Assembly (NCBI RefSeq): GCF_964355755.1
Contig: NC_092673.1
Coordinates: 5,208,001-5,272,000, forward strand
DNA: 64,000 nucleotides
Reading direction: 5' to 3'
Source of the DNA: Antedon mediterranea
Lineage: Eukaryota; Animalia; Echinodermata
The notes below the pieces were generated by a model, which saw nothing but the letters and a program-made list of their open reading frames with translations, did no database searches and was not told the origin of the DNA. Below are positions 1 to 64,000 of the stretch, one piece after another; within the stretch, counting starts at the first letter, position 1, and the number at the start of each line of letters is the position of its first letter. Both the position numbers and the translations under genes were made by a program.

Positions 1-1070
1 GGACACATATTGAAATGAAAAGATTTTTTAATTTATATTATTTTGTTTTTATTTTTTCTTGTAAATTTCATTTCTATTGTACATCACGCCCTGAAAACTT
101 TTGCTTAAACAAACTTTATGTGACAAAACAAAAATGTAATGTGCCCATATGGACATACCATATTTGGGCATATCACTACCATATTTGGGCTCATCACATT
201 TTTTTGTAGACAAAGCTTTAAAATGAGGACATTTATAGTTTGGTCTTTTGCACATATACATTGGATTTGAACATACCACAAAAAGTGGTCTTATGGTAAA
301 GTTTCTGCAGAATTTGATTCTCAACTTGGTTGCGAATTTAATCACTTTACTGCAGACACTGTCACCATACAGCCAGGGATGTATCCAACATTTTAGATTT
401 GGGGGTGGGGAGGGGGACCTGTTTAGTCCCCATCTAAATCCACTCCTGACAGCCACACCCAAAAAAACATTAGCCTGAAAGACAGAAAAATATTCGTTTA
501 TACATACAAAAAAACAGTAGGGCCTAGTTAATTTATAATTTCCATGTATTTGTCATTTGTATCATGACTCTGTCACCTCTACTCTACTAGTAAGTGCCGT
601 GACTTTAAAAGATTATGTTCTTTAGCGTTTTATCCCTCGGTGTCCCCTGGTGTGGTACCTCTTTTTATCTGGGTCTCTGTCTATTTGCCAACTCATTCAT
701 GTTTTATATATAATTAATAAAATTGTAGCTATTTTTGCTTTCAGTCGGTTTTATTAGTTTTGTTGTACAGTAAATTAAATGTTTACTTTACAGTATTGAA
801 AATATTTACACAACTTTAAAGGAATAGTTTTGTATTATATGATTATAAGTATAATTGATTAATTAAATTTCTGAACTAAAACAACAAAAATAACTTGCTT
901 TGATAAAATCATAAGGTGGCATTCAAATATAGTTTACAGACTTCCCAGTGCAATCGCAATAAAAAATCTTTTTTTCTGTAAAAGGATTATTTTTAATCAT
1001 CTCATATTTGTCCTTATTTACCAAAATGTCACTTACACTTTAAAATTTACATTTTAAATTTTTCTTGCAG

Positions 1071-1215
1071 ATGGTCAAACAAAATAAATCGATCAAAAGA
1101 AAAAGTGCCGCAATTCTTGGAAATAAATGGAACTCCATAGAAATCAGTTTGGACGATGATGACGATGACCCTCAGGTCAATAGTTCGTTGGAATCGGAAC
1201 AACAGCGACTAAATG
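1071..1215 (+). CDS. SHTN1: shootin-like exon (MVKQNKSIKRKSAAIL...EISLDDDDDD)
   Basis: ttgcag acceptor, G|gtatgt donor. Resembles the end of vertebrate shootin coiled coil 1 plus the acidic patch, so probably an internal exon. Confidence 0.75.
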
Positions 1216-4200
1216 GTATGTAGGCCTACAGTCTAAAGCTCTCGATTCTACACTATTAAACTTTATGTGTGTGCCCATATATAGACAAGATGATGTCATA
1301 TCACTACCATATTTGGGCACATCATACTTTTTTTGTCAAACTAGTTTTATAGTGTAGACAGAGGTTTATATCAAATGGTATGGTCCAGGTCTGAGGTATT
1401 GTACCCGAGCTGACATGTCCATGCTCTTTGCATATCTTTATTGATTACTTACATCATCCACATTAGTGAAGGCCTGATTTAATTTTTTAAGAAGTAACAA
1501 ATAACATTCAAATTCGCATTATATTATGTCAACTCTATCCAGGGCGCGCATAATCATCTGCCTGCCGTCCTGGGGCCACGAAAACATCATGTCGGGCATG
1601 TAGAACTTCACTGGCAGTGGCCTGATGGGCAACCTCACAAATTTTTTTTTTTTATATATAATTCTGCAAGTTTATGCCGTCTATACTGAGGAAATTCTGC
1701 GGCCTGAGTTTAATGCGAGGTTGAGGTGGTACACTCTTACATAGCGTTTTCTTGTAACAGTACATACAAAATGGGCAGGGCTAATTATTCTAATGAGGAT
1801 CTGATAGAAAGCTGTTGCATGTGTCAAGATTACTAAATATAACCATGCATAACCTACAAGTTCCTAGGGGAATGCGGTAGATTAATTCACCGTGGGTATG
1901 AATAGGAAATAATCAAAGGCCTTGGAAATATGATAACGACCAAAATAATATTTTAAAATTAATATGTTGATTTGTATGTTATTTTATTATTTTGGTCAGC
2001 GTCTATCACATGGAGTACCGCCCAATATTTTAAAGATAAATTTTTTAAGCTGGAGGTTATTTTAAAAACTAAACTTGTGTTTGTCCTTGTATCGTGTACT
2101 ACTGTACTGTAGACAGAAGTAACGTTTTATATCATCATAGATGAAGTTTATATAACTATATATAGTAATACATTACTGTTACTGATGTTACTGATGTATA
2201 TTCAATTCACATTTATTCAATGTTATTGTATTCGAGCCATAGTCAGAATATGTGAACGTTTTTTAAATTGTGATTGGCATAAAATATTACAAATACTTCT
2301 TCAATTTCCTTTGCACAAAAAAGTACATTAGAGTTAAAGGTTTTCATAGAATTGTTCAGTTTAGACACACGATCAAGGAAATGGAATTAAACTGTCCTTG
2401 TAAAAGAACAGAAACATTACCAAAAAATATATATTATGTTCCTCAGTCAATATTCTAAAAATGTGCATGAAATATTAGTATATTTTTATATTTTACACTG
2501 TCTGCTGTAACATTATGGTTTTTATAGGTTTGATTTTAAACTAAACTTTTTATCAAAGCCTTATTTTGGAAAGACGAGTGCAGATAAATAATTATGCTTT
2601 CAGAAATTTACAATTTGAGTGGTTTAAATGCATTCCAATCCCAAAGTCCGGGGTTCAATCCTCACCTCGTGCTAGGCTAGGTTTGAGTTCAAATAACTTC
2701 ATTAAGACTTATTATTTTATAAGAACTCGTTTATACAATAGTTTATCCATTCTGTAATTGCCGAGTTACTGTACTTACTTTTGTGGGTGTATGTACATTT
2801 TAAATATGTGTACTGCATATCTCAATTTTCCTCCTGAGCGAAACTGCTCCTTTTTGCTATTCACCCCAGGCAATCAGTTTCACTCTCATCTCTTTCTAAT
2901 TGGTCCTTAACATTTTTTTCTTTTTTTATGAATTTCTTCATGAACCAAAAAAAAAACAAATCTAATATTACTGTTTTTTTTAAAAAAAAGAATTAAGGGA
3001 TGAACTGACTGCATTACGGAAAGATTTAGATGTTGCCAACAAAGACAATAATGAGTTGAACGAGGAAATGATCACATTGAAACATGAAGTAAGTATGGTT
3101 ATAACCAATACAAAGAACAAGTTTAAAGCTGTGTTTACACGCACTAGATTTATTACATTAAAACATGAAGTAAGTATGTTTATAAACAATACCAAGAACA
3201 AGTTTAGAGCTGTGTTTACACGCACTAGAGTTATTACATTAAAACATGAAGTATGGTTATAAACAATACAAAGAACAAGTTTAAAGCTGTGTTTACACGC
3301 ACTAGAGTTATTACATTAAAACATGAAGTATGGTTATAAACAATACATAGAACAAGTTTAAAGCTGTGTTTACACGCACTAGAGTTATTACATTAAAACA
3401 TGAAGTATGGTTATAAACAATACAAAGAACAAGTTTAAAGCTGTGTTTACACGCACTAGATTTATTACATTAAAACATGAAGTAAGTATGTTTATAAACA
3501 ATACATAGAATCAGTTTAAAGCTGTGTTTACACGCACTAGAGTTATTACATTAAAACATGAAGTAAGTATGTTTATAAACAATACATAGAACAAGTTTAA
3601 AGCTGTGTTTACACGCACTAGAGTTATTACATTAAAACATGAAGTATGGTTATAAACAATACAAAGAACAAGTTTAAAGCTGTGTTTACACGCACTAGAG
3701 TTATTACATTAAAACATGAAGTAAGTATGTTTATAAACAATACAAAGAACAAGTTTGGAGCTGTGTTTACACGCACTAGAGTTATTACATTAAAACATGA
3801 AGTAAGTATGTTTATAAACAATACAAAGAACAAGTTTGGAGCTGTGTTTACACGCACTAGAGTTATTACATTAAAACATGAAGTAAGTATGTTTATAAAC
3901 AATACATAGAACAAGTTTAAAGCTGTGTTTACACGCACTAGAGTTATTACATTAAAACATGAAGTAAGTATGTTTATAAACAATACATAGAACAAGTTTG
4001 GAGCTGTGTTTACACGCACTAGAGTTATTACATTAAAACATGAAGTAAGTATGGTTATAAACAATACAAAGAACAAGTTTGGAGCTGTGTTTACACGCAC
4101 TAGAGTTATTACATTAAAACATGAAGTAAGTATGTTTATAAACAATACATAGAACAAGTTTAAAGCTGTGTTTACACGCACTAGAGTTATTACATTAAAA

Positions 4201-7200
4201 CATGAAGTAAGTATGTTTATAAACAATACATAGAACAAGTTTAAAGCTGTGTTTACACGCACTAGAGTTATTACATTGAAACATGAAGTATGGTTATAAA
4301 CAATACAAAGAACAAGTTTAAAGCTGTGTTTACACGCACTAGATTTATTACATTAAAACATGAAGTAAGTATGTTTATAAACAATACATAGAACAAGTTT
4401 AAAGCTGTGTTCATACGCACTAGAGTTATTACATTGAAACATGAAGTATGGTTATAAACAATACATAGAACAAGTTTAAAGCTGTGTTCATACGCACTAG
4501 AGTTATTACATTGAAACATGAAGTAAGTATGGTTATAAACAATACATAGAACAAGTTTAAAGCTGTGTTCATACGCACTAGAGTTATTACATTGAAACAT
4601 GAAGTAAGTATGGTTATAAACAATACATAGAACAAGTTTAAAGCTGTGTTCATACGCACTAGAGTTATTACATTGAAACATGAAGTAAGTATGGTTATAA
4701 ACAATACATAGAACAAGTTTAAAGCTGTGTTCATACGCACTAGAGTTATTAAATTGAAACATGAAGTAAGTATGTTTATAAACAATACAAAGAACAAGTT
4801 TAAAGCTGTGTTCATACGCACTAGAGTTATTACATTAAAACATGAAGTATGGTTATAATATAAACAATATAAAAATAAGTCCTAGACTCGGGTACCCCGA
4901 GTAACAAGTTTAAAGCCATGTTCAGATACACTAGAGTTAAGTCCACCAACCCATTCATTTATGATTATGATTTTTAACATGTGTTTGTTTCTAAAGCTTA
5001 ACTTCTTCATATGGTAACCCTGATTTAACCTTTTGCTTTCATTAGTTTCATTATTATTCCTTCACTTTATTGTCCTATAGAATACAGACCACAGGAAGTT
5101 TGATTGTAAACTGCTTCTGGTTTGCTCTTTGGTATAACAGATTGGATTTAAAACCATTACCAAATTATTATTAAAAGGAAACAAACCAAACAGATAAATA
5201 ACCCTATACTCGCTGATGCATAATATAGACACTGGTACCTACCTTATGCATACCTCATGGGGTATTAAGTATTGTCTAAATCTAATTGTATAAAATAACA
5301 TCTAGCCAATATCACAAATTGACAGTGTCCCAATGTTTACAGTTTGATCTGATTTCCCAACTGCACAATGGTTCTCTGATAAAAGAACATATATTACATA
5401 ATATAGATAGAAGTCGTAATAAATGTGAGCATAGGCCCTGTTTCTGCTGCCAAGAAAATACCGTATTTTATACGGTATTTTTTGAATACCGTATAATACC
5501 ATATTTTTTTGGCAGCAGAAACTGAGCTCATAAAAAAATACCGTATTTTGTATACCGTATTTTCCCAACAAAATTTGTGGATAAAATATGGTATTTACAA
5601 ATTTATACCGTATTTTTTGTACCCTTTTCTGCTGCCATGAGGTCAACATCGTGTTTTTATTTTCTGTCGCTGTTAGCTGTTTTACACACGTGTATAGATA
5701 TTCGGCGAAAATGTGGAGCAAAGACGTCACAGTAATTACTATATAAATCTGTGTGGGGAAGGAGGGGGTGGGGAAGCTAAATAATGTCCGGCCAACTAAA
5801 AGGTAATAAAAGGGACAACCACATTTATAAAGACATTTCTAAAAAAATAAAGCAGCAGGAGTACGGAATAGACCAAAGCAAGTAAATTCAAAGCTAAAGA
5901 GCCTGCGTAGCAGTACAACATTGCAAAAGACAATAACTCGGGGAGGGAACGAATTACTTGTCCCCATTACGATGTTTTCTGTGCTCTCACAACATCTCTA
6001 TCACTAGGGCTAGGCTGTTGAAAGTGAGACGTAAAACTTCCTTTATTGCAACTTTTAATTATCGACCAAATAAATGAATGGCAATTTGGGTAAAATGGAT
6101 GAAATTTAACACGACCACCCAAGAAGTATTGTTAGCAGAAACGAGGTACTAAAAAAATACGGTATAAAAAATACTGTATTTTGAGCAGTTGCAGCAGAAA
6201 CAGGCCCATAGAGATATACTCTATGATGTGAGGCAATAAATATAGCTTAAACAACCTCTATACAAATTGTCCTAATTTCGGCTTTGGTAATGTAGGCTTA
6301 TAAATATATGGTTACCGTACCTAATACTCAGGCCTTGTCTTTTTAAAATTGTAGATACTCAGGCCTTGTCTTTTTAAAATTGTAGGTGTGCTACAAATTG
6401 CACTCCTCAATACATTCAGGGGTGCCGTAGGTGTGCCGTTTGTATTTTGGTGTGTAGAAGTTTACCAAATTTAAGTGGGTTGTAAATCACACTCCTCAAG
6501 GGCTATTTAGGAGTGTGTTAGGTGAGTGATCGCACTCATGAAAAGAAAAGGTCTGAATACTGTGTACTATTGGATGGTTTCATTGGTCCATTCCAATAAA
6601 ACATACATGTGTTGAAACTGAAAGTTATTATATTTCTCTTGTATCAACAAAGATCCACAATATAATTTTATTATCAAATATATTTATGTTTATAAAATAA
6701 TATGGTATTTCCAACACAGGTAATTTCCTTTTCAATTTAATAAATTTATCTGTTAGTATGCCTACTGACTCTGCTAAGAATAGATATATACCGTATCACC
6801 TCAAGTATAATCTCACTTTGAGTCTAATACAACCCCTACTTTATGTTTGATTTCACAAACAGACATATCCCGGGTGTAGTCCCAGTATTGTCTTTTGGTC
6901 TGAATACGGCCTCTCTGTAGCCAGTTCAGATGAGTTTTTGCAAGAAATGTTTACCAATCATTTTTTTTTTTACCCAGGGTTTCCCCCGGGTATAGTCCCA
7001 CCCAAAAAATCAGCCTAATTTCGTGTTCTAGGAGGTTAGAATTATAACAGAGGATATACGGTATATATTATGTAAAACTCCACCCAGTGATATACAAAAC
7101 AAAAAGTATCAAACATATGCAGACATCCTACCATTAGACCACTGGGCCTTTAATGGTATAGTTGAAATTCGATTAAATTAAGATACATTTTGGATAAACC

Positions 7201-10200
7201 TTTGAAATACTTATATGAATTTATATGACCATAAATTTATTTTTTATTTTGTATATATATATAATATAATATAATAACATAATAATAATATTTAATTTAA
7301 TGTTGAAAGCACCTTTTATTTACACATGTGAAAGTATAAATAAAATCCTTAATACCTTGATTCTCTGCCAAAATGTTTCAGAGGCCTAATACACAGTAAC
7401 TTCTGACCTGTGTGACTCATTAATTAATCAACAAAAATTAGTCAAGGCTGGATTGCATGTAAATGAAACTATTTGCCAATGATAGACCCACAGAAAAAAG
7501 ATTTTTTTTTTCTACCTTAGTTGTCGACATACATCTAAATTTAATGACACTTGGCAAAAGTTTGTTGGAACTCGGATAAAACAATAGTTAAATATTTTTG
7601 TATATAATCATGTGATGATATACAGAAGCATGTCTATTGCATTACACCATAATATAAAAATTTGTCTAAAAAGTAATTCAAAATTAACATATATTAGACG
7701 AGCAGGAAGTATTTGCTTAAATAAATTTTTGTTGTGTCACTAAATTTGAGTAATGGCACGAATACCGGATGAATAAAAGAAGAATTGCACATGAAGATTA
7801 TTGGAAACTGTGTCAGAGGTCTGATCATACCGATTCAGGGATAAGCCCACTCTGGGGTACAGTAAGCTTGACGTACTCCAAATGTTATGCCAAATTATGC
7901 AATCATATTTGGATTCAAGGGGCGCCCGAATATTGAATTCGCTACAGTGAAAGGTATAAGCCAACCTCATCAAAATGGAGGTAAAATATGAACAGGAAAA
8001 ACTGTACTGTAGGCCTACTACTTGAAACGTAGACAATGGAACAAAATAGTATGTGATGTTTTAGTTGCACTTTAAAAAAGAAACAAGAACATAATATTCA
8101 TAATAGGTAAAACAAAAAAAAGGTCATTTGCAACAGAGGTATTTCTTTTGTATTTTGATTTGGGAAAATGTTTATATTTTTTTTTTTTTTTTTATTTCAG
8201 CTTGAACAAGAACGCATATCAAATTCTGATTTGAAAGATGCACTAAAGCAGAGAGACCGCGCAATACAGCAATTTAGTAGAGGTAACCTCATTTGTCATT
8301 CATTAATACTGTACTGCGTTCACACAGCCTAAGTTGCTCATGAGCAAGAATCAGCTTGTCTTGAATATACTGTACTTGAACACATTTCTAACAGAGCTGT
8401 GTGCCATATACAGGTATCAATACCAACATTTTGCCAGCGCGAGAAAAGGGCTTTATAGTAGCACTAGTGGAGTTGTGGCTTGGTGGTTATAATGCTGGGC
8501 TACCAATCCAAGGGTCCTGGGTTCAAGTCCTGTCATGTCAGGATTTTTCTAATGACACATTACAACTCCATTTCTAAAGTCTTGTAATAAGACTTTGTTT
8601 ATGTAGAGCATCTTGTCTATTTGTTTGTCTTGTGAACAAGATTGCTACCTTTAAGAAGAATACTGAATGAATTAGCTTATGGTTATCCTTGGTAATTTTT
8701 CTAAATATATAAAAAACAAAAAACTTGAGAAATCAAACTTAATTCAAATTTAAGAATGCACTTACTATTGTGACACTGATAGTAACTAATGTCTAATAAA
8801 AACAATTACTATTTAAATTATCTGATTTTGTTTCAGTATCTACTCTGGTTGTTAACGAATTTGAAGAAATTAGTGAAAATTATGAGAAAGAGGCATTACT
8901 TCGCAAAAAAGCTGAGTCTTTTGCAGCTAAGGTAATTAAAACCTGGTAGATTATATACATTCTATACTCATAAAAACAATTTTGGTTTTAATATTTGGTG
9001 TAATCAGTATAGTACTTTCTTTTGCAGTTGTTTTCATTACAAAATTAGTAAATTATTTAACATAAATTTACCTTGAAACAATAAATAATAATTTACAATT
9101 ATTAAGTTAATCAATATGTACATCATGATTTGGAAATTGTGCAAATTAAATGCAATTAATTGTTTAATTTATTTATTCTTTATACTGAGTGACCTCTTCA
9201 TTACAAGACTATTTTTCCAGAGGGCCTAGTAGAAGATTATCATCTGGACATTGGGAGACAATCCCCTACTCTTGTTGAATTTTGCATAGTACCATGTTCT
9301 TTATCATGCGAATTACATGTATTCGAAGGACGAGGCGATGACAGTGCATTATCTTGCTTAAGGAGGTTCCATGTTCTTTATTATTTGCATTATATCCCAT
9401 CCGAAGGATGAGGCAATGACAGTGAAGTATCTTGCTTAAGGAAGATACAAGCATTGTGGTACAGACAGATCTTGAACACATGCCTTTCATATAATCGGAT
9501 ATTCCTTGGTAGATTCCTATATTGTTTAGCTAATATTAAATGATGGTTTAATATACAGTGAGGCTTTTTGTATTCCAGATGTACCAGGAAAAGAAAGTAG
9601 TAGCAGAGGTTGCTAGGCGGCAGAGTCAAATCCTTCTTGATCCACCAGATGACAAATTTACACAAGCCATGAAAGAAATTGAAGAACTCAATTCAATGCT
9701 GGAAAAGACCGAAACACAAGAAAAGGTAATGCAGTAATAATGCCGGTACCAATCTTTATTGTTTTAAAACCAACATGAAAATAAAAACATCTGTCATATT
9801 GACTCTGGTATAATCCCTTTCCTTACACAAGCCTGTTATTTTCTTGTTTGAGTGTATTGAAAATTCGAACCTTCAGGCAAACCAAAAATAAAGTTCTATT
9901 TTTAGAAAATAATCAATCAACTGATCTATTTATGTAGCACTGTTACTCACTATCAGTGATACAGCACATGTTAACAGTTATAATTATACATACTTACTTT
10001 TTAAATAGTGATATCAACACCTGTAATTTGTCAACACCTAAATATTGATGTATTAACACACCTGTTATTAGTTATTCACACCTGTATATCAATGTACAAA
10101 CTTTTAGTAGTGATACACCATCTGCTGATAGGATAGGAAATTGCATTAAAAAAAATAACATGTAAACTATGATATTGAAATTTAGATTCAACCTGTAAAT

Positions 10201-13200
10201 AGTGCTCAAGAACCTTCTGTAAATGACATTCCAACATCTGATAAAACTCCATCTGATGTTGCTATTGAATCAGATTCAGTAGTAGCAGATCCCAATGAAG
10301 ATGTCAGTAAAGATGATGCCATTAACCAACATACAGGTGATGTTAAGTTAAGTAAGACAGATGTATCAGCAGATGTCAGTGAGGTTTCTGCTGAAATGCC
10401 TTTGCAATCTGGCAGAAATGGTGAATCACTGATAATAACTGGAGGATCAGAAGTAACTGACAAAAAAGCTGAACCTGATGAGAAGCAATCTAGTAAACCT
10501 GAAGAACCTACATCTTCTAACAAACCAGAAATACCTGAAAGAACTGTATCAGCTGTCAAAGTTGAAGAAACTAACTCCTCTTGTAATAAAGAAATACTTG
10601 AAACAAATGAAGAAGAAAGCAAAGCTGAAGAATCTACAGAAATACATGAAGAAACTGTGTTAGCTGTCAAAGTTGAAGAGACTATGTCTGCTATCAAACC
10701 AGAAATACCTGAAAAAAATGTAGAAGTTGGTAAAGCTGAAGAACCTAAGTCTTCTAACAAACCAGTAATACCTGAAAGAACTGTATCGGCTGCTAAATAT
10801 GAAGAACCTAAGTCTTCAAACAAACAAACTGAAAAGAATGTAGAAGTTGGCAGTTCTGAAAAGCCAAAGCCTTCTAGCAAACCAGTAATACCTGAAAGAA
10901 CTGTATCGGCTGCCAAAGTTGAAGAACCTAAGTCAGCTAACAAACAAGAAACACCTGAAAACAATGAAGAAGTTGGCAAAGCTGAAGAGCCTAAGTCTTC
11001 TAACAAACCAGTAATACCTGAAAGAACTGTATCGGCTGCTAAATCTGAAGAACTTTCTAAAAAACCCAGTCAGGAAACATCTTCCAAACTCTCTGAGGTA
11101 ACTTTCAGAAAACTTTTTAAACAGTTTCCACGTTCCTGGGTAGTGACAAGACTATATACTTATTTATGAGATATTATACAGACTAATAGAGAAAAATGCT
11201 GCCTAGTAATCCCTAACAAGTATTATACCTTCATTGATTGATAGTTTAAAATGTTTTAAAATGCAGTCTGAAAACTGGATGTTAGTGTTTGACATCTGCT
11301 GTTGATAAATTAATTACCATTATGCACTTTTCTGATAATAGATACTTTTTATTATAAAGTACAACAGAAATCATGATTAATACTAATTATAATTCTCTAT
11401 GATAATTTATTTTTACAGAGCAATGACCAAATGATTAAGGTATTTAGAATATTTCTATCAAATATTTATGGTGTTAGTATTAATAGTGGTCAATAGTAAT
11501 ACCATATTCAGACACAATCAAATTGTAGAGAGTATGATTAAGTTTATGCCATATCACAATATCGGCTAACATTTCTGGATTCGCGTTTAAAAGAAAATGT
11601 TTGCGATCTGATTATAGGAGTAAAAAAGCACCGAACTGTACCGAGTAACAATTGCGATATTGATTATGCATTGCGAATTGGTGTGATTATGTAATGTTTG
11701 TCTGAATAGGATTTACTGTGGCTCCATATTAAGAAATAAAATATATTGTAAAACTGTATATTGTACACTAAATGTTTGCACTCGAAAGCCGCACACCTAA
11801 CTGGAAAATAGATTCACCCTATTTAATCAATGTGTATGTTAACATAATTATTTTGTTGGTATTAAATTTGAAATATATTTATATGTATATAAACACACAG
11901 GCACAGAACAATAATTCTAAACCACCCGGTGATATACTGAAATTTAATTAATTAAAACTGAAATGATAAGATGAGGGGAAATCTGTGAGAATGAGAAAAA
12001 GTTTGTGCACTCTTTGTGTTACCAATCAGTGTACCATGTCCCACACAACTGGCTTAACCTATATATTGTGCCAGTTCTGCAGTACATATCATTTCGAAAC
12101 CTGAGCTGCACTGACGAGATCTAATAAGATCGAAACAGTACTGTCTGCAGATTGGATATATATAAATAAAAAACCGAATTACTGAAAAAAATGACAATTC
12201 TGTCAGGGTATCAGTATATATATATTTTTCATTTTTAAATAATTAAATATTTGTTTTATTATTGCATTCAGAAAATTCTAACTATGATGGAAAGTATTAC
12301 TGATACTGAGGTGAATGAACTCTTGTATATACATGCACTATTGCAATAAAAATGAATTGAATCTTTCTTTTGCTGTATTAGAAAAGTACCACTTGTAGTA
12401 TCTTAGAGCTTAACCTTTGTCTACACTATTAAATTAACCAAATATGGTAGTGATATGACATCATTCTGTCCATAAATGGGCACATCGTATTTTTTTGTCA
12501 CATAACGTTTGATACGGTAGTGTAGACAGAACCTTAGAGTCGGAAACAATTCCTACATTCTATAGGTATTGATGGTGGGAGGGTGGTACTAGGCAGGGGT
12601 ATCTAGTCATACATTGTGACCAGGTTAAAGCTAAAGCAACAACAAAAACCTATGCTAAAGCTCTGTCTACACTATCAAACTAGTTGACGTTGACTAGGAC
12701 AAAAAAGTGTGATGTATCCAAATATAGTAGTAATATGACCAAATATGGTAATGATATGACATCATCATGTCCATATTTGGGCACATCACATTTTTTTTTC
12801 ACATAAAGTTTGATAGTGTAGACAGAGCTTTATTTAATATAGACTGCTAACACACAAGGGCAAATTATAGTTAAACTAATCATATATATTTGCAGTTCTT
12901 ATTTTTAACATTTATGTATATATTACTTAATAATTAATCATTTTTACAGGGAACATATTCTTTTTCTATTATATTTTAGCAATTTATTATTTATATTTAC
13001 AGCATATTTACTTTAGTATTTGTATCTATCTGTTGTGATCTGTTTCTATACAGTAGCGCCTCTCCTTGGAATACCCATTCAGAGGAGGACATATTGTTGT
13101 TTCTTTGTTTGTTTTATCTTTATACTGGGTGACCTCTTCAGTCAAAGACTGATCTCCCAGAGGGCCCAGTTGGTGATCAGTGGCTGTGATAAGTAACCCC

Positions 13201-16200
13201 CTACTCGTCTCGAAAGATGTACTAGGTTTTTTAAAGTGCACACGAGCAAGTTGTGTACACTGGACCTACGGTTTATAGTCCTTATCCGAGAAGACTCGTT
13301 CTACCACCAGAACCATGGAGTGAGTGAGCCTCGAACCCCTGCCTATGTTATGGCTACGTGATTACGGTTCCACTGTCTTAACCGCTCGGCCACTCACTCA
13401 CTCGCGCGTAGTTAAAAATCTACCGATGAAATCATAAATTTTTCACTTGAGTCTCTTTAATATGTTTTCTACTGTTTTATGTCGTAATTAACAATTTTAT
13501 ATTTCAAAATAACGTTTATGTTTTCCTTCCAAAATGTTATACAATTTTGGTTTAATTTATTATATATTTAATATATTTTATATTTATTAGTCTTTGTCAT
13601 ACAACCTGATGTGTTTTAGTGTTAGTGAAAATGCAACATATTTGTATAAAGTATTGGAACTAAATGGCTTACTATTTTTAGAAACTTCTTTTTGTTAGAC
13701 CTTTATGCTATCCTAGCCCCTTATTATAGACCACATTTTTGAAGCAAGCAAAATTTGAAAACAAATGACATGGAATGCTCAAAATGTAAACATTGCAATT
13801 AAAGAGATATTACCATTTCATCCCCATTATATGCTAAACAGAACATGCATAGAATGAACCAAATAATGTTACCATAAAGTAAAATGTCATACATCATCAT
13901 ACAAATTCAGGATAATAACATGTTACAAAAAACTAGATAAATAATAGTGCTAGTAGAATTGTCTATATTGTCACTTGCAAACACCTCGCAGTGATCTGCT
14001 CGTATATAAATAAAAAATGAGTTTGAGAAGCTATAGATATGCTGATTATCTTTTAAAAACAACCCAGTCGAAACACAGCTTCTATTTACCTCTACTCTCA
14101 TTTATTTATTTTTCTATCGTTTACTTAGACCAACAATGAATTGAACAACACAGAAGACAAAGACCAAAAACCAAAGAAAGAATACGTCCACAATCTGGAA
14201 AACAAGTTAAGCATTGCACAGGAGGAGAATGAGTGCCTTGAACAGCAGATAAGTGAGCTGCAAGATGAGCTGAAGAAAGTTAAGATTCAGTTAGAAGTGG
14301 CAGCTGAGAAGTTACGTCCACCACCACCACCTCCTCCACCACCCCTTCCTACTGTAAAGCATCCATTAGAGTAAGTGATCTTTCCTTTTTTTATAAATCT
14401 GAAATGTATTTGTAAGTTTTAAAAATGTGCCCATATAGGGACATGACGATGTCATATCACTACCATAATTGGGCAAATCACTACCATATTTGGGCACACA
14501 AACTAGTTTAATAGTGTAGACAGAGCTTTATATTGGCTTTATTGTTAAAACATTGTTTGTTTCACTGGAAAGTATTCCTGTATTAGACTGTCCTCTGACT
14601 TACCCAAACTTTAGCAGCATTGGTCAAATTTTTCTGAAAAAGAGTAATTTAAAAAATTTAATTGAGTTTATTTATTTTTTAGTCTTTTGAAGAAGATTTT
14701 GAAGAAAAGTCCAGATGATAAAAAAGACAAAGGTAATGTATTTACAATATTGTAAGTAACAAAACAAAGATAATTTAGTGTTTTATGAAATTTATTAATT
14801 TAGATTATTTGAATGTTAAAAATACTTATTTGGTTGTTTTGTTTGTACAATTTGATAATACAGGAAGAAAAGCTAAAGCTCAAGCGGGTATGGTATATTT
14901 AATTTTGCTGTTTCAACATATATCAATTTTTTCATTTTTAAAGATATTTTCTTGCTTTCATTCTTGTTTTTGTAGTTTTGAATGTTCTTATCTTCTGTAC
15001 ACATTTCTAAATTATAAAGTAGAAATTATTTAGATTTTAATCATATCATTAAAAATAAAATCATCAATCATTTGATCATATCTCATTTACATTTAAAACT
15101 AAAGAAAATATATAGAATTACATTAGAAACCATTTTATAAATTGCTTAAGCCCGGCGCAAACTAGACCTTTTGGCTGAGCTAACTGGCATGAGTAACACT
15201 TGGCTCACTAAAATATTTACCGCAAACTGTGATCGCGTTCTATCGCACACTAAACGCCTTCAGTACGCGATTTTCTGATTGGATAATTACTTACTACGCT
15301 ATACGGCACGCTCTGACATATTATAATAAATCAGAACATGTCATGCGCAGTGGAATATTTTAGTGAGCTATCTGCTCACGTTCGGCACACACTTGAGGAA
15401 CGCATGGCCGATTCCTCACGAATTCCCCGGCGCACACTGTGAGTCAGGTATTACTCGTGCCAGTTGGCCGAAAGCTCTAGCTTTAGCTTTATATAGCACT
15501 TTTCCAAGCTCATCAAGGCACTTCACAGTAGATTCGTGTTAAAATGTGCTTTATAGATGCAACACATGAAACAACTTTCACAACAACTCTCTCTTTTCGA
15601 CCTGCCATCAAACGGTACTAATCCTCCCTCAGTGACAGGGGTTGATGTGGACCAGTACACCAGGGTAACCCCTGCTAAGTTGATGTGGACCAGTACACCA
15701 GGATAACCCCTGCTAAGTTGATGTGTACCGGTACACCAGGGTAACCCCTGCTAAGTTGATGTGGACCAGTACACCAGGGTTAACCCCTGCTAAGTTACTG
15801 CCATCTTAGTTTTTTTTAGCCATCTAGAACAATAAATAATGAAATTGAATATAGTGACCCAAAACTTCTATATAAAACTTAATAATAGTGTACTTTTATT
15901 TGAATATTAAAGAATTTTTATTATTTGTTTTGTTTATACAATTTGATAAATAGGCTTCCAATTTCGTTTTGCTGTTTAAAAGAAATTACAAATTTCATTT
16001 ATTTGTTTTGTTTTTCCTATTGTTGTTAATTTGCTCATCCAAAATGATGTTTTCATCCTTATTCAATGACACATTAATTTATTTATTTTTTTAACTTTTA
16101 TTTTCTTTATTCATTTGGTAATTTCCATCTTCCCCCCCCCCCCCCCCACAAAAAAAAAACCATGAACAATGAAGATTAATAAAATCTGATTGTGACCAGT

Positions 16201-19200
16201 TTGTAGTTTTGATAAGTTAATCACTTCTGCAGAAAAAAAAAATTTTCACTTAAAAAAGACAAAACAGTTAAATTCACCAAAAACGCATTGACTGCCAGAC
16301 AATTTGACTATTTTTTCCTTTAAATTAAATTTTTTCAGGTACCGGTAAATATTTTTTACATTTTTTTGTCAAAGTGGATAACTATCATGGAACGTCAAAA
16401 TGGCATATTCAACAAACCAAAATTTTGAGGGGGAAACTATCTTTAACCATCTTCTTAATTATAATTAGCACTGTAGATAAATATAATACCTGTGTTGTTG
16501 TATATTGTTTGTAAACGGTATGTGATACTGTAACTAGTCTGGATGCACCATTGTTTGTGGTGTTGGTCCCACTTTCTTTGAGGATGTTAGAGTTTATTAA
16601 TCAATTTCAAGGCATTCTTTAACTTTAAGTCACTGTATATATTGTATTTGTAAACAGCTATATTGCCGTTGTTTTTTTTATATAATATTTATTAACAATT
16701 GGCAGACTACTTGAACTGCAGCCTACAAAGCAACAATCTTTGTTCATTCATTCACTCAAACTCATACCTGATGAAACAACGTTTGATTAATACTGTACTA
16801 ATGTTTGTGTTGCCAGATCCCTTACAGGAAAAGCATACTGCCTTAATAGATGAAATGATGAACAGGATAAAGAAAGGAAGAGTTGGACTTAAACCTGTAA
16901 ATGAGGTAAGCTTGCCTGAAACAGGAAGTATTAGAATGGTTTTCAAGAGTCATGAAGAGAATGGACATATAGAAATATGATCTGGTTTTGGGCCAGTATT
17001 TGAAAAAGTATCTATCCTTAAATGTTAGGGATTAGTCACTTACCATCTTATAAATGTAATTACAGAGACTTAGCTATTTGTTGTAGATTTGAACATTTAA
17101 AAAAAAAAGAAAATAAACTTTGTAATATTGTGATTGAAAATGATTATATGAAAAAAACACGATTAAAAATAAAATTCAAATGTCTTTCTGTATTTTACAT
17201 TTGAAGCAACCAAAGCCTATTGAAAGAGGGAGAAGCTCTAAACTGAGTCGCAAAAACACTCACACACCAGCCTTTATGGAACTCAATGGACTTTTGGTAG
17301 GTGACAATTCATTATTATACTAGGTATAAATCCAACTCCTAAAAGATGAATGCAGTCTGTCAGAGATTGTAGCTAAAGCTCTGTCCACACTATCAAACTA
17401 GTTTGACAAAAAAAGTGTGATATGATCACACTTTTTTTGTCAATTGTCAATATATTTAATATAGTAGTGATCGAGTCAAATGGCGAGCGGTTAAGGCAGG
17501 GGCGCCGTTTAGCATACATCGACAAGAGTTCGGGCCCACTCGCTCCTAGTTCTGTTGGTGGCACAAGTCTTCTCAGATAAGGACTGTAAACCGTAGGTCA
17601 CAGTTATAACCTTTAAAGAACCTAGTTAATTATTCAAGAAGAGTAAAGGGTTTTGTCACATAAAGTTTGAGCTTTAGATTGTTTGTCTCAAGTGAAAACA
17701 GAAGTAACAAAACTTCCTATTTGAGATGTATAAAGAACACTTGAAAAGACTTGAAACCATCATGTGAAACTGTTCATAATAATGAAACCATTTTTAATAA
17801 ATGAAACAAATGTATTACAATGGGAGAAATACAACCAAGCTCTAAGAACAAACACATTATAATAAAAGAATATAAGAATCAGATTGAATATAAAAATCTT
17901 TTCTTTTAAATTTGTGTTTGTATTTATATGAAGATATTAATATATTAGGCCTAACATTATAAGAAATACTGGCAGCTAAAAAGTTGTAAAAAGATTAGTT
18001 ACCTTTAATCTTCAAAACTTGAAACACCAACCCCCACAATTCCTTAATACTTACTTCCTTCTAATATCATCAATAATTAAAAATATGTACAGTATTATAC
18101 TTGTGGACTGATATTCCAATGTGTATATGTATCTTTTTTATTTCAGAAAAAGAACAATAAAAACCAGCCTCCATTAATCAAATCCTCGTCCGAATCCGAT
18201 GCTTCTCCAGAGTTAATGAAGATTATGAACCGTAGACGTCATAAGTTAGATATAGAGGGATCTCCCAAAGAGAATGGACAAAAAGGTAAGATTTTCAATT
18301 TGTTTATTTTATTTGCTCAATATATATTGTTGCTGATGAATACTTCTACTTGATTAAAAAATTACCTGAAATTGTTTTATTATGATTTTTTACATGACAG
18401 ACATTTCCTTTAAAATAAAAAGCTGGCTATAATATATTCAAAACAGCAACTATAATTATTATCATAATAAACTGTTTTTATCAGATAATATGGATATTTC
18501 AAATGGCAATGCAGTTAGTCCTCCTCCAATCAGGTTTGTTGAAAGGATTGTGGGATTGCTAGCATGTGAATGATATGAAAACAAAAACTTGCATTGTGAT
18601 TATACAACTGCCTTGCATTGTTCTTATCGTATTCATGCAGTAGAACCGTTATGAAGGGGACACTTTCAGACTGTTACTGTCCCTTTTACGTTTAACAGGA
18701 GATTGTCCCGTTAATAGGGCAGTTGTCCCCAAAATAGGGGTGTCCCAATAAACAGGTTTCTACTATTTGATTTGATACAATTCCTCTCCTTTTTATTTAT
18801 CTAATATTACTAATAGGATTGTAATTCAGTGTAGTCCCATCTGAAGATCATTGCTTGGGATTCGAACAACTACTTTTTGTAAAAAATTCTCATACAATTA
18901 TTTGGGACATTACTTTATTTTGTTTGTTTATGTATTATTGCATGTCTGTAGTAGTATTATTTGGTTTTTATTCATATATGCTTGCGATACTTTTTTTGTG
19001 TTAAGACTGATTAATATTTATTCATATATTTTATCAAGAGATTGATTGAATGCAGGTTTTAGTAAATAGTAAAACTTTTCCAACATAAAATTGTTTTACT
19101 TTACAGGAGAAACAGCCTCTTAAAGAAAACAAAACTAAAGACACCACCAGCAGTTGCTAAGAAACCAGTAACAAGGTCAGTGTCTTCTACGACAGCACGA

Positions 19201-19920
19201 CCTTTCAACCTTAATCATTCCAGAAGTCGGGTAAGAGCTCTACAGGTCAGATACGAGGAAGCTTGTTCCGCGGAAGAAACCGAATCAATCGGTAGTTTAT
19301 CACCAATGAACTCACCGACCTTTGACTTGCCTGATTTGTTTCCTTCTGCTACTCCTTCTTTATCGTCGTTATCGCCCGCATCTGTCAAGAGGAATGGCAT
19401 AATCGGAGTACCTCAACCATGGACTCCTTCCAGGACTTCATCTAGTTCCAGCACGGCATCGGGAAAAGGCACACAATGGATGGTACCACTTATTTCTCCT
19501 ATATCGCCAGCAACTTCCTTTTCATCTCAATCGTCATGGTCGTCATCCTCATCATCGTCGCCCCCACCGATTCCTCCACATGGGCCATTTTCAAATATAC
19601 CATCGCATCATACTAACGGCTATTCTCGATCCTCCTCGCCGGCAAATTCACAAATTATCGAACCTATACAGAACAGAACTAAAAGCTCAAGATCGCCTTT
19701 GTCGTTTCTTTTAAAATCGCCAAGTTTTTCTCGATTTTCAATGAATAGTAACAATGAGCTCACAGAAAGTGGCGACAATCATATATACGAAGCGTACGAG
19801 TTGTTTGAAGAGGAAGAAGATAATCCATTGTATGAAAGCATAGACCAGCCTTGTAGAGATTATAAGATACGCGAAAGATATTACCCAAATTGTAATAACC
19901 CTTTGACAAATTCAAGGTAA
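1071..19920 (+). CDS. SHTN1: Shootin-1-like protein, multi-exon, 5'-partial (upstream exons probably outside the window)
   Basis: Exons 1071-1215, 2991-3088, 8201-8282, 8837-8931, 9579-9725, 10186-11097, 11419-11439, 12272-12310, 14129-14370, 14683-14732, 14864-14887, 16817-16905, 17207-17296, 18147-18285, 18485-18533, 19107-19920. All GT-AG and phase-consistent (3036 nt). Peptides match recalled shootin-1 motifs: RVSTLVVNEFEEISENYEKEALLRKKAESFAAKM..RRQSQILL, a poly-Pro run after the coiled coil, DEMMNRIKKGRVGLKPVN, ELNGLL, ELMKIMNRRR. Confidence 0.85.
2991..3088 (+). CDS. SHTN1: shootin-like coiled-coil exon (ELRDELTALRKDLDV...ITLKHE)
   Basis: Phase 1 to 0, heptad pattern, GAA|gtaagt donor. 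Acceptor is A-rich (ttttttttaaaaaaaag). Confidence 0.75.
3070..4860. repeat. 81/77-bp minisatellite containing an exon end and splice donor, 23 copies of CATGAAGTA
   Basis: Unit ttacattaaaacatgaa-gtaagtatgtttataaacaatacaaagaacaagtttaaagctgtgtttacacgcactagagtta. Confidence 0.97.
5434..6207. mobile_element. non-autonomous DNA transposon (PIF/Harbinger-like), 774 bp
   Basis: 17-bp TIR GGCCCTGTTTCTGCTGC / GCAGCAGAAACAGGCCC (1 mismatch), ATA/ATA 3-bp TSD, subterminal AAATACCGTATTT repeats. Confidence 0.85.
6330..6540 (+). repeat. dispersed repeat, second copy at 40037-40203
   Basis: About 170 bp shared (aggccttgtctttt...gcactcctcaatacattcag...gtgagtgatcgcactc). Confidence 0.8.
8201..8282 (+). 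CDS. SHTN1: shootin-like exon (LEQERISNSDLKDALKQRDRAIQQFSR)
   Basis: Strong poly-T tract, ttcag acceptor, G|gtaacc donor. Confidence 0.85.
8469..8700 (+). mobile_element. tRNA-derived SINE (family B)
   Basis: tggcttggtgg and gggttcaagtcc boxes. The body gactttgtttatgtagagcatcttgt also occurs reverse-complemented at about 36070-36140. Confidence 0.7.
8837..8931 (+). CDS. SHTN1: shootin-like exon (VSTLVVNEFEE...LRKKAESFAAK)
   Basis: LRKKAESFA shootin motif; tttcag / AAG|gtaatt. Confidence 0.9.
9579..9725 (+). CDS. SHTN1: shootin-like exon (MYQEKK...RRQSQILLDPPDDKF...)
   Basis: ttccag / AAG|gtaatg; RQSxxLL motif. Confidence 0.9.
10186..11097 (+). CDS. SHTN1: large symmetric E/K/S/P-rich repeat exon of the shootin-like gene (304 codons)
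   Basis: 912-nt open frame bounded by tttag and GAG|gtaact, phase 0-0; internal EEPKSSNKPVIPERTVSAAK repeats. Confidence 0.75.
11419..11439 (+). CDS. SHTN1: 21-nt microexon (SNDQMIK)
   Basis: ttttacag / AAG|gtattt, frame-preserving. Confidence 0.55.
12106..12150 (+). ncRNA. type I hammerhead ribozyme
   Basis: ctgca-CTGACGA-gatct(aata)agatc-GAA-acag(ta)ctgt-C-tgcag. Complete catalytic core, three stems, GUC cleavage triplet. Confidence 0.88.
12272..12310 (+). CDS. SHTN1: 39-nt short exon (KILTMMESITDTE)
   Basis: attgcattcag / GAG|gtgaat, frame-preserving. Confidence 0.55.
12659..12829. mobile_element. Harbinger-type MITE copy
   Basis: Full TIRs and internal 21-bp subrepeats. Confidence 0.88.
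13095..13403 (-). mobile_element. tRNA-derived SINE (family A)
   Basis: A box TGGCCGAGCGG, B box GGTTCGAGGC, A-rich tail; related copies at 17468-17652 and 26665-26916. Confidence 0.85.
14129..14370 (+). CDS. SHTN1: shootin-like exon: coiled coil plus poly-proline
   Basis: ...ELKKVKIQLEVAAEKLRPPPPPPPPPLP; cttag / GA|gtaagt. Confidence 0.9.
14683..14732 (+). CDS. SHTN1: shootin-like exon (DLLKKILKKSPDDKKDK)
   Basis: Phase 2 to 1, tttag / G|gtaatg. Confidence 0.8.
14864..14887 (+). CDS. SHTN1: 24-nt microexon (GRKAKAQA)
   Basis: tacag / G|gtatgg, symmetric phase 1. Confidence 0.6.
15149..15485. mobile_element. MITE with long imperfect inverted termini
   Basis: aactggcatgagtaacacttggctcac pairs with gtgagtcaggtattactcgtgccagtt; inner ctcactaaaatatt pairs with aatattttagtgag. 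Confidence 0.7.
15641..15797. repeat. 38-bp tandem repeat, 4 copies
   Basis: gttgatgtggaccagtacaccagggtaacccctgctaa. Confidence 0.9.
16817..16905 (+). CDS. SHTN1: shootin-like exon with WH2-like motif (DEMMNRIKKGRVGLKPVNE)
   Basis: Matches the recalled vertebrate motif EEMMDRIKKGVHLRPVN. Confidence 0.9.
17207..17296 (+). CDS. SHTN1: shootin-like exon (...PAFMELNGLL)
   Basis: ttgaag / TTG|gtaggt, 90 nt. Confidence 0.75.
17468..17652 (+). mobile_element. tRNA-derived SINE (family A), nested in a MITE
   Basis: tggcgagcggttaag, gagttcgggccc, shared body ttctcagataaggactgtaaaccgtaggtc. Confidence 0.8.
18147..18285 (+). CDS. SHTN1: shootin-like exon (...ELMKIMNRRRHK...)
   Basis: tttcag / G|gtaaga. 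Confidence 0.85.
18485..18533 (+). CDS. SHTN1: shootin-like exon (DNMDISNGNAVSPPPIR)
   Basis: Phase 1 to 2, needed to bridge the flanking exons. Confidence 0.75.
18638..18764. mobile_element. Tc1/mariner-pogo-like MITE relic
   Basis: cagtagaacc..aagggacact / gtgtccc..ggtttctact; relatives at 42126-42357, 52388-52540, 53432-53672, 63545-63652. Confidence 0.6.
19107..19920 (+). CDS. SHTN1: probable terminal exon, Ser/Pro-rich disordered tail
   Basis: ttacag acceptor, long open frame ending TAA at 19918-19920. AG|gtaatt at 19916 could instead be a donor. Confidence 0.75.
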
Positions 19921-22269
19921 TTGTTAAGAAGTTTGTAAATACGTTTTATATTTGTATAATTTGTACTATTAAAGATTATCTTTTTCTCACTGTTTCAGTT
20001 TTATTTCACACAACATTTTACACTATATGTACAATTGTACTTATAAATGCTGTAATAATACTTTTGATTGTGTGTGGAGATTACAATAAGTTTGAACCTT
20101 GTTTGTTTTAATGAAGGAAAAATAACTTAACATTTTGGTTTGCTTTTAAAACTACATAAATACTTGTGATATATTTTGCATGCATTCCATGCTTCGGAAT
20201 GTGTCATGCATAGTACTTACTAAAAAAAAGTTGAAGAATATTTTAAAATTTTCAGTTACATAAAGAGTAATTTTAGACCTAAAAAAATAAAACTACTATT
20301 GCGTCAGGTTGCGTAATTATGTGAAAAGGTGAGTCACATGACACATCACATTGTCTGAGTTATAGAATCGTGTATTATTATAACAAAACTCTACTTTAGA
20401 TAACATTTTAATTTTGTATATACATAACCTTATAGTCAAAACTTGACATATTACTATTTTTAACGTAATTGTGTATATATTTATGACAATGTTAAAACTC
20501 TTCTGGATAAGAGTATTTCACTCTCATATTTCTTGTGTAAGAATCTGAAAAAGTATTTCAAAAGTATAGATGGTGCAGGGCCGTATCCCAGTGTTTAAGG
20601 ATATGCTATCTGGCCTCACTATTTAATATTGTTGCATAGCAGATGGCAGTCAAATTAGCACGAAAATACTACCTGATTTTGACACCCTGTTTGAAAGACC
20701 TAGCACAGTTATTTTGACTAGTAGATTAAACTCTTTTTTTGTGGACTGATGGCAATAAAATCGCATCTCAATGTTCGTTTTGACTCAATATGATTTGATA
20801 CAGATTTGTGAAAAAAAATGCTAGGCCCAGACCTAGGTTCACTCACTAGCCGCGCTATGCTAGGCCTAGTCTAGAGGCTGGTAGGCCTAGACCCTGTTGT
20901 GATTGCGGCCCACATGATGAGCCTTCTTGAATTGAGTTTGCTTAGCTAGCTAGGCCTAATAAATGCTAATCTCAATGTTTGTTTTGACTCAATATTATGT
21001 GTGTAATTGGAGCTGGACCAAAGCAGGTGTGAAAGACCCTTAACTCTGTAGACCCATCACTGGCCCACACTCATCTGATTACTGATACTGTAGAATGGTA
21101 GATGAATATATATTGTTTCATTGCTATTGAGTAGTAATACTTAATTTTAAGTGTAAACTGTGTGTTTTATATCTTATTATAAATATATATATTGTTATAT
21201 TGTTTATAATCTGTGGTGTCTATGTACTGTGTTCAAATAACAATTTATAAATGTAATATATTAATCGAGAAATTTTAAATGAATTTAAAATATTTGTTAT
21301 TTTTATATGCAGAAGTATAATAGTATAATATACCTTGAAAATATAATAGCAATACATTGCTTTTAAAAAGATTTTATACTAATAAATTTATGTAATTTGT
21401 GACTACAATACTTGGTGTTTTTGTAGAAATATTAAATTTGAAAAATATATTTTAAACTGAAAAATAGAAGCCTGGTGAGTTTCAACTGCAGGTATCAAAA
21501 TAACTTTCAACAAATTATTTAAATTGTATATATAAATAGAATAGAAAAATATAGTATATAGTTTATGTAATTTTATATATAGTATGGTGTACCATCGAAA
21601 AAATCCAAGTTTTTACACTGTTAAAAAAGTCCTCTATTTTGGATGGCGTCAAAGAAGATGCATATTCTGGCAAAACGTCCATTCATGCGATAAATACATG
21701 TGTTTTAGTTTCTGTATTACTGTACCCTCTTTTCAGTTGTTGTCCTAAATGCCTAGGGTGAAATCTGTATATTGTCTATTTATCCCTATTTTATCCATGG
21801 GGTTCTATAGTCGTAATTATTATTATTGAAATAATAAAGTATTTCACAATATGGTTCCCAAACAAATGATTTTATTGGTGTCTGGTTTGGTTAATGCAAA
21901 GGATAAATATTTTGTGTGATAGTGTAGCTATAGTTGTGTGTAAAATGACTTCTAATATGTATGATTGTAATTTACGTTTTGAGAACAGTTGAAGAAGCTG
22001 TAATTGCAAAATAAAATTAAGAATTCTGTAAACTTGTCGTCATATTTGTTTTTAAATAAAGCAGAATATTAGTGATCACCAAAGTAAAAGTAATATTCGT
22101 ATACACAAAGTGAATTTCAGACGTAAGGTCAAAAGAAAGGGGTATACATTAGAATGGTACTTAGTGCACTATATGGATGTGGTAGGGGGCTTGCGTCTTT
22201 TTTTCGACAAAAAAGTGCACAGCTTGTAAAAATGTATAGCCCCCTCAATAGGTTGTATCGATAACGACA

Positions 22270-22367
22270 CTGTGATTGGTCAATGTTGAAAGATAACATC
22301 GCGCACATTTTTTAATTCTCCCATTTCGTATCGACAGGTCACAAGAATAACATTTATATTTTGTACC
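22270..22367 (+). promoter_or_regulatory. probable securin promoter and non-coding first exon
   Basis: Inverted CCAAT (ATTGG 22275-22279), local CpG enrichment, and donor cc|gtaagt at 22367/22368. The next acceptor is at 22962, just upstream of the ATG. Confidence 0.5.
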
Positions 22368-22981
22368 GTAAGTAATTATAAATAAATGCAATGTGGTTCT
22401 TGAATTAATACCAATATATATGATATTTTGGGATCATATTTTGTTTTGATATAAATGCTATCGAGCTTATAATCTTGTTAGAGCTTAATAAATAATCATA
22501 ATGTATGGCTCCCGATTGATTCAAACTGTTAGCCGCGGCTTCTTTTTTTAGGTAGGGGGCCTTAGTATAGGCCTAGCTGGGTAGATAGGCCTAGGCTAGC
22601 TAGGCCCTACTCTTTTCTGCCTGAAATATAGGCCTAGGCCTAGCGTGTATTCGGCTTAGTTACTGTTATGATAAGCCTCACACTTGACTGAGCCTCTGCT
22701 AGGCTATGCAGGGTATCTAACTTTAAAATAGGCTAGCCTAGGGCTAGGCCTAGGCTATTAGTATTAGTATTAGAAGTTTTTTTAATTAATTTTAACAATA
22801 AAAACATCTGTCTAGGCCCTAGGTAGGGCCTAGCTAGGCTTATGTAAGTACAATATGTTTTTCTAGGCCTTGTTTGGGCTACGGCTACTTCATAAAGGCC
22901 TAGCTAAAAATTCCTAATGGATGTAGGCCTATGCCAAATGTATTTTCTTTGTTTTATTTCAGAACACACTGCAGTTTGAAA

Positions 22982-25900
22982 ATGGCAACATCACTTGTTC
23001 AACCATATGTAGACCAGGAGAATGCAACATCTGTGAATGCATCAAGTAGAAAGTCAAGTACATCAGCAGCTTCTAGGCCTAGTAGTCAGTAAAATTCTAA
23101 TGCTTTTGAACTGAAATAATAATAATAACCCAACCAACTGAATACTGGGATTACAATGATTTTAATTCATCCTCAACTCCTACATCCTCCTCAGCATTAT
23201 ACCCCCTAAATAATTAACATTATACCCCCTAAATAATAAACATTATACCCCCTAAATAATCAGCTTTATACCCCCTAATAATCAACATTATACCCACTAA
23301 ATAATCAACATTATACCAAAGTAACACAAGAATCTCCTGTTCAATTTTCATTCAAAACACAGTATTGGAAGTACAGGGTTAAAAGGTCAAACTGGGCGAC
23401 GTCATTGCACAGCATGGAGCAGCGCCCTCTCCAAACTATGAAGTCAAAACTATTAATTCTTATAGAGGGCTCAGTCAATTACTCTATCCCCGCTATAGTA
23501 TTAGCAGATCCCCTCTATGATTTTGACTTTCTAATTTGATGCGGACGCGCTACTCCATGGCTCACAATGGCGCCACCCATTAGCTCTATTCTAAACAACA
23601 ATGCCTTTCGAAATTGTTACAAGCTTTGGACGAACAGGAGATTCTTGTGTTACAAGTTCTTTGATTATACCCAATAATAAATTGGCATTATACCTCTAAA
23701 TAATCAACATTATACCTCTAATAGCAATTGGCCATGTTGCGGATCTCCTTACATTTAAAATATCCATGTTGTTGCCGCAGCCACCTATTTCACATTCTAG
23801 TCTTCTGCTACATGTTAAATCTCTATGCATACAAAATGTATTCCTTTCACATTATGTTTCAGTAATAGGAAAGACATTCTCCAATGCATCAAGTCTAGCT
23901 ACGCCTCGTCGTGCCTTTGGTGACCTCAGTAATGTGACGAGCACAGCCAAGAAACCCAGTGGTGCTATAAAGAAAGGACCAATCAATAGGAAAATGCCGT
24001 TGAAGAAGTCAACACTGACTCCAAGTGCACAGGTACCATAAAATTGATATTAGGGAGGTTTCAAAACGCTACAAAATCATATTCGTGTGACAGCTCAATT
24101 TTGATAAATAGCAGTTTTTAAAGTCCTCACTCGCTTTGATGTTATGCTAACCAAGCAACATATACAGCAATCATATTTTGGATGGTGCCCTCAATATTTC
24201 GTCGCCATGCGAAACAGATTTTTACTGGCTTATGAACATACGACGTTTTCGTTTTCGTATTTGTAGCATTGCGAAACCTCCCTAATAATTTCACTTTGGT
24301 ACAAAAAAATTATGTTTTGGTATTATTAGAGATTTAGTATAACATTCACACACCAGGCAATTGGACTGCTTTGAACTACGCCCTTGTCCAACAGGCCTCA
24401 AGACCAAAGTATTCAAACTAATTAAGATACCATGCATCTTATAAATAGTTATTTTAAAAAATTAATATAGCACAATATTGACATTTGGTATACTTTTTAT
24501 TAGAACCCTTTCATAGAAGAAGAACATAATTCAGTGCCCTCTATTTTGCATTGAAACATAGCTGTGTCTGTAAACTTCAAGGTGCTGCCAAAACAATTTA
24601 GAGATCTTTTTAAATTGGTTACGATGAGACCATGTCTACCTAATATTTTGTTTAGTGTATTTTATATATATTTATAGTTATGAGACAAACACAATGCATG
24701 TTCTACTTTTCTAGTCCATTAAAAAACCAAAGGCCAAGTTAATAGACACTACGAAATCGGCTAAACCTGAAGATGCCTATCCTCCAATTGAAAGTATGCA
24801 CATCTTTGAGGACATCGAATCTGGTAATAACAAGTTTTTCTTCTTTTAGTTTGTATGTAAATTGTATTAACATGTGAGCATGAAACTGAACACCAACCAA
24901 CTAAATCTCTGTAACATTATGTGACAAAAAATGTGATGGGCCCATATATGGACATGATGTCATATCACTACCATATGTGGGCACATCACACTTTTTTTTC
25001 AAACTAGTTTGATAGTGTAGACAGAGCTTAAGAAGATGGAAGCCTACAAAGAGTTGCTATCTACATTAGATTTGCACAAAACCAGGAAGGCCCATCTGCA
25101 TATGGAGCAAAAGATTATCATCTTCACCGTTTATAGATATAATTAATAATTGATTTCTTTCACTGGGGTGTTTGCCTGTCAAATTATAGGCCTACTATAA
25201 ATTGATAGTGCTTTAGTAATACATTTGAATGTATGTATGAAAGCTTCTATTCTGTGTAATATCATTGTACAATTTCTGTATAGGTAAATAATCGTGACAG
25301 TCTAGCTTAATTATTTTGTAGAATTTGAGTTACCACCTGAGCACCGTCTATCAAACATGAACCTTTTTAAACGTACCCTGCCTATAATGCAGACAGGGCT
25401 ACGAGATGTGGATGATATAGTTCCAGACTTCTCTTTTCTGACCCTGCATCCAATCGAGAGACCATACACAGACACATCAGGTACTATTTACATATCTAAT
25501 CAAAGAGATGATTCTCTGCCATGTGTGGGTTTGAATACAGATCAAATCGGTTTTATCCTTGAGGCAAGACATTTTACTTGCATTTGCCTCTTTCCACCCA
25601 GGTGTACAAATGGGTACCTGGTACAGTTTAGACACAACTTTACATTGATTACTAGCTGCATTATGGGAGCTATGTTTCCATATGCGTTTGATCCAAAAAT
25701 GACCAGGGTAATAATATATACAGCGTTTAGAGATTTCGCAACATAAGGTGCTTTATAAATCCAGGATATTGTTTAGTTTTGCTTAGTATGCAATACAGTA
25801 TAATAATAGCTTTTTAGTGCTGGCACATAATACAGTAACTTTTTATGTCAATAACGTATGATTTTATTTTGTTGCAATATGTAATAATACAATGTGTGAT

Positions 25901-26190
25901 TACCCCCCCAAAAAAAGGCCAATTTACGCAGATGAGCAGTAACGTAAGCGTGAAACCGCGTAGCTTGTCCCACATAGAATCTGTATCTATCCTTAGCGGA
26001 AACCGCCGGTCCGCTCACTGGTGCCTATCAGTTCCGTTCACATAAGCATACCTTAAGATGTGTTGTTTCTTCCACAGATTTTACCTTGCCATCTGAATCA
26101 CCACTCTCTGATCAGCTACTGGATCTGCCTTCCGTTAATGATGTGGATATTCTTGACATCAATTCTTTACTAAAGGATTTGGAAATCTAA
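22982..26190 (+). CDS. PTTG1: Securin (PTTG1-like separase inhibitor), 5 coding exons, 217 aa
   Basis: Exons 22982-23084, 23863-24032, 24715-24823, 25322-25480, 26078-26190 (654 nt). N-terminus MATSLVQPYVDQEN, D-box RRAFGDLSN, separase-binding segment DAYPPIESM..EFELPPEHRLS (vertebrate DAYPEIEK..FDLPEEHQIA), C-terminus LDLPSVNDVDI. Confidence 0.88.
23321..23653. mobile_element. foldback MITE inserted in a 21-bp minisatellite
   Basis: Perfect 22-bp inverted repeat gtaacacaagaatctcctgttc / gaacaggagattcttgtgttac, with further internal palindromy. Confidence 0.8.
24051..24284. mobile_element. MITE
   Basis: TIR tagggaggtttc..cgctacaaa / tttgtagc..gaaacctcccta. Confidence 0.8.
25505..25765 (+). 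mobile_element. degenerate CORE-like SINE with L2-type tail
   Basis: ccttgaggcaagacatttt...ccacccaggtgtacaaatgggtacc; 3' end agcgtttagag...aaggtgctttataaat. Confidence 0.6.
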
Positions 26191-26548
26191 ACATCCCTTT
26201 TAAGATTTTAAGAATTATGATAAAAACATTAAGATGATTAGAACTGTGGTCTTAACACTGAATCGTGCCTAAATAATTCAAACTGTTTAGTTATGAAAGA
26301 ATTCTATTGGTTCAATATTGTGTGAAATTAGGATTTTATAAAACGGCATTTATTGCTAATTTAGTAACGGTTAATTAAGTAGGTTATTTTGATCTTGTAT
26401 ACTTTTACATACAACCACCATTGTTGAAAAATTAATTGTGGTATTGTTGTAGATGTAAAATAGCTTCTGTAAATATCAGCTGTAAATTATACTGTATATA
26501 ATATTTTGTATTATCTTTGTCTTGCATTTTGTTTTTGTATAAGTTATA

Positions 26549-26554
26549 AATAAA
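26549..26554 (+). terminator. polyadenylation signal of securin
   Basis: AATAAA about 360 nt after the stop, followed by GT/T-rich sequence. Confidence 0.55.
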
Positions 26555-26664
26555 GTACATTATTTGAATACTGTATTAGTAATCGGTTTTGTTAGCTGTA
26601 CCGCAGGTAAACAAGCCAACAATTGCGAATTAGGCTGTAAATATTGGTCCGCAGACAACTAGCG

Positions 26665-26916
26665 AGAGAGTGGCCAAGCGATTAAGAAACGTGATTACGT
26701 TGCCATAACAATCGCTCCATTATTCTGGTGGTAGAATGATTCTCAGATAAGGGCTATAAACTGTAGGTCCAATGTACACATCTAGCTCATGTGCGCTTTA
26801 TTTAAAGAACCTAGTACATATTTCGAAACGAGTAGATGGTTACCCCGATGTACTAGTTACACACAGCCACTGATAACTGGACCTTCTCGGAGACCAGTAT
26901 AAATAAATAAAAATAA
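26665..26916 (+). mobile_element. tRNA-derived SINE (family A)
   Basis: tggccaagcgattaag head, shared body, (aaat)n tail. Confidence 0.8.
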
Positions 26917-27114
26917 CTCTATATGACACCTCCATGATGATAAACTACTGTATTCCATCTTTATTGACGCAGTATTAGGTAAGCTATCTGGTTCATTTCA
27001 GTCACTGTACTATTATAGTAAAAATTGGCAAATATCTAAACATTATGTTATGTGATATATGTGCATGGTTCTAGACTCTTTGCCACCTGGCCAACTACTG
27101 TATATTTGCCGAAC

Positions 27115-30100
27115 ACCTCCTCTATCTAGGACAACTACACCCAGAACAACTGCCCCCTTGGATAACTAACACTCTATCAAGGACAACTACACCCAAAGCA
27201 ACTACCCCTTTATCTAAGAAAAATATGCCCCTTGGATAACTACTACTCTATCTACTACAACTACCCATAGGACAACTACCCCTCTATCTACTACAACTAC
27301 CCATAGGACAACTACTATTCTATCTACTACAACTACCCATAGGACAACTACCCCTCTATCTACTACAACTACCCATAGGACAACTACCCGTAGGACAACT
27401 ACCCCTTTATCTAGGACAACTATCCATAGGACAACTACCCCTCTATCTATACAACTACCCATAGGACAACTGTCCTTTATCTAGGACAACTACCCATAGG
27501 ACAACTACTCCTCTATTTACTACAACTACCCATAGGACAACTGTCCTTTTATCTAGGACAACTAACCATAGAACAACTACTCCCCTATCTACTACAACTA
27601 CCCATAGGACAATTACTATTTTATCTAGGACAACTATCCATAGGACAACTACCTCTCTATCTACTACAACTACCCTTTATCTAGGACAACTACCCATAGG
27701 ACAACTACCCCTCTATCTACTACAACTACCCATAGGACAACTACCCGTAGGACAACTACCCTTTTATCTAGGACAACTATCCATAGGACAACTACCCCTC
27801 TATCTATACAACTACCCATAGGACAACTGTCCTTTATCTAGGACAACTAACCATAGGACAACTACTCCTCTATTTACTACAACTACCCATAGGACAACTG
27901 TCCTTTTATCTAGGACAACTAACCATAGAACAACTACTCCCCTATCTACTACAACTACCCATAGGACAATTACTATTTTATCTAGGACAACTATCCATAG
28001 GACAACTACCTCTCTATCTACTACAACTACCCATAGGGCAACTACTCCTCTATCTAGGACAACTACTCCTCTACCTACTACAACTACCCATAGGACAACT
28101 ACCCCTTTATCTAGGACAACTATCCATAGGACAACTACCCCTCTATCTACTACAACTATCCATTGGACAACTACCCCTTTTCTATGACAACTACCCATAG
28201 GACAACTACTCCTCTATCTACTACAACTACCCATAGGACAACTACCCTTTTATCTACTACAACTATCCATTGGACAACTACCCCTTTTCTATGACAACTA
28301 TCCATAGGACAACTACCCCTTTTTTCTACTACAACTACCCATAGGACAACTACCCGTTTATCTAGGACAACTACCCCTTTATCTACTACAACTATCCATT
28401 GGACAACTACCCCTTTTCTATGACAACTACCAATAGGACAACTACTCCTCTATCTACTACAACTACCCATAGGACAACTACTCCTCTATCTACTACAACT
28501 ATCCATTGGACAACTACCCCTTTTCTATGACAACTACCCATAGGACAACTACTCCTCTATCTACAACTACCCATAGGACAACTACCCCTTTATCTACTAC
28601 AACTATCCATTGGACAATTACCCCTTTTCTATGACAACTACCCCTCTATCTACTACAACTACCCATAGGACAATTACTCCTCTATCTACTACAACTACCC
28701 ATAGGATTGACAACTACCCCTTTATCTACTACAACTATCCATTGGACAACTACCCGTAGGACAACTACCCCTTTATCTAGGACAACTATCCATAGGACAA
28801 CTACCCCTCTATCTATACAACTACCCATAGGACAACTGTCCTTTATCTAGGACAACTAACCATAGGACAACTACTCCTCTATTTACTACAACTACCCATA
28901 GGACAACTGTCCTTTTATCTAGGACAGCTAACCATAGAACAACTACTCCCCTATCTACTACAACTACCCATAGGACAATTACTATTTTATCTAGGACAAC
29001 TATCCATAGGACAACTACCTCTCTATCTACTACAACTACCCATAGGGCAACTACTCCTCTATCTAGGACAACTACCCATAGGACAACTACTCCTCTACCT
29101 ACTACAACTACCCATAGGACAACTACCCCTTTATCTAGGACAACTATCCATAGGACAACTACCCCTCTATCTACTACAACTATCCATTGGACAACTACCC
29201 CTTTTCTATGACAACTACCCATAGGACAACTACTTCTCTATCTACTACAACTACCCATAGGACAACTACCCTTTTATCTACTACAACTATCCATTGGACA
29301 ACTACCCCTTTTCTATGACAACTATCCATAGGACAACTACCCCTTTTTTCTACTACAACTACCCATAGGACAACTACCCGTTTATCTAGGACAACTACCC
29401 CTTTATCTACTACAACTATCCATTGGACAACTACCCCTTTTCTATGACAACTACCAATAGGACAACTACTCCTCTATCTACTACAACTACCCATAGGACA
29501 ACTACTCCTCTATCTACTACAACTATCCATTGGACAACTACCCCTTTTCTATGACAACTATCCATAGGACAACTACTCCTCTATCTACAACTACCCATAG
29601 GACAACTACCCCTTTATCTACTACAACTATCCATTGGACAATTACCCTTTTTCTATGACAACTACCCCTCTATCTACTACAACTACCCATAGGACAATTA
29701 CTCCTCTATCTACTACAACTACCCATAGGATTGAAAACTACCCCTTTATCTACTACAACTATCCATTGGACAACTACTCCTCTATCTACTACAACTTCTC
29801 ATAGGACAACTACCCCTCTATCTACTACAACTACCCATAGGACAACTACCCCTTAATCTACTACAACTATCCATTGGACAACTACCCCTTTTCTATGACA
29901 ACTACCCATAGGATAACTACTCCTCTATCCACTACAACTACCCATAGGACAACTACCCCTCTATCTACTACAACTATCCATAGCACAACTACCCCTTTAT
30001 CTATGAAAACTATCCATAGGGCAACTACCCCTCTATCTACTACAACTACCCATAGGACAACTACCCCTCTACCTACTACAACTATCCATAGCACAACTAC

Positions 30101-31940
30101 CCCTTTATCTATGAAAACTATCCATAGGACAACTACCCCTCTATCTACTACAACTACCCTTTATCTAGGACAACTACCCATAGGACAACTACCCCTCTAT
30201 CTACTACAACTACCCATAGGACAACTACCCGTAGGACAACTACCCCTTTATCTAGGACAACTATCCATAGGACAACTACCCCTCTATCTATACAACTACC
30301 CATAGGACAACTGTCCTTTATCTAGGACAACTAACCATAGGACAACTACTCCTCTATTTACTACAACTACCCATAGGACAACTGTCCTTTTATCTAGGAC
30401 AACTAACCATAGAACAACTACTCCCCTATCTACTACAACTACCCATAGGACAATTACTATTTTATCTAGGACAACTATTCATAGGACAACTACCTCTCTA
30501 TCTACTACAACTACCCATAGGGCAACTACTCCTCTATCTAGGACAACTACCCATAGGACAACTACTCCTCTACCTACTACAACTACCCATAGGACAACTA
30601 CCCCTTTATCTAGGACAACTATCCATAGGACAACTACCCCTCTATCTACTACAACTATCCATTGGACAACTACCCCTTTTCTATGACAACTACCCATAGG
30701 ACAACTACTCCTCTATCTACTACAACTACCCATAGGACAACTACCCTTTTATCTACTACAACTATCCATTGGACAACTACCCCTTTTCTATGACAACTAT
30801 CCATAGGACAACTACCCCCTTTTCTACTACAACTACCCATAGGACAACTACCCGTTTATCTAGGACAACTACCCCTTTATCTACTACAACTATCCATTGG
30901 ACAACTACCCCTTTTCTATGACAACTACCAATAGGACAACTACTCCTCTATCTACTACAACTACCCATAGGACAACTACTCCTCTATCTACTACAACTAT
31001 CCATTGGACAACTACCCCTTTTCTATGACAACTACCCATAGGACAACTACTCCTCTATCTACAACTACCCATAGGACAACTACCCCTTTATCTACTACAA
31101 CTATCCATTGGACAATTACCCCTTTTCTATGACAACTACCCCTCTATCTACTACAACTACCCATAGGACAACTACCCCTTTATCTACTACAACTACCCAT
31201 AGGACAACTACCCCTTTTCTATGACAACTACCAATAGGACAACTACTCCTCTATCTACAACTACCCATAGGACAACTACCCCTTTATCTACTACAACTAT
31301 CCATTGGACAATTACCCCTTTTCTATGACAACTACCCATAGGACAACTACTCCTCTATCTACTACAACAACGCATAGGACAACTACCCCTTTATCTACTA
31401 CAACTACCCATAGGACAACTACCCCTTTATCTACTACAACTATCCATTGGACAACTACTCCTCTATCTAGGACAACTACCCATAGGACAACTACTCCTCT
31501 ACCTACTACAACTACCCATAGGACAACTACCCCTTTTCTATGACAACTACCAATAGGACAACTACCCCTTTATCTACTACAACTACCCATAGGACAACTA
31601 CCCTACTACAACTATCCATTGGACAACTACCCCTTTATCTACTACAACTATCCATTGGACAATTACCCCTTTATCTATGAAAACTACCCATAGGACAACT
31701 ACCCCTCTATCTACTACAACAACGCATAGGACAACTACCCCTTTATCTACTACAACTACCCATAGGACAACTACCCCTTTATCTACTACAACTATCCATT
31801 GGACAATTACCCCTTTTCTATGAAAACTACCCATAGGACAACTACCCCTCTATCTACTACAACAACGCATAGGACAACTACCCCTTTATCTACTACAACT
31901 AGGATAACTACCAGTTATGATAACTACACATCTAGAAAAA
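27115..31940. repeat. 4.8-kb composite minisatellite (15-bp acaactacccatagg plus 21-bp acaactacccctctatctact) with higher-order duplications
   Basis: Direct inspection; diagnostic variants recur at about 1-kb spacing. Confidence 0.97.
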
Positions 31941-34024
31941 CATCATACCTACCCCTGAAAAAATATATTCCCCATGTTATTTTGTCCATGCAAGTCATTC
32001 CAGTTCTTGGAAACAACTTTATTTCTCATATTTTTCTTGTAAAACTTGATTGATTGAAAATGAAGATTATTAGCTTGAATAATAGACATTCGTTAGCAAT
32101 GACAAACAATAAGAAACTTCGAAACAATTTCATTTCAAATTCTTTGTTGTATTTTTCTTCATTTTTTCCAACATTTTATGTGTTTGAAATAGCAATAAAG
32201 GTAAAATATACATATGATAAAACAGGGCTGTATTTGCTAAACAATCAAGCCTTCAACGATAGAGCCTAAGTGTTGCAACGACACTAAACTCACAGTGTCG
32301 ACAAGCCGTCACACATTCATATAAAAATAACACTATTTTAAAGAGTTTTGTACAGATCACATTACATATATATCACAATGTTGAATCCATCTAAATGATA
32401 AATTTTTAACGTAAACTTGATTTGAACACAATAGTATGAATCTGTCGAACAACACGCAATTAGCTATACACAAGCAAGAAATGAGACACAAATCTACAAA
32501 CATACTTTCTTTAAATTACATTATCAAATTCTACAAAAAAAAACATGTTGGTACTAAACTAAAATTGATCTATCTCAATTTTAAAAAGAAACATTTATTT
32601 TTTGTTTCTACAGTTAAATCAAGTATTTTATACACTATGTACATCTTGTAATGAGTTATTGAAATAAGATGCCAATTTGCTCATCTCCCTGGAAAACAGG
32701 GAGAATGTGTTGACAAATTATACATTTCTTTTGACAAAAAATGTTATACTGTATTTTATACGAAATTTTGGTGCATTTTTCTATTTTCTTTTAATAAACA
32801 TTTAAAAACACTAAAAAATTCTGCAATACATATATTTAAAGAAAAATTCCAGGAGATGAGTTTCCATGGTTACAAGGCAAACTAGTAATTAAATCATAAA
32901 ATATATTCCTTTTGAAACTACTCACATTGAAATTATTATAGGTTTGAAATATGAGGTATGAGTGTTATGCTATAGTGCTTTTATGAAACATTCAAATAGC
33001 TTGACTACATTATAACGGATTTATCTCATCCACTCCGCCTACTCCAGCCTTACCCCAGCCTTACCCCAGTAGTGTACATGTGAGATTAACATTTGCTATG
33101 AACACAAACAGTATACAGCAGTAACATCTATGTGGGAACGTGTAATTAATTGTAGGGTAGGCTTAACACAGTCTGTACATGTTAGTCAACTAGCATGGAG
33201 AATTGGGGCATCGTACTCCTTATCCGGTAAGGATCGTCATGGCTTAATTAACGAAATCATAACAGTAATTTCTATAACATCTTACACAACAACCAAGTGA
33301 AAATGAAAACGTTGAATAAAATAGACACCACAAACAAAAATAATTACGGCATCCAGATTTTGTCTTCAATATAAATAAATTCTGTTGAAATACATTTTAC
33401 ATTCTTTTTTTTCAAGGAAAAATATATATAATTTTCTGCACACATTTTTTATTAAAATCACTTAATTTTCACAATCCTGAATATTTTATTTTCTTGATAT
33501 ACAAGTTCGAAACATAATCAGGATTTATCAGGAATCTCCTCGTAATTTATCCATAATATATAAAATAGCAAAAACCATCAAGTTTTTTCCAGTAGACAAA
33601 TTGTCTATGATATAAATCATTATTGTCCAGTCTAATAAGAAAATGTGTTCATCTTGATGTTTTAGCTTATTACGATTTCTTCTCCAACTTCTTCGCAATC
33701 AGTTTTAATTTAAAATATTCAAACAAAAGCCCTGCTTGTAAACACGTAAAACTCAGCTCAGCTTAGCTTGAAAATAAAGTAGTTCATTGCGGTTCAATCT
33801 GGTTTTGACATTTCTGGACTAAACCAGATTTTAGCAGATGAATCCCACTCAAAACTGGTTTCACTCTGACAGTTCTGGAGCAAACCAGATTTAACTGGTA
33901 TTAACAGGATTCAGTCAGTCAATAATGTATGTTTAATTTGCCTGCATATTCAAAAGACGTTAGAATTTCCTGAATTAAACCAAATTTAACTGGTATTAAC
34001 TTGATTTATTTCGACATGTTCGTT

Positions 34025-34234
34025 TCATTTGCCTGGCGGTTCATGAGACATTAGAATTCCTACGGTATCTTTGATTGCATGATAGATAATGTTTTTCACT
34101 TGCAGTTTGTCTTCATGGTTGCTGTGTGTTGAACTCAAGTAACGGAACTCCTGCGTTAATTTGAAGCATTGGTGTACATGCTCTGGCGATACAAAGTCCT
34201 CAGCTGCCTTTATGCAAGAGTGCAAGTTGTGTAC
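34025..34234 (-). CDS. KDM3: KDM3 terminal exon (JmjC C-terminus)
   Basis: [19 protein letters not shown]...; TGA at 34027-34025. Confidence 0.95.
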
Positions 34235-37200
34235 CTGACAGATAAAAAAGTATTTGAATAATAATAATAGTATCATAATGTCTGTAATTTAATCAAGAAC
34301 ATGAATGTAGCTACAAACAGTTGAAGAGTGTGTGCCAAAACATTTTTAAAAAGGATGGCAATGATTCTTATGGTGAATGGAAATATATAATTATCCAATT
34401 CGGTCTAAAGCATGTTTACCACTATGAGGATGTATATTCATACTTCCAACTGCTTTTTGTGATGCGAGAAACCAACTCTTTTAAGTCACCTAGTTGAAAA
34501 CAGGCTTAAGACTAATTTTGGCCAATATTTATACTGTTCACATTTCCAAACTGCTAATTACAGTAAAACTACTAGCTCAAGAACAACGCAATTATTTTGT
34601 CCGGCATTATTAAGTAGAAGAAAGCATACCTGATGTGGAGCGCCTGCTGGTATAAACACCGCATCTCCCATGCACTGTACAATAGCCCAGCCTTGTACGC
34701 CATAGTCTTTCTTAAGTCTTTCCAATAGCTTCTTATCAAGGTAGAATGATTGATCATGGATTGGGTCGTGATCCGGTGGGAAATCTTCACCCTGTTCCTT
34801 AGACACTTTTCGTAGCATATCACGGATCTTATCCGCATCGACAGCTCTGAATATATGCCAAAGGGCACCAGGTTTTTCTGTCTTATCCCGGACACGTTTC
34901 TTGGTCAGTTCATCGCAAGTTGATTGATCGACGGCTTCAAACGCATCTGAAAGTGAGTAACCGATACAAATGTTTACATAATGCAACAGTGATAATGAGC
35001 TTTGTTTGAACATTAATAATTACAGTACTCATCAGGGACCCTAAAATGTAGTAAAGCGTACAGCTTGACCCACTCACCTGGGAATAACAAATTAATATGT
35101 TGTGCAGTAACATTTTAATCCTTCTGTTAATTTCCTAGTAGTTTGATCTGTTAATTAACTAGCTTACTACAATCACCAGTATTTGTAGATACATCAATTA
35201 TGTCATAACAGGATATAGTCAGGTTAAATGAGGTATCCTGTCAGTAATTTGTGGTGAAAGTTGGAAAGCTAACTAGACATTTTAATTAGGTCAAAATAAA
35301 CCATGTTGCCAAACCTGATAGTAATCATGTGGGGGGGGGGAGGGAGGGTTCTTTTATAAGCCTTTACAAAATGGCCGTCAAAATATTTAATTGGCTTATA
35401 TCTTGGTAAACGCTAGTTTGGACCATTGTAAAGCTCTGTCTACACTATCAAACTAGTTTTACAACACAATTATGAATATAAACAAGTGATATGCTTGAAT
35501 ATGGTAGTGACATGACATCATCATGTTCATATATGGCATATCACATAAAGTTAGAGAGTGTAGACAGAGCTTAACAATAAATTATTTTATATTTGTTTAG
35601 GATGTTACAGAATATCATTTTGAAGATGAATCTCAATTACCATTTTCAAAGTCAATATTGCTAAGTTTTCCTTTATTTTCATTCAGTGGTATGCCAACAT
35701 AAACCATCATGTTCACAGCATCTGAGATGTCAAGGTGCAAATTAGTTGTTCCTAACTTGGGATATCTGGCAGAACCTATAAAGAAAAATGACAAATTGTT
35801 TAACAAATTGGTATGTTCAGTCTAAGCTCTGTCTACACTATCAAACTACTATGGTAGTGATATGCCCAAATATAGTAGTGATATGACATCATCATGTTCA
35901 TATATGGGCACATCACATTTTGTTGTGACATAAAGTTTAATAATTTAGACAGAGAAAATTTGAAAAAAACATTAGAGATTGGGTTCCCGCTAGGACAAAG
36001 CATAGGAACACAAGTAGAACACAAGTAATTTGACTAATCAAAAACAATAGATTATCCAATCATCATATTTAGGTAACCATAGGTGAACGTACAAGATGCT
36101 CTACATAAACAAAGTCTTACTCCAAATCTTTGGGAGTGAGAAGAGAACAATGGGATAGCTAACAAGCTCTACAACTCCACTCCATTCTAAAAAATGTCTG
36201 CAAATATATTTTACCGTATGCGTTGTACATCTTAGGCCCTAGGTCGGGTTTGACAAAGAACTCTGGTAACCGTGATGACAAGTTCAAATGTCCGTTTCTA
36301 TGCGTATACTCTGGTAGAGGAAGCCCTTGCATAAGATCTTGAAAGTGATCAGGTAATAGTTCGCTGAAATCCTCGGCTGGTGGCCAGTCTTTCAATTTTA
36401 ATACCATTGGATCTCGATTTTTGCTTGTTAGTCGATCTAAACAACAAAATAGATTAAATAAATAATGAATATTGATTATGTTGAACATGTTAAAACAGTT
36501 AAATAAAAATAAATACAATAATTCTTAAATACATAATACCTTACTTTTCATACATTATCGTATTAAAATATAATTTGCTTCTTCTACTCAAACCTCAGAA
36601 AAACATTTTTTTTCTTCAAATGTTTCAAATATCTAATGTATGTATAATAAATATGTTTTTATTTATATTTGTTAATATTATTAGGTTTTACTCATATATA
36701 TATATAGACTATATTCTTAGTATTATTCTCAACACATTATTTCATGTGAAAACAACTTGCATTTGAAAGGAAATTATTGTCAGATCCAATAACCTGTAAA
36801 ATAGATTTACGAGTTGCTTCTAAATTGAAATGAAGCCATCTCAATCACAACTGACCTGCTAGGCACTGATACTTTTTCCTGATAGTAATTGATATCAATT
36901 TGAGTGGTGGGAGAGAATGGCTAATCTAGGCACCTTGATAAGTACAGGGCTGCTCGAAAAAAGACAGCCATTCAAGGCTAAAATTAGATGGATTTGTATT
37001 TTCAGGGCACCAGTTTGAAACAACCAGGTCACATGGCTGCATTAGTCACACAATTAATACAGATAGAAGTGACTATACTATACATAATAATTCTACTTAC
37101 ACAAACTTACACCTTAACTATTTTCGCTTTCTATTACTATCAGGATTTTTTTGAAAATTTTTTAATTAGAAACATTTCAGCTGTGTTGTGTTTGCATTCC

Positions 37201-40200
37201 AACTTTATGGGTTTGTTTGTTAATGTACTAAAGCTCTGTCTACACTACCAAACTAGTTTGAAAGTGTGATGAGCCCAAATATGGTAGTGATATGACATCG
37301 TCATGTCCATATATGGGCACATCACATTTTCGTCAAATAAAGTTTGATAGTGTAGACAGAGCTTAATGTGACAAGATAGTCCTATCTATGTTTTCTCTCA
37401 ATGTTTATTTCTTATGCATACTTATGTGCATTTATAAATGAATTCCATACATTTGTATGGCCTGTAAATGATGATTAATGCCTATAAAAGAGATCTACTT
37501 TGGATATCAAGCATAGATTTATCTTAAATAAAAACATAAGCAAGTTAAGTGAAGTATTTTGAATAAAAAAATATTTTGGCACAAACTAATTGGCATACTG
37601 TAAATGCAACTGAACCACAGCTAATAAATAACAGGTAATTTTCACATAAAAACATTGAGATTTAAAACAGATCATGATTGCAGCTATGGAACATGAACAG
37701 CAGTACCACACTGTATCTTTACTGTATTATTATTAAGGTTGATGGATAACGTATGACCTTATTTGGCCTTGTAAACATTAAATGATGATGTTTCCGGCAC
37801 GCCACTTGACTCATGTCTATGTGTTCTTAATAAAGGCAACGCAATGTTCAGGTCAGAAATAATTATGCCATATTACTATTAATCTTAAATTGTATTTTAT
37901 TTTTCCTCTATAAGTATATTTAAAACTAGGAAAGATACTTCGCCTAGGCAGTTTTCAAATTTAGTTTAAAATCTTCTCGGTTAAATTTAGGTCATGACAA
38001 TTCATGTGTTTGGATGCGTACATGTAACAATAGCAAAAATGAACAAACAAGCAGCAAATTTCCTAATTAAATTTCTCTAGTTTTATAATTAAAAATAATT
38101 TTAATTCAATTGTAAACGCTACATTTTTTTGGTTTTAAACCATGAACTGAGAATGTTTTAAAACAAGATTTAAGAGTTTCTGTAAAAAATATGCCAGGCT
38201 ATTACAACTAAACAATTGCTCAAATGGGATTATTTTGCTGCCATTTATGATGCCAACAATCTGCCAATAAAACATGACGTTGTTAGGTGGTTAAAAAACA
38301 ATTCCCACACTCAAATTGAATGTCACCTATATACAACTATACACACACATGACAATGTCACCTATATACAACTATACACACACATGACAATGTCACCTAT
38401 ATACAACTATACACACACATGGCAATGTCACCTATATACAACTATACAAGCACATGACAATGTCACCTATATACAACTATACAAGCACATGACAATGTCA
38501 CCTATATACAACTATACAAGCACATGACAATGTCACCTATATACAACTATACAAGCACATGACAATGTCACCTATATACAACTATACAAGCACATGACAA
38601 TGTCACCTATATACAACTATACACACACATGACAATGTCACCTATATACAACTATACACACACATGACAATGTCACCTATATATAACTATACACGCACAT
38701 GACAATGTCACCTATATACAACTATACACACACATGGCAATGTCACCTATATACAACTATACACACACATGACAATGTCACCTATATACAACTATACACA
38801 CACATGACAATGTCACCTATATACAACTATACACGCACATGACAATGTCACCTATATACAACTATACACACACATGACAATGTCACCTATATACAACTAT
38901 ACACACACATGACAATGTCACCTATATACAACTATACAAGCACATGACAATGTCACCTATATGACATGACAACATTAAGTTGTTTATATACAGTTCCAAC
39001 ATTGATTTAGAATATTAGAAGTTTGTCCATGTTAAATATGACATGGTTGAAATGTTTGCCTAAAAAGCTCTGTTTACACTATCAAACTTTATGCACAACA
39101 AAAAAATGTGATGTGTCCATATATATGGATATATATGTCATACCACTACCATATTTGGGCATATCATTACCATATTTAGGCGCATCACACTTTTTTTGTC
39201 AAACTAGTTTTATAGTGTAGACAAAGCTTTACAATCTGAATCCTGACCAATACTTACTTCGAATGTCTTCGAAGCCATCCCAGAATTCCTTCATTGGCAC
39301 TCCTTGGATGACGTTGGAGGTGCGACAGTTCACGAGGTCATTCTCCAGCTCACCGAACATTCGACTAAATGTTGAAGGGTGCCAAAGTTTTTGGCTGAGG
39401 ACCTTGTGACAGCCGCTAACTAAAACCGGCTGTAAGAGATAAAACAATCACTTTGTTATTTACTTGTTACTTCAGCACCAATCAATTATCCAATCTTATT
39501 TCACATTAGTACACCCTGAAGTTTTCTACTGAAACTACATATTCTAAGAACAAGTATATATATAATTCAATGAAACGCTTTTGCAAAGCTGTTTCGGTTT
39601 CTTCAATAAAAACAAATCATGTTGGAGCCAAAATCTATATTTAAAGAGACAGTCTTGATGGAAAACCATCAATCACTCAGTAAGACAAACAAGTATTAGC
39701 CCCTCTTTAACTCAGCGATATATTACTTCAATAAATCAATCAATCAAAAAACATAGTAACAAGAAGTGCTCCAAATGGATGTCATTTCAATATTATACTT
39801 ATATAATTGCAGAAAGTCTGTGAGGAGAGGAACAATGTCTAGTCTCTATACAATTTATGGCATGTCAATGAATACTGGATTTCAATCACATGCCACCAAC
39901 TGGATTTCAGTTTTTGGACCAGTGCCAACAAGCTACTGAATTTGCGAATTTGAATGGATTCAAAATGAGTAGATGAATTCACCTAAATTGATTTGATGTT
40001 TAATTATCTAAAGAGAAAGAAAAATCACAACCATGCAGGCCTTGTCTTTTGAAAATTATAGGTATGCTACAAATTTGCACTCCTCAATACATTCAGAGGT
40101 GCTGTTTATATTGTGGTGTGTAGAAGTTTACCAAATTTAAGAGTATTGTAAATCGCATTCCTCAAGGGCAGTTTAGGAGTGTTAGGTGAGTGATCGCACT

Positions 40201-43200
40201 CGCTCGCCTTAATCCTGGCTTAACCCTGGCTATGCCACTAAGCAACACTACCGATTGAATAACTTACCTCTCCACGTCGCCATTGCTCCTGGAATATCCT
40301 TAAATTACCCTTATGTCGTGGATCGTGAAGTCGTAATAAACGGCCATCACACAGCCAGGAATGCGGTACATCTGGGAATCTCATACTAGACTCTACTAAT
40401 GTATGGCGAACCTGGCCGTCTTCTAAGTTAAAATTAGGGTTCATAAACATGGCCGTGGGCTCCATTGTTTGTATGTTAGCATTTTTGCTTTGTTTAGTCT
40501 GTGTAATAGCACTTCGTTCTTGTTTAGTCAAGGTGGTTGATGCAATGTTCTGTTCTACTACAGACGCAATAATATCCTCAAACGTCCCGGTCACCATGCG
40601 CTTTCCACTGTTGTTTTCACCTTTAAAAAAATAAGCAGACAAGAACGAACCGCCAGACATTGTCGTTGGTGGTTTTGCAAGTTTATCTGCGGTTTTTGTT
40701 AATAGTTCTCGCAACGTACTGGAAGGCGAGTCTCTACGTTTATCTGTCGAGTTTCCCTTTGTGTCATCCAGAGGTTCTACTGACTCGCCAGTTTGACTGT
40801 TTGTGTCCGATTGTGTCGATGTAGCAATGTCAGCAAGGATTTGTAATGATGATGCGTTTGAATTGGACGTCTTTGATGAATTTTTGTTATCCTTTGATTT
40901 CATTTTAGGTCCAGTCAACACAGTTTCAGCTAAGATATTCTGTAAATATAAAATGTAATAAATTAAATATTATACAGAAAAACCCATATCATCATCAGAT
41001 ACAATTGTTACTGTTAGAAATTCAGTGGGATATTTTTCCCCTTTCAATAATTTTATTCAATCATTGAAACAAACTACAATCATTAAGTATCTTTGGGTCA
41101 AAAAGAGTACAAACCAAGGAAAAGATACAATTCTATATATAGAAAGAAGTCAATACATGTTTGGCATATTTTCAAATTGTAAGAAGGTTGGATTGCCAAT
41201 CTTTGAATCTTGAATTAAAATGATATATTTATTTCAATTTCATAGATAATTTGAATAATGTTCCAATGCCAATTTTTTTTATTTTTGTCTAGTAGAATAT
41301 ACGCATAGCAAAGTCAGTCGGCACAAGTGGTTAATTGCAGTATGGGTTGTTATTAGAAAAGTTGGCCGACTGCTTGTAATAAAAAAAAGTTATCGCAGTA
41401 TGGGTTGTCAATATAATAGTAAAGTCGGCCGACCGCTTGTAATAAAAAAGTTGTCGCAGTATGGGTTATTAGCAAAAGTCAGACGCCACAAGCAGCCTGG
41501 GGTTTATCGCAGCATGGGTTGTTTTTAGCAAAGTCGGCCGACTCCTTGCAATCAAAAAGCTATCGCAGTATGGGTTGTTATTAACAAAGTCGGTCAGCCC
41601 CTTGTTATCAAACAGCCTGTGGTTTATCGCTATATGGGTTTTTTGAATTGAGAAGGAAATGAATACATCCTTCAAATTGAACATAACAAGAATTATATCT
41701 GACAAGTTGTACAAGTTTTAAATGCATCATATCAAACATGGTTTTTACACGGGCAAACATCTAAATCTCTGTCTACACTATCAAACTTTATGTGACAACA
41801 AAAATGTGATGTGGCCAAATATGGTAGTGATATGCTTAAATATGGTAGTGATATGACATCATCATGTCAATATATGGGCATGTCACATTTTTTTGTCACA
41901 TGAAGCGTTATCAAATTAATCATATTTGTAGATAAACCTTTTACCTACAATCTATGAATTAATCTTAATTAATCTTTTGATGAGCAATACAAATGCTGTG
42001 CCTGTCATTAAATACATGTGTTTATCTCCATAAGACGATCAAAACATTTTTTAAATTTAACAACAAATAGAAGTTATTAAATGAAAATGATTATAGGACT
42101 CACAAATGTTGTACTAAACTAACTACAGCAGAACCTCTATCAAAGGGACATCATAAAGACTGACATGGGGTTGGCTGTAGTAACTACAGCAGAACCTCTA
42201 TTAAAGGGACATCATCAGGACTGACATGGGGTTGGCTGTAGTTTGAAAACATTGTTTTCGGTTTATTGGGAAAATTTAACGTTTGCTGTGAGATGTATCG
42301 CCTTAATAATAGGAGTGTCCCCTGAATAGAAGTGTCCTAAGGGTGGAGTTATACTGTATGTACTAAATTATTTGTAAATTAGTTGAGGGGTATGAATCAT
42401 TTGAGTTACAGCGATGTATTTTGCTTAAGCTGTCCCTGCCCAGTCGTGCAAATACTCCTCCCTACAACTCATAAATGTTTTGTAACAAACCTGTGATGTT
42501 CCATTGATTGCTGCAAGTTTGCCGTTCTTTGTGCATTTACAGTTGGGGTTGACATTCCATTTCACCCTCATCTTGTGCACCATCTCACCCACATCCCACA
42601 GAGCTGATTGAGAAAGTAATTATATAGAATTAAGATGGTGTTTGAGACAATTACGTATACACAGATCAATACAGGTTTTAATAGTTGTACTCAAATAGTT
42701 TGTACTCAAGTTAACAAGCTATACAAAACAACCTTATTGCTACACATTTTGAAAATTGTGTAGCAAAAAATACAATACAAAACTATGTTTCTCGACTTAA
42801 AAATCAGTTCGATTAGCAATATTGCTAAACAAAATTGTTAAATGAAAATTTTCCCTGACTCAAGTTAACAGAGTGACGCCTGTTATATTGAAGAGAAAGG
42901 TTTATTCCTTAAGGTGTCCAGGTGTAAATAGATAGGAGGATCTTGTTTGATACTTACCGTCTTTGGGTATAATCTGTGTGAGCATTAGATTTTCAACATG
43001 ATGTACTTGGTCTTTTATACACTTCAGCCAGCGTTGAGGGTATTTCCCATCTATGTCTATTAAAAAATATAATATATCCTTAAAATAAGCACATACAAAC
43101 CTACTATTAACCATTTAATGCATGTAACTATGTAGTGAACTTTACTAGCCAGATATCTCACTAAAATACACAGTGCAAAGAACTAACCTACTATACTGTA

Positions 43201-46200
43201 CTGTGTTTCTTCACTTTAATTGAACAGCTTTTCATGGAAATTTATCTTTTTTTAATAATAATATATATAATATTACTGTAATTAAAGGATCTAGATTTAT
43301 TTTTTATTATTAACATATCAATTAGACATACAAAATCCAAAAAAAATGATTTTTGTAAATTATAATTCCATTTAATAAACAAAGATAATGGAAAATCATA
43401 AAATATTACGGTGATATTTGATTGATCATTATTACGATGCTCCCAGTTCATGCACTTCAAATGAGCATCAGAGCGAAACCACTTTACCAATTCATTTATA
43501 ATTCACAATCGGATGACTACTACTAAATAAAAAACACGACTCAATTGCGTTATACAGCCTGTACGTACCTTCATCACCGCTGTTCTTTCTCGATTTGTAA
43601 CAATCCAAGCAGACAACAAAGCCACACTTGGGGCATGTCCAATGGATGTTAAAGAGTGTTGTGTCGCATGTATCGCACATTTCCCGTACACCCGTCACGG
43701 CACGTTTCCATGCAATTTTGCCTAATATTAATATATTATAACATAGTTATGTATAACGTAAAAATAAACTTTATTTAAAGGGTTAAAGACACTTGAGTAT
43801 TATACAGGAAAGAATAGCAATTATATTAAGCATAAGAGGAAATGTATTATTACTATACTCAGAATGTATGAATGAATGGCTTTGTTACTTATATAGTCAA
43901 TAAAAATGCTGCCTAAAGGAAATAGGCATTTGTGAAGAAAGTGTATGCCATATTATATATAATATAATTATATTCGATCCCAGTACTTTGCCCTCGTATA
44001 TAGTATCTATATAAATTATCATTTTAAATATATGAATAACTCATTCAGTAATTGATATAGATAGATATTATATACAAGGAAGTAGTACTGGGATGGAACA
44101 AAATTATGGAAATAATTAAAATGTAGACAAAGAAATATAGGCTAGACTTAGAATAGCTACATAAAGCTCTGTACACACTATCAAACTAGTGTGATGTGCC
44201 CAAATATAGTAGTGATATGCCCAAATGTGGTAGTAAATGACATCATCGTGTCCATATATGGGCACATCACATAAAGTTAGTGTAGACAGAGTTTAAGATA
44301 ACTTACCATTCTCCATGGTAATGGCCTTTGCCTCTCTCTCCTGTTGAACCAAATCACAGAATTGGTCACCAACTTTCGAAAGAATATACTTGGACGTGTT
44401 CACATCTAGCGGACAGTCTGGGTCAGGGTACGGCAGCCAGGGGTCAAGATCTTCCTGTTCACAGTGACACGGCTCAGAGAAACCTGCTATTGTTAAGTTG
44501 CTATTCCTACTATACTTCAGCCTGAAAAATAAATACAAATTTAACAGTAATCATTTTGTTGTTTTTTGTGAAGTAATATACTGTATATATATTTATATAA
44601 TTATATTATAATAAAATTGTTAATGCAATTCAAGTATAATCCCATCCATACGATATATATAAGCTTTTTTCCAGCAACTCTCTAATTCTTTGCATGCGTA
44701 ATGAACACAACCGCAACTATTGGGCATATTTCCAGAATTGCATACGCACGTTAACAGACAGTTAGTAATTACCTACTGGATAAATAGATTCTTTAGGCAA
44801 ACAAAAAAAATACACTTTCATTTTCTCTATTCCCTATCTTGCTTAAAGAAACGGACCAGAAATAATAAGCTTGTTAATTTAATAATGAAAACTTTCCGAC
44901 ATACTTCGCAAATATTACGTGTAACGTAGTATAATATTCAGTATGTTCTATCGTCGACATTGAATATGGTAATTATTTGCGGGATTGCCTGGTTGCAATT
45001 ACAGATTTTGATTCATGATGACATCTATTCATCGATAATGAATGCAAACATATGGACTTGATTACATCAAACAAAAGGCGTTTATATCTATTTTTTTTCC
45101 AGTTGAACTTTCGATTGCTATTGACGATCTAAGCAACATTATGGTAGGCAATGAAAGTATGTTTTTTAATGTAACAATCGAGAGTAACCGATTTCCCTAT
45201 AACTGTGAGATAAATCATAATTAGACACTTTGTTGACAGATCCATTATTTAGATTAATCAGATCACCTTTTGCTACTAATGTCGTACTCAATACAACATG
45301 GTATTATTATTTTTTATACTTTTTCCTACACGAGACAGTACCTCAACCTTATTTATTGTTCCCCATGACAATATTAAAAAACATTACCCCATTTTACGAT
45401 TAACCTTTCATCGGTTGTCCCCAATTCTTTTATCATTTCTAAATATTACTACCTTGAAAAAGTGCGATGCTAACGCACGCACGAAACGTTGGTAAGTTCA
45501 ACGTTTATCTTCACCTTCACTAAAAACAAAAATTTGATTTCAAAAATATTTTGGGAAGGAGATGAATTTTTTTCAATTTTAAATATTACATGTTGTTAAT
45601 AAAAGTGTAGATATTATTACAGACATATTTGGTTATTTTTATCCCTGAGATGTATTAAAATACTTATTTATTGTTTATTCGTCATGCCAAATTAAATATA
45701 ACATAAACCTTTTGCTATTACCTTTTACCATCATTTAGAACATTACTTCTTTTTAATTGAAGGGCAGATATGTTACACACATACTTGTTTATTTATTTAG
45801 CGATTTTTGTCATGGCAACAAATAACATAACCTCTTTTATAGTAACTTTTCCCCTCCTGTCCCCAATTTTTGTTTTTATAGGCTGCTTTATAATGTTGTT
45901 TTTATTCGAAAGGGAAAACAACATCATGACCTGATGTATCAGATGACCTTTTAAAAGTAAATCAATTTCTTTCAGAAAACATTGTGGTTTTTAACTTATT
46001 AGATATAAATCATTTTATGGGTTACAGCCAACTGCTAGATACAAAGGGCAAAATAACATGCATGCTTTCAATATATGAACCGACCGATGTGTATGCGTAC
46101 ATCGCTAGTCGGCCAACAAGGTTATGTAGGAACTTTAGATTAACATTTTAATGTCCTGAGGTTTTGTAAATATATCTGTCTCAAATAGTTTTCCACTCAT

Positions 46201-49200
46201 ATTTATATCAGAAAGTTAGAATTGTACATTATTTGATGAAATCAAAGGTTCTTTAAGTTCTAAAATGATTCCGATATAAACCCCAACTACCCCACCCTCT
46301 ATAAATATCAAACTGGAATAATTTTTTTGGGTAAAAATTATTCTAAATTTGGGCTTAATTGATCAATACAATATTTGTAACAAATGAAGGATAAATAATA
46401 TTAAAAGAAAAATTAATTTCCCTTGTATTATGTAATAAATAGATTATAATTCTACCTGTGGGTTTACATACATATAGAGAATTTGATAGATAATTTTGTA
46501 CTGATTATAGTTGAATATCTGTCCAAGACACTTCTTGTAACAATTACATTTGCTGTATTGACATATAGGAGCTGTTATATTTACCTTCTAAAAGCGTAAA
46601 ACCGACAAAAAATGTTGAGCTTGGAATGACGACTGCTTGGCTTCATTCTACACTCCCTGCACTTCATCAAGTTGGGCGTCACGTCGCAACACGATCCATC
46701 TTGTAAAAATGCCTCTCCTGTCTTTTTTAGCTTTGCGATAGGTGGTTTCACTAATGCACGGGTTATATTCAAGGCTATTATTAAAAAGAAATTATATTAT
46801 TTGTTGGTAAAAAATAAACATTTTGTTGCCTTGTTAGATTGTTAGGCTGGATCAATGAGACGGCTTGTGAATATCCACAAGTCTTCATCCAAGACCAGAA
46901 ACCAAATTGTAAATTGACCTGAAACCCAGAGTGGATATTAGCTGAAAAACTCCCAATTACCAGTGAGAAATGGTTACATAGTAGGCAGATACCTACAAGA
47001 TATGCACCACTGAGATTTAGACAACATAATGGAAAATTAGATGAGAAAATTAGAAAAACAAGCAAACTAAACTACATATAAATAAAAAATGAGGATTAGT
47101 AAAAAGATAGTTAATAAGAATAAAAGAAGTAACTGCATAATAGGGTTATGACAAATAAAAAAGCAACATATATTTAAAATGTATAGATTAGTATTAAGTT
47201 CTGTCTACACTATCAAACATTATGTGACAAAAAGTGTGATTTACCCAAATGTGGTACTGATATGCTTAAATGTGGTAGTGATATGCTCAAATATGGTAGT
47301 GATATGCCCAAATATGATAGTGATATGACATCATCGTGTCCATATATGGGCACATCACATTGTTTTGTCAAGTTTGATAGTGTAGACAGAGCTTTAGTAA
47401 GTCATAGAAAGTAGTAGTAGATAATACTATGGTACTTTATTAATGTACTTTATTAATAAACTGTTGATTTTATACAAAATTTTATCTAAACAATTATTAT
47501 TATTCTATGAATTTGTTTGGAGATTGGGATAGGAGAAAATCAAAACCGCCTAATGTTGAACTTTATGATTGTATGGTGTAAAACGATGTTTTATTATAAA
47601 AAAGAAAATTTCCAATGAAGAGAATTGGTTGTTGATTTATCACCATGAAAGATCCACGAAGCAGACTTAACAAAGGCATGCTGTTGAGAATCTTTCATAC
47701 TGTACCTGTAATCTTACCATCAGATTTGGAGCGTTCTTTGCGAGCTCTTGTCTGGATAAACTTCTTAGGTGCCATGGTGGCTGGATCACGCTGTAAAGAG
47801 TAAAACAATATTTGTTTGTTACTCAAAGTAGTCAAGATCTTATTTTCTTGAAATTACCTGTATAGGAAGCATGTCTGTCTGCACGGAAGTATGCCATGCA
47901 TGGAAGCACTCTCCTCCTTTAAAAAAGAAGCTATTAAAGGCGTACTTAAGTTAAGTATCTTGTTTTGTAAAAGCTCTAAAAGTGGGTTTTGCTAGGAGTC
48001 AAACATGGTGCAAATACAGATTGTCTGTGTCTGTGATTTATAATATGACATAGGGCCTAGATAGTTATTTTTTTAACATCGTTGGGAAAAAAAGTTTGGC
48101 ACAACATAGGATTTGAACATAATTGAATGTTTTTAGTTTACCTGCAAAATGCCATTTTCTTTGACATCCTTATTAGCATCTTGTGACTCTTGATCTTTGG
48201 CTGGTGTAGAATCCTTATCATTTGCACCTTTGCGTTTTGGTTTCTTTGACTCTTTGCTCTTCCGTGACTTCTTCTTTGTACTGTTTGAAACGGATGAGCC
48301 ATCTGAACACGTGGACGAAGTTTCAAAGTCGTACACACGGTCAGGAATGGCGTCTGGAATGTCTGTAAACCTGCTGCAGGCAGTTTTGTTTAAAACGTCC
48401 GACTTTTTATCAAGTTCTGTCTGACGCACATGGCCATTATGCAAAGACGTTGGACCAGGTGAATCCGAGCTACCATCCGAAAATCGCATGACTTTAGGAT
48501 CGGATGGCCCACTTAATGAGGAATCTTTTGTGTAGGTATGGCGATGAAGCCAGGCTTTCTTTAAACTCACATGGCCTGCAGATTTATTAGGTGATGTATG
48601 CGGGTCATTCCGCTTTGATTTATCAGATGGTGAGGTGGATCGAGTACTGGTGCTGTCACTGTCCGAAATAGCACCGTTTATTCTTGGGTGGTCAGATTTT
48701 CCAGAAAGAACAGTAGCAGGTGATGAAGCACTTACATTTGAAACATTTTCAAATTGGTCCACTTTTTCAATTTTAAGTTCAACATCCTCTTTACGACCAA
48801 TTCGTAAATCTTTGGCTAATAGTTCAGCTGCTCGACCACCTGTCACTGGATTGTTCCTGTGATCTTGTACAAACCAGTTGTACTGATGTACATAGGAATG
48901 GTGAGGATGCGGTCTTCTGTCTGGATGGCCAAGCGGTCCTAAAGGAGGAGACGACTGACCATCTTTCCCTTTGGATTTCTTAGGACCAATTGACTCTTCC
49001 ATAGACGTTTTCCTTTTACCAGTAATTTCACCCCTTTCATTTGGTCTTAGAGCAGACATAAGTAACGAGGCATGTCCCTGAGTAGCTGCAGATTGAGAGG
49101 TTGTGGCAGTGTTAACTGTCCTTGCCTGCGATAAATCCATCGGCCTAAACACAGCCGCTGAAAGTTGCTGCGGGGATGCTACTTTAAGAGGCGATTGTGG

Positions 49201-52200
49201 CTGACTGGTAGACGTTCTAACAGTCAATGGCTGTTGGTGATGAGGCGATGGTGATTCACTTGACATATGAGAGGATGGTGTTTTACAGATTACTGGAACA
49301 CCTTTACCTTGTGGTGCGCTCTGTCTTCCAGATTCCACCTTCACATCAGGCCCTCTCATATGACCACCATACTGGTAATGATACTGATTTTCAAGATGAT
49401 AACGATTATACTCTTGTTTCCTATCACCAGGTCGTTCTGACCCAAATGGAATGCCTGGGTACGACTCTTTGGTTCGTGAATCGCGGCCGCTTCGTATCAG
49501 CGGCGGCGGCCCTCCAATATCCTTACCGCTCTTACCCGAAGCATGTTTCGAGTATGCGTCTGTGTGGCGAAATCCACTTTCATATCGGCTATCTGTAACA
49601 GAGAGTCTATGTTCGATATCAGCAGCTTGCGGTGCTGAGGACAAAGTATGACCAAATGGTTGATAACCTTTCATAAATTCAGAACTGCTATCTTGTTTAT
49701 GAGATAAATTTAAATGACCGACTTTAGGGTAGACAACTTGTCGGAATTCCTCAGCTCTTGAAGCAGCGGAGTAAAAAGACGACTGGCTGCCAGGTTCCGA
49801 TTTAAGAGGTGGCTGGTAAACCTGGAAGCCCTTCGGTTCTGATGAAGAACTTGAGGGACGATGAGGATGGTAGTGGCCATCACCGCCTTGTTTCTCTTGG
49901 GACATGTAGTGCCGCATATGTGGTGCATCTGATTGCGCTAAAAGACCAGCATATCCTTCACGTTCATTCTATTCAAAAAAACAATATTTTTTTTAGTTTT
50001 TAAATTTGTAAATATAATAAATGTTAATTAATGAAATTGGAAAAAAAAACAAACAACTTTTATTCCAGATATTTTGTAAAATCTAATACGAGAATGTAGC
50101 CTTCAATAAAATCTGATATGAATATTTATTTATTTACAAATCAAGAAATGAATGTTTACAGTTAGCATAAATACATATACAGTACTTTATAGGCTTATTA
50201 TACATAATTGATTCATTTTAAGAATAGCAAAGGTTGATTTCCTAGACAGTGTGCCACAAGGGGCTACTCACCTTTACCATACAGATCATGTATGCAAAAT
50301 ACATTACTTTCTCTTACATATAGTCTATCCATCATTTCATGATTTTATTAAATTATTTCAAGTAATGTTTTATTTTGTAGTTAAGATTTAATACCTTAGC
50401 AAGTCATTACAGTAGTAGCAGTGAAAAGTCTACAAAAATTACTAGGGCTAGGTATTAATTTATCGGTGTGCCTGGTGGGCTAATAAGAGGTGGGAATAGT
50501 GCAGAATAGTAAGAGGTGAGGCTAGTAAGAGATAGCCTAGTTTCACATACTCTATATTTCTGTGTAGTAGATATAGCTAGTAAACACCACAATTGAAAAA
50601 TATGCAGCTACACACGAATATGCGTAAATATCACATTCAATTCACTATGATACTCTTAATATATTACGACTGTTCAAACCATATTGAAGATGGTTTAATA
50701 CTAAAATATGTTAATTAAGGGATTTTCTCAGGACTTCACAATTCCCGTGGGAGATCAATCAATGTTACTTTTCTAGTTTTGAAAAGACATTTTGAATCTT
50801 TAAAAAGCTTTTAAACGAATACTATTCCTTATTATGTATTCAGCAGGAATATTAAAATGGTTTGAGTAGAAGAGGTTGGCATTTATCAGTACGCAATTGT
50901 CCATAGAGCATAGCAAGAATGCCAGATACAATTTCCTATCACAGTATTCACTGTCGGTTTGAAGCACTTAGGAATCGAGGATTAGTCATCTAGAATACAA
51001 AATCGCTCAATAACTCATTTTTATTAGCTTGACAACTAGCAATACACTTTATTGATTCAAAAAACGTTAAAATGTATCATAAAATATTAATATATTGGAA
51101 AGAATTCAATTGATTTCACTTCTGTTCAAAAATAAATGAACAGGAATTTATTAATCATAAGGAATTAAAATATTTATATAGGACGAAATTTAGATTAATT
51201 TTAACATTTGTTGAAAAATGAATTAATATGAAATATAAATCATTTAAAATTAAAGCATTTATTTATAGCATTAAATGGTACGAAATTTAAATTAATATAT
51301 ACATCTGTCGAACAATAAATAAATATTAATTTATACCCATAAATCATTCAATACATGGAGAATTAGTTTTTAATTTTTTAGGGATCATAAATATTAGTTT
51401 TTGAAAGGTATTATAGTTCAATTTTTTTAAATATTTTTATACTATAAATATATTATAGTTTTTAAATTGTTTTACTAATCTGTTTTTTTTTCTCGCCTGT
51501 GTTCTTCCTTTAACTCTATATTAAAAAATTTGTCTCCAATCGGCATCAATTTGGTCTTATTTGCTAAAATTTTACAACTTTTGCTTTATTTTTAGAAGAG
51601 TGTTTCATGAATAAGGGCATTTACCCACCCCTATTTCTACTAACTAGATGACCTTGGCCTTCTAATTGACATTTTAATCTAAACAAACATTTCAGAATTC
51701 ATCAGAGACAGCCTGCCTGTTGTATCTAATCGACATCTTTACATATAGTCTCTTATTATTTCCTATTATAAATTGATTTAGTCATATTTTTCCCTTTCAA
51801 CATATGACATTTTTATCGTTGGAAGAGGCAAGTATAATAAGATGAGCGATTGTCCTTGATTGGAAATGGTCTTGTGATAATGAATATTTACTTTGGAATG
51901 TGATGATTTTATTATTCTTGCAAAGAGAAAATATTGTCCTTATGTCAATTTTGTTTACTGGTTGGTTTCACATCCCTTCTCACAAAATTTTGGAGCCACA
52001 TGTCGTTTTTGTTAGATTAAAAAATTGTTTATTATAATTTTCTATTTTTAGGATAAAGGGACAAAATCCAACATTCTCAGATTACAGGTGACCTTTGACA
52101 TTACATTTTTTTTCCTAAACTTAATCAAAATATTCTTATCATTGTCCCACAATACTTAATAAAAGTCATATCAAAATATTATTTACTGTCAGAATATTGT

Positions 52201-55200
52201 TTTATAAATGTTATTATTAAAATAAAATATTTTGCAAATTGTTTTTACATTTATACAAAAATGTTTTATAATTTCTCCCAAGAAAAATAGAAAATCAAAC
52301 AGTAGTGATAAAGAATGTATCAGTTATAATTATGTACAGTATAGGTTCAAGGTTACTACAACAGAATCCAACTTTGGGACATCCCTACAGTGTACACCTC
52401 TCACCTATGCTCTATTGAAGAGACATTTTCCTGTTCAAAGGAGGGATATGATTTAACCTTACATCTATTCAAGAGACACCCTATTAACAGGACACTTTCT
52501 TTGGTACTTAAAGTGTCCCCTTACTAGAGGTTCAACTATGTAGTTCTGCTACGTTTCAGCCATGGATTTACTCTTCCCTGGGATTACGGTGGACTACAAT
52601 AGCTTCAATCCGACTCTTGACTGCTTCCTTATATCATAATTCTACTTGGATCTCTATCTTTACGAGTGTAAACCTCTGTCTACACTATCAAACTAGATTG
52701 ACAAAAAAAGTGTGATGTGCCCATGTGGTAGTGATACGCTTAAATATGGTAATGATATGACATTATCATGTCCATATTTGAGCACATCACATTTTTTGTC
52801 GCATAAAGTTTGATAGTGTAGACAGAGCTTAAGTTAAAGTGTCTTTTCTATCCATTATATATGGATTAAGAGGCTTAACAAAGCTCATTAGTTCATTAAC
52901 AATAACAACTTCAATTATTAAAAATATTTGATATGTTACCTGTGCTCGTTCACGATGCTCTTTCTCACGCTGTAACTTCTGCCATTCCCTTTCTTTTTCC
53001 TCCAGTTCCTTCCTTTTCATTTCTTCCTGTACTCGTTTATCATCCTTACCCTGTGGGTAGATCAAATTAAATCATAAGTGAAACTCATTTAGAAAAGTCT
53101 TTATAAGGCGATTATCCCTTAACAACACAATGTACTTTGCTAAGGAACTGCATTGATCTAATCAGGATATGTTCATTGCAACTCAAGGAAATCATAACCA
53201 GTTTATTCATAGTGAAAATAATATGATGGTTGGGTGCAATAACATTCTCATGTGAATGTATATACACAAAGATCAAATTGATGAATGAAGTGTGAAATAC
53301 AGTAGATTCAAGAAATTTTATTTTGGTCCACTTTAAAATGGAAATTTGTTTTGCTTGGCATAATTAAGACAATAAACAACAAAGAAAAATACATCAAATT
53401 GCAAATGGCAATGTTAAAATACTATTAAAATACTGAACCTCTAAAGAAGACACCTTCATGACCAAACAAAATGTCACCTTAATAGGGATGTCACCCAATA
53501 GGGGATGTCACCTCAATAGGGGTGGATAGGGGGGAGGGGGGGTCACCTGAATAGACATTTACTGTAGTGTTGAAATATTGCCCCTTTTTATTTTCATGAG
53601 AAAGTGTCCCCTTTTTAATCCCTTCCTTTAATAGGTGTCCCCTGAATCTCCCAAAGGAAAGATTCTAACTGTATATATGTAGTAACCGTACTGTAAGACC
53701 TTCTAAGCTTCTGTAGTGTAGGTGGAAGAGGATGTTGAAATGTAGATAGGAAAACAGGCTTACAGTATTTTATTAGCAAAACAACAATTTGTGACTGTAA
53801 AGATTAAAGACTTGGAACACTACCAATTGTGTCCAACTGAATATCCTTATTAATTTGACAAATACATAATTTTAAAAACATACCTAAACAGAGAGCTTTC
53901 CAATGTTTGCACTTTAATAAATTGTAAAGAGTACAACAATCCTACTGTACAAGTAAATGCTATTCTTCACAGATAGTGTAATAATAGTAAAACTGTATTT
54001 GATATGGTGAATGGTGGATAATATAGTTGAAAACAGGTCCAAAGGTGTGTGTATATAGTAGAAGCTTAGCTAGAATCTAAAGGTCACATATTCAATTAAT
54101 TTCTGCAATAGAGACAAATGGTGTTTGCAATTTTAAGTCCACCATCATAGAGAAGTCAACAACACAAATATAGCACAAAATGACTAATAAGCCAATTCAA
54201 AAACTAATTAGGTCTCTTATTAACAACTTGTTCATTAACACACCATTGGGCAAGGGAGCTTCTCAAAAGTTTAATTAATTGGAAACATCTGATTATAAGC
54301 AGACAAATAAACACGTTGGCGTAAATGATGAGGCTACGTGTTACATATCTGTGTAAATCAATACCTAAGCTCATATTGTAACTGGCAGGATTGTTCTACA
54401 CGCGTCTCATTTTTAATTCTTTTGTGAAAAATTAATCACACGATGAAATAACAGATTCAGCCCTAAAAATAAACCAACACAATACCTTCTCTTTTCAATG
54501 TGTGTGATTCATGGTCGTCTAATTGCAATTAAAACAATAGGTTAGCTGAAACTAACACAACACTTGTGATTTATTATTACACATATTTACACAATGCTGT
54601 GTAAACTGGTATCCTTGGGCATTTTGTATTGTTTATCTAGAATATTATTTATTTTATCGCATTTTTATATGCCATATCAAATATGATTTATTCATTGCTA
54701 CAACTTATAAAAACAAACTATATTATTAAAGCCAATGTTTAATAACAATTTGATACCATTTGTTCTGTCTATGTTTTTTACAGTGAGAAATGATATTTAT
54801 GGTCGAGCTTAATAACAAATAATTTGTTTTAATGATGCGCCATTGACATTGACAAAAATATTATTCTATGTCTGCTCATAAGTTGATATATATTTTTTGT
54901 TTCTCTTTGTTATCATTATAATATGGATTTTCAATTATCTTAATTTAATATAAGTTTAATTAGTTTCTATCTAAATTTGATTGCCCGGAAACAAATAAAA
55001 AACTTAACTATGTAATACCGTTGTTTTTTTTAATAGAAATGTTTTTTTCGTAACAGAGATACAGAATTATAACGGAAGTTCATCCTGAACAAATATTGTC
55101 TGTTTTTTATTTAAACTGATATAACACGACCTTGGAATATATGACTAGTAGTCATTCAAGGGAAACTTACAAATTACCATTTTAAAATAAATTAATTTTA

Positions 55201-58200
55201 AATAGTTGTTTCCTTGTGAATATAAAACAAGGTTGTCAATCAATCAATTAGAAAACAGTAGTTAGTTAGTAGTGTCCTGTAATATAAAACAAAAGCAACA
55301 CTCTTCAGAATTACGTTTGAATAAACCATGAATAATATAATGACAAACATAACACTTCTCCCTCCCATGCAACGACTACCCAACTTCCTCTTGCAACCCG
55401 CCCTTTCTCCATCTTGAAACTATTCTTTTCTCGCTCTTGCAACCCACCCTTTCTCGCTCTTGCAACCCATTTTTTCTCGCTCTTGCAAGCCGTCCTTTCA
55501 CCCTCTTGCAACTCATCCGTTCTCTCTTTTGCAACTCATCCTTGCAACCCACCTTTTCGACTTCTTGCAACCCGCCCTTTCTCCCTCTTGCAACTCGCCT
55601 TTTCTTCCTCTTGCAAACCATATTTTCTTCCTTTTGCAACCCGCCTTTTCTCCCTCTTGCAACCCGTCCTTTCATCCTCTTGCAACTCATCCTTTCTCTC
55701 TTTTGCAACTCATCCATGCAACCCACCCTTTCTACTTCCTGCAACCCGCCCTTTCTCCCTCTTGCAACTCATCCTTTCTTCCTCTTGCAACCCGTATTTT
55801 CTTTCTCTTGCAACCCGCCTTTTCTCCCTTTTGCAACCTGTCCTTTCTCCCTTTTGCAACCTGTCCTTTCTCCCTCTTGCAACTCATCCTTTCTCCCTCT
55901 TGCAACTCATCCTTTCTCCCTCTTGCAACTCATCCTTTCTCCCTCTTGCAACTCATCCTTTCTCCCTCTTGCAACTCATCCTTTCTCTCTTGCAACCCCC
56001 CATTTCGCCCTCTTGCAACCCGCCTTTTCGCACTCTTGCAACCTGTCCTTTCTCCTTCTTGCAACCCACCCTTTCGCATTCTTGCAACCCACCCTTTCGC
56101 CCTCTTGCAACCCACCCTTTCACCCTCTTGCAGCCGCCCTTTCTCCCTCTTGCAATTCATCCTTTCACCTCCTTGCAACTCATCCTTTCTCGCACTTGCA
56201 ACTCGCCATTTCTCTCTATTGCAACTCAACCCTTCTTATAACTTTTTTTTGCAACTTAGATCTCCTCCGTCCTCTTTTTCAACTTTTTCATTTTGCAATG
56301 CTGAACACCCTGTTTACACCAGAGCTAGCACAGTGAATGCACATGAACAAAGAAATCTGTCTGGTATAGACTGACACCCAAGTCACATTACCCATATCAA
56401 TAAAGTATTGTTATGTCAACGAAATTATGAGGTCATCCTTTGTATGACCTAGTGCTTAACAGCTGAAACAGCAATTAAGGGATCATCCCAACTTCCAAGG
56501 TTGAAACATAAACATACAAAATCATTAAATTAAAGCTTTTTCCTGTATTTAACCTGGATAATTGGTAGGATGTTTAGGCTTTTTGACCTTATGTGAGTCA
56601 CCCAGGAACAGATAGAACAACCATCAGGCATTGATACAACTATTTAATAGTAAATAATTAATTATGGTTATGTATTTCAATATAGGTACTTAGGTCATTC
56701 ACTAGCTGTATGAAACTAATTACTAATTAAATAAGCAAAGCTTTAATCAAATATTTACTTTATGATTTATTACACTTTCACTTCCGCTAATTAATTTCAA
56801 TTATTTTCTTTCTACATTCATAATTTTATATAATTTTCTTACATGCATAATTAATGAAAGCAACCTAGTTTTTTTATGAGGTATTTAAATTTTAAATGAA
56901 AACTAAACTCATATATGTCAAGGTCGATTTTCATATTTAGTTTACCTAACAGTATCTCAAATGTATGATACTACAGTAAAAGAATTTACTTTTTAATCAC
57001 TAAAAATTATTATTTTTCTTATTATAATAATGATAAATATTTATTAATATTAAATTTTCATCTGTAGTAGTTGATGGGTTTAAAATTTATAATTTAATAA
57101 CATTCATCAATTCTAAAAATAAAATGATTTGACCTGTAAGGCCGTATAGTTAATATGCAAATACAAAATAATACAGTCTACATTATGTAACTACACAAAA
57201 CGCTTATTAAACGCAAAAGGTCTTGCATATGTTGAAACTTAATTTATTTACTAAGTTTGCGCCTTGGACCAATTATTGTTAAATTTGGTGGGTAGTTAAC
57301 CAACTTAATTTCAGCCCACCCCTAAATTACTAAGCCTGAATGTGCCAATTGTGTCTCTGTTTCCAATCACAAATTGATTATATGATAATAATATTCAATT
57401 TGTACATTACACTATACATTAATTATTATCAAGACATTATGACCGTGGAATGAGTCAAAATGAGCCTGGGAGGAGTTGCAAGCATCAAGTGTTGCAAGTC
57501 ACAGCAATTCTGTCAAAGCTTATTGGGTTGATTGTTGCTATCCAAGGTCTCGTAAGCTTATTTTATGATCCTAAGGCCATGTTTATATTAAAACTGTTAA
57601 TGAGATAGTTCTAAGACTTATAGATAGTACAGGTTGGTAATCTATCAATGCAAAATGTTGGTAATAAAAACAAAGCAATATTAAATCATGTGTACAGAAT
57701 CATATCCTTTAATTGGTTTTCGCCAAGTATTATCAAGGATATGATAATTTTGAGCGGGGGCGGAGGTGGATTAATTGCCCAGCCTAAAATTCTTTCATCC
57801 ACACAAATTTATTTTTAAACTATCTTAGGATGATGACCGTAAACATTGGATTCACAGCCTACATGTTTTCTCCCACTTTGTTTTAGAAATTTTTCTGTAC
57901 AAATGCTGACTAAAGTAACGGCCTTTTAACCAGTTCTTAATAGCTTTCAATTAATTGATTGGTCACCCATTCTTTCTTCTTATCTAGAGTACACATCACA
58001 TAATGTGCAATGCTTTGCTAACAATTTTTCATCTTGCAAACGTAATGAATGGTAAAACGAACTAAAAATTGCATAGCATATAAGAATTTTTCTCCACGAT
58101 AAAACAAGTCTTCTAACCATGCTGGCAGATAGGTGTGGTCGGTGATGGTCTTTTTTTCTATGTTATATCATAGAGTAAATAAATATTATTTTACGTAAAT

Positions 58201-61200
58201 TGTATTATTTATTAATTAAAGTGAACAGTACTTATGTCGGCATCCAAGATAACTTTCTTTTCTTTCTTTTATTCAATTTTTTACACTTCCAAACAAAAAT
58301 ATAAGTTATGTAAAACAATGATAACAGGTATCATAGTAATAAACAATAATCAAACTAATTTTTTTTTAAATATAATATAGAGATACTTGTACTTTAAAAA
58401 AACAGAGAAGTGTGAAAGGAGGTCAAATAAGTATGATACTTTAAGCTTGACCCCCTAACAAGACTGCAGGTTACGGTACATGACAAATAATGTTTAGCCA
58501 TATAGAATAGAAATTTCAGTACTTTCCTTCCATATTTTAGTGTACAGCCAATTATATTTTGTTTACAAGGCTGTCAAAAAAGCATTCCTCTAAAAAAAAA
58601 AACCTTGAAAAATAGTAATAAAGAAAAAGCTGTGAAGCCTGTCACATCAAGGTTGACTATTTATAATGGTTCTATTTGGTTATTAAAGATAACTAACTAT
58701 CTGATCATTGCAAACACCATTGAAAACCAAACCAAATAGAGCCTTGTCACAATAGCAATCAGTAACAATGCTCCATGGTTGGCTAGCTAACCGTTTTATT
58801 CATATTAGCTTGCCGGTGGTAATCGCACTACTACCTAACCAGTTGGCTTTCTTTAAAATCAGTAAAGCGACGGTTAATCAATGGTTTTCTAAGTGATTAG
58901 TAAACTATAATAGAATGTTACTGTTGTTGTTCGCTAAGCAGTAAGGCATAAAAGGGATTATACTATGTGAATTACGTAGTGTGACCTGAATAAAAGATGA
59001 GGTGATTGGCCATACTCAGGGATTTTGATGATTGTATTCAAATTTAAATGCTTAATTAACAAAACACTGTCATTATAATTATACTAAGGTTAAAAGCTTA
59101 CAATTAGCCATGACATAGTTAATTAAAATGAAGTGTTATTAACAAGAGGTTGATCCTGTAATTTAATAGTGATCAGCATTTGTGAAATAACCAAGGGTAC
59201 AGTATCTAGTAGGGTACTTTCAAACAAACAAATTTAGGAATAATTTTGCATTTAAAGTTGTTTATAACATACACCACCTAAATTGTATATTATATGGAAT
59301 GCAATATAAACTGGGTTATGACATTTTATTTTATATCTATTATTAAAATGTAAATGCTTTAACAAGACCAGCAAAGATGAGAATATATATCACAATATTG
59401 GCATGAAATTCCATATCAATAACATTAAAATAATTTTTCTCTGTTACTAGTTCAAACTATATAAATATCCTGATTAACTCATCTGTGATAATTCAGACCT
59501 TTGATTATTTGTGAACCAGGATGTGGTGGTAAATTTATTGACTATTTATTTTTACGATTTAAGTGTAAACATATTTTGTTCAGGTGAGTGTCCGTTCACC
59601 AAATGCGTTTATGGCAATGGTTATGGTCTAGTTTTACAGTACCAAATCAAGGGTTTTTCCCTCAAGTTAATATTAAAAAATATTATGGAAATATCTTAAA
59701 ACTTACTTACAAATTCTAAAGATAAAAAATCCGGTAAAACTAAGAAGAGATGCTAGGTAAAGAATATTTCTTACCGGATGTTCACTTGAGGGTCGTGCTG
59801 GACTAGTGTCCTGCCGCTGGGCTGGTGTACCCTTGGTAATACTTCCACCTTTACTTGACTGCTGGGCTATTATAAACGGTAGAGATAAATTCCGAAGTGA
59901 CTCTTGGAAGTGTTGTTGTACTGCAGCTTTTGGGTCACTCGTGTTAGTTTGGAATTCTTGGTAACGTTTCAATGGTTCGTGCGACGGAGGATTTGAATGT
60001 TGCGCATGCTGCTGTTGTTGTTGTATCTGCTGTTGTTGCTGGTGTTGCTGCAGACGCAACTGATGTTCCATGGACTCGTGAAGAGCACGATGATGGGATG
60101 GAAGCAGCATAGCAAGTCCCGGTTGAACGCCCATCATGGGAGGGCGCTGTAGAACCGACAATTGCGGTTGATGAAAACGAAAGTGGTCTTTCTGAGCTGC
60201 AAGATCGGTCAGTAATCGTGTATGAAAGGATGGATCGAGAGCTGAAAGATGCGGTGAAGCGTAATGTGGCGAAATACCTGGTATGTGAGTGGGGTACAGC
60301 CCGTATTGAGCATACAGATGATGCGCTGCGGCAGCCTGGGCCTGAGCTTGGGCCTGAGCCTGTTGATTCGCATGATGGTGAGCCGGAAGGTGGGACACCG
60401 GTTGTGGAGCAAAGGCACTTGGGGATGGCCCGAGACCAGGCTGAGGACGAAGACTTGAATGTGGGGAAGGTCCTAATGATTGAGACGGAGAAGGTGCGTG
60501 TTCACCTCTATGAATATGCTGATGCTGCACAGAATCAACGTGTATTACATAATTTTCCCTCAAATTTGGGTCGCGGTAAACATGCACAGGTTCTTTTGTT
60601 TCCGTTGCAAGAGAACTGCGATTGCTCTCAGTAGAATGTGATCGTGGCAGTTCACGTTTAAATTCTTTTGCTTCCTCTTTTTCTAAATTCTGTTTTTTCT
60701 CTATAGTTTTATCCCTTTCCTTTGGCTTATGACCATCCAATTTTTCCATATTTATGGCTGACATTTGATCAGTCCTAACATCAGGTGATGAACACGAGGA
60801 TGAATTCATGGCCTCCATGTTAAAGGCTTGCGATACCTCCGCGTTCCTAATGTGTTCAATGACTGTCCGTTTGTATTCAACTGGTTTGTTATGTTCCATA
60901 TGCTCTTTCTGTTTGACCTGGCCGACCCAGGGTGATGAGGCTTCCTTGATTTCAGAAGTGGAGGTAGAATGTACCATGCTAGGTTCTGTACACGTACTAG
61001 AAACTTCCTCGCAACTCGATACTTTTGTCACAGACTCTAATGCAGATTCTTTTTGTTCCTTCTGCTGTACAGCAGTATAGTTGTCTGCAAGAGGGTTTTC
61101 CACACGCTCAATTGTTTGTGGTTCAATAGCGAGCACCGACTCAACTTGTGCGGTATCAAGGACCTGGTTCGTATCTTGAGGTAAGGAAATACTATTATCC

Positions 61201-62611
61201 ACAAAATTGTTTTCCTCTTTGCATATATCTTTCTTTCCCTCTTTATCAATTTTTGCTGGTTTATTTTTATCTCCAGTCCTTTCTTTTGTTTTACTTTTAT
61301 GCTTACTTTTAGATTTCTTTTCCTTTGTTTTCTCTTTTTTCAAAATTGGATCATTTGAGTCTGTTTCAATCTCTTGATTATTTGTCTGAGATTCCTCAGT
61401 CTTTTTTGAACTTTTATTCCTTGACTTTGACTTATCAGAAACTTTTTCCTGTTTATTAACAGTTTGTTTATCAGTTTGTTTATCGTCCTCCTGAACTTCG
61501 GAACTAGTGGAATGCGAACGAGAACGCTTTGCTGGCGCAATTTCCTTTTTGTTCACAGTTTCAATAACTTTTTCCTCGTCAGTTTTTTTCTTACGCTGCT
61601 CCTTTTTAGCCTTAGAATTTGCTGACGTTTTAGTTTCTTTGGTCACTTTTTCTATGGAGAAAACAACATGAAATGTTTCAACAAAAATAGAATAGAATCG
61701 AGAGAAATAATATTAAAATCATAAGTAGCTCATTGCATATCTTTATCATTCCAAATATTGAATGTTTCTGTGTGATATGGGTCAACAACTATTGTTACAT
61801 GCTAGGAAAAAATTACTAATCTAATACCTACAGTACTGTAGTACGGTAGCTCTCTTTTTTATAACCTCCTCAGTGTCAAAAGCTCTTCCCACCTACCCTT
61901 AACTTTTCCCCCCTTAGCCCCACGCCACCGTTGTACTGTAGTACGGTACCTCTCTTCTTTATAACCTCCTCAGTGTTAAAAGCTCTTCCCACCTACCCTT
62001 AACTTTCCCCCCTTAGAGCCACGCCACCGTTTTACTGTAGTACGGTACCTCTCTTCTTTATAACCTCCTCAGTGTCAAAAGCTCTTCCCACCTACCCTTT
62101 TAACTTTTCCCCCCTTAGAGCCACGCCACCGTTGTACTGTAGTACGGTACCTCTCTTCTTTATAACCTCCTTAGTGTCAAAAGCTCTTCCCACCTACCCT
62201 TAACTTTTCCCCCATAGCCCCACGCCACCGTTGTACTGTAGTACGGTACCTCTCTTCTTTATAACCTCCTCAGTGTCAAAAGCTCTTCCTACCTACCCTT
62301 AACTTTTCCCCCCTTAGCCCCACGCCACCGTTGTACGGTACCTCTCTTCTTTATAACCTCCTCAGTGTCAAAAGCTCTTCCCACCTACCCTTAACTTTTC
62401 CCCCCTTAGCCCCACGCCACCGTTGTACTGTAGCTCTACCCTTTATTTATTCTTAACACTAAACATTACCAGGTTGTTTGTCTTTCTCCATGTCCTTTTC
62501 ATCTGGTTGTTTTTGTCCTCTTTTCTTCTTAGTGGATGACGACGTAGAATTCTGATTAGAATTTGCATGACTTGGACTATGACTTCTTGGTACTGACCTG
62601 CTTAATGTGGT
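34025..62611 (-). CDS. KDM3: KDM3/JMJD1-family lysine (H3K9) demethylase, multi-exon, 5'-partial
   Basis: Minus-strand exons 62611-62470, 61651-59775, 53050-52940, 49968-48142, 47790-47718, 46774-46585, 44521-44307, 43721-43569, 43056-42958, 42603-42491, 40939-40268, 39429-39258, 36436-36215, 35775-35641, 34946-34630, 34234-34025 (6528 nt, phase-consistent). Diagnostic motifs: FCRFYAFRR, zinc finger [36 protein letters not shown] (LxxLL), [22 protein letters not shown] (HxD), [44 protein letters not shown]. Confidence 0.95.
34630..34946 (-). CDS. KDM3: KDM3 JmjC exon
   Basis: [23 protein letters not shown]. Confidence 0.95.
35641..35775 (-). CDS. KDM3: KDM3 JmjC exon with the Fe-binding HxD (absent from the ORF track)
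   Basis: [30 protein letters not shown]. Confidence 0.95.
36215..36436 (-). CDS. KDM3: KDM3 exon
   Basis: LKLKDWPP...[12 protein letters not shown]. Confidence 0.95.
37232..37363. mobile_element. PIF/Harbinger (Tourist-like) MITE, representative of a high-copy family
   Basis: TIRs AGCTCTGTCTACACTA / TAGTGTAGACAGAGCT and a TAA target duplication on both sides. Other copies at about 105-217, 1237-1365, 12413-12534, 12659-12829, 14420-14527, 17378-17673, 24905-25028, 35432-35571, 35825-35954, 39066-39228, 41765-41913, 44165-44293, 47197-47393, 52672-52829. Confidence 0.88.
38320..38965. repeat. 35-bp minisatellite, about 18 copies
   Basis: Unit atgacaatgtcacctatatacaactatacacacac. Confidence 0.95.
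39258..39429 (-). CDS. KDM3: KDM3 exon
   Basis: PVLVSGCHK...DLVNCR...FWDGFE. Confidence 0.95.
40268..40939 (-). CDS. KDM3: KDM3 exon with LxxLL
   Basis: [31 protein letters not shown]. Confidence 0.93.
41305..41640. repeat. degenerate about 55-60-bp tandem repeat
   Basis: Recurring cgcagtatgggtt...aaagtcggccgac. Confidence 0.8.
42491..42603 (-). CDS. KDM3: KDM3 exon
   Basis: [24 protein letters not shown]. Confidence 0.9.
42958..43056 (-). CDS. KDM3: KDM3 exon
   Basis: [22 protein letters not shown]. Confidence 0.9.
43569..43721 (-). CDS. KDM3: KDM3 zinc-finger exon
   Basis: [39 protein letters not shown]. Confidence 0.95.
44307..44521 (-). CDS. KDM3: KDM3 exon
   Basis: [19 protein letters not shown]. 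Confidence 0.92.
46585..46774 (-). CDS. KDM3: KDM3 exon
   Basis: [15 protein letters not shown]...KCRECR...FCRFYAFRR. The acceptor could alternatively be at 46750. Confidence 0.9.
47197..47393. mobile_element. Harbinger-type MITE copy with 4 internal 21-bp subrepeats
   Basis: TIRs, TTA/TTA flanks. Confidence 0.85.
47718..47790 (-). CDS. KDM3: KDM3 exon
   Basis: ttacag / G|gtaaga, phase 0 to 1 bridge. Confidence 0.8.
48142..49968 (-). CDS. KDM3: KDM3 large disordered-region exon (609 codons)
   Basis: Long ORF containing the LKKAWLHRH motif; splice sites present at both ends. Confidence 0.9.
52672..52829. mobile_element. Harbinger-type MITE copy
   Basis: TIRs, TAA/TAA flanks. Confidence 0.85.
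52940..53050 (-). CDS. KDM3: KDM3 charged exon ([22 protein letters not shown]...)
   Basis: ccacag / CAG|gtaaca, phase 0-0. Confidence 0.85.
55365..56260. repeat. about 23-bp pyrimidine-rich minisatellite
   Basis: Unit cttgcaactcatcctttctccct with variants. Confidence 0.95.
59775..61651 (-). CDS. KDM3: KDM3 large exon with K/E-rich and Q/H-rich segments
   Basis: Long ORF, VYRDP motif, polyQ; ccatag / CCG|gtaaga. Confidence 0.88.
61833..62432. repeat. about 100-bp tandem repeat, 6 copies
   Basis: Unit gtactgtagtacggtacctctcttc...cccacgccaccgtt. Confidence 0.95.
62470..62611 (-). CDS. KDM3: KDM3 exon (most 5' one visible)
   Basis: tttatag / G|gtaatg, phase 0 to 1 fits the next exon. Confidence 0.8.
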
Positions 62612-63331
62612 CTATAAATAAAACAAATAAAACAAAAATTATAATAAAAAGCAAAAAAATCTAAATTGTAAAAAAAAAAAATCACTGTATACATGTTTGG
62701 ATTTAAACTGAATAACATAGTTATTTAGTTTTTAGTTTATAAAAGTTAGTAAAATATAAATTGAATACTGTGTATACTTCCTTCAAAAGACATTTTTGTA
62801 CTCAGTGCTTCATTAAATAAAATACCTGTATCCACAGAATATATAATTTGTATGCTATATAATCAATTTCTGTTGATGTAAGTATGGGTATTACCAGCAG
62901 CTAAAAATGCACACCATTCTTTATTTGTAGAAGTACTACTGTACAGTACAATGAAATAAATTAAATAATAAATAATAAATTAATAAATTATGTGTTTAAA
63001 TGAATAGTAAAAATCACAATACCAGTAAAAACATCCTAAAAGTTCCTTCACTTTATGATAGCAATCTTTATTTCTTGAAAGAACAAAGCCCTGAGAAATT
63101 AGCTAGTAAAGATGTAGCTAAGGTTGCAATTAATTTTTGTAAAATAATTTAAAATTAATTTATTTTGGTTTTAATTTTAAAGCAGATGTACTTAGAAAGT
63201 GCAATTAAAATGTATCTTCAACAGGATACATCATTTATCTAATAATAGAAGGGACACAATAGATAGCGTAAAAATAAACCTAAACTAGATAATACGACAA
63301 TGATTAAACACACAAAACATCAATTGTTATT

Positions 63332-63467
63332 GACTCTAGTTAAAATAACTATCAAATATTTGTTGTTATTGATTGTCCACTCCCATTAAAATTATTGCCT
63401 AGAAAGACACTCTAGTTAAAATAACTATCAAATATTTGTTGTTATTGATTGTCCACTCCCATTAAAA
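63332..63467. repeat. tandem duplication (about 59 bp identical, period 77)
   Basis: actctagttaaaataactatcaaatatttgttgttattgattgtccactcccattaaaa occurs twice. Confidence 0.9.
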
Positions 63468-64000
63468 ATTAAACATGAAATTGAGCGTGCTTTTATTTTG
63501 GTAATTTGTGCACCTCCTTTGGAGGTTTTGGGACACCAGAAAGATACCTCTATTAAAGGAGCACTCTCCAGTGAAAAGAGCAGTATATAAAACCCCATTA
63601 AGGGGACACTCTGTTGGGTCCTGGAAGTCTCCTCTAATTGGCGGTTTTCACTCCGAAATAAATGGTTAGTAAAATGGGTAGAGTTTACAGTATTTTAAAT
63701 TCCAATGAAATAATTGTACTCTCTTCTCTCAGTTCCATAATGAAAGAAAAAATTGAAAATATATACAATTTTAATTTATAATGAAAAACAAATTTGAAAA
63801 TATGTAATATAATTTTAATAATATAACAATTTTACAAATTTAATATTTCAAATTAACAATTTTTAAAATTAATTATTTAAAGCATACACACAAAATAACT
63901 AATTAACTTTATTTGAACCAAGGTCTTATGTCTTCTATCACCACTATTGATTTGTTTACAAATTATGTGATTTATTTCATTACAAAATTAGCTTCTGAAC

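Follow-up and report, generated by a model that had tools for sequence, protein, structure and literature searches.

A minisatellite spanning an exon-intron junction, with 22 probably silent copies of a splice donor, in a putative crinoid shootin-1-like gene

Background

The closest described system is the 37-bp VNTR of intron 7 (IVS7) of human F7, in which splicing is reported to use the most upstream donor alone out of 5-9 identical ones, the others being activated only after those upstream have been destroyed (Borensztajn et al. 2006, PMC1557585). Several other human genes have the same layout. CBS carries a 31-bp VNTR in IVS13, described as c.1444_1467+7(16_21) (PMC2630376) and also named in PMC1395315, and the F7 paper cites 6-16, with 25 pseudo-sites, LMNB2, with a 100-bp unit, and intron 4 of PDGF, with an 81-bp unit in 16-18 copies and use of the authentic donor alone (PMC1557585). 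Total silence of the copies is not the rule, as two proximal pseudo-sites are said there to be used beside the real donor in both CBS and 6-16 (PMC1557585). Among invertebrate deuterostomes there are the "mirage" minisatellites of amphioxus (lancelet) in Adh3 and in globins BflGb6 and BflGb9, which are described as tandem copies of exon-intron boundaries under concerted evolution, with edges that are not homogenised and with splicing reported to be normal (PMC3087553). Passages of PMC10078293 deal with repeats of up to 20 bp and have nothing specific to donor-spanning arrays. No echinoderm junction-spanning minisatellite was found among the literature matches listed, which is weak evidence that no such case has been published.

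The array that we discuss lies in a 64-kb stretch of crinoid DNA, referred to as the window. It resembles that of F7 IVS7 in that the first monomer lies across the exon-intron boundary, the intron repeats the donor without change, and splicing uses the most upstream copy. It differs in having 23 donors rather than 5-9, an in-frame unit of 81 bp rather than one of 37 bp, about 18 exonic nt per unit rather than 4, and a donor that is stronger, and its host is an echinoderm. The layout is the same as in CBS, 6-16, LMNB2 and PDGF and the copy number similar, and PDGF has the same unit length, but whereas two pseudo-sites are used in CBS and 6-16, none was seen in use in the crinoid at contig level. 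The differences from the amphioxus mirages are the crinoid host, the presence in two species and the in-frame units. Most likely the crinoid array is an unremarkable repeat of the kind known from human and lancelet genes. It extends the list of junction-spanning minisatellites with an echinoderm example common to two species, and it conforms to the rule of preference for the most upstream donor, here over as many as 15 identical copies.

The host gene

The protein encoded in the window (P0001) is named "uncharacterized protein" in RefSeq. Its N-terminal coiled-coil region is homologous to annotated shootin-1-like proteins, with residues 20-296 having 74% identity to that of Anneissia japonica (P0004; E 2e-106) and 34% identity to that of Diadema antillarum (P0005/P0006; E 1e-27), and on the basis of this homology we class the crinoid host gene as shootin-1-like. 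Pfam searches with eight single exons gave no family over the cut-off, the coiled-coil hits all being sub-threshold. The Anneissia and Diadema proteins are colinear with the window protein across the array-bearing junction and have no insertion there, while the long acidic repeat exon (10186-11097) of the window protein is missing from the Diadema protein.

All features are on the forward strand. The upstream coding exon (1071..1215), which has a phase-1 donor, corresponds to residues 106-153 of P0003. It is followed by a 98-nt coding exon (2991..3088) that ends in ITLKHE, and the last 15-19 nt or so of this exon seed the repeat. The authentic 5' splice site, donor 1 (GAA/GTAAGTAT, 3089..3096), has 9 of 11 matches to a U1-complementary consensus. 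The next coding exons are at 8201..8282, 8837..8931 and 9579..9725, the last being 100% identical to part of P0001. The region 4860-10500 is crowded with interspersed repeats.

Structure of the array

The 64-kb window has 23 copies of CATGAAGT, every one of them within 3083-4841. Our recount agrees with the initial annotation, which had reported 23 CATGAA/GT donors divided into 16 of GTAAGT type (CATGAAGT then AAGT) and 7 of GTATGG type; we place the latter at donors 3, 4, 5, 8, 16, 18 and 23. Letters that tell the donors apart lie about 16-20 nt upstream of each. Fifteen of the later donors are the same as donor 1 letter for letter from -6 to +8. The 22 donor-to-donor units (3070..4846) comprise 16 of 81 bp and 6 of 77 bp; they include 16 distinct sequences with a mean pairwise identity of 93%, and TRF calls the array at 3074-4849, with period 81, 22.2 copies and 95% matches. 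Each unit consists of the final 15-19 nt or so of exon 2991-3088 plus about 62-66 nt of intron, the first monomer crossing the exon-intron boundary and the donor being reiterated in the downstream intron.

Neighbouring units have on average 4.0 differences as against 6.0 for units at least 8 apart, units 1 and 2 have private changes and the terminal copy is degenerate, a pattern of local homogenisation with divergent edges like that described for mirage arrays (PMC3087553). Donor 23 and a degenerate last copy of the intronic portion occupy 4847..4939; the right-hand breakpoint is at about 4939, and contigs of three runs (X5, X6 and X7) cross from unit to unique flank in the terminal copy. A 22-nt near-palindromic insertion in this copy (4881..4902) is present in the runs of organism A and missing from those of organism B, a second species with introns about 5% diverged.

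The reading frame of exon 2991-3088 is open past donors 2 (at 3169) and 3 (at 3250) and closes at an in-frame TAA (3260..3262) that is contained in all extensions to donors 4-23; translation thus bears out what had been claimed for the 81-bp unit, the open frame and the stop. Donor 2 (3170..3177) would add 27 aa in frame, and donor 3 (3251..3258), which is of the weaker GTATGG form with 6 of 11 consensus matches, would add 54 aa; use of either was not seen in the records compared. The exon is 98 nt long with donor 1 and would be 179 nt with donor 2, 260 nt with donor 3 and 337-1856 nt with the later donors. Six of the 22 units are stop-free, and units 1 and 2 are both among them (chance 0.065 under random order). 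It had also been said that each unit has AG signals 20-22 nt before its donor. This holds for the TAG at 22 nt, found in 22 of 22 units, while the second AG, at 20 nt, is present in only 19 of 22.

Presence in other sequence data

The array is real and not an assembly artefact. In X1, a DNA-like run, four array contigs stand at 3.1-8.6 times single-copy depth, as compared with 4.5-12.3 expected from the window, in a comparison for which contig letters were rebuilt from the listed differences, contigs 3091-3143 and 3099-3143 being left out because one of their changes would have been a guess. The depth is about 0.7 of expectation in each of the four contigs, and this shortfall relative to the k-mer multiplicity of the window is what could be said for a repeat over-expanded in assembly. 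We give that explanation almost no credence, given the multi-copy depth in X1 and in the runs of organism B, where it reaches about 7.5 times single copy, and the 16 distinct unit sequences standing in ordered blocks. X1 may be the sample behind the window and is in that case not independent of it. The array contig of X5, an RNA-like run, is at only 1.4-1.9 times intron depth as against 3-9 times single copy per contig in X1, and although contig depth is not copy number, the X5 individual may on this account have a much shorter allele than that with 23 donors.

Splicing of the array-bearing exon

X5 includes a single 423-nt contig, of depth 124, over 2990-3088. Its length matches four spliced exons (99+82+95+147), taking in those at 8201..8282, 8837..8931 and 9579..9725, and the loose end behind 3088 is the start of exon 8201. 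An X5 contig also has a loose end before 2986 that derives from exon 1071..1215. The junction of 3088 to 8201 is thus read from the loose end of a contig and not from one stretch spanning both sites. X5 is marked "RNA?", the kind having been guessed, but the spliced contig and the exon depth of 105-124 as against 6-24 for intron fit RNA; it is the one RNA-like run in the analysis, in the form of contigs. All three RefSeq isoforms hold the translation spliced at donor 1, so that the most upstream donor is that of the main mRNA in both data sets. A later donor joined to 8201 was found in none of the five aligned X5 records, contigs being a form of data that drops rare forms, and a unit-derived peptide in none of the six proteins compared.

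The 423-nt contig runs unbroken over intron branches of depth about 6-23, and alternative junctions could therefore go unseen at levels under roughly 10-20%; there may be low-level leakage to later donors, as contigs lose rare forms. NMD is a poor excuse for the lack of later-donor junctions in the X5 individual, since its collapsed 81-bp unit is stop-free. The initial annotation had proposed 23 competing donors, for which we find no support: the sole junction seen is 3088 to 8201. It had also put the array forward as a natural test of donor choice, and formally the locus does qualify, but its donors are without visible competition and the test was already run on human F7 in 2006 (PMC1557585).

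Interpretation

We are confident that this is an exon-intron-junction minisatellite, with an 81-bp piece of about 18 exonic and about 63 intronic nt in 22 head-to-tail copies, and that the mRNA seen joins donor 1 to 8201. The 22 later donors are likely to be silent pseudo-sites, which are skipped because splicing selects the donor closest to the acceptor of the exon. The array would have begun with a tandem duplication having breakpoints at about 3070 in the exon and about 4939 in the intron, and the extra copy was probably cost-free, as the unit length is divisible by 3 and the copy lay downstream of the real donor. Unequal exchange or slippage could then have expanded and partly homogenised the array and added the 77-bp form with its 4-nt deletion. 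The sharing by organisms A and B suggests that expansion is older than their split, or else was recurrent from a shared seed. At contig level donor 1 is the splice donor in use, and the F7 experiments and exon definition would account for this if preference goes to the functional donor lying furthest upstream. Any rare transcripts that leak to donors 4-23 would include the stop and would likely be degraded by NMD.

The alternative with most in its favour, although we regard it as unlikely, is that donors 2 and 3 are leaky or regulated and give isoforms whose shootin-1-like coiled coil is longer by 27 or 54 residues in frame. Donor 2 matches donor 1 from -6 to +8, units 1 and 2 lack stops, minor forms may be hidden in contigs, and human CBS and 6-16 are described as using their two proximal pseudo-sites (PMC1557585). 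Against this, the junction is in none of the five X5 records and none of the three annotated isoforms, orthologues lack the insertion, and random pieces of intron would give a stop-free 81-bp unit in about 9% of cases (0.27 x 1/3). The fraction of beta-formers is 0.48 in the 27-aa insert as against 0.15 in the coiled-coil stretch of the host, and the insert puts the heptads out of register (27 mod 7 = 6). We think it very improbable that the array is a dose-tunable AS-NMD or decoy-U1 element, in which later donors or pseudo-exons lead to NMD and array length sets the output of the gene. There are stops in every extension past 3262 and in the 20- and 22-nt pseudo-exons, the array is kept in two species and depth hints at length differences among individuals, but there is no junction evidence, a later junction is absent from the X5 records despite the stop-free unit, and the F7 work is reported to have seen no competition even from stronger pseudo-sites (PMC1557585). 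A broader version, distinctly doubtful in our view, would have a ladder maintained in two crinoid species, its in-frame first units and 54-nt pseudo-exons giving tissue- or stage-specific isoforms in which the coiled coil is broken, or its products being bound for NMD, in proportion to individual array length (perhaps from about 3 to 23 donors). If true it would act as a splicing rheostat in an invertebrate and be an incipient coding repeat. Were donors 2 and 3 or the internal pseudo-exons used in a regulated way, or were transcript output to change with array length, the locus would offer a series of natural alleles for the study of donor competition in a non-mammal.

A recursive splice site has an acceptor juxtaposed to a donor (YAG/GT). 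There are 0 occurrences of AGGT in 3070-4860, and the array is thus no substrate for recursive splicing, as had been suggested for it. Nor do the 20- and 22-nt pseudo-exons offer a route to new coding exons, since they are out of frame and meet an immediate stop. Each unit does have AGs followed by a donor, 54-nt pseudo-exons (after TAG in 12 units and AAG in 10) and 48-nt pseudo-exons would be in frame and stop-free, and intron gain from mirages has been put forward as a hypothesis (PMC3087553). However the tract at the acceptor for the 54-nt form is A-rich, with a pyrimidine fraction of 0.47, this acceptor lies 27 nt after a donor, and an exon or intron made with an AG and a donor from within the repeat is absent from the spliced X5 contig and the three isoforms, a comparison that rare use could escape. 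We consider it scarcely credible that the array serves as a recursive-splicing substrate or a nascent source of new exons or introns.

Inspected by eye, two other intronic arrays in the window are without an exon end, that at 61833-62433 beginning about 35 nt past a minus-strand donor and that at 38319-38962 lying mid-intron. A rough estimate, with 13 mapped donors or an assumed 30 or 40 as input, gives about 0.10 (13 donors) to 0.30 (40 donors) donor-hitting arrays per window of such repeat density, which also counts against the AS-NMD or decoy explanation: in this window, chance comes close to accounting for an array that falls on a donor.

Array structure

A shootin-1-like gene of a crinoid holds a real junction-spanning minisatellite, of an already known kind, at about 3070-4846 (+). 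The initial annotation's count of 23 CATGAA|GT sites, all within 3083-4841 and comprising 16 GTAAGT and 7 GTATGG, was reproduced by script on the window, as was the open frame of the exon through donors 2 and 3 to a stop (TAA, 3260-3262). The 22 donor-to-donor units comprise 16 of 81 bp and six of 77 bp, and TRF gives a period of 81, 22.2 copies and 95% matches. Each unit was also said to carry two AGs just before the donor: the TAG at 22 nt is in 22/22 units, but the second AG at 20 nt is in only 19/22. Of exon 2991-3088 the unit takes in no more than the final ~15-19 nt, and the intron part ends in a degenerate last copy reaching ~4939, from where the intron is unique. Exon length would be 98 nt with donor 1 (the 5' splice site behind 3088), 179 with donor 2, 260 with donor 3 and 337-1856 nt, stop included, with the rest.

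Donor 1 from -6 to +8 is repeated exactly in 15 later donors, and against the U1-complementary consensus the donor-1 type scores 9/11 and the 77-bp form 6. Adjacent units differ at 4.0 positions and units at least 8 apart at 6.0, and units 1 and 2 carry private changes; local homogenisation of this sort is what ordinary minisatellite turnover would produce.

Array DNA in two species

In the DNA-like run of organism A (X1), contigs over 2850-3270 have an exon depth of 34 (single copy) and array depths of 58-301 per contig, and the array is thus multi-copy DNA. Four contigs could be reconstructed from their listed differences (two others were dropped, with one change guessed); their depth over single copy is 5.7, 7.4, 8.6 and 3.1, where the k-mer multiplicities in the window are 8.2, 9.5, 12.3 and 4.5. 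Each reaches about 0.7 of expectation, a shortfall that coverage bias or a second, shorter allele could explain. X1 is possibly the same sample as the window source and so not independent. In organism B, a second species (X6 and X7, one study), intron contigs are ~4-6% different, and donor-bearing units occur at the same place at 2.6-7.5 times single-copy depth and run into the same flank. The two species thus have the array, or its seed at the least, in common.

In the terminal repeat copy, organism A (X1 and X5) has a near-palindromic insertion of 22 nt (4881-4902, +) that is absent from organism B, where the units enter the flank directly. Because the depth in its bin far exceeds single copy, the insertion may be part of a dispersed repeat.

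Host gene and donor used

An 826-aa RefSeq protein labelled Antedon mediterranea (feather star), one of a cluster of three isoforms, includes a stretch with 100% identity to exon 9579-9725. Its residues 20-296 match proteins named shootin-1-like of Anneissia japonica (74%, E 2e-106) and Diadema antillarum (34%, E 1e-27). Splicing of six exons via donor 1 (1071-1215, 2991-3088, 8201-8282, 8837-8931, 9579-9725 and 10186-11097, all +) gives a stop-free translation of 493 aa that is present in 3/3 isoforms. RefSeq gene models lean on RNA-seq. Unit-derived peptide was found in 0/6 fetched proteins, and orthologues aligned over the array-bearing junction have no insertion.

X5, from a sample of organism A other than X1 and guessed to be RNA, has an exon depth of 105-124 against 6-24 in the intron, and includes intron-skipping contigs. 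One contig (423 nt, depth 124) runs through 2990-3088 into the first letters of exon 8201, and its length is exactly 99+82+95+147, giving four spliced exons; it comes from one run with no NMD block and bridges intron branches of depth ~6-23. Over 2850-3270, 0/5 X5 contig records join 8201 to donor 2, to donor 3 or to a unit end, contigs being a form of data that prunes minor branches. The main splicing is via donor 1, the only junction seen, and the competition among donors that had been proposed was not borne out in these contigs. In X5 the array is represented by a looped contig of 111 nt (81+30), whose unit is stop-free and matches window unit 22 exactly, at only 1.4-1.9 times intron depth. 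This individual may have a much shorter allele, which makes the result weaker for the 23-donor allele; on the other hand NMD would not hide later donors there, as the unit is stop-free, if the collapsed unit represents its array. We consider it very improbable that the array acts as a ladder of variable length, yielding isoforms or NMD products and retained in both species.

In organism A a run of A precedes the AG at the acceptor of the array-bearing exon (2975-2990, +); the tract in organism B is shorter and more T-rich.

Comparison with known systems, and the role of chance

PMC1557585 describes several such repeats. In human F7 a 37-bp VNTR places 4-8 identical pseudo-sites downstream of the authentic donor; splicing takes the most upstream donor alone, and the next is active only once that is destroyed. 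PDGF (81-bp unit, 16-18 copies) uses the authentic donor only, CBS (15-20 copies) uses two pseudo-sites too, 6-16 uses two of 25, and LMNB2 is in the same list. The CBS unit, c.1444_1467+7(16_21), has 24 exonic and 7 intronic nt (PMC2630376), and for the lancelet 'mirages' splicing is normal, with intron gain proposed only as a hypothesis (PMC3087553). No echinoderm case of a junction-spanning minisatellite was among the literature matches listed, which is weak evidence. Donor 1 and its 15 copies differ in position, and by analogy with human F7 (PMC1557585) the most upstream donor alone would be chosen.

TRF shows about nine non-coding arrays of period at least 20 in the window. The expected number with a seed spanning a donor is 0.10 for the 13 mapped donors, or 0.23-0.30 for 30-40 assumed donors, so that a single case can be explained without a special cause. 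Among random intron pieces ~9% should give a stop-free in-frame unit, and the chance that both first units are open is 0.065 under random order, a mild oddity and no sign of selection.

Recursive splicing had also been suggested, and the array has no AG|GT; the 20- and 22-nt pseudo-exons are out of frame and reach a stop within four to seven codons. Beyond the initial annotation, each donor also has AGs 54 and 48 nt upstream, which predict in-frame, stop-free cassette exons, with a TAG acceptor in 12/22 units, A-rich tracts and acceptors only 27-33 nt past a donor; none was seen in the X5 contigs of the one run. The 27-aa in-frame insert would be likely to break the coiled coil, as it is rich in beta-formers (fraction 0.48 against 0.15) and 27 mod 7 is 6.

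Other features of the window

The acidic 912-nt exon 10186-11097 (+) has degenerate 63/126-bp coding repeats; it is missing in Diadema and has another repeat pattern in Anneissia. The three annotated isoforms have a short GETAS end. Between 18286 and 19107 a small candidate exon (18486-18534, +; ~49 nt, counted by eye) would change the frame and so replace that end by a Ser/Pro-rich tail of ~270 aa that has tyrosine motifs (19107-19920, +; ORF 19066-19920), and is a possible frame-switching cassette exon. In Diadema the orthologues also end in a long tail, similar in character.

An ORF piece at 23700-24041 (+) has the motif RRAFGDLSN, which we take to resemble a securin D-box, and ORF pieces of a multi-exon gene at ~34500-62600 (-) presumably resemble a KDM3/JMJD1 histone demethylase. 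TRF found further minisatellites at 27199-31901 (36 bp), 38319-38962 (35 bp), 55387-56236 (23 bp) and 61833-62433 (99 bp). The last starts ~35 nt beyond a donor on the minus strand; each unit has a donor-like GAG|GTACCG but no exon end.

Follow-up and report, generated by a model that had tools for sequence, protein, structure and literature searches.

The occurrence of a complete hammerhead ribozyme motif on the sense strand of an intron in a shootin-1-like gene of the feather star Antedon mediterranea raises the question whether the motif serves its host gene or has been carried there by a mobile element. The window considered here, a stretch of 64,000 nucleotides of genomic DNA, had been read in a first-pass annotation which considered a role in splicing or transcript level and, equally, a passive retroelement relic. 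The follow-up favors the relic, because the hammerhead belongs to a high-copy repeat: we consider it probable that the intron harbors a solo copy of a non-autonomous, Penelope-mobilised element of the non-LTR retrozyme type, which is probably a passenger. A regulatory role as the leading reading is disfavored by the high copy number, the family-wide invariance of the ribozyme and a predicted block of its active fold. The features on which this view is based are collected in Table 1.

Table 1. Positions of the features discussed, counted from the first letter of the window.
Feature	Position	Strand	Remarks
21-nt exon (SNDQMIK)	11419-11439	+	in all three RefSeq isoforms read
Host intron, 832 nt	11440-12271	+	
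273-nt repeat unit	11886-12158	+	TATATAAA at 11886 and at 12159; hammerhead near 3' end; ends approximate
Repeat head, deepest-covered part	11897-11950	+	as judged from contig depth
Blocking segment	12071-12082	+	complementary to 12145-12155; predicted to sequester helix I 3' strand and cleavage-site C
Extended motif aligned to Rfam HH9	12094-12167	+	weak outer helix I: 12101-12104 with 12152-12155
Helix I 5' strand ctgca	12106-12110	+	pairs with tgcag 12146-12150 (5 bp)
Core CTGACGA	12111-12117	+	
Stem II region	12118-12131	+	
Core GAAA	12132-12135	+	
Helix III 10-nt palindrome	12135-12144	+	
Predicted cut after C12145	12145	+	cleavage-site C
(TA)n, TATATAAA, AATAAA (12165)	12159-12170	+	most family copies end at 12158-12168
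Optional tail, ~47 nt	12169-12215	+	2.9-4.7% of peak depth; resembles Penelope tail
39-nt cassette exon (KILTMMESITDTE)	12272-12310	+	included by isoforms X1 and X2, but not by X3
MITE-like copies (1/2)	1247-1368, 12414-12526, 12656-12832, 14413-14530, 17374-17424, 24921-25032, 35429-35954		
MITE-like copies (2/2)	37229-37363, 39063-39236, 41786-41924, 44162-44234, 47194-47400, 52664-52833		

The identity of the host gene rests on its homologues, and Pfam profiles give no shootin name for it. The translation of the exon at 9579-9725 matches a RefSeq protein of Antedon mediterranea with 100% identity. Among named relatives, the shootin-1-like proteins of Diadema antillarum and Anneissia japonica come closest, the latter with 75% over residues 25-295. 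The position in a sense-strand intron between exons of 21 and 39 nt, as originally annotated, agrees with the RefSeq models and the homologues, the isoform structure being that of the RefSeq annotation models. Both microexons comprise whole numbers of codons and are included in the models XP_071947186/7, and the predicted cut site lies 126 nt from the 3' splice site of the intron. In an alignment with three models from Anneissia and Diadema, nothing corresponds to the 39-nt exon. Its exonisation from the repeat was considered and rejected, because it begins 57 nt beyond the repeat end and lies in nearly single-copy DNA. A further exon of the gene, 24 nt in length (14864-14887), is also alternative and is skipped in isoform X2.

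The hammerhead motif at 12106-12150 of the plus strand is real, and all its parts were found again at the coordinates first assigned to them. The CUGANGA, GAAA and UH cores are present, the three-helix junction is open at helix I, as expected of type I, and the G10.1-C11.1 pair is formed by G12118 and C12131 (the numbering, with G8, A9, G12 and C17, follows standard usage). A scan of both strands with a type I descriptor returned this single site in the 64-kb window, in agreement with the one copy noted before, and 22 loose matches were obtained in 300 simulations of 64 kb each under an order-2 Markov model, none of them with stems of at least 4/4/3. In an Rfam scan of the window, no family reached its gathering score, including RF00163, the family proposed for checking the motif; the best match was Hammerhead_HH9 (RF02275) with 33 bits against a gathering score of 52 (E=3.3e-6, relaxed level). 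Note that overlapping matches within one clan were reduced to the best one, so that a match to RF00163 may be masked by HH9.

Some details of the annotated stems had to be revised. For stem II, the helix and its G-C closing pair stand, but the proposed 5 bp with a 4-nt loop are better read as 4 bp with the 6-nt loop UAAUAA, as in the HH9 alignment. This helix was compared with look-alikes from metagenomes, which served for helix II pairing alone (six loci found, L002 and L005 being near-duplicates, of which five were aligned). In the alignment with the window, 23 of 24 cells are paired, with compensatory changes at the two free pairs, the other two pairs being fixed by the search pattern. The look-alikes have only a core of 30-38 nt in common with the window, and nothing of the repeat; their ORFs gave no match to a reverse transcriptase (RT), glycosyltransferase and DDE being found instead, and viral contigs searched with the core pattern gave no match. 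For stem III, the palindrome was recognized correctly, but the implausibly small 2-nt loop is not required, because the helix of the monomer can close by A15.1-U16.1 and 2 bp over a GUAC tetraloop. The palindrome is predicted to form a 10-bp duplex between two copies at -13.4 kcal/mol, as compared to +1.3 kcal/mol for the monomer hairpin, and cleavage as a dimer is therefore plausible as judged from the energy model. Monomers are not inactive in principle, since the available part of one study describes co-transcriptional cleavage by coral and mussel retrozyme hammerhead monomers at about 0.8 and 0.1 per min, and poor cutting by those of axolotl (PMC7229834).

Among the look-alikes, L003 shows two inverted hammerhead-like copies (994-1078 and 609-684) about 400 bp apart beside a (TG)n stretch, a PLE-like arrangement, and L001 contains a type I hammerhead at 748-886 (33.7 bits to RF00163), ~54 nt upstream of which another CUGAUGA...GAAA core is found.

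The label of a minimal hammerhead does not fit this motif. In the min-HHRs of Penelope-like elements (PLEs), as characterized in PMC4209133, one additional nucleotide separates A9 from G10.1, helix II is long and helix III is reduced or absent, whereas A12117 directly abuts G12118 in the window, helix II is 4-5 bp long (4 bp in the preferred reading) and helix III is present. The motif matches the shape called canonical for metazoan type I hammerheads in the same source, with a short helix III and a small palindromic loop (PMC4209133). Echinoderm min-HHRs are already listed there for a sea urchin and a sea star, and no report of a crinoid or Antedon hammerhead, ribozyme or retrozyme was found in the literature covered, which took in few subscription papers.

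Contrary to the initial reading, the hammerhead does not stand alone. Contig depth places it in a non-coding repeat of ~330 bp (about 11886-12215), the flanks of which are represented by single contigs. Six of the eight runs covering the region, all consisting of assembled contigs and coming from three studies, were aligned; runs X1 and X4 derive from one sample, perhaps the same source as the window. Contig records on 11380-12400 numbered 865 (X1), 263 (X5), 1338 (X6) and 925 (X7), again from three studies, and those on 12040-12240 numbered 509, 85, 325 and 324 in four runs. Depth is flat over 11380-11869, rises hundreds- to thousands-fold at about 11897-12205 and then returns to its former level. 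Runs X5 and X7 show no cover at 12290-12400. The summed depth is 409-1398x that of the flank at the ribozyme, which indicates an order of magnitude and not a copy number, and 1,832-7,723x at the repeat head, likewise not a copy number. With alignment seeds favoring query-like copies, these values are read as "hundreds or more" only, and hundreds of distinct contigs indeed carry the repeat.

The boundaries of the repeat are equally apparent. Loose contig ends cluster at 11897-11914 and at 12158-12168 and lead into unrelated AT-rich DNA; the 5' head is fixed, with unrelated upstream flanks and no gradient into an ORF. A further (TA)n stretch (12216-12225) directly follows the optional tail, so that (TA)n is found at both ends of the insertion, and a target-site duplication cannot be called inside such a sequence. 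In run X6, one contig joins 12168 back to 11928 via 29 head-like letters and thus represents a head-to-tail junction. It is the only such contig, contigs tend to break in repeats, and the window locus itself is a monomer. Other joints were each seen once (12158 to 11999, 12158 to 12036 or 12047, and one strand switch) and look like partial tandems and an inversion.

Several minor features of the repeat may be recorded. The head (11905-11950) is 4-8x deeper than the ribozyme part, and it may be common to more than one family or constitute a shorter element by itself. With the majority letter G at 11924, a small hairpin could form at ~11915-11928, and an ATG opens in the tail (12191-12215). A few contigs of runs X5 and X8 continue beyond the repeat end of the window in shared sequence, which could be the start of the body of a parent element.

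This anatomy, with the tail and (TA)n ends, supports the link to Penelope-like elements and retrozymes drawn in the first-pass annotation. The likeness to metazoan non-LTR retrozymes, as presented in the available parts of PMC7229834 and bioRxiv 10.64898/2026.07.22.740005, extends to a non-coding unit of a few hundred bases with a GC content below 50%, a canonical type I hammerhead with a short palindromic helix III, a high copy number, and the occurrence of solo monomers and intronic copies. Animal retrozyme units measure 170-400 nt (PMC7229834, in part), and the unit at this locus has 273 nt, with a GC content of 0.35 over 11886-12214. Unlike the arrays of retrozymes, the shootin locus consists of a monomer with a tail; tandem arrays are a defining retrozyme trait, and the evidence for them here is the one head-to-tail junction. 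Against a retrozyme, the unit folded as a circle is predicted to gain no stability over shuffled sequences (z about -0.5), unlike the self-paired circles described for retrozymes.

A likeness also exists to the pseudo-LTR ends of endonuclease-bearing PLEs, for which the accessible parts of PMC4209133, PMC8557442 and PMC11167929 describe a type I hammerhead near the end, an optional tail, AT-rich or (TA)n targets and many dispersed single copies. The tail of ~47 nt slightly exceeds the 30-40 bp given for the optional tails of PLEs (PMC8557442; PMC11167929, both in part). The repeat could thus be the truncated end, i.e., pseudo-LTR plus tail, of an autonomous PLE, without an independent family of small RNAs or circles, and would then also be a passenger of the intron. 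We regard this as rather unlikely. It would account for the optional tail, for the few contigs running past 12215 in shared sequence and for the limitation of the evidence for tandem arrays to one junction, and most PLE hammerheads are single dispersed motifs (PMC4209133, in the part available). Nevertheless, the ribozyme has the canonical and not the minimal shape, the repeat begins with a sharp common 5' head, which follows unrelated upstream flanks and reaches the highest depth, and one head-to-tail junction does exist (X6). Moreover, an autonomous PLE would carry an RT and GIY-YIG ORF between pseudo-LTRs, and the repeat is flanked by single-copy intron DNA on either side; no RT or GIY-YIG domain was matched by Pfam in the 23 ORFs scanned of the 117 listed in the window, in line with the lack of an RT noted initially. 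The two readings grade into each other, because retrozymes have been proposed to be derivatives of pseudo-LTRs (bioRxiv 10.64898/2026.07.22.740005, seen in part). If the locus indeed represents a retrozyme-type element, the combination of a canonical ribozyme with a Penelope-type tail in one unit speaks for this proposed origin, and a crinoid family joins the known animal hammerhead repeats.

For such a Penelope-mobilised retrozyme-type element, a mechanism may be proposed from the anatomy of the repeat and from the literature. Source loci with at least two units would be transcribed, and their ribozymes would release unit-length RNA, with helix III best formed between two copies via the 10-nt palindrome. 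A Penelope-type RT/endonuclease, supplied in trans, would then nick AT-rich DNA and copy the RNA in, yielding (TA)n-bounded units with an occasional tail. The copy in the window possesses a single ribozyme and would thus not release a unit by itself. Activity at the locus would probably be low, and related systems appear to be compatible with this: in the portion of the Xenopus study available, eight of nine dimers tested did not cleave (bioRxiv 10.64898/2026.07.22.740005), and the accessible text on an anole PLE describes insertion in vitro without a need for ribozyme cleavage and RNA-seq ends none of which were seen at the cleavage site (PMC11167929). Solo monomers of Xenopus retrozymes are described as common and evenly spread, with ~43% of copies being intronic (bioRxiv 10.64898/2026.07.22.740005, in part), so that sense-strand intronic copies are to be expected by chance. 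By analogy, such a copy need not cut.

Predicted folding is in keeping with low activity. In the isolated motif, the active secondary structure accounts for ~0.1% (about 1e-3) of the predicted ensemble, because the CUG of the core pairs with the 5' strand of helix III; the absolute value means little, as nearest-neighbor models omit loop-loop and tertiary contacts and folding kinetics. In longer sequence contexts, the blocking segment is predicted to pair in all 15 folding windows with a start at 11990, 12040 or 12070 (probability 0.28-1.0), and in seven of the ten with a start at 11700 or 11887 (0.45-0.93); the helix is weak (0.01-0.06) in the other three, all of which end at 12150-12156. The active fold stays at or below 3e-4 in all 25 windows containing the blocker. 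Position 12081 is A in the window copy and G in most of the family depth; within the blocking helix, G12081 would still form a G-U pair and the A of the window copy an A-U pair. The hammerhead is therefore predicted to be mostly misfolded in the pre-mRNA, implying slow or no cutting relative to the splicing of the 832-nt intron. Blocking by a complementary stretch is described for animals as an exception, seen in some mussel circles, in the available part of PMC7229834. If the locus is a retrozyme-type passenger, the blocking helix it brings along suggests a way in which intronic copies on the sense strand can be tolerated.

The variation within the family indicates what the intactness of this copy means. 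Family variants of at least 1% within 12106-12150 are confined to C>T and G>A changes at two CpGs (12115/6 and 12131/2), at 0.3-4.1% of depth, and they include the core positions G8 and G12. CpG methylation drives C>T and G>A transitions, and the pattern is as expected from passive DNA decay. The family thus keeps its ribozyme while some copies decay as DNA, and this decay is undercounted because alignment seeds favor similar copies. Over 11897-12180 (284 nt; run X1), the window copy shows 12 differences from the majority letter among the entries listed, beyond which there are 6 substitution and 21 indel entries, and none of the 12 lies in the ribozyme. The probability of observing no difference is ~0.15 over 45 nt and ~0.06 over 67 nt, before allowing for the choice of this copy as an intact example, so the absence of majority differences leans weakly toward constraint. 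With the ribozyme nearly invariant throughout the family, the intactness at the shootin locus is no sign of host selection.

The insertion is probably older than the split from a close relative, organism B (runs X6 and X7), as judged from its contigs. In this organism, one contig proceeds from unique intron into the repeat as far as 12037 (31 differing letters, 33 gaps), and another one from X6 spans 12177 to 12400, so that the unique flanks are bridged up to 12037 and from 12177, and both insertion ends are seen in this one relative. The divergence of the intron between the window and organism B is ~5%, similar to the ~4% by which the window copy departs from the family. Organism B apparently also carries a local duplication of 12177-12226 at the orthologous site.

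Cleavage by the hammerhead, either alone or together with family RNAs via the palindromic helix III, might still have been co-opted to tune how often the 39-nt exon is included or how abundant shootin mRNA is, but we consider this improbable. The sense orientation, the position 126 nt upstream of a cassette exon skipped by isoform X3 and missing from the three outgroup models compared, the ribozyme without majority differences, and the presence of both insertion ends in organism B at ~5% intron divergence would all be compatible with such a role, and the RECK intronic hammerhead (PMC6155905, in the part available) and the CPEB3 ribozyme offer precedents. Hundreds of near-identical genomic copies combined with a lack of orthologous conservation had been named at the outset as refuting a host-gene role; contig depth indicates a copy number of this order in a family that keeps the ribozyme almost invariant anyway, and as to conservation, the insertion appears to be shared with organism B. 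The intactness of a copy picked for being intact is not significant, and the alternative 24-nt exon of the same gene has no ribozyme match nearby. According to the predictions, an upstream stretch of the repeat blocks the active fold, and the private A12081 replaces a G-U by an A-U pair in the helix responsible, contrary to what selection for cleavage would favor. The likeness to the amniote intronic HH9/RECK hammerheads (RF02275; PMC6155905, in part), consisting of the best Rfam match, a similar helix I, a 6-nt loop II and the intronic location, is offset by the low score (33 vs. 52 bits), the weak palindromic helix III and the situation in a high-copy repeat. Furthermore, domesticated intronic hammerheads are recognized by deep conservation according to the accessible text of PMC6155905, and the insertion was seen here in one close relative only. 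Coverage of the intron by run X5 (flagged "RNA?") is even and shows no splice joint, which makes this run uninformative on expression. Should co-option be true after all, a transposon ribozyme would have turned into a splicing regulator, and the locus would offer a test of trans cleavage by genomic hammerheads. Very improbable, in our view, is the early domestication of a recent retrozyme insertion, in which the hammerhead would pair via its palindromic helix III with abundant retrozyme RNAs, such that the level of a selfish RNA would set the cleavage of the shootin pre-mRNA and the inclusion of the lineage-specific 39-nt exon.

A chance likeness to a hammerhead, to which the score below every Rfam gathering score and a minimum-energy fold differing from the active one might point, has next to no probability and is effectively refuted already by comparable stems in 0 of 300 simulated windows, the E value of the HH9 match, a core almost invariant over hundreds of contigs and the compensatory changes in helix II among the look-alikes.

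Apart from the intron, the shootin gene shows some further peculiarities. Its 912-nt exon (10186-11097), which contains internal 63/126-bp repeats, occurs in a diverged form in Anneissia and is absent from the Diadema models. An 81-bp tandem array at 3074-4849 (22 copies, 95% match) has a unit spanning a shootin exon end and its GTAAGT donor, which results in many duplicated 5' splice sites. At the 3' end of the gene, an open frame of 284 codons (19107-19917) is unused by the three RefSeq isoforms read, all of which terminate in GETAS in another frame; the Diadema shootin models have a long proline/serine-rich C-terminus, and an unannotated long shootin isoform using the 19107-19917 frame is possible.

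Two other genes were noted in the remainder of the window. The one on the minus strand (34000-61712) encodes a JmjC domain (PF02373, E=2.4e-9), and we take it to be likely of the KDM3/JMJD1 type. The other is a short gene on the plus strand (23700-26190) with an RxxL destruction-box-like motif (RRAFGDLSN), which is possibly securin-like. Large minisatellite arrays are located at 27199-31901, 38319-38962, 55387-56236 and 61833-62433, with units of 36, 35, 23 and 99 bp, respectively, and at least 12 copies of a dispersed MITE-like family, which has terminal inverted repeats as well as internal repeats of 21 bp, occur in both orientations.
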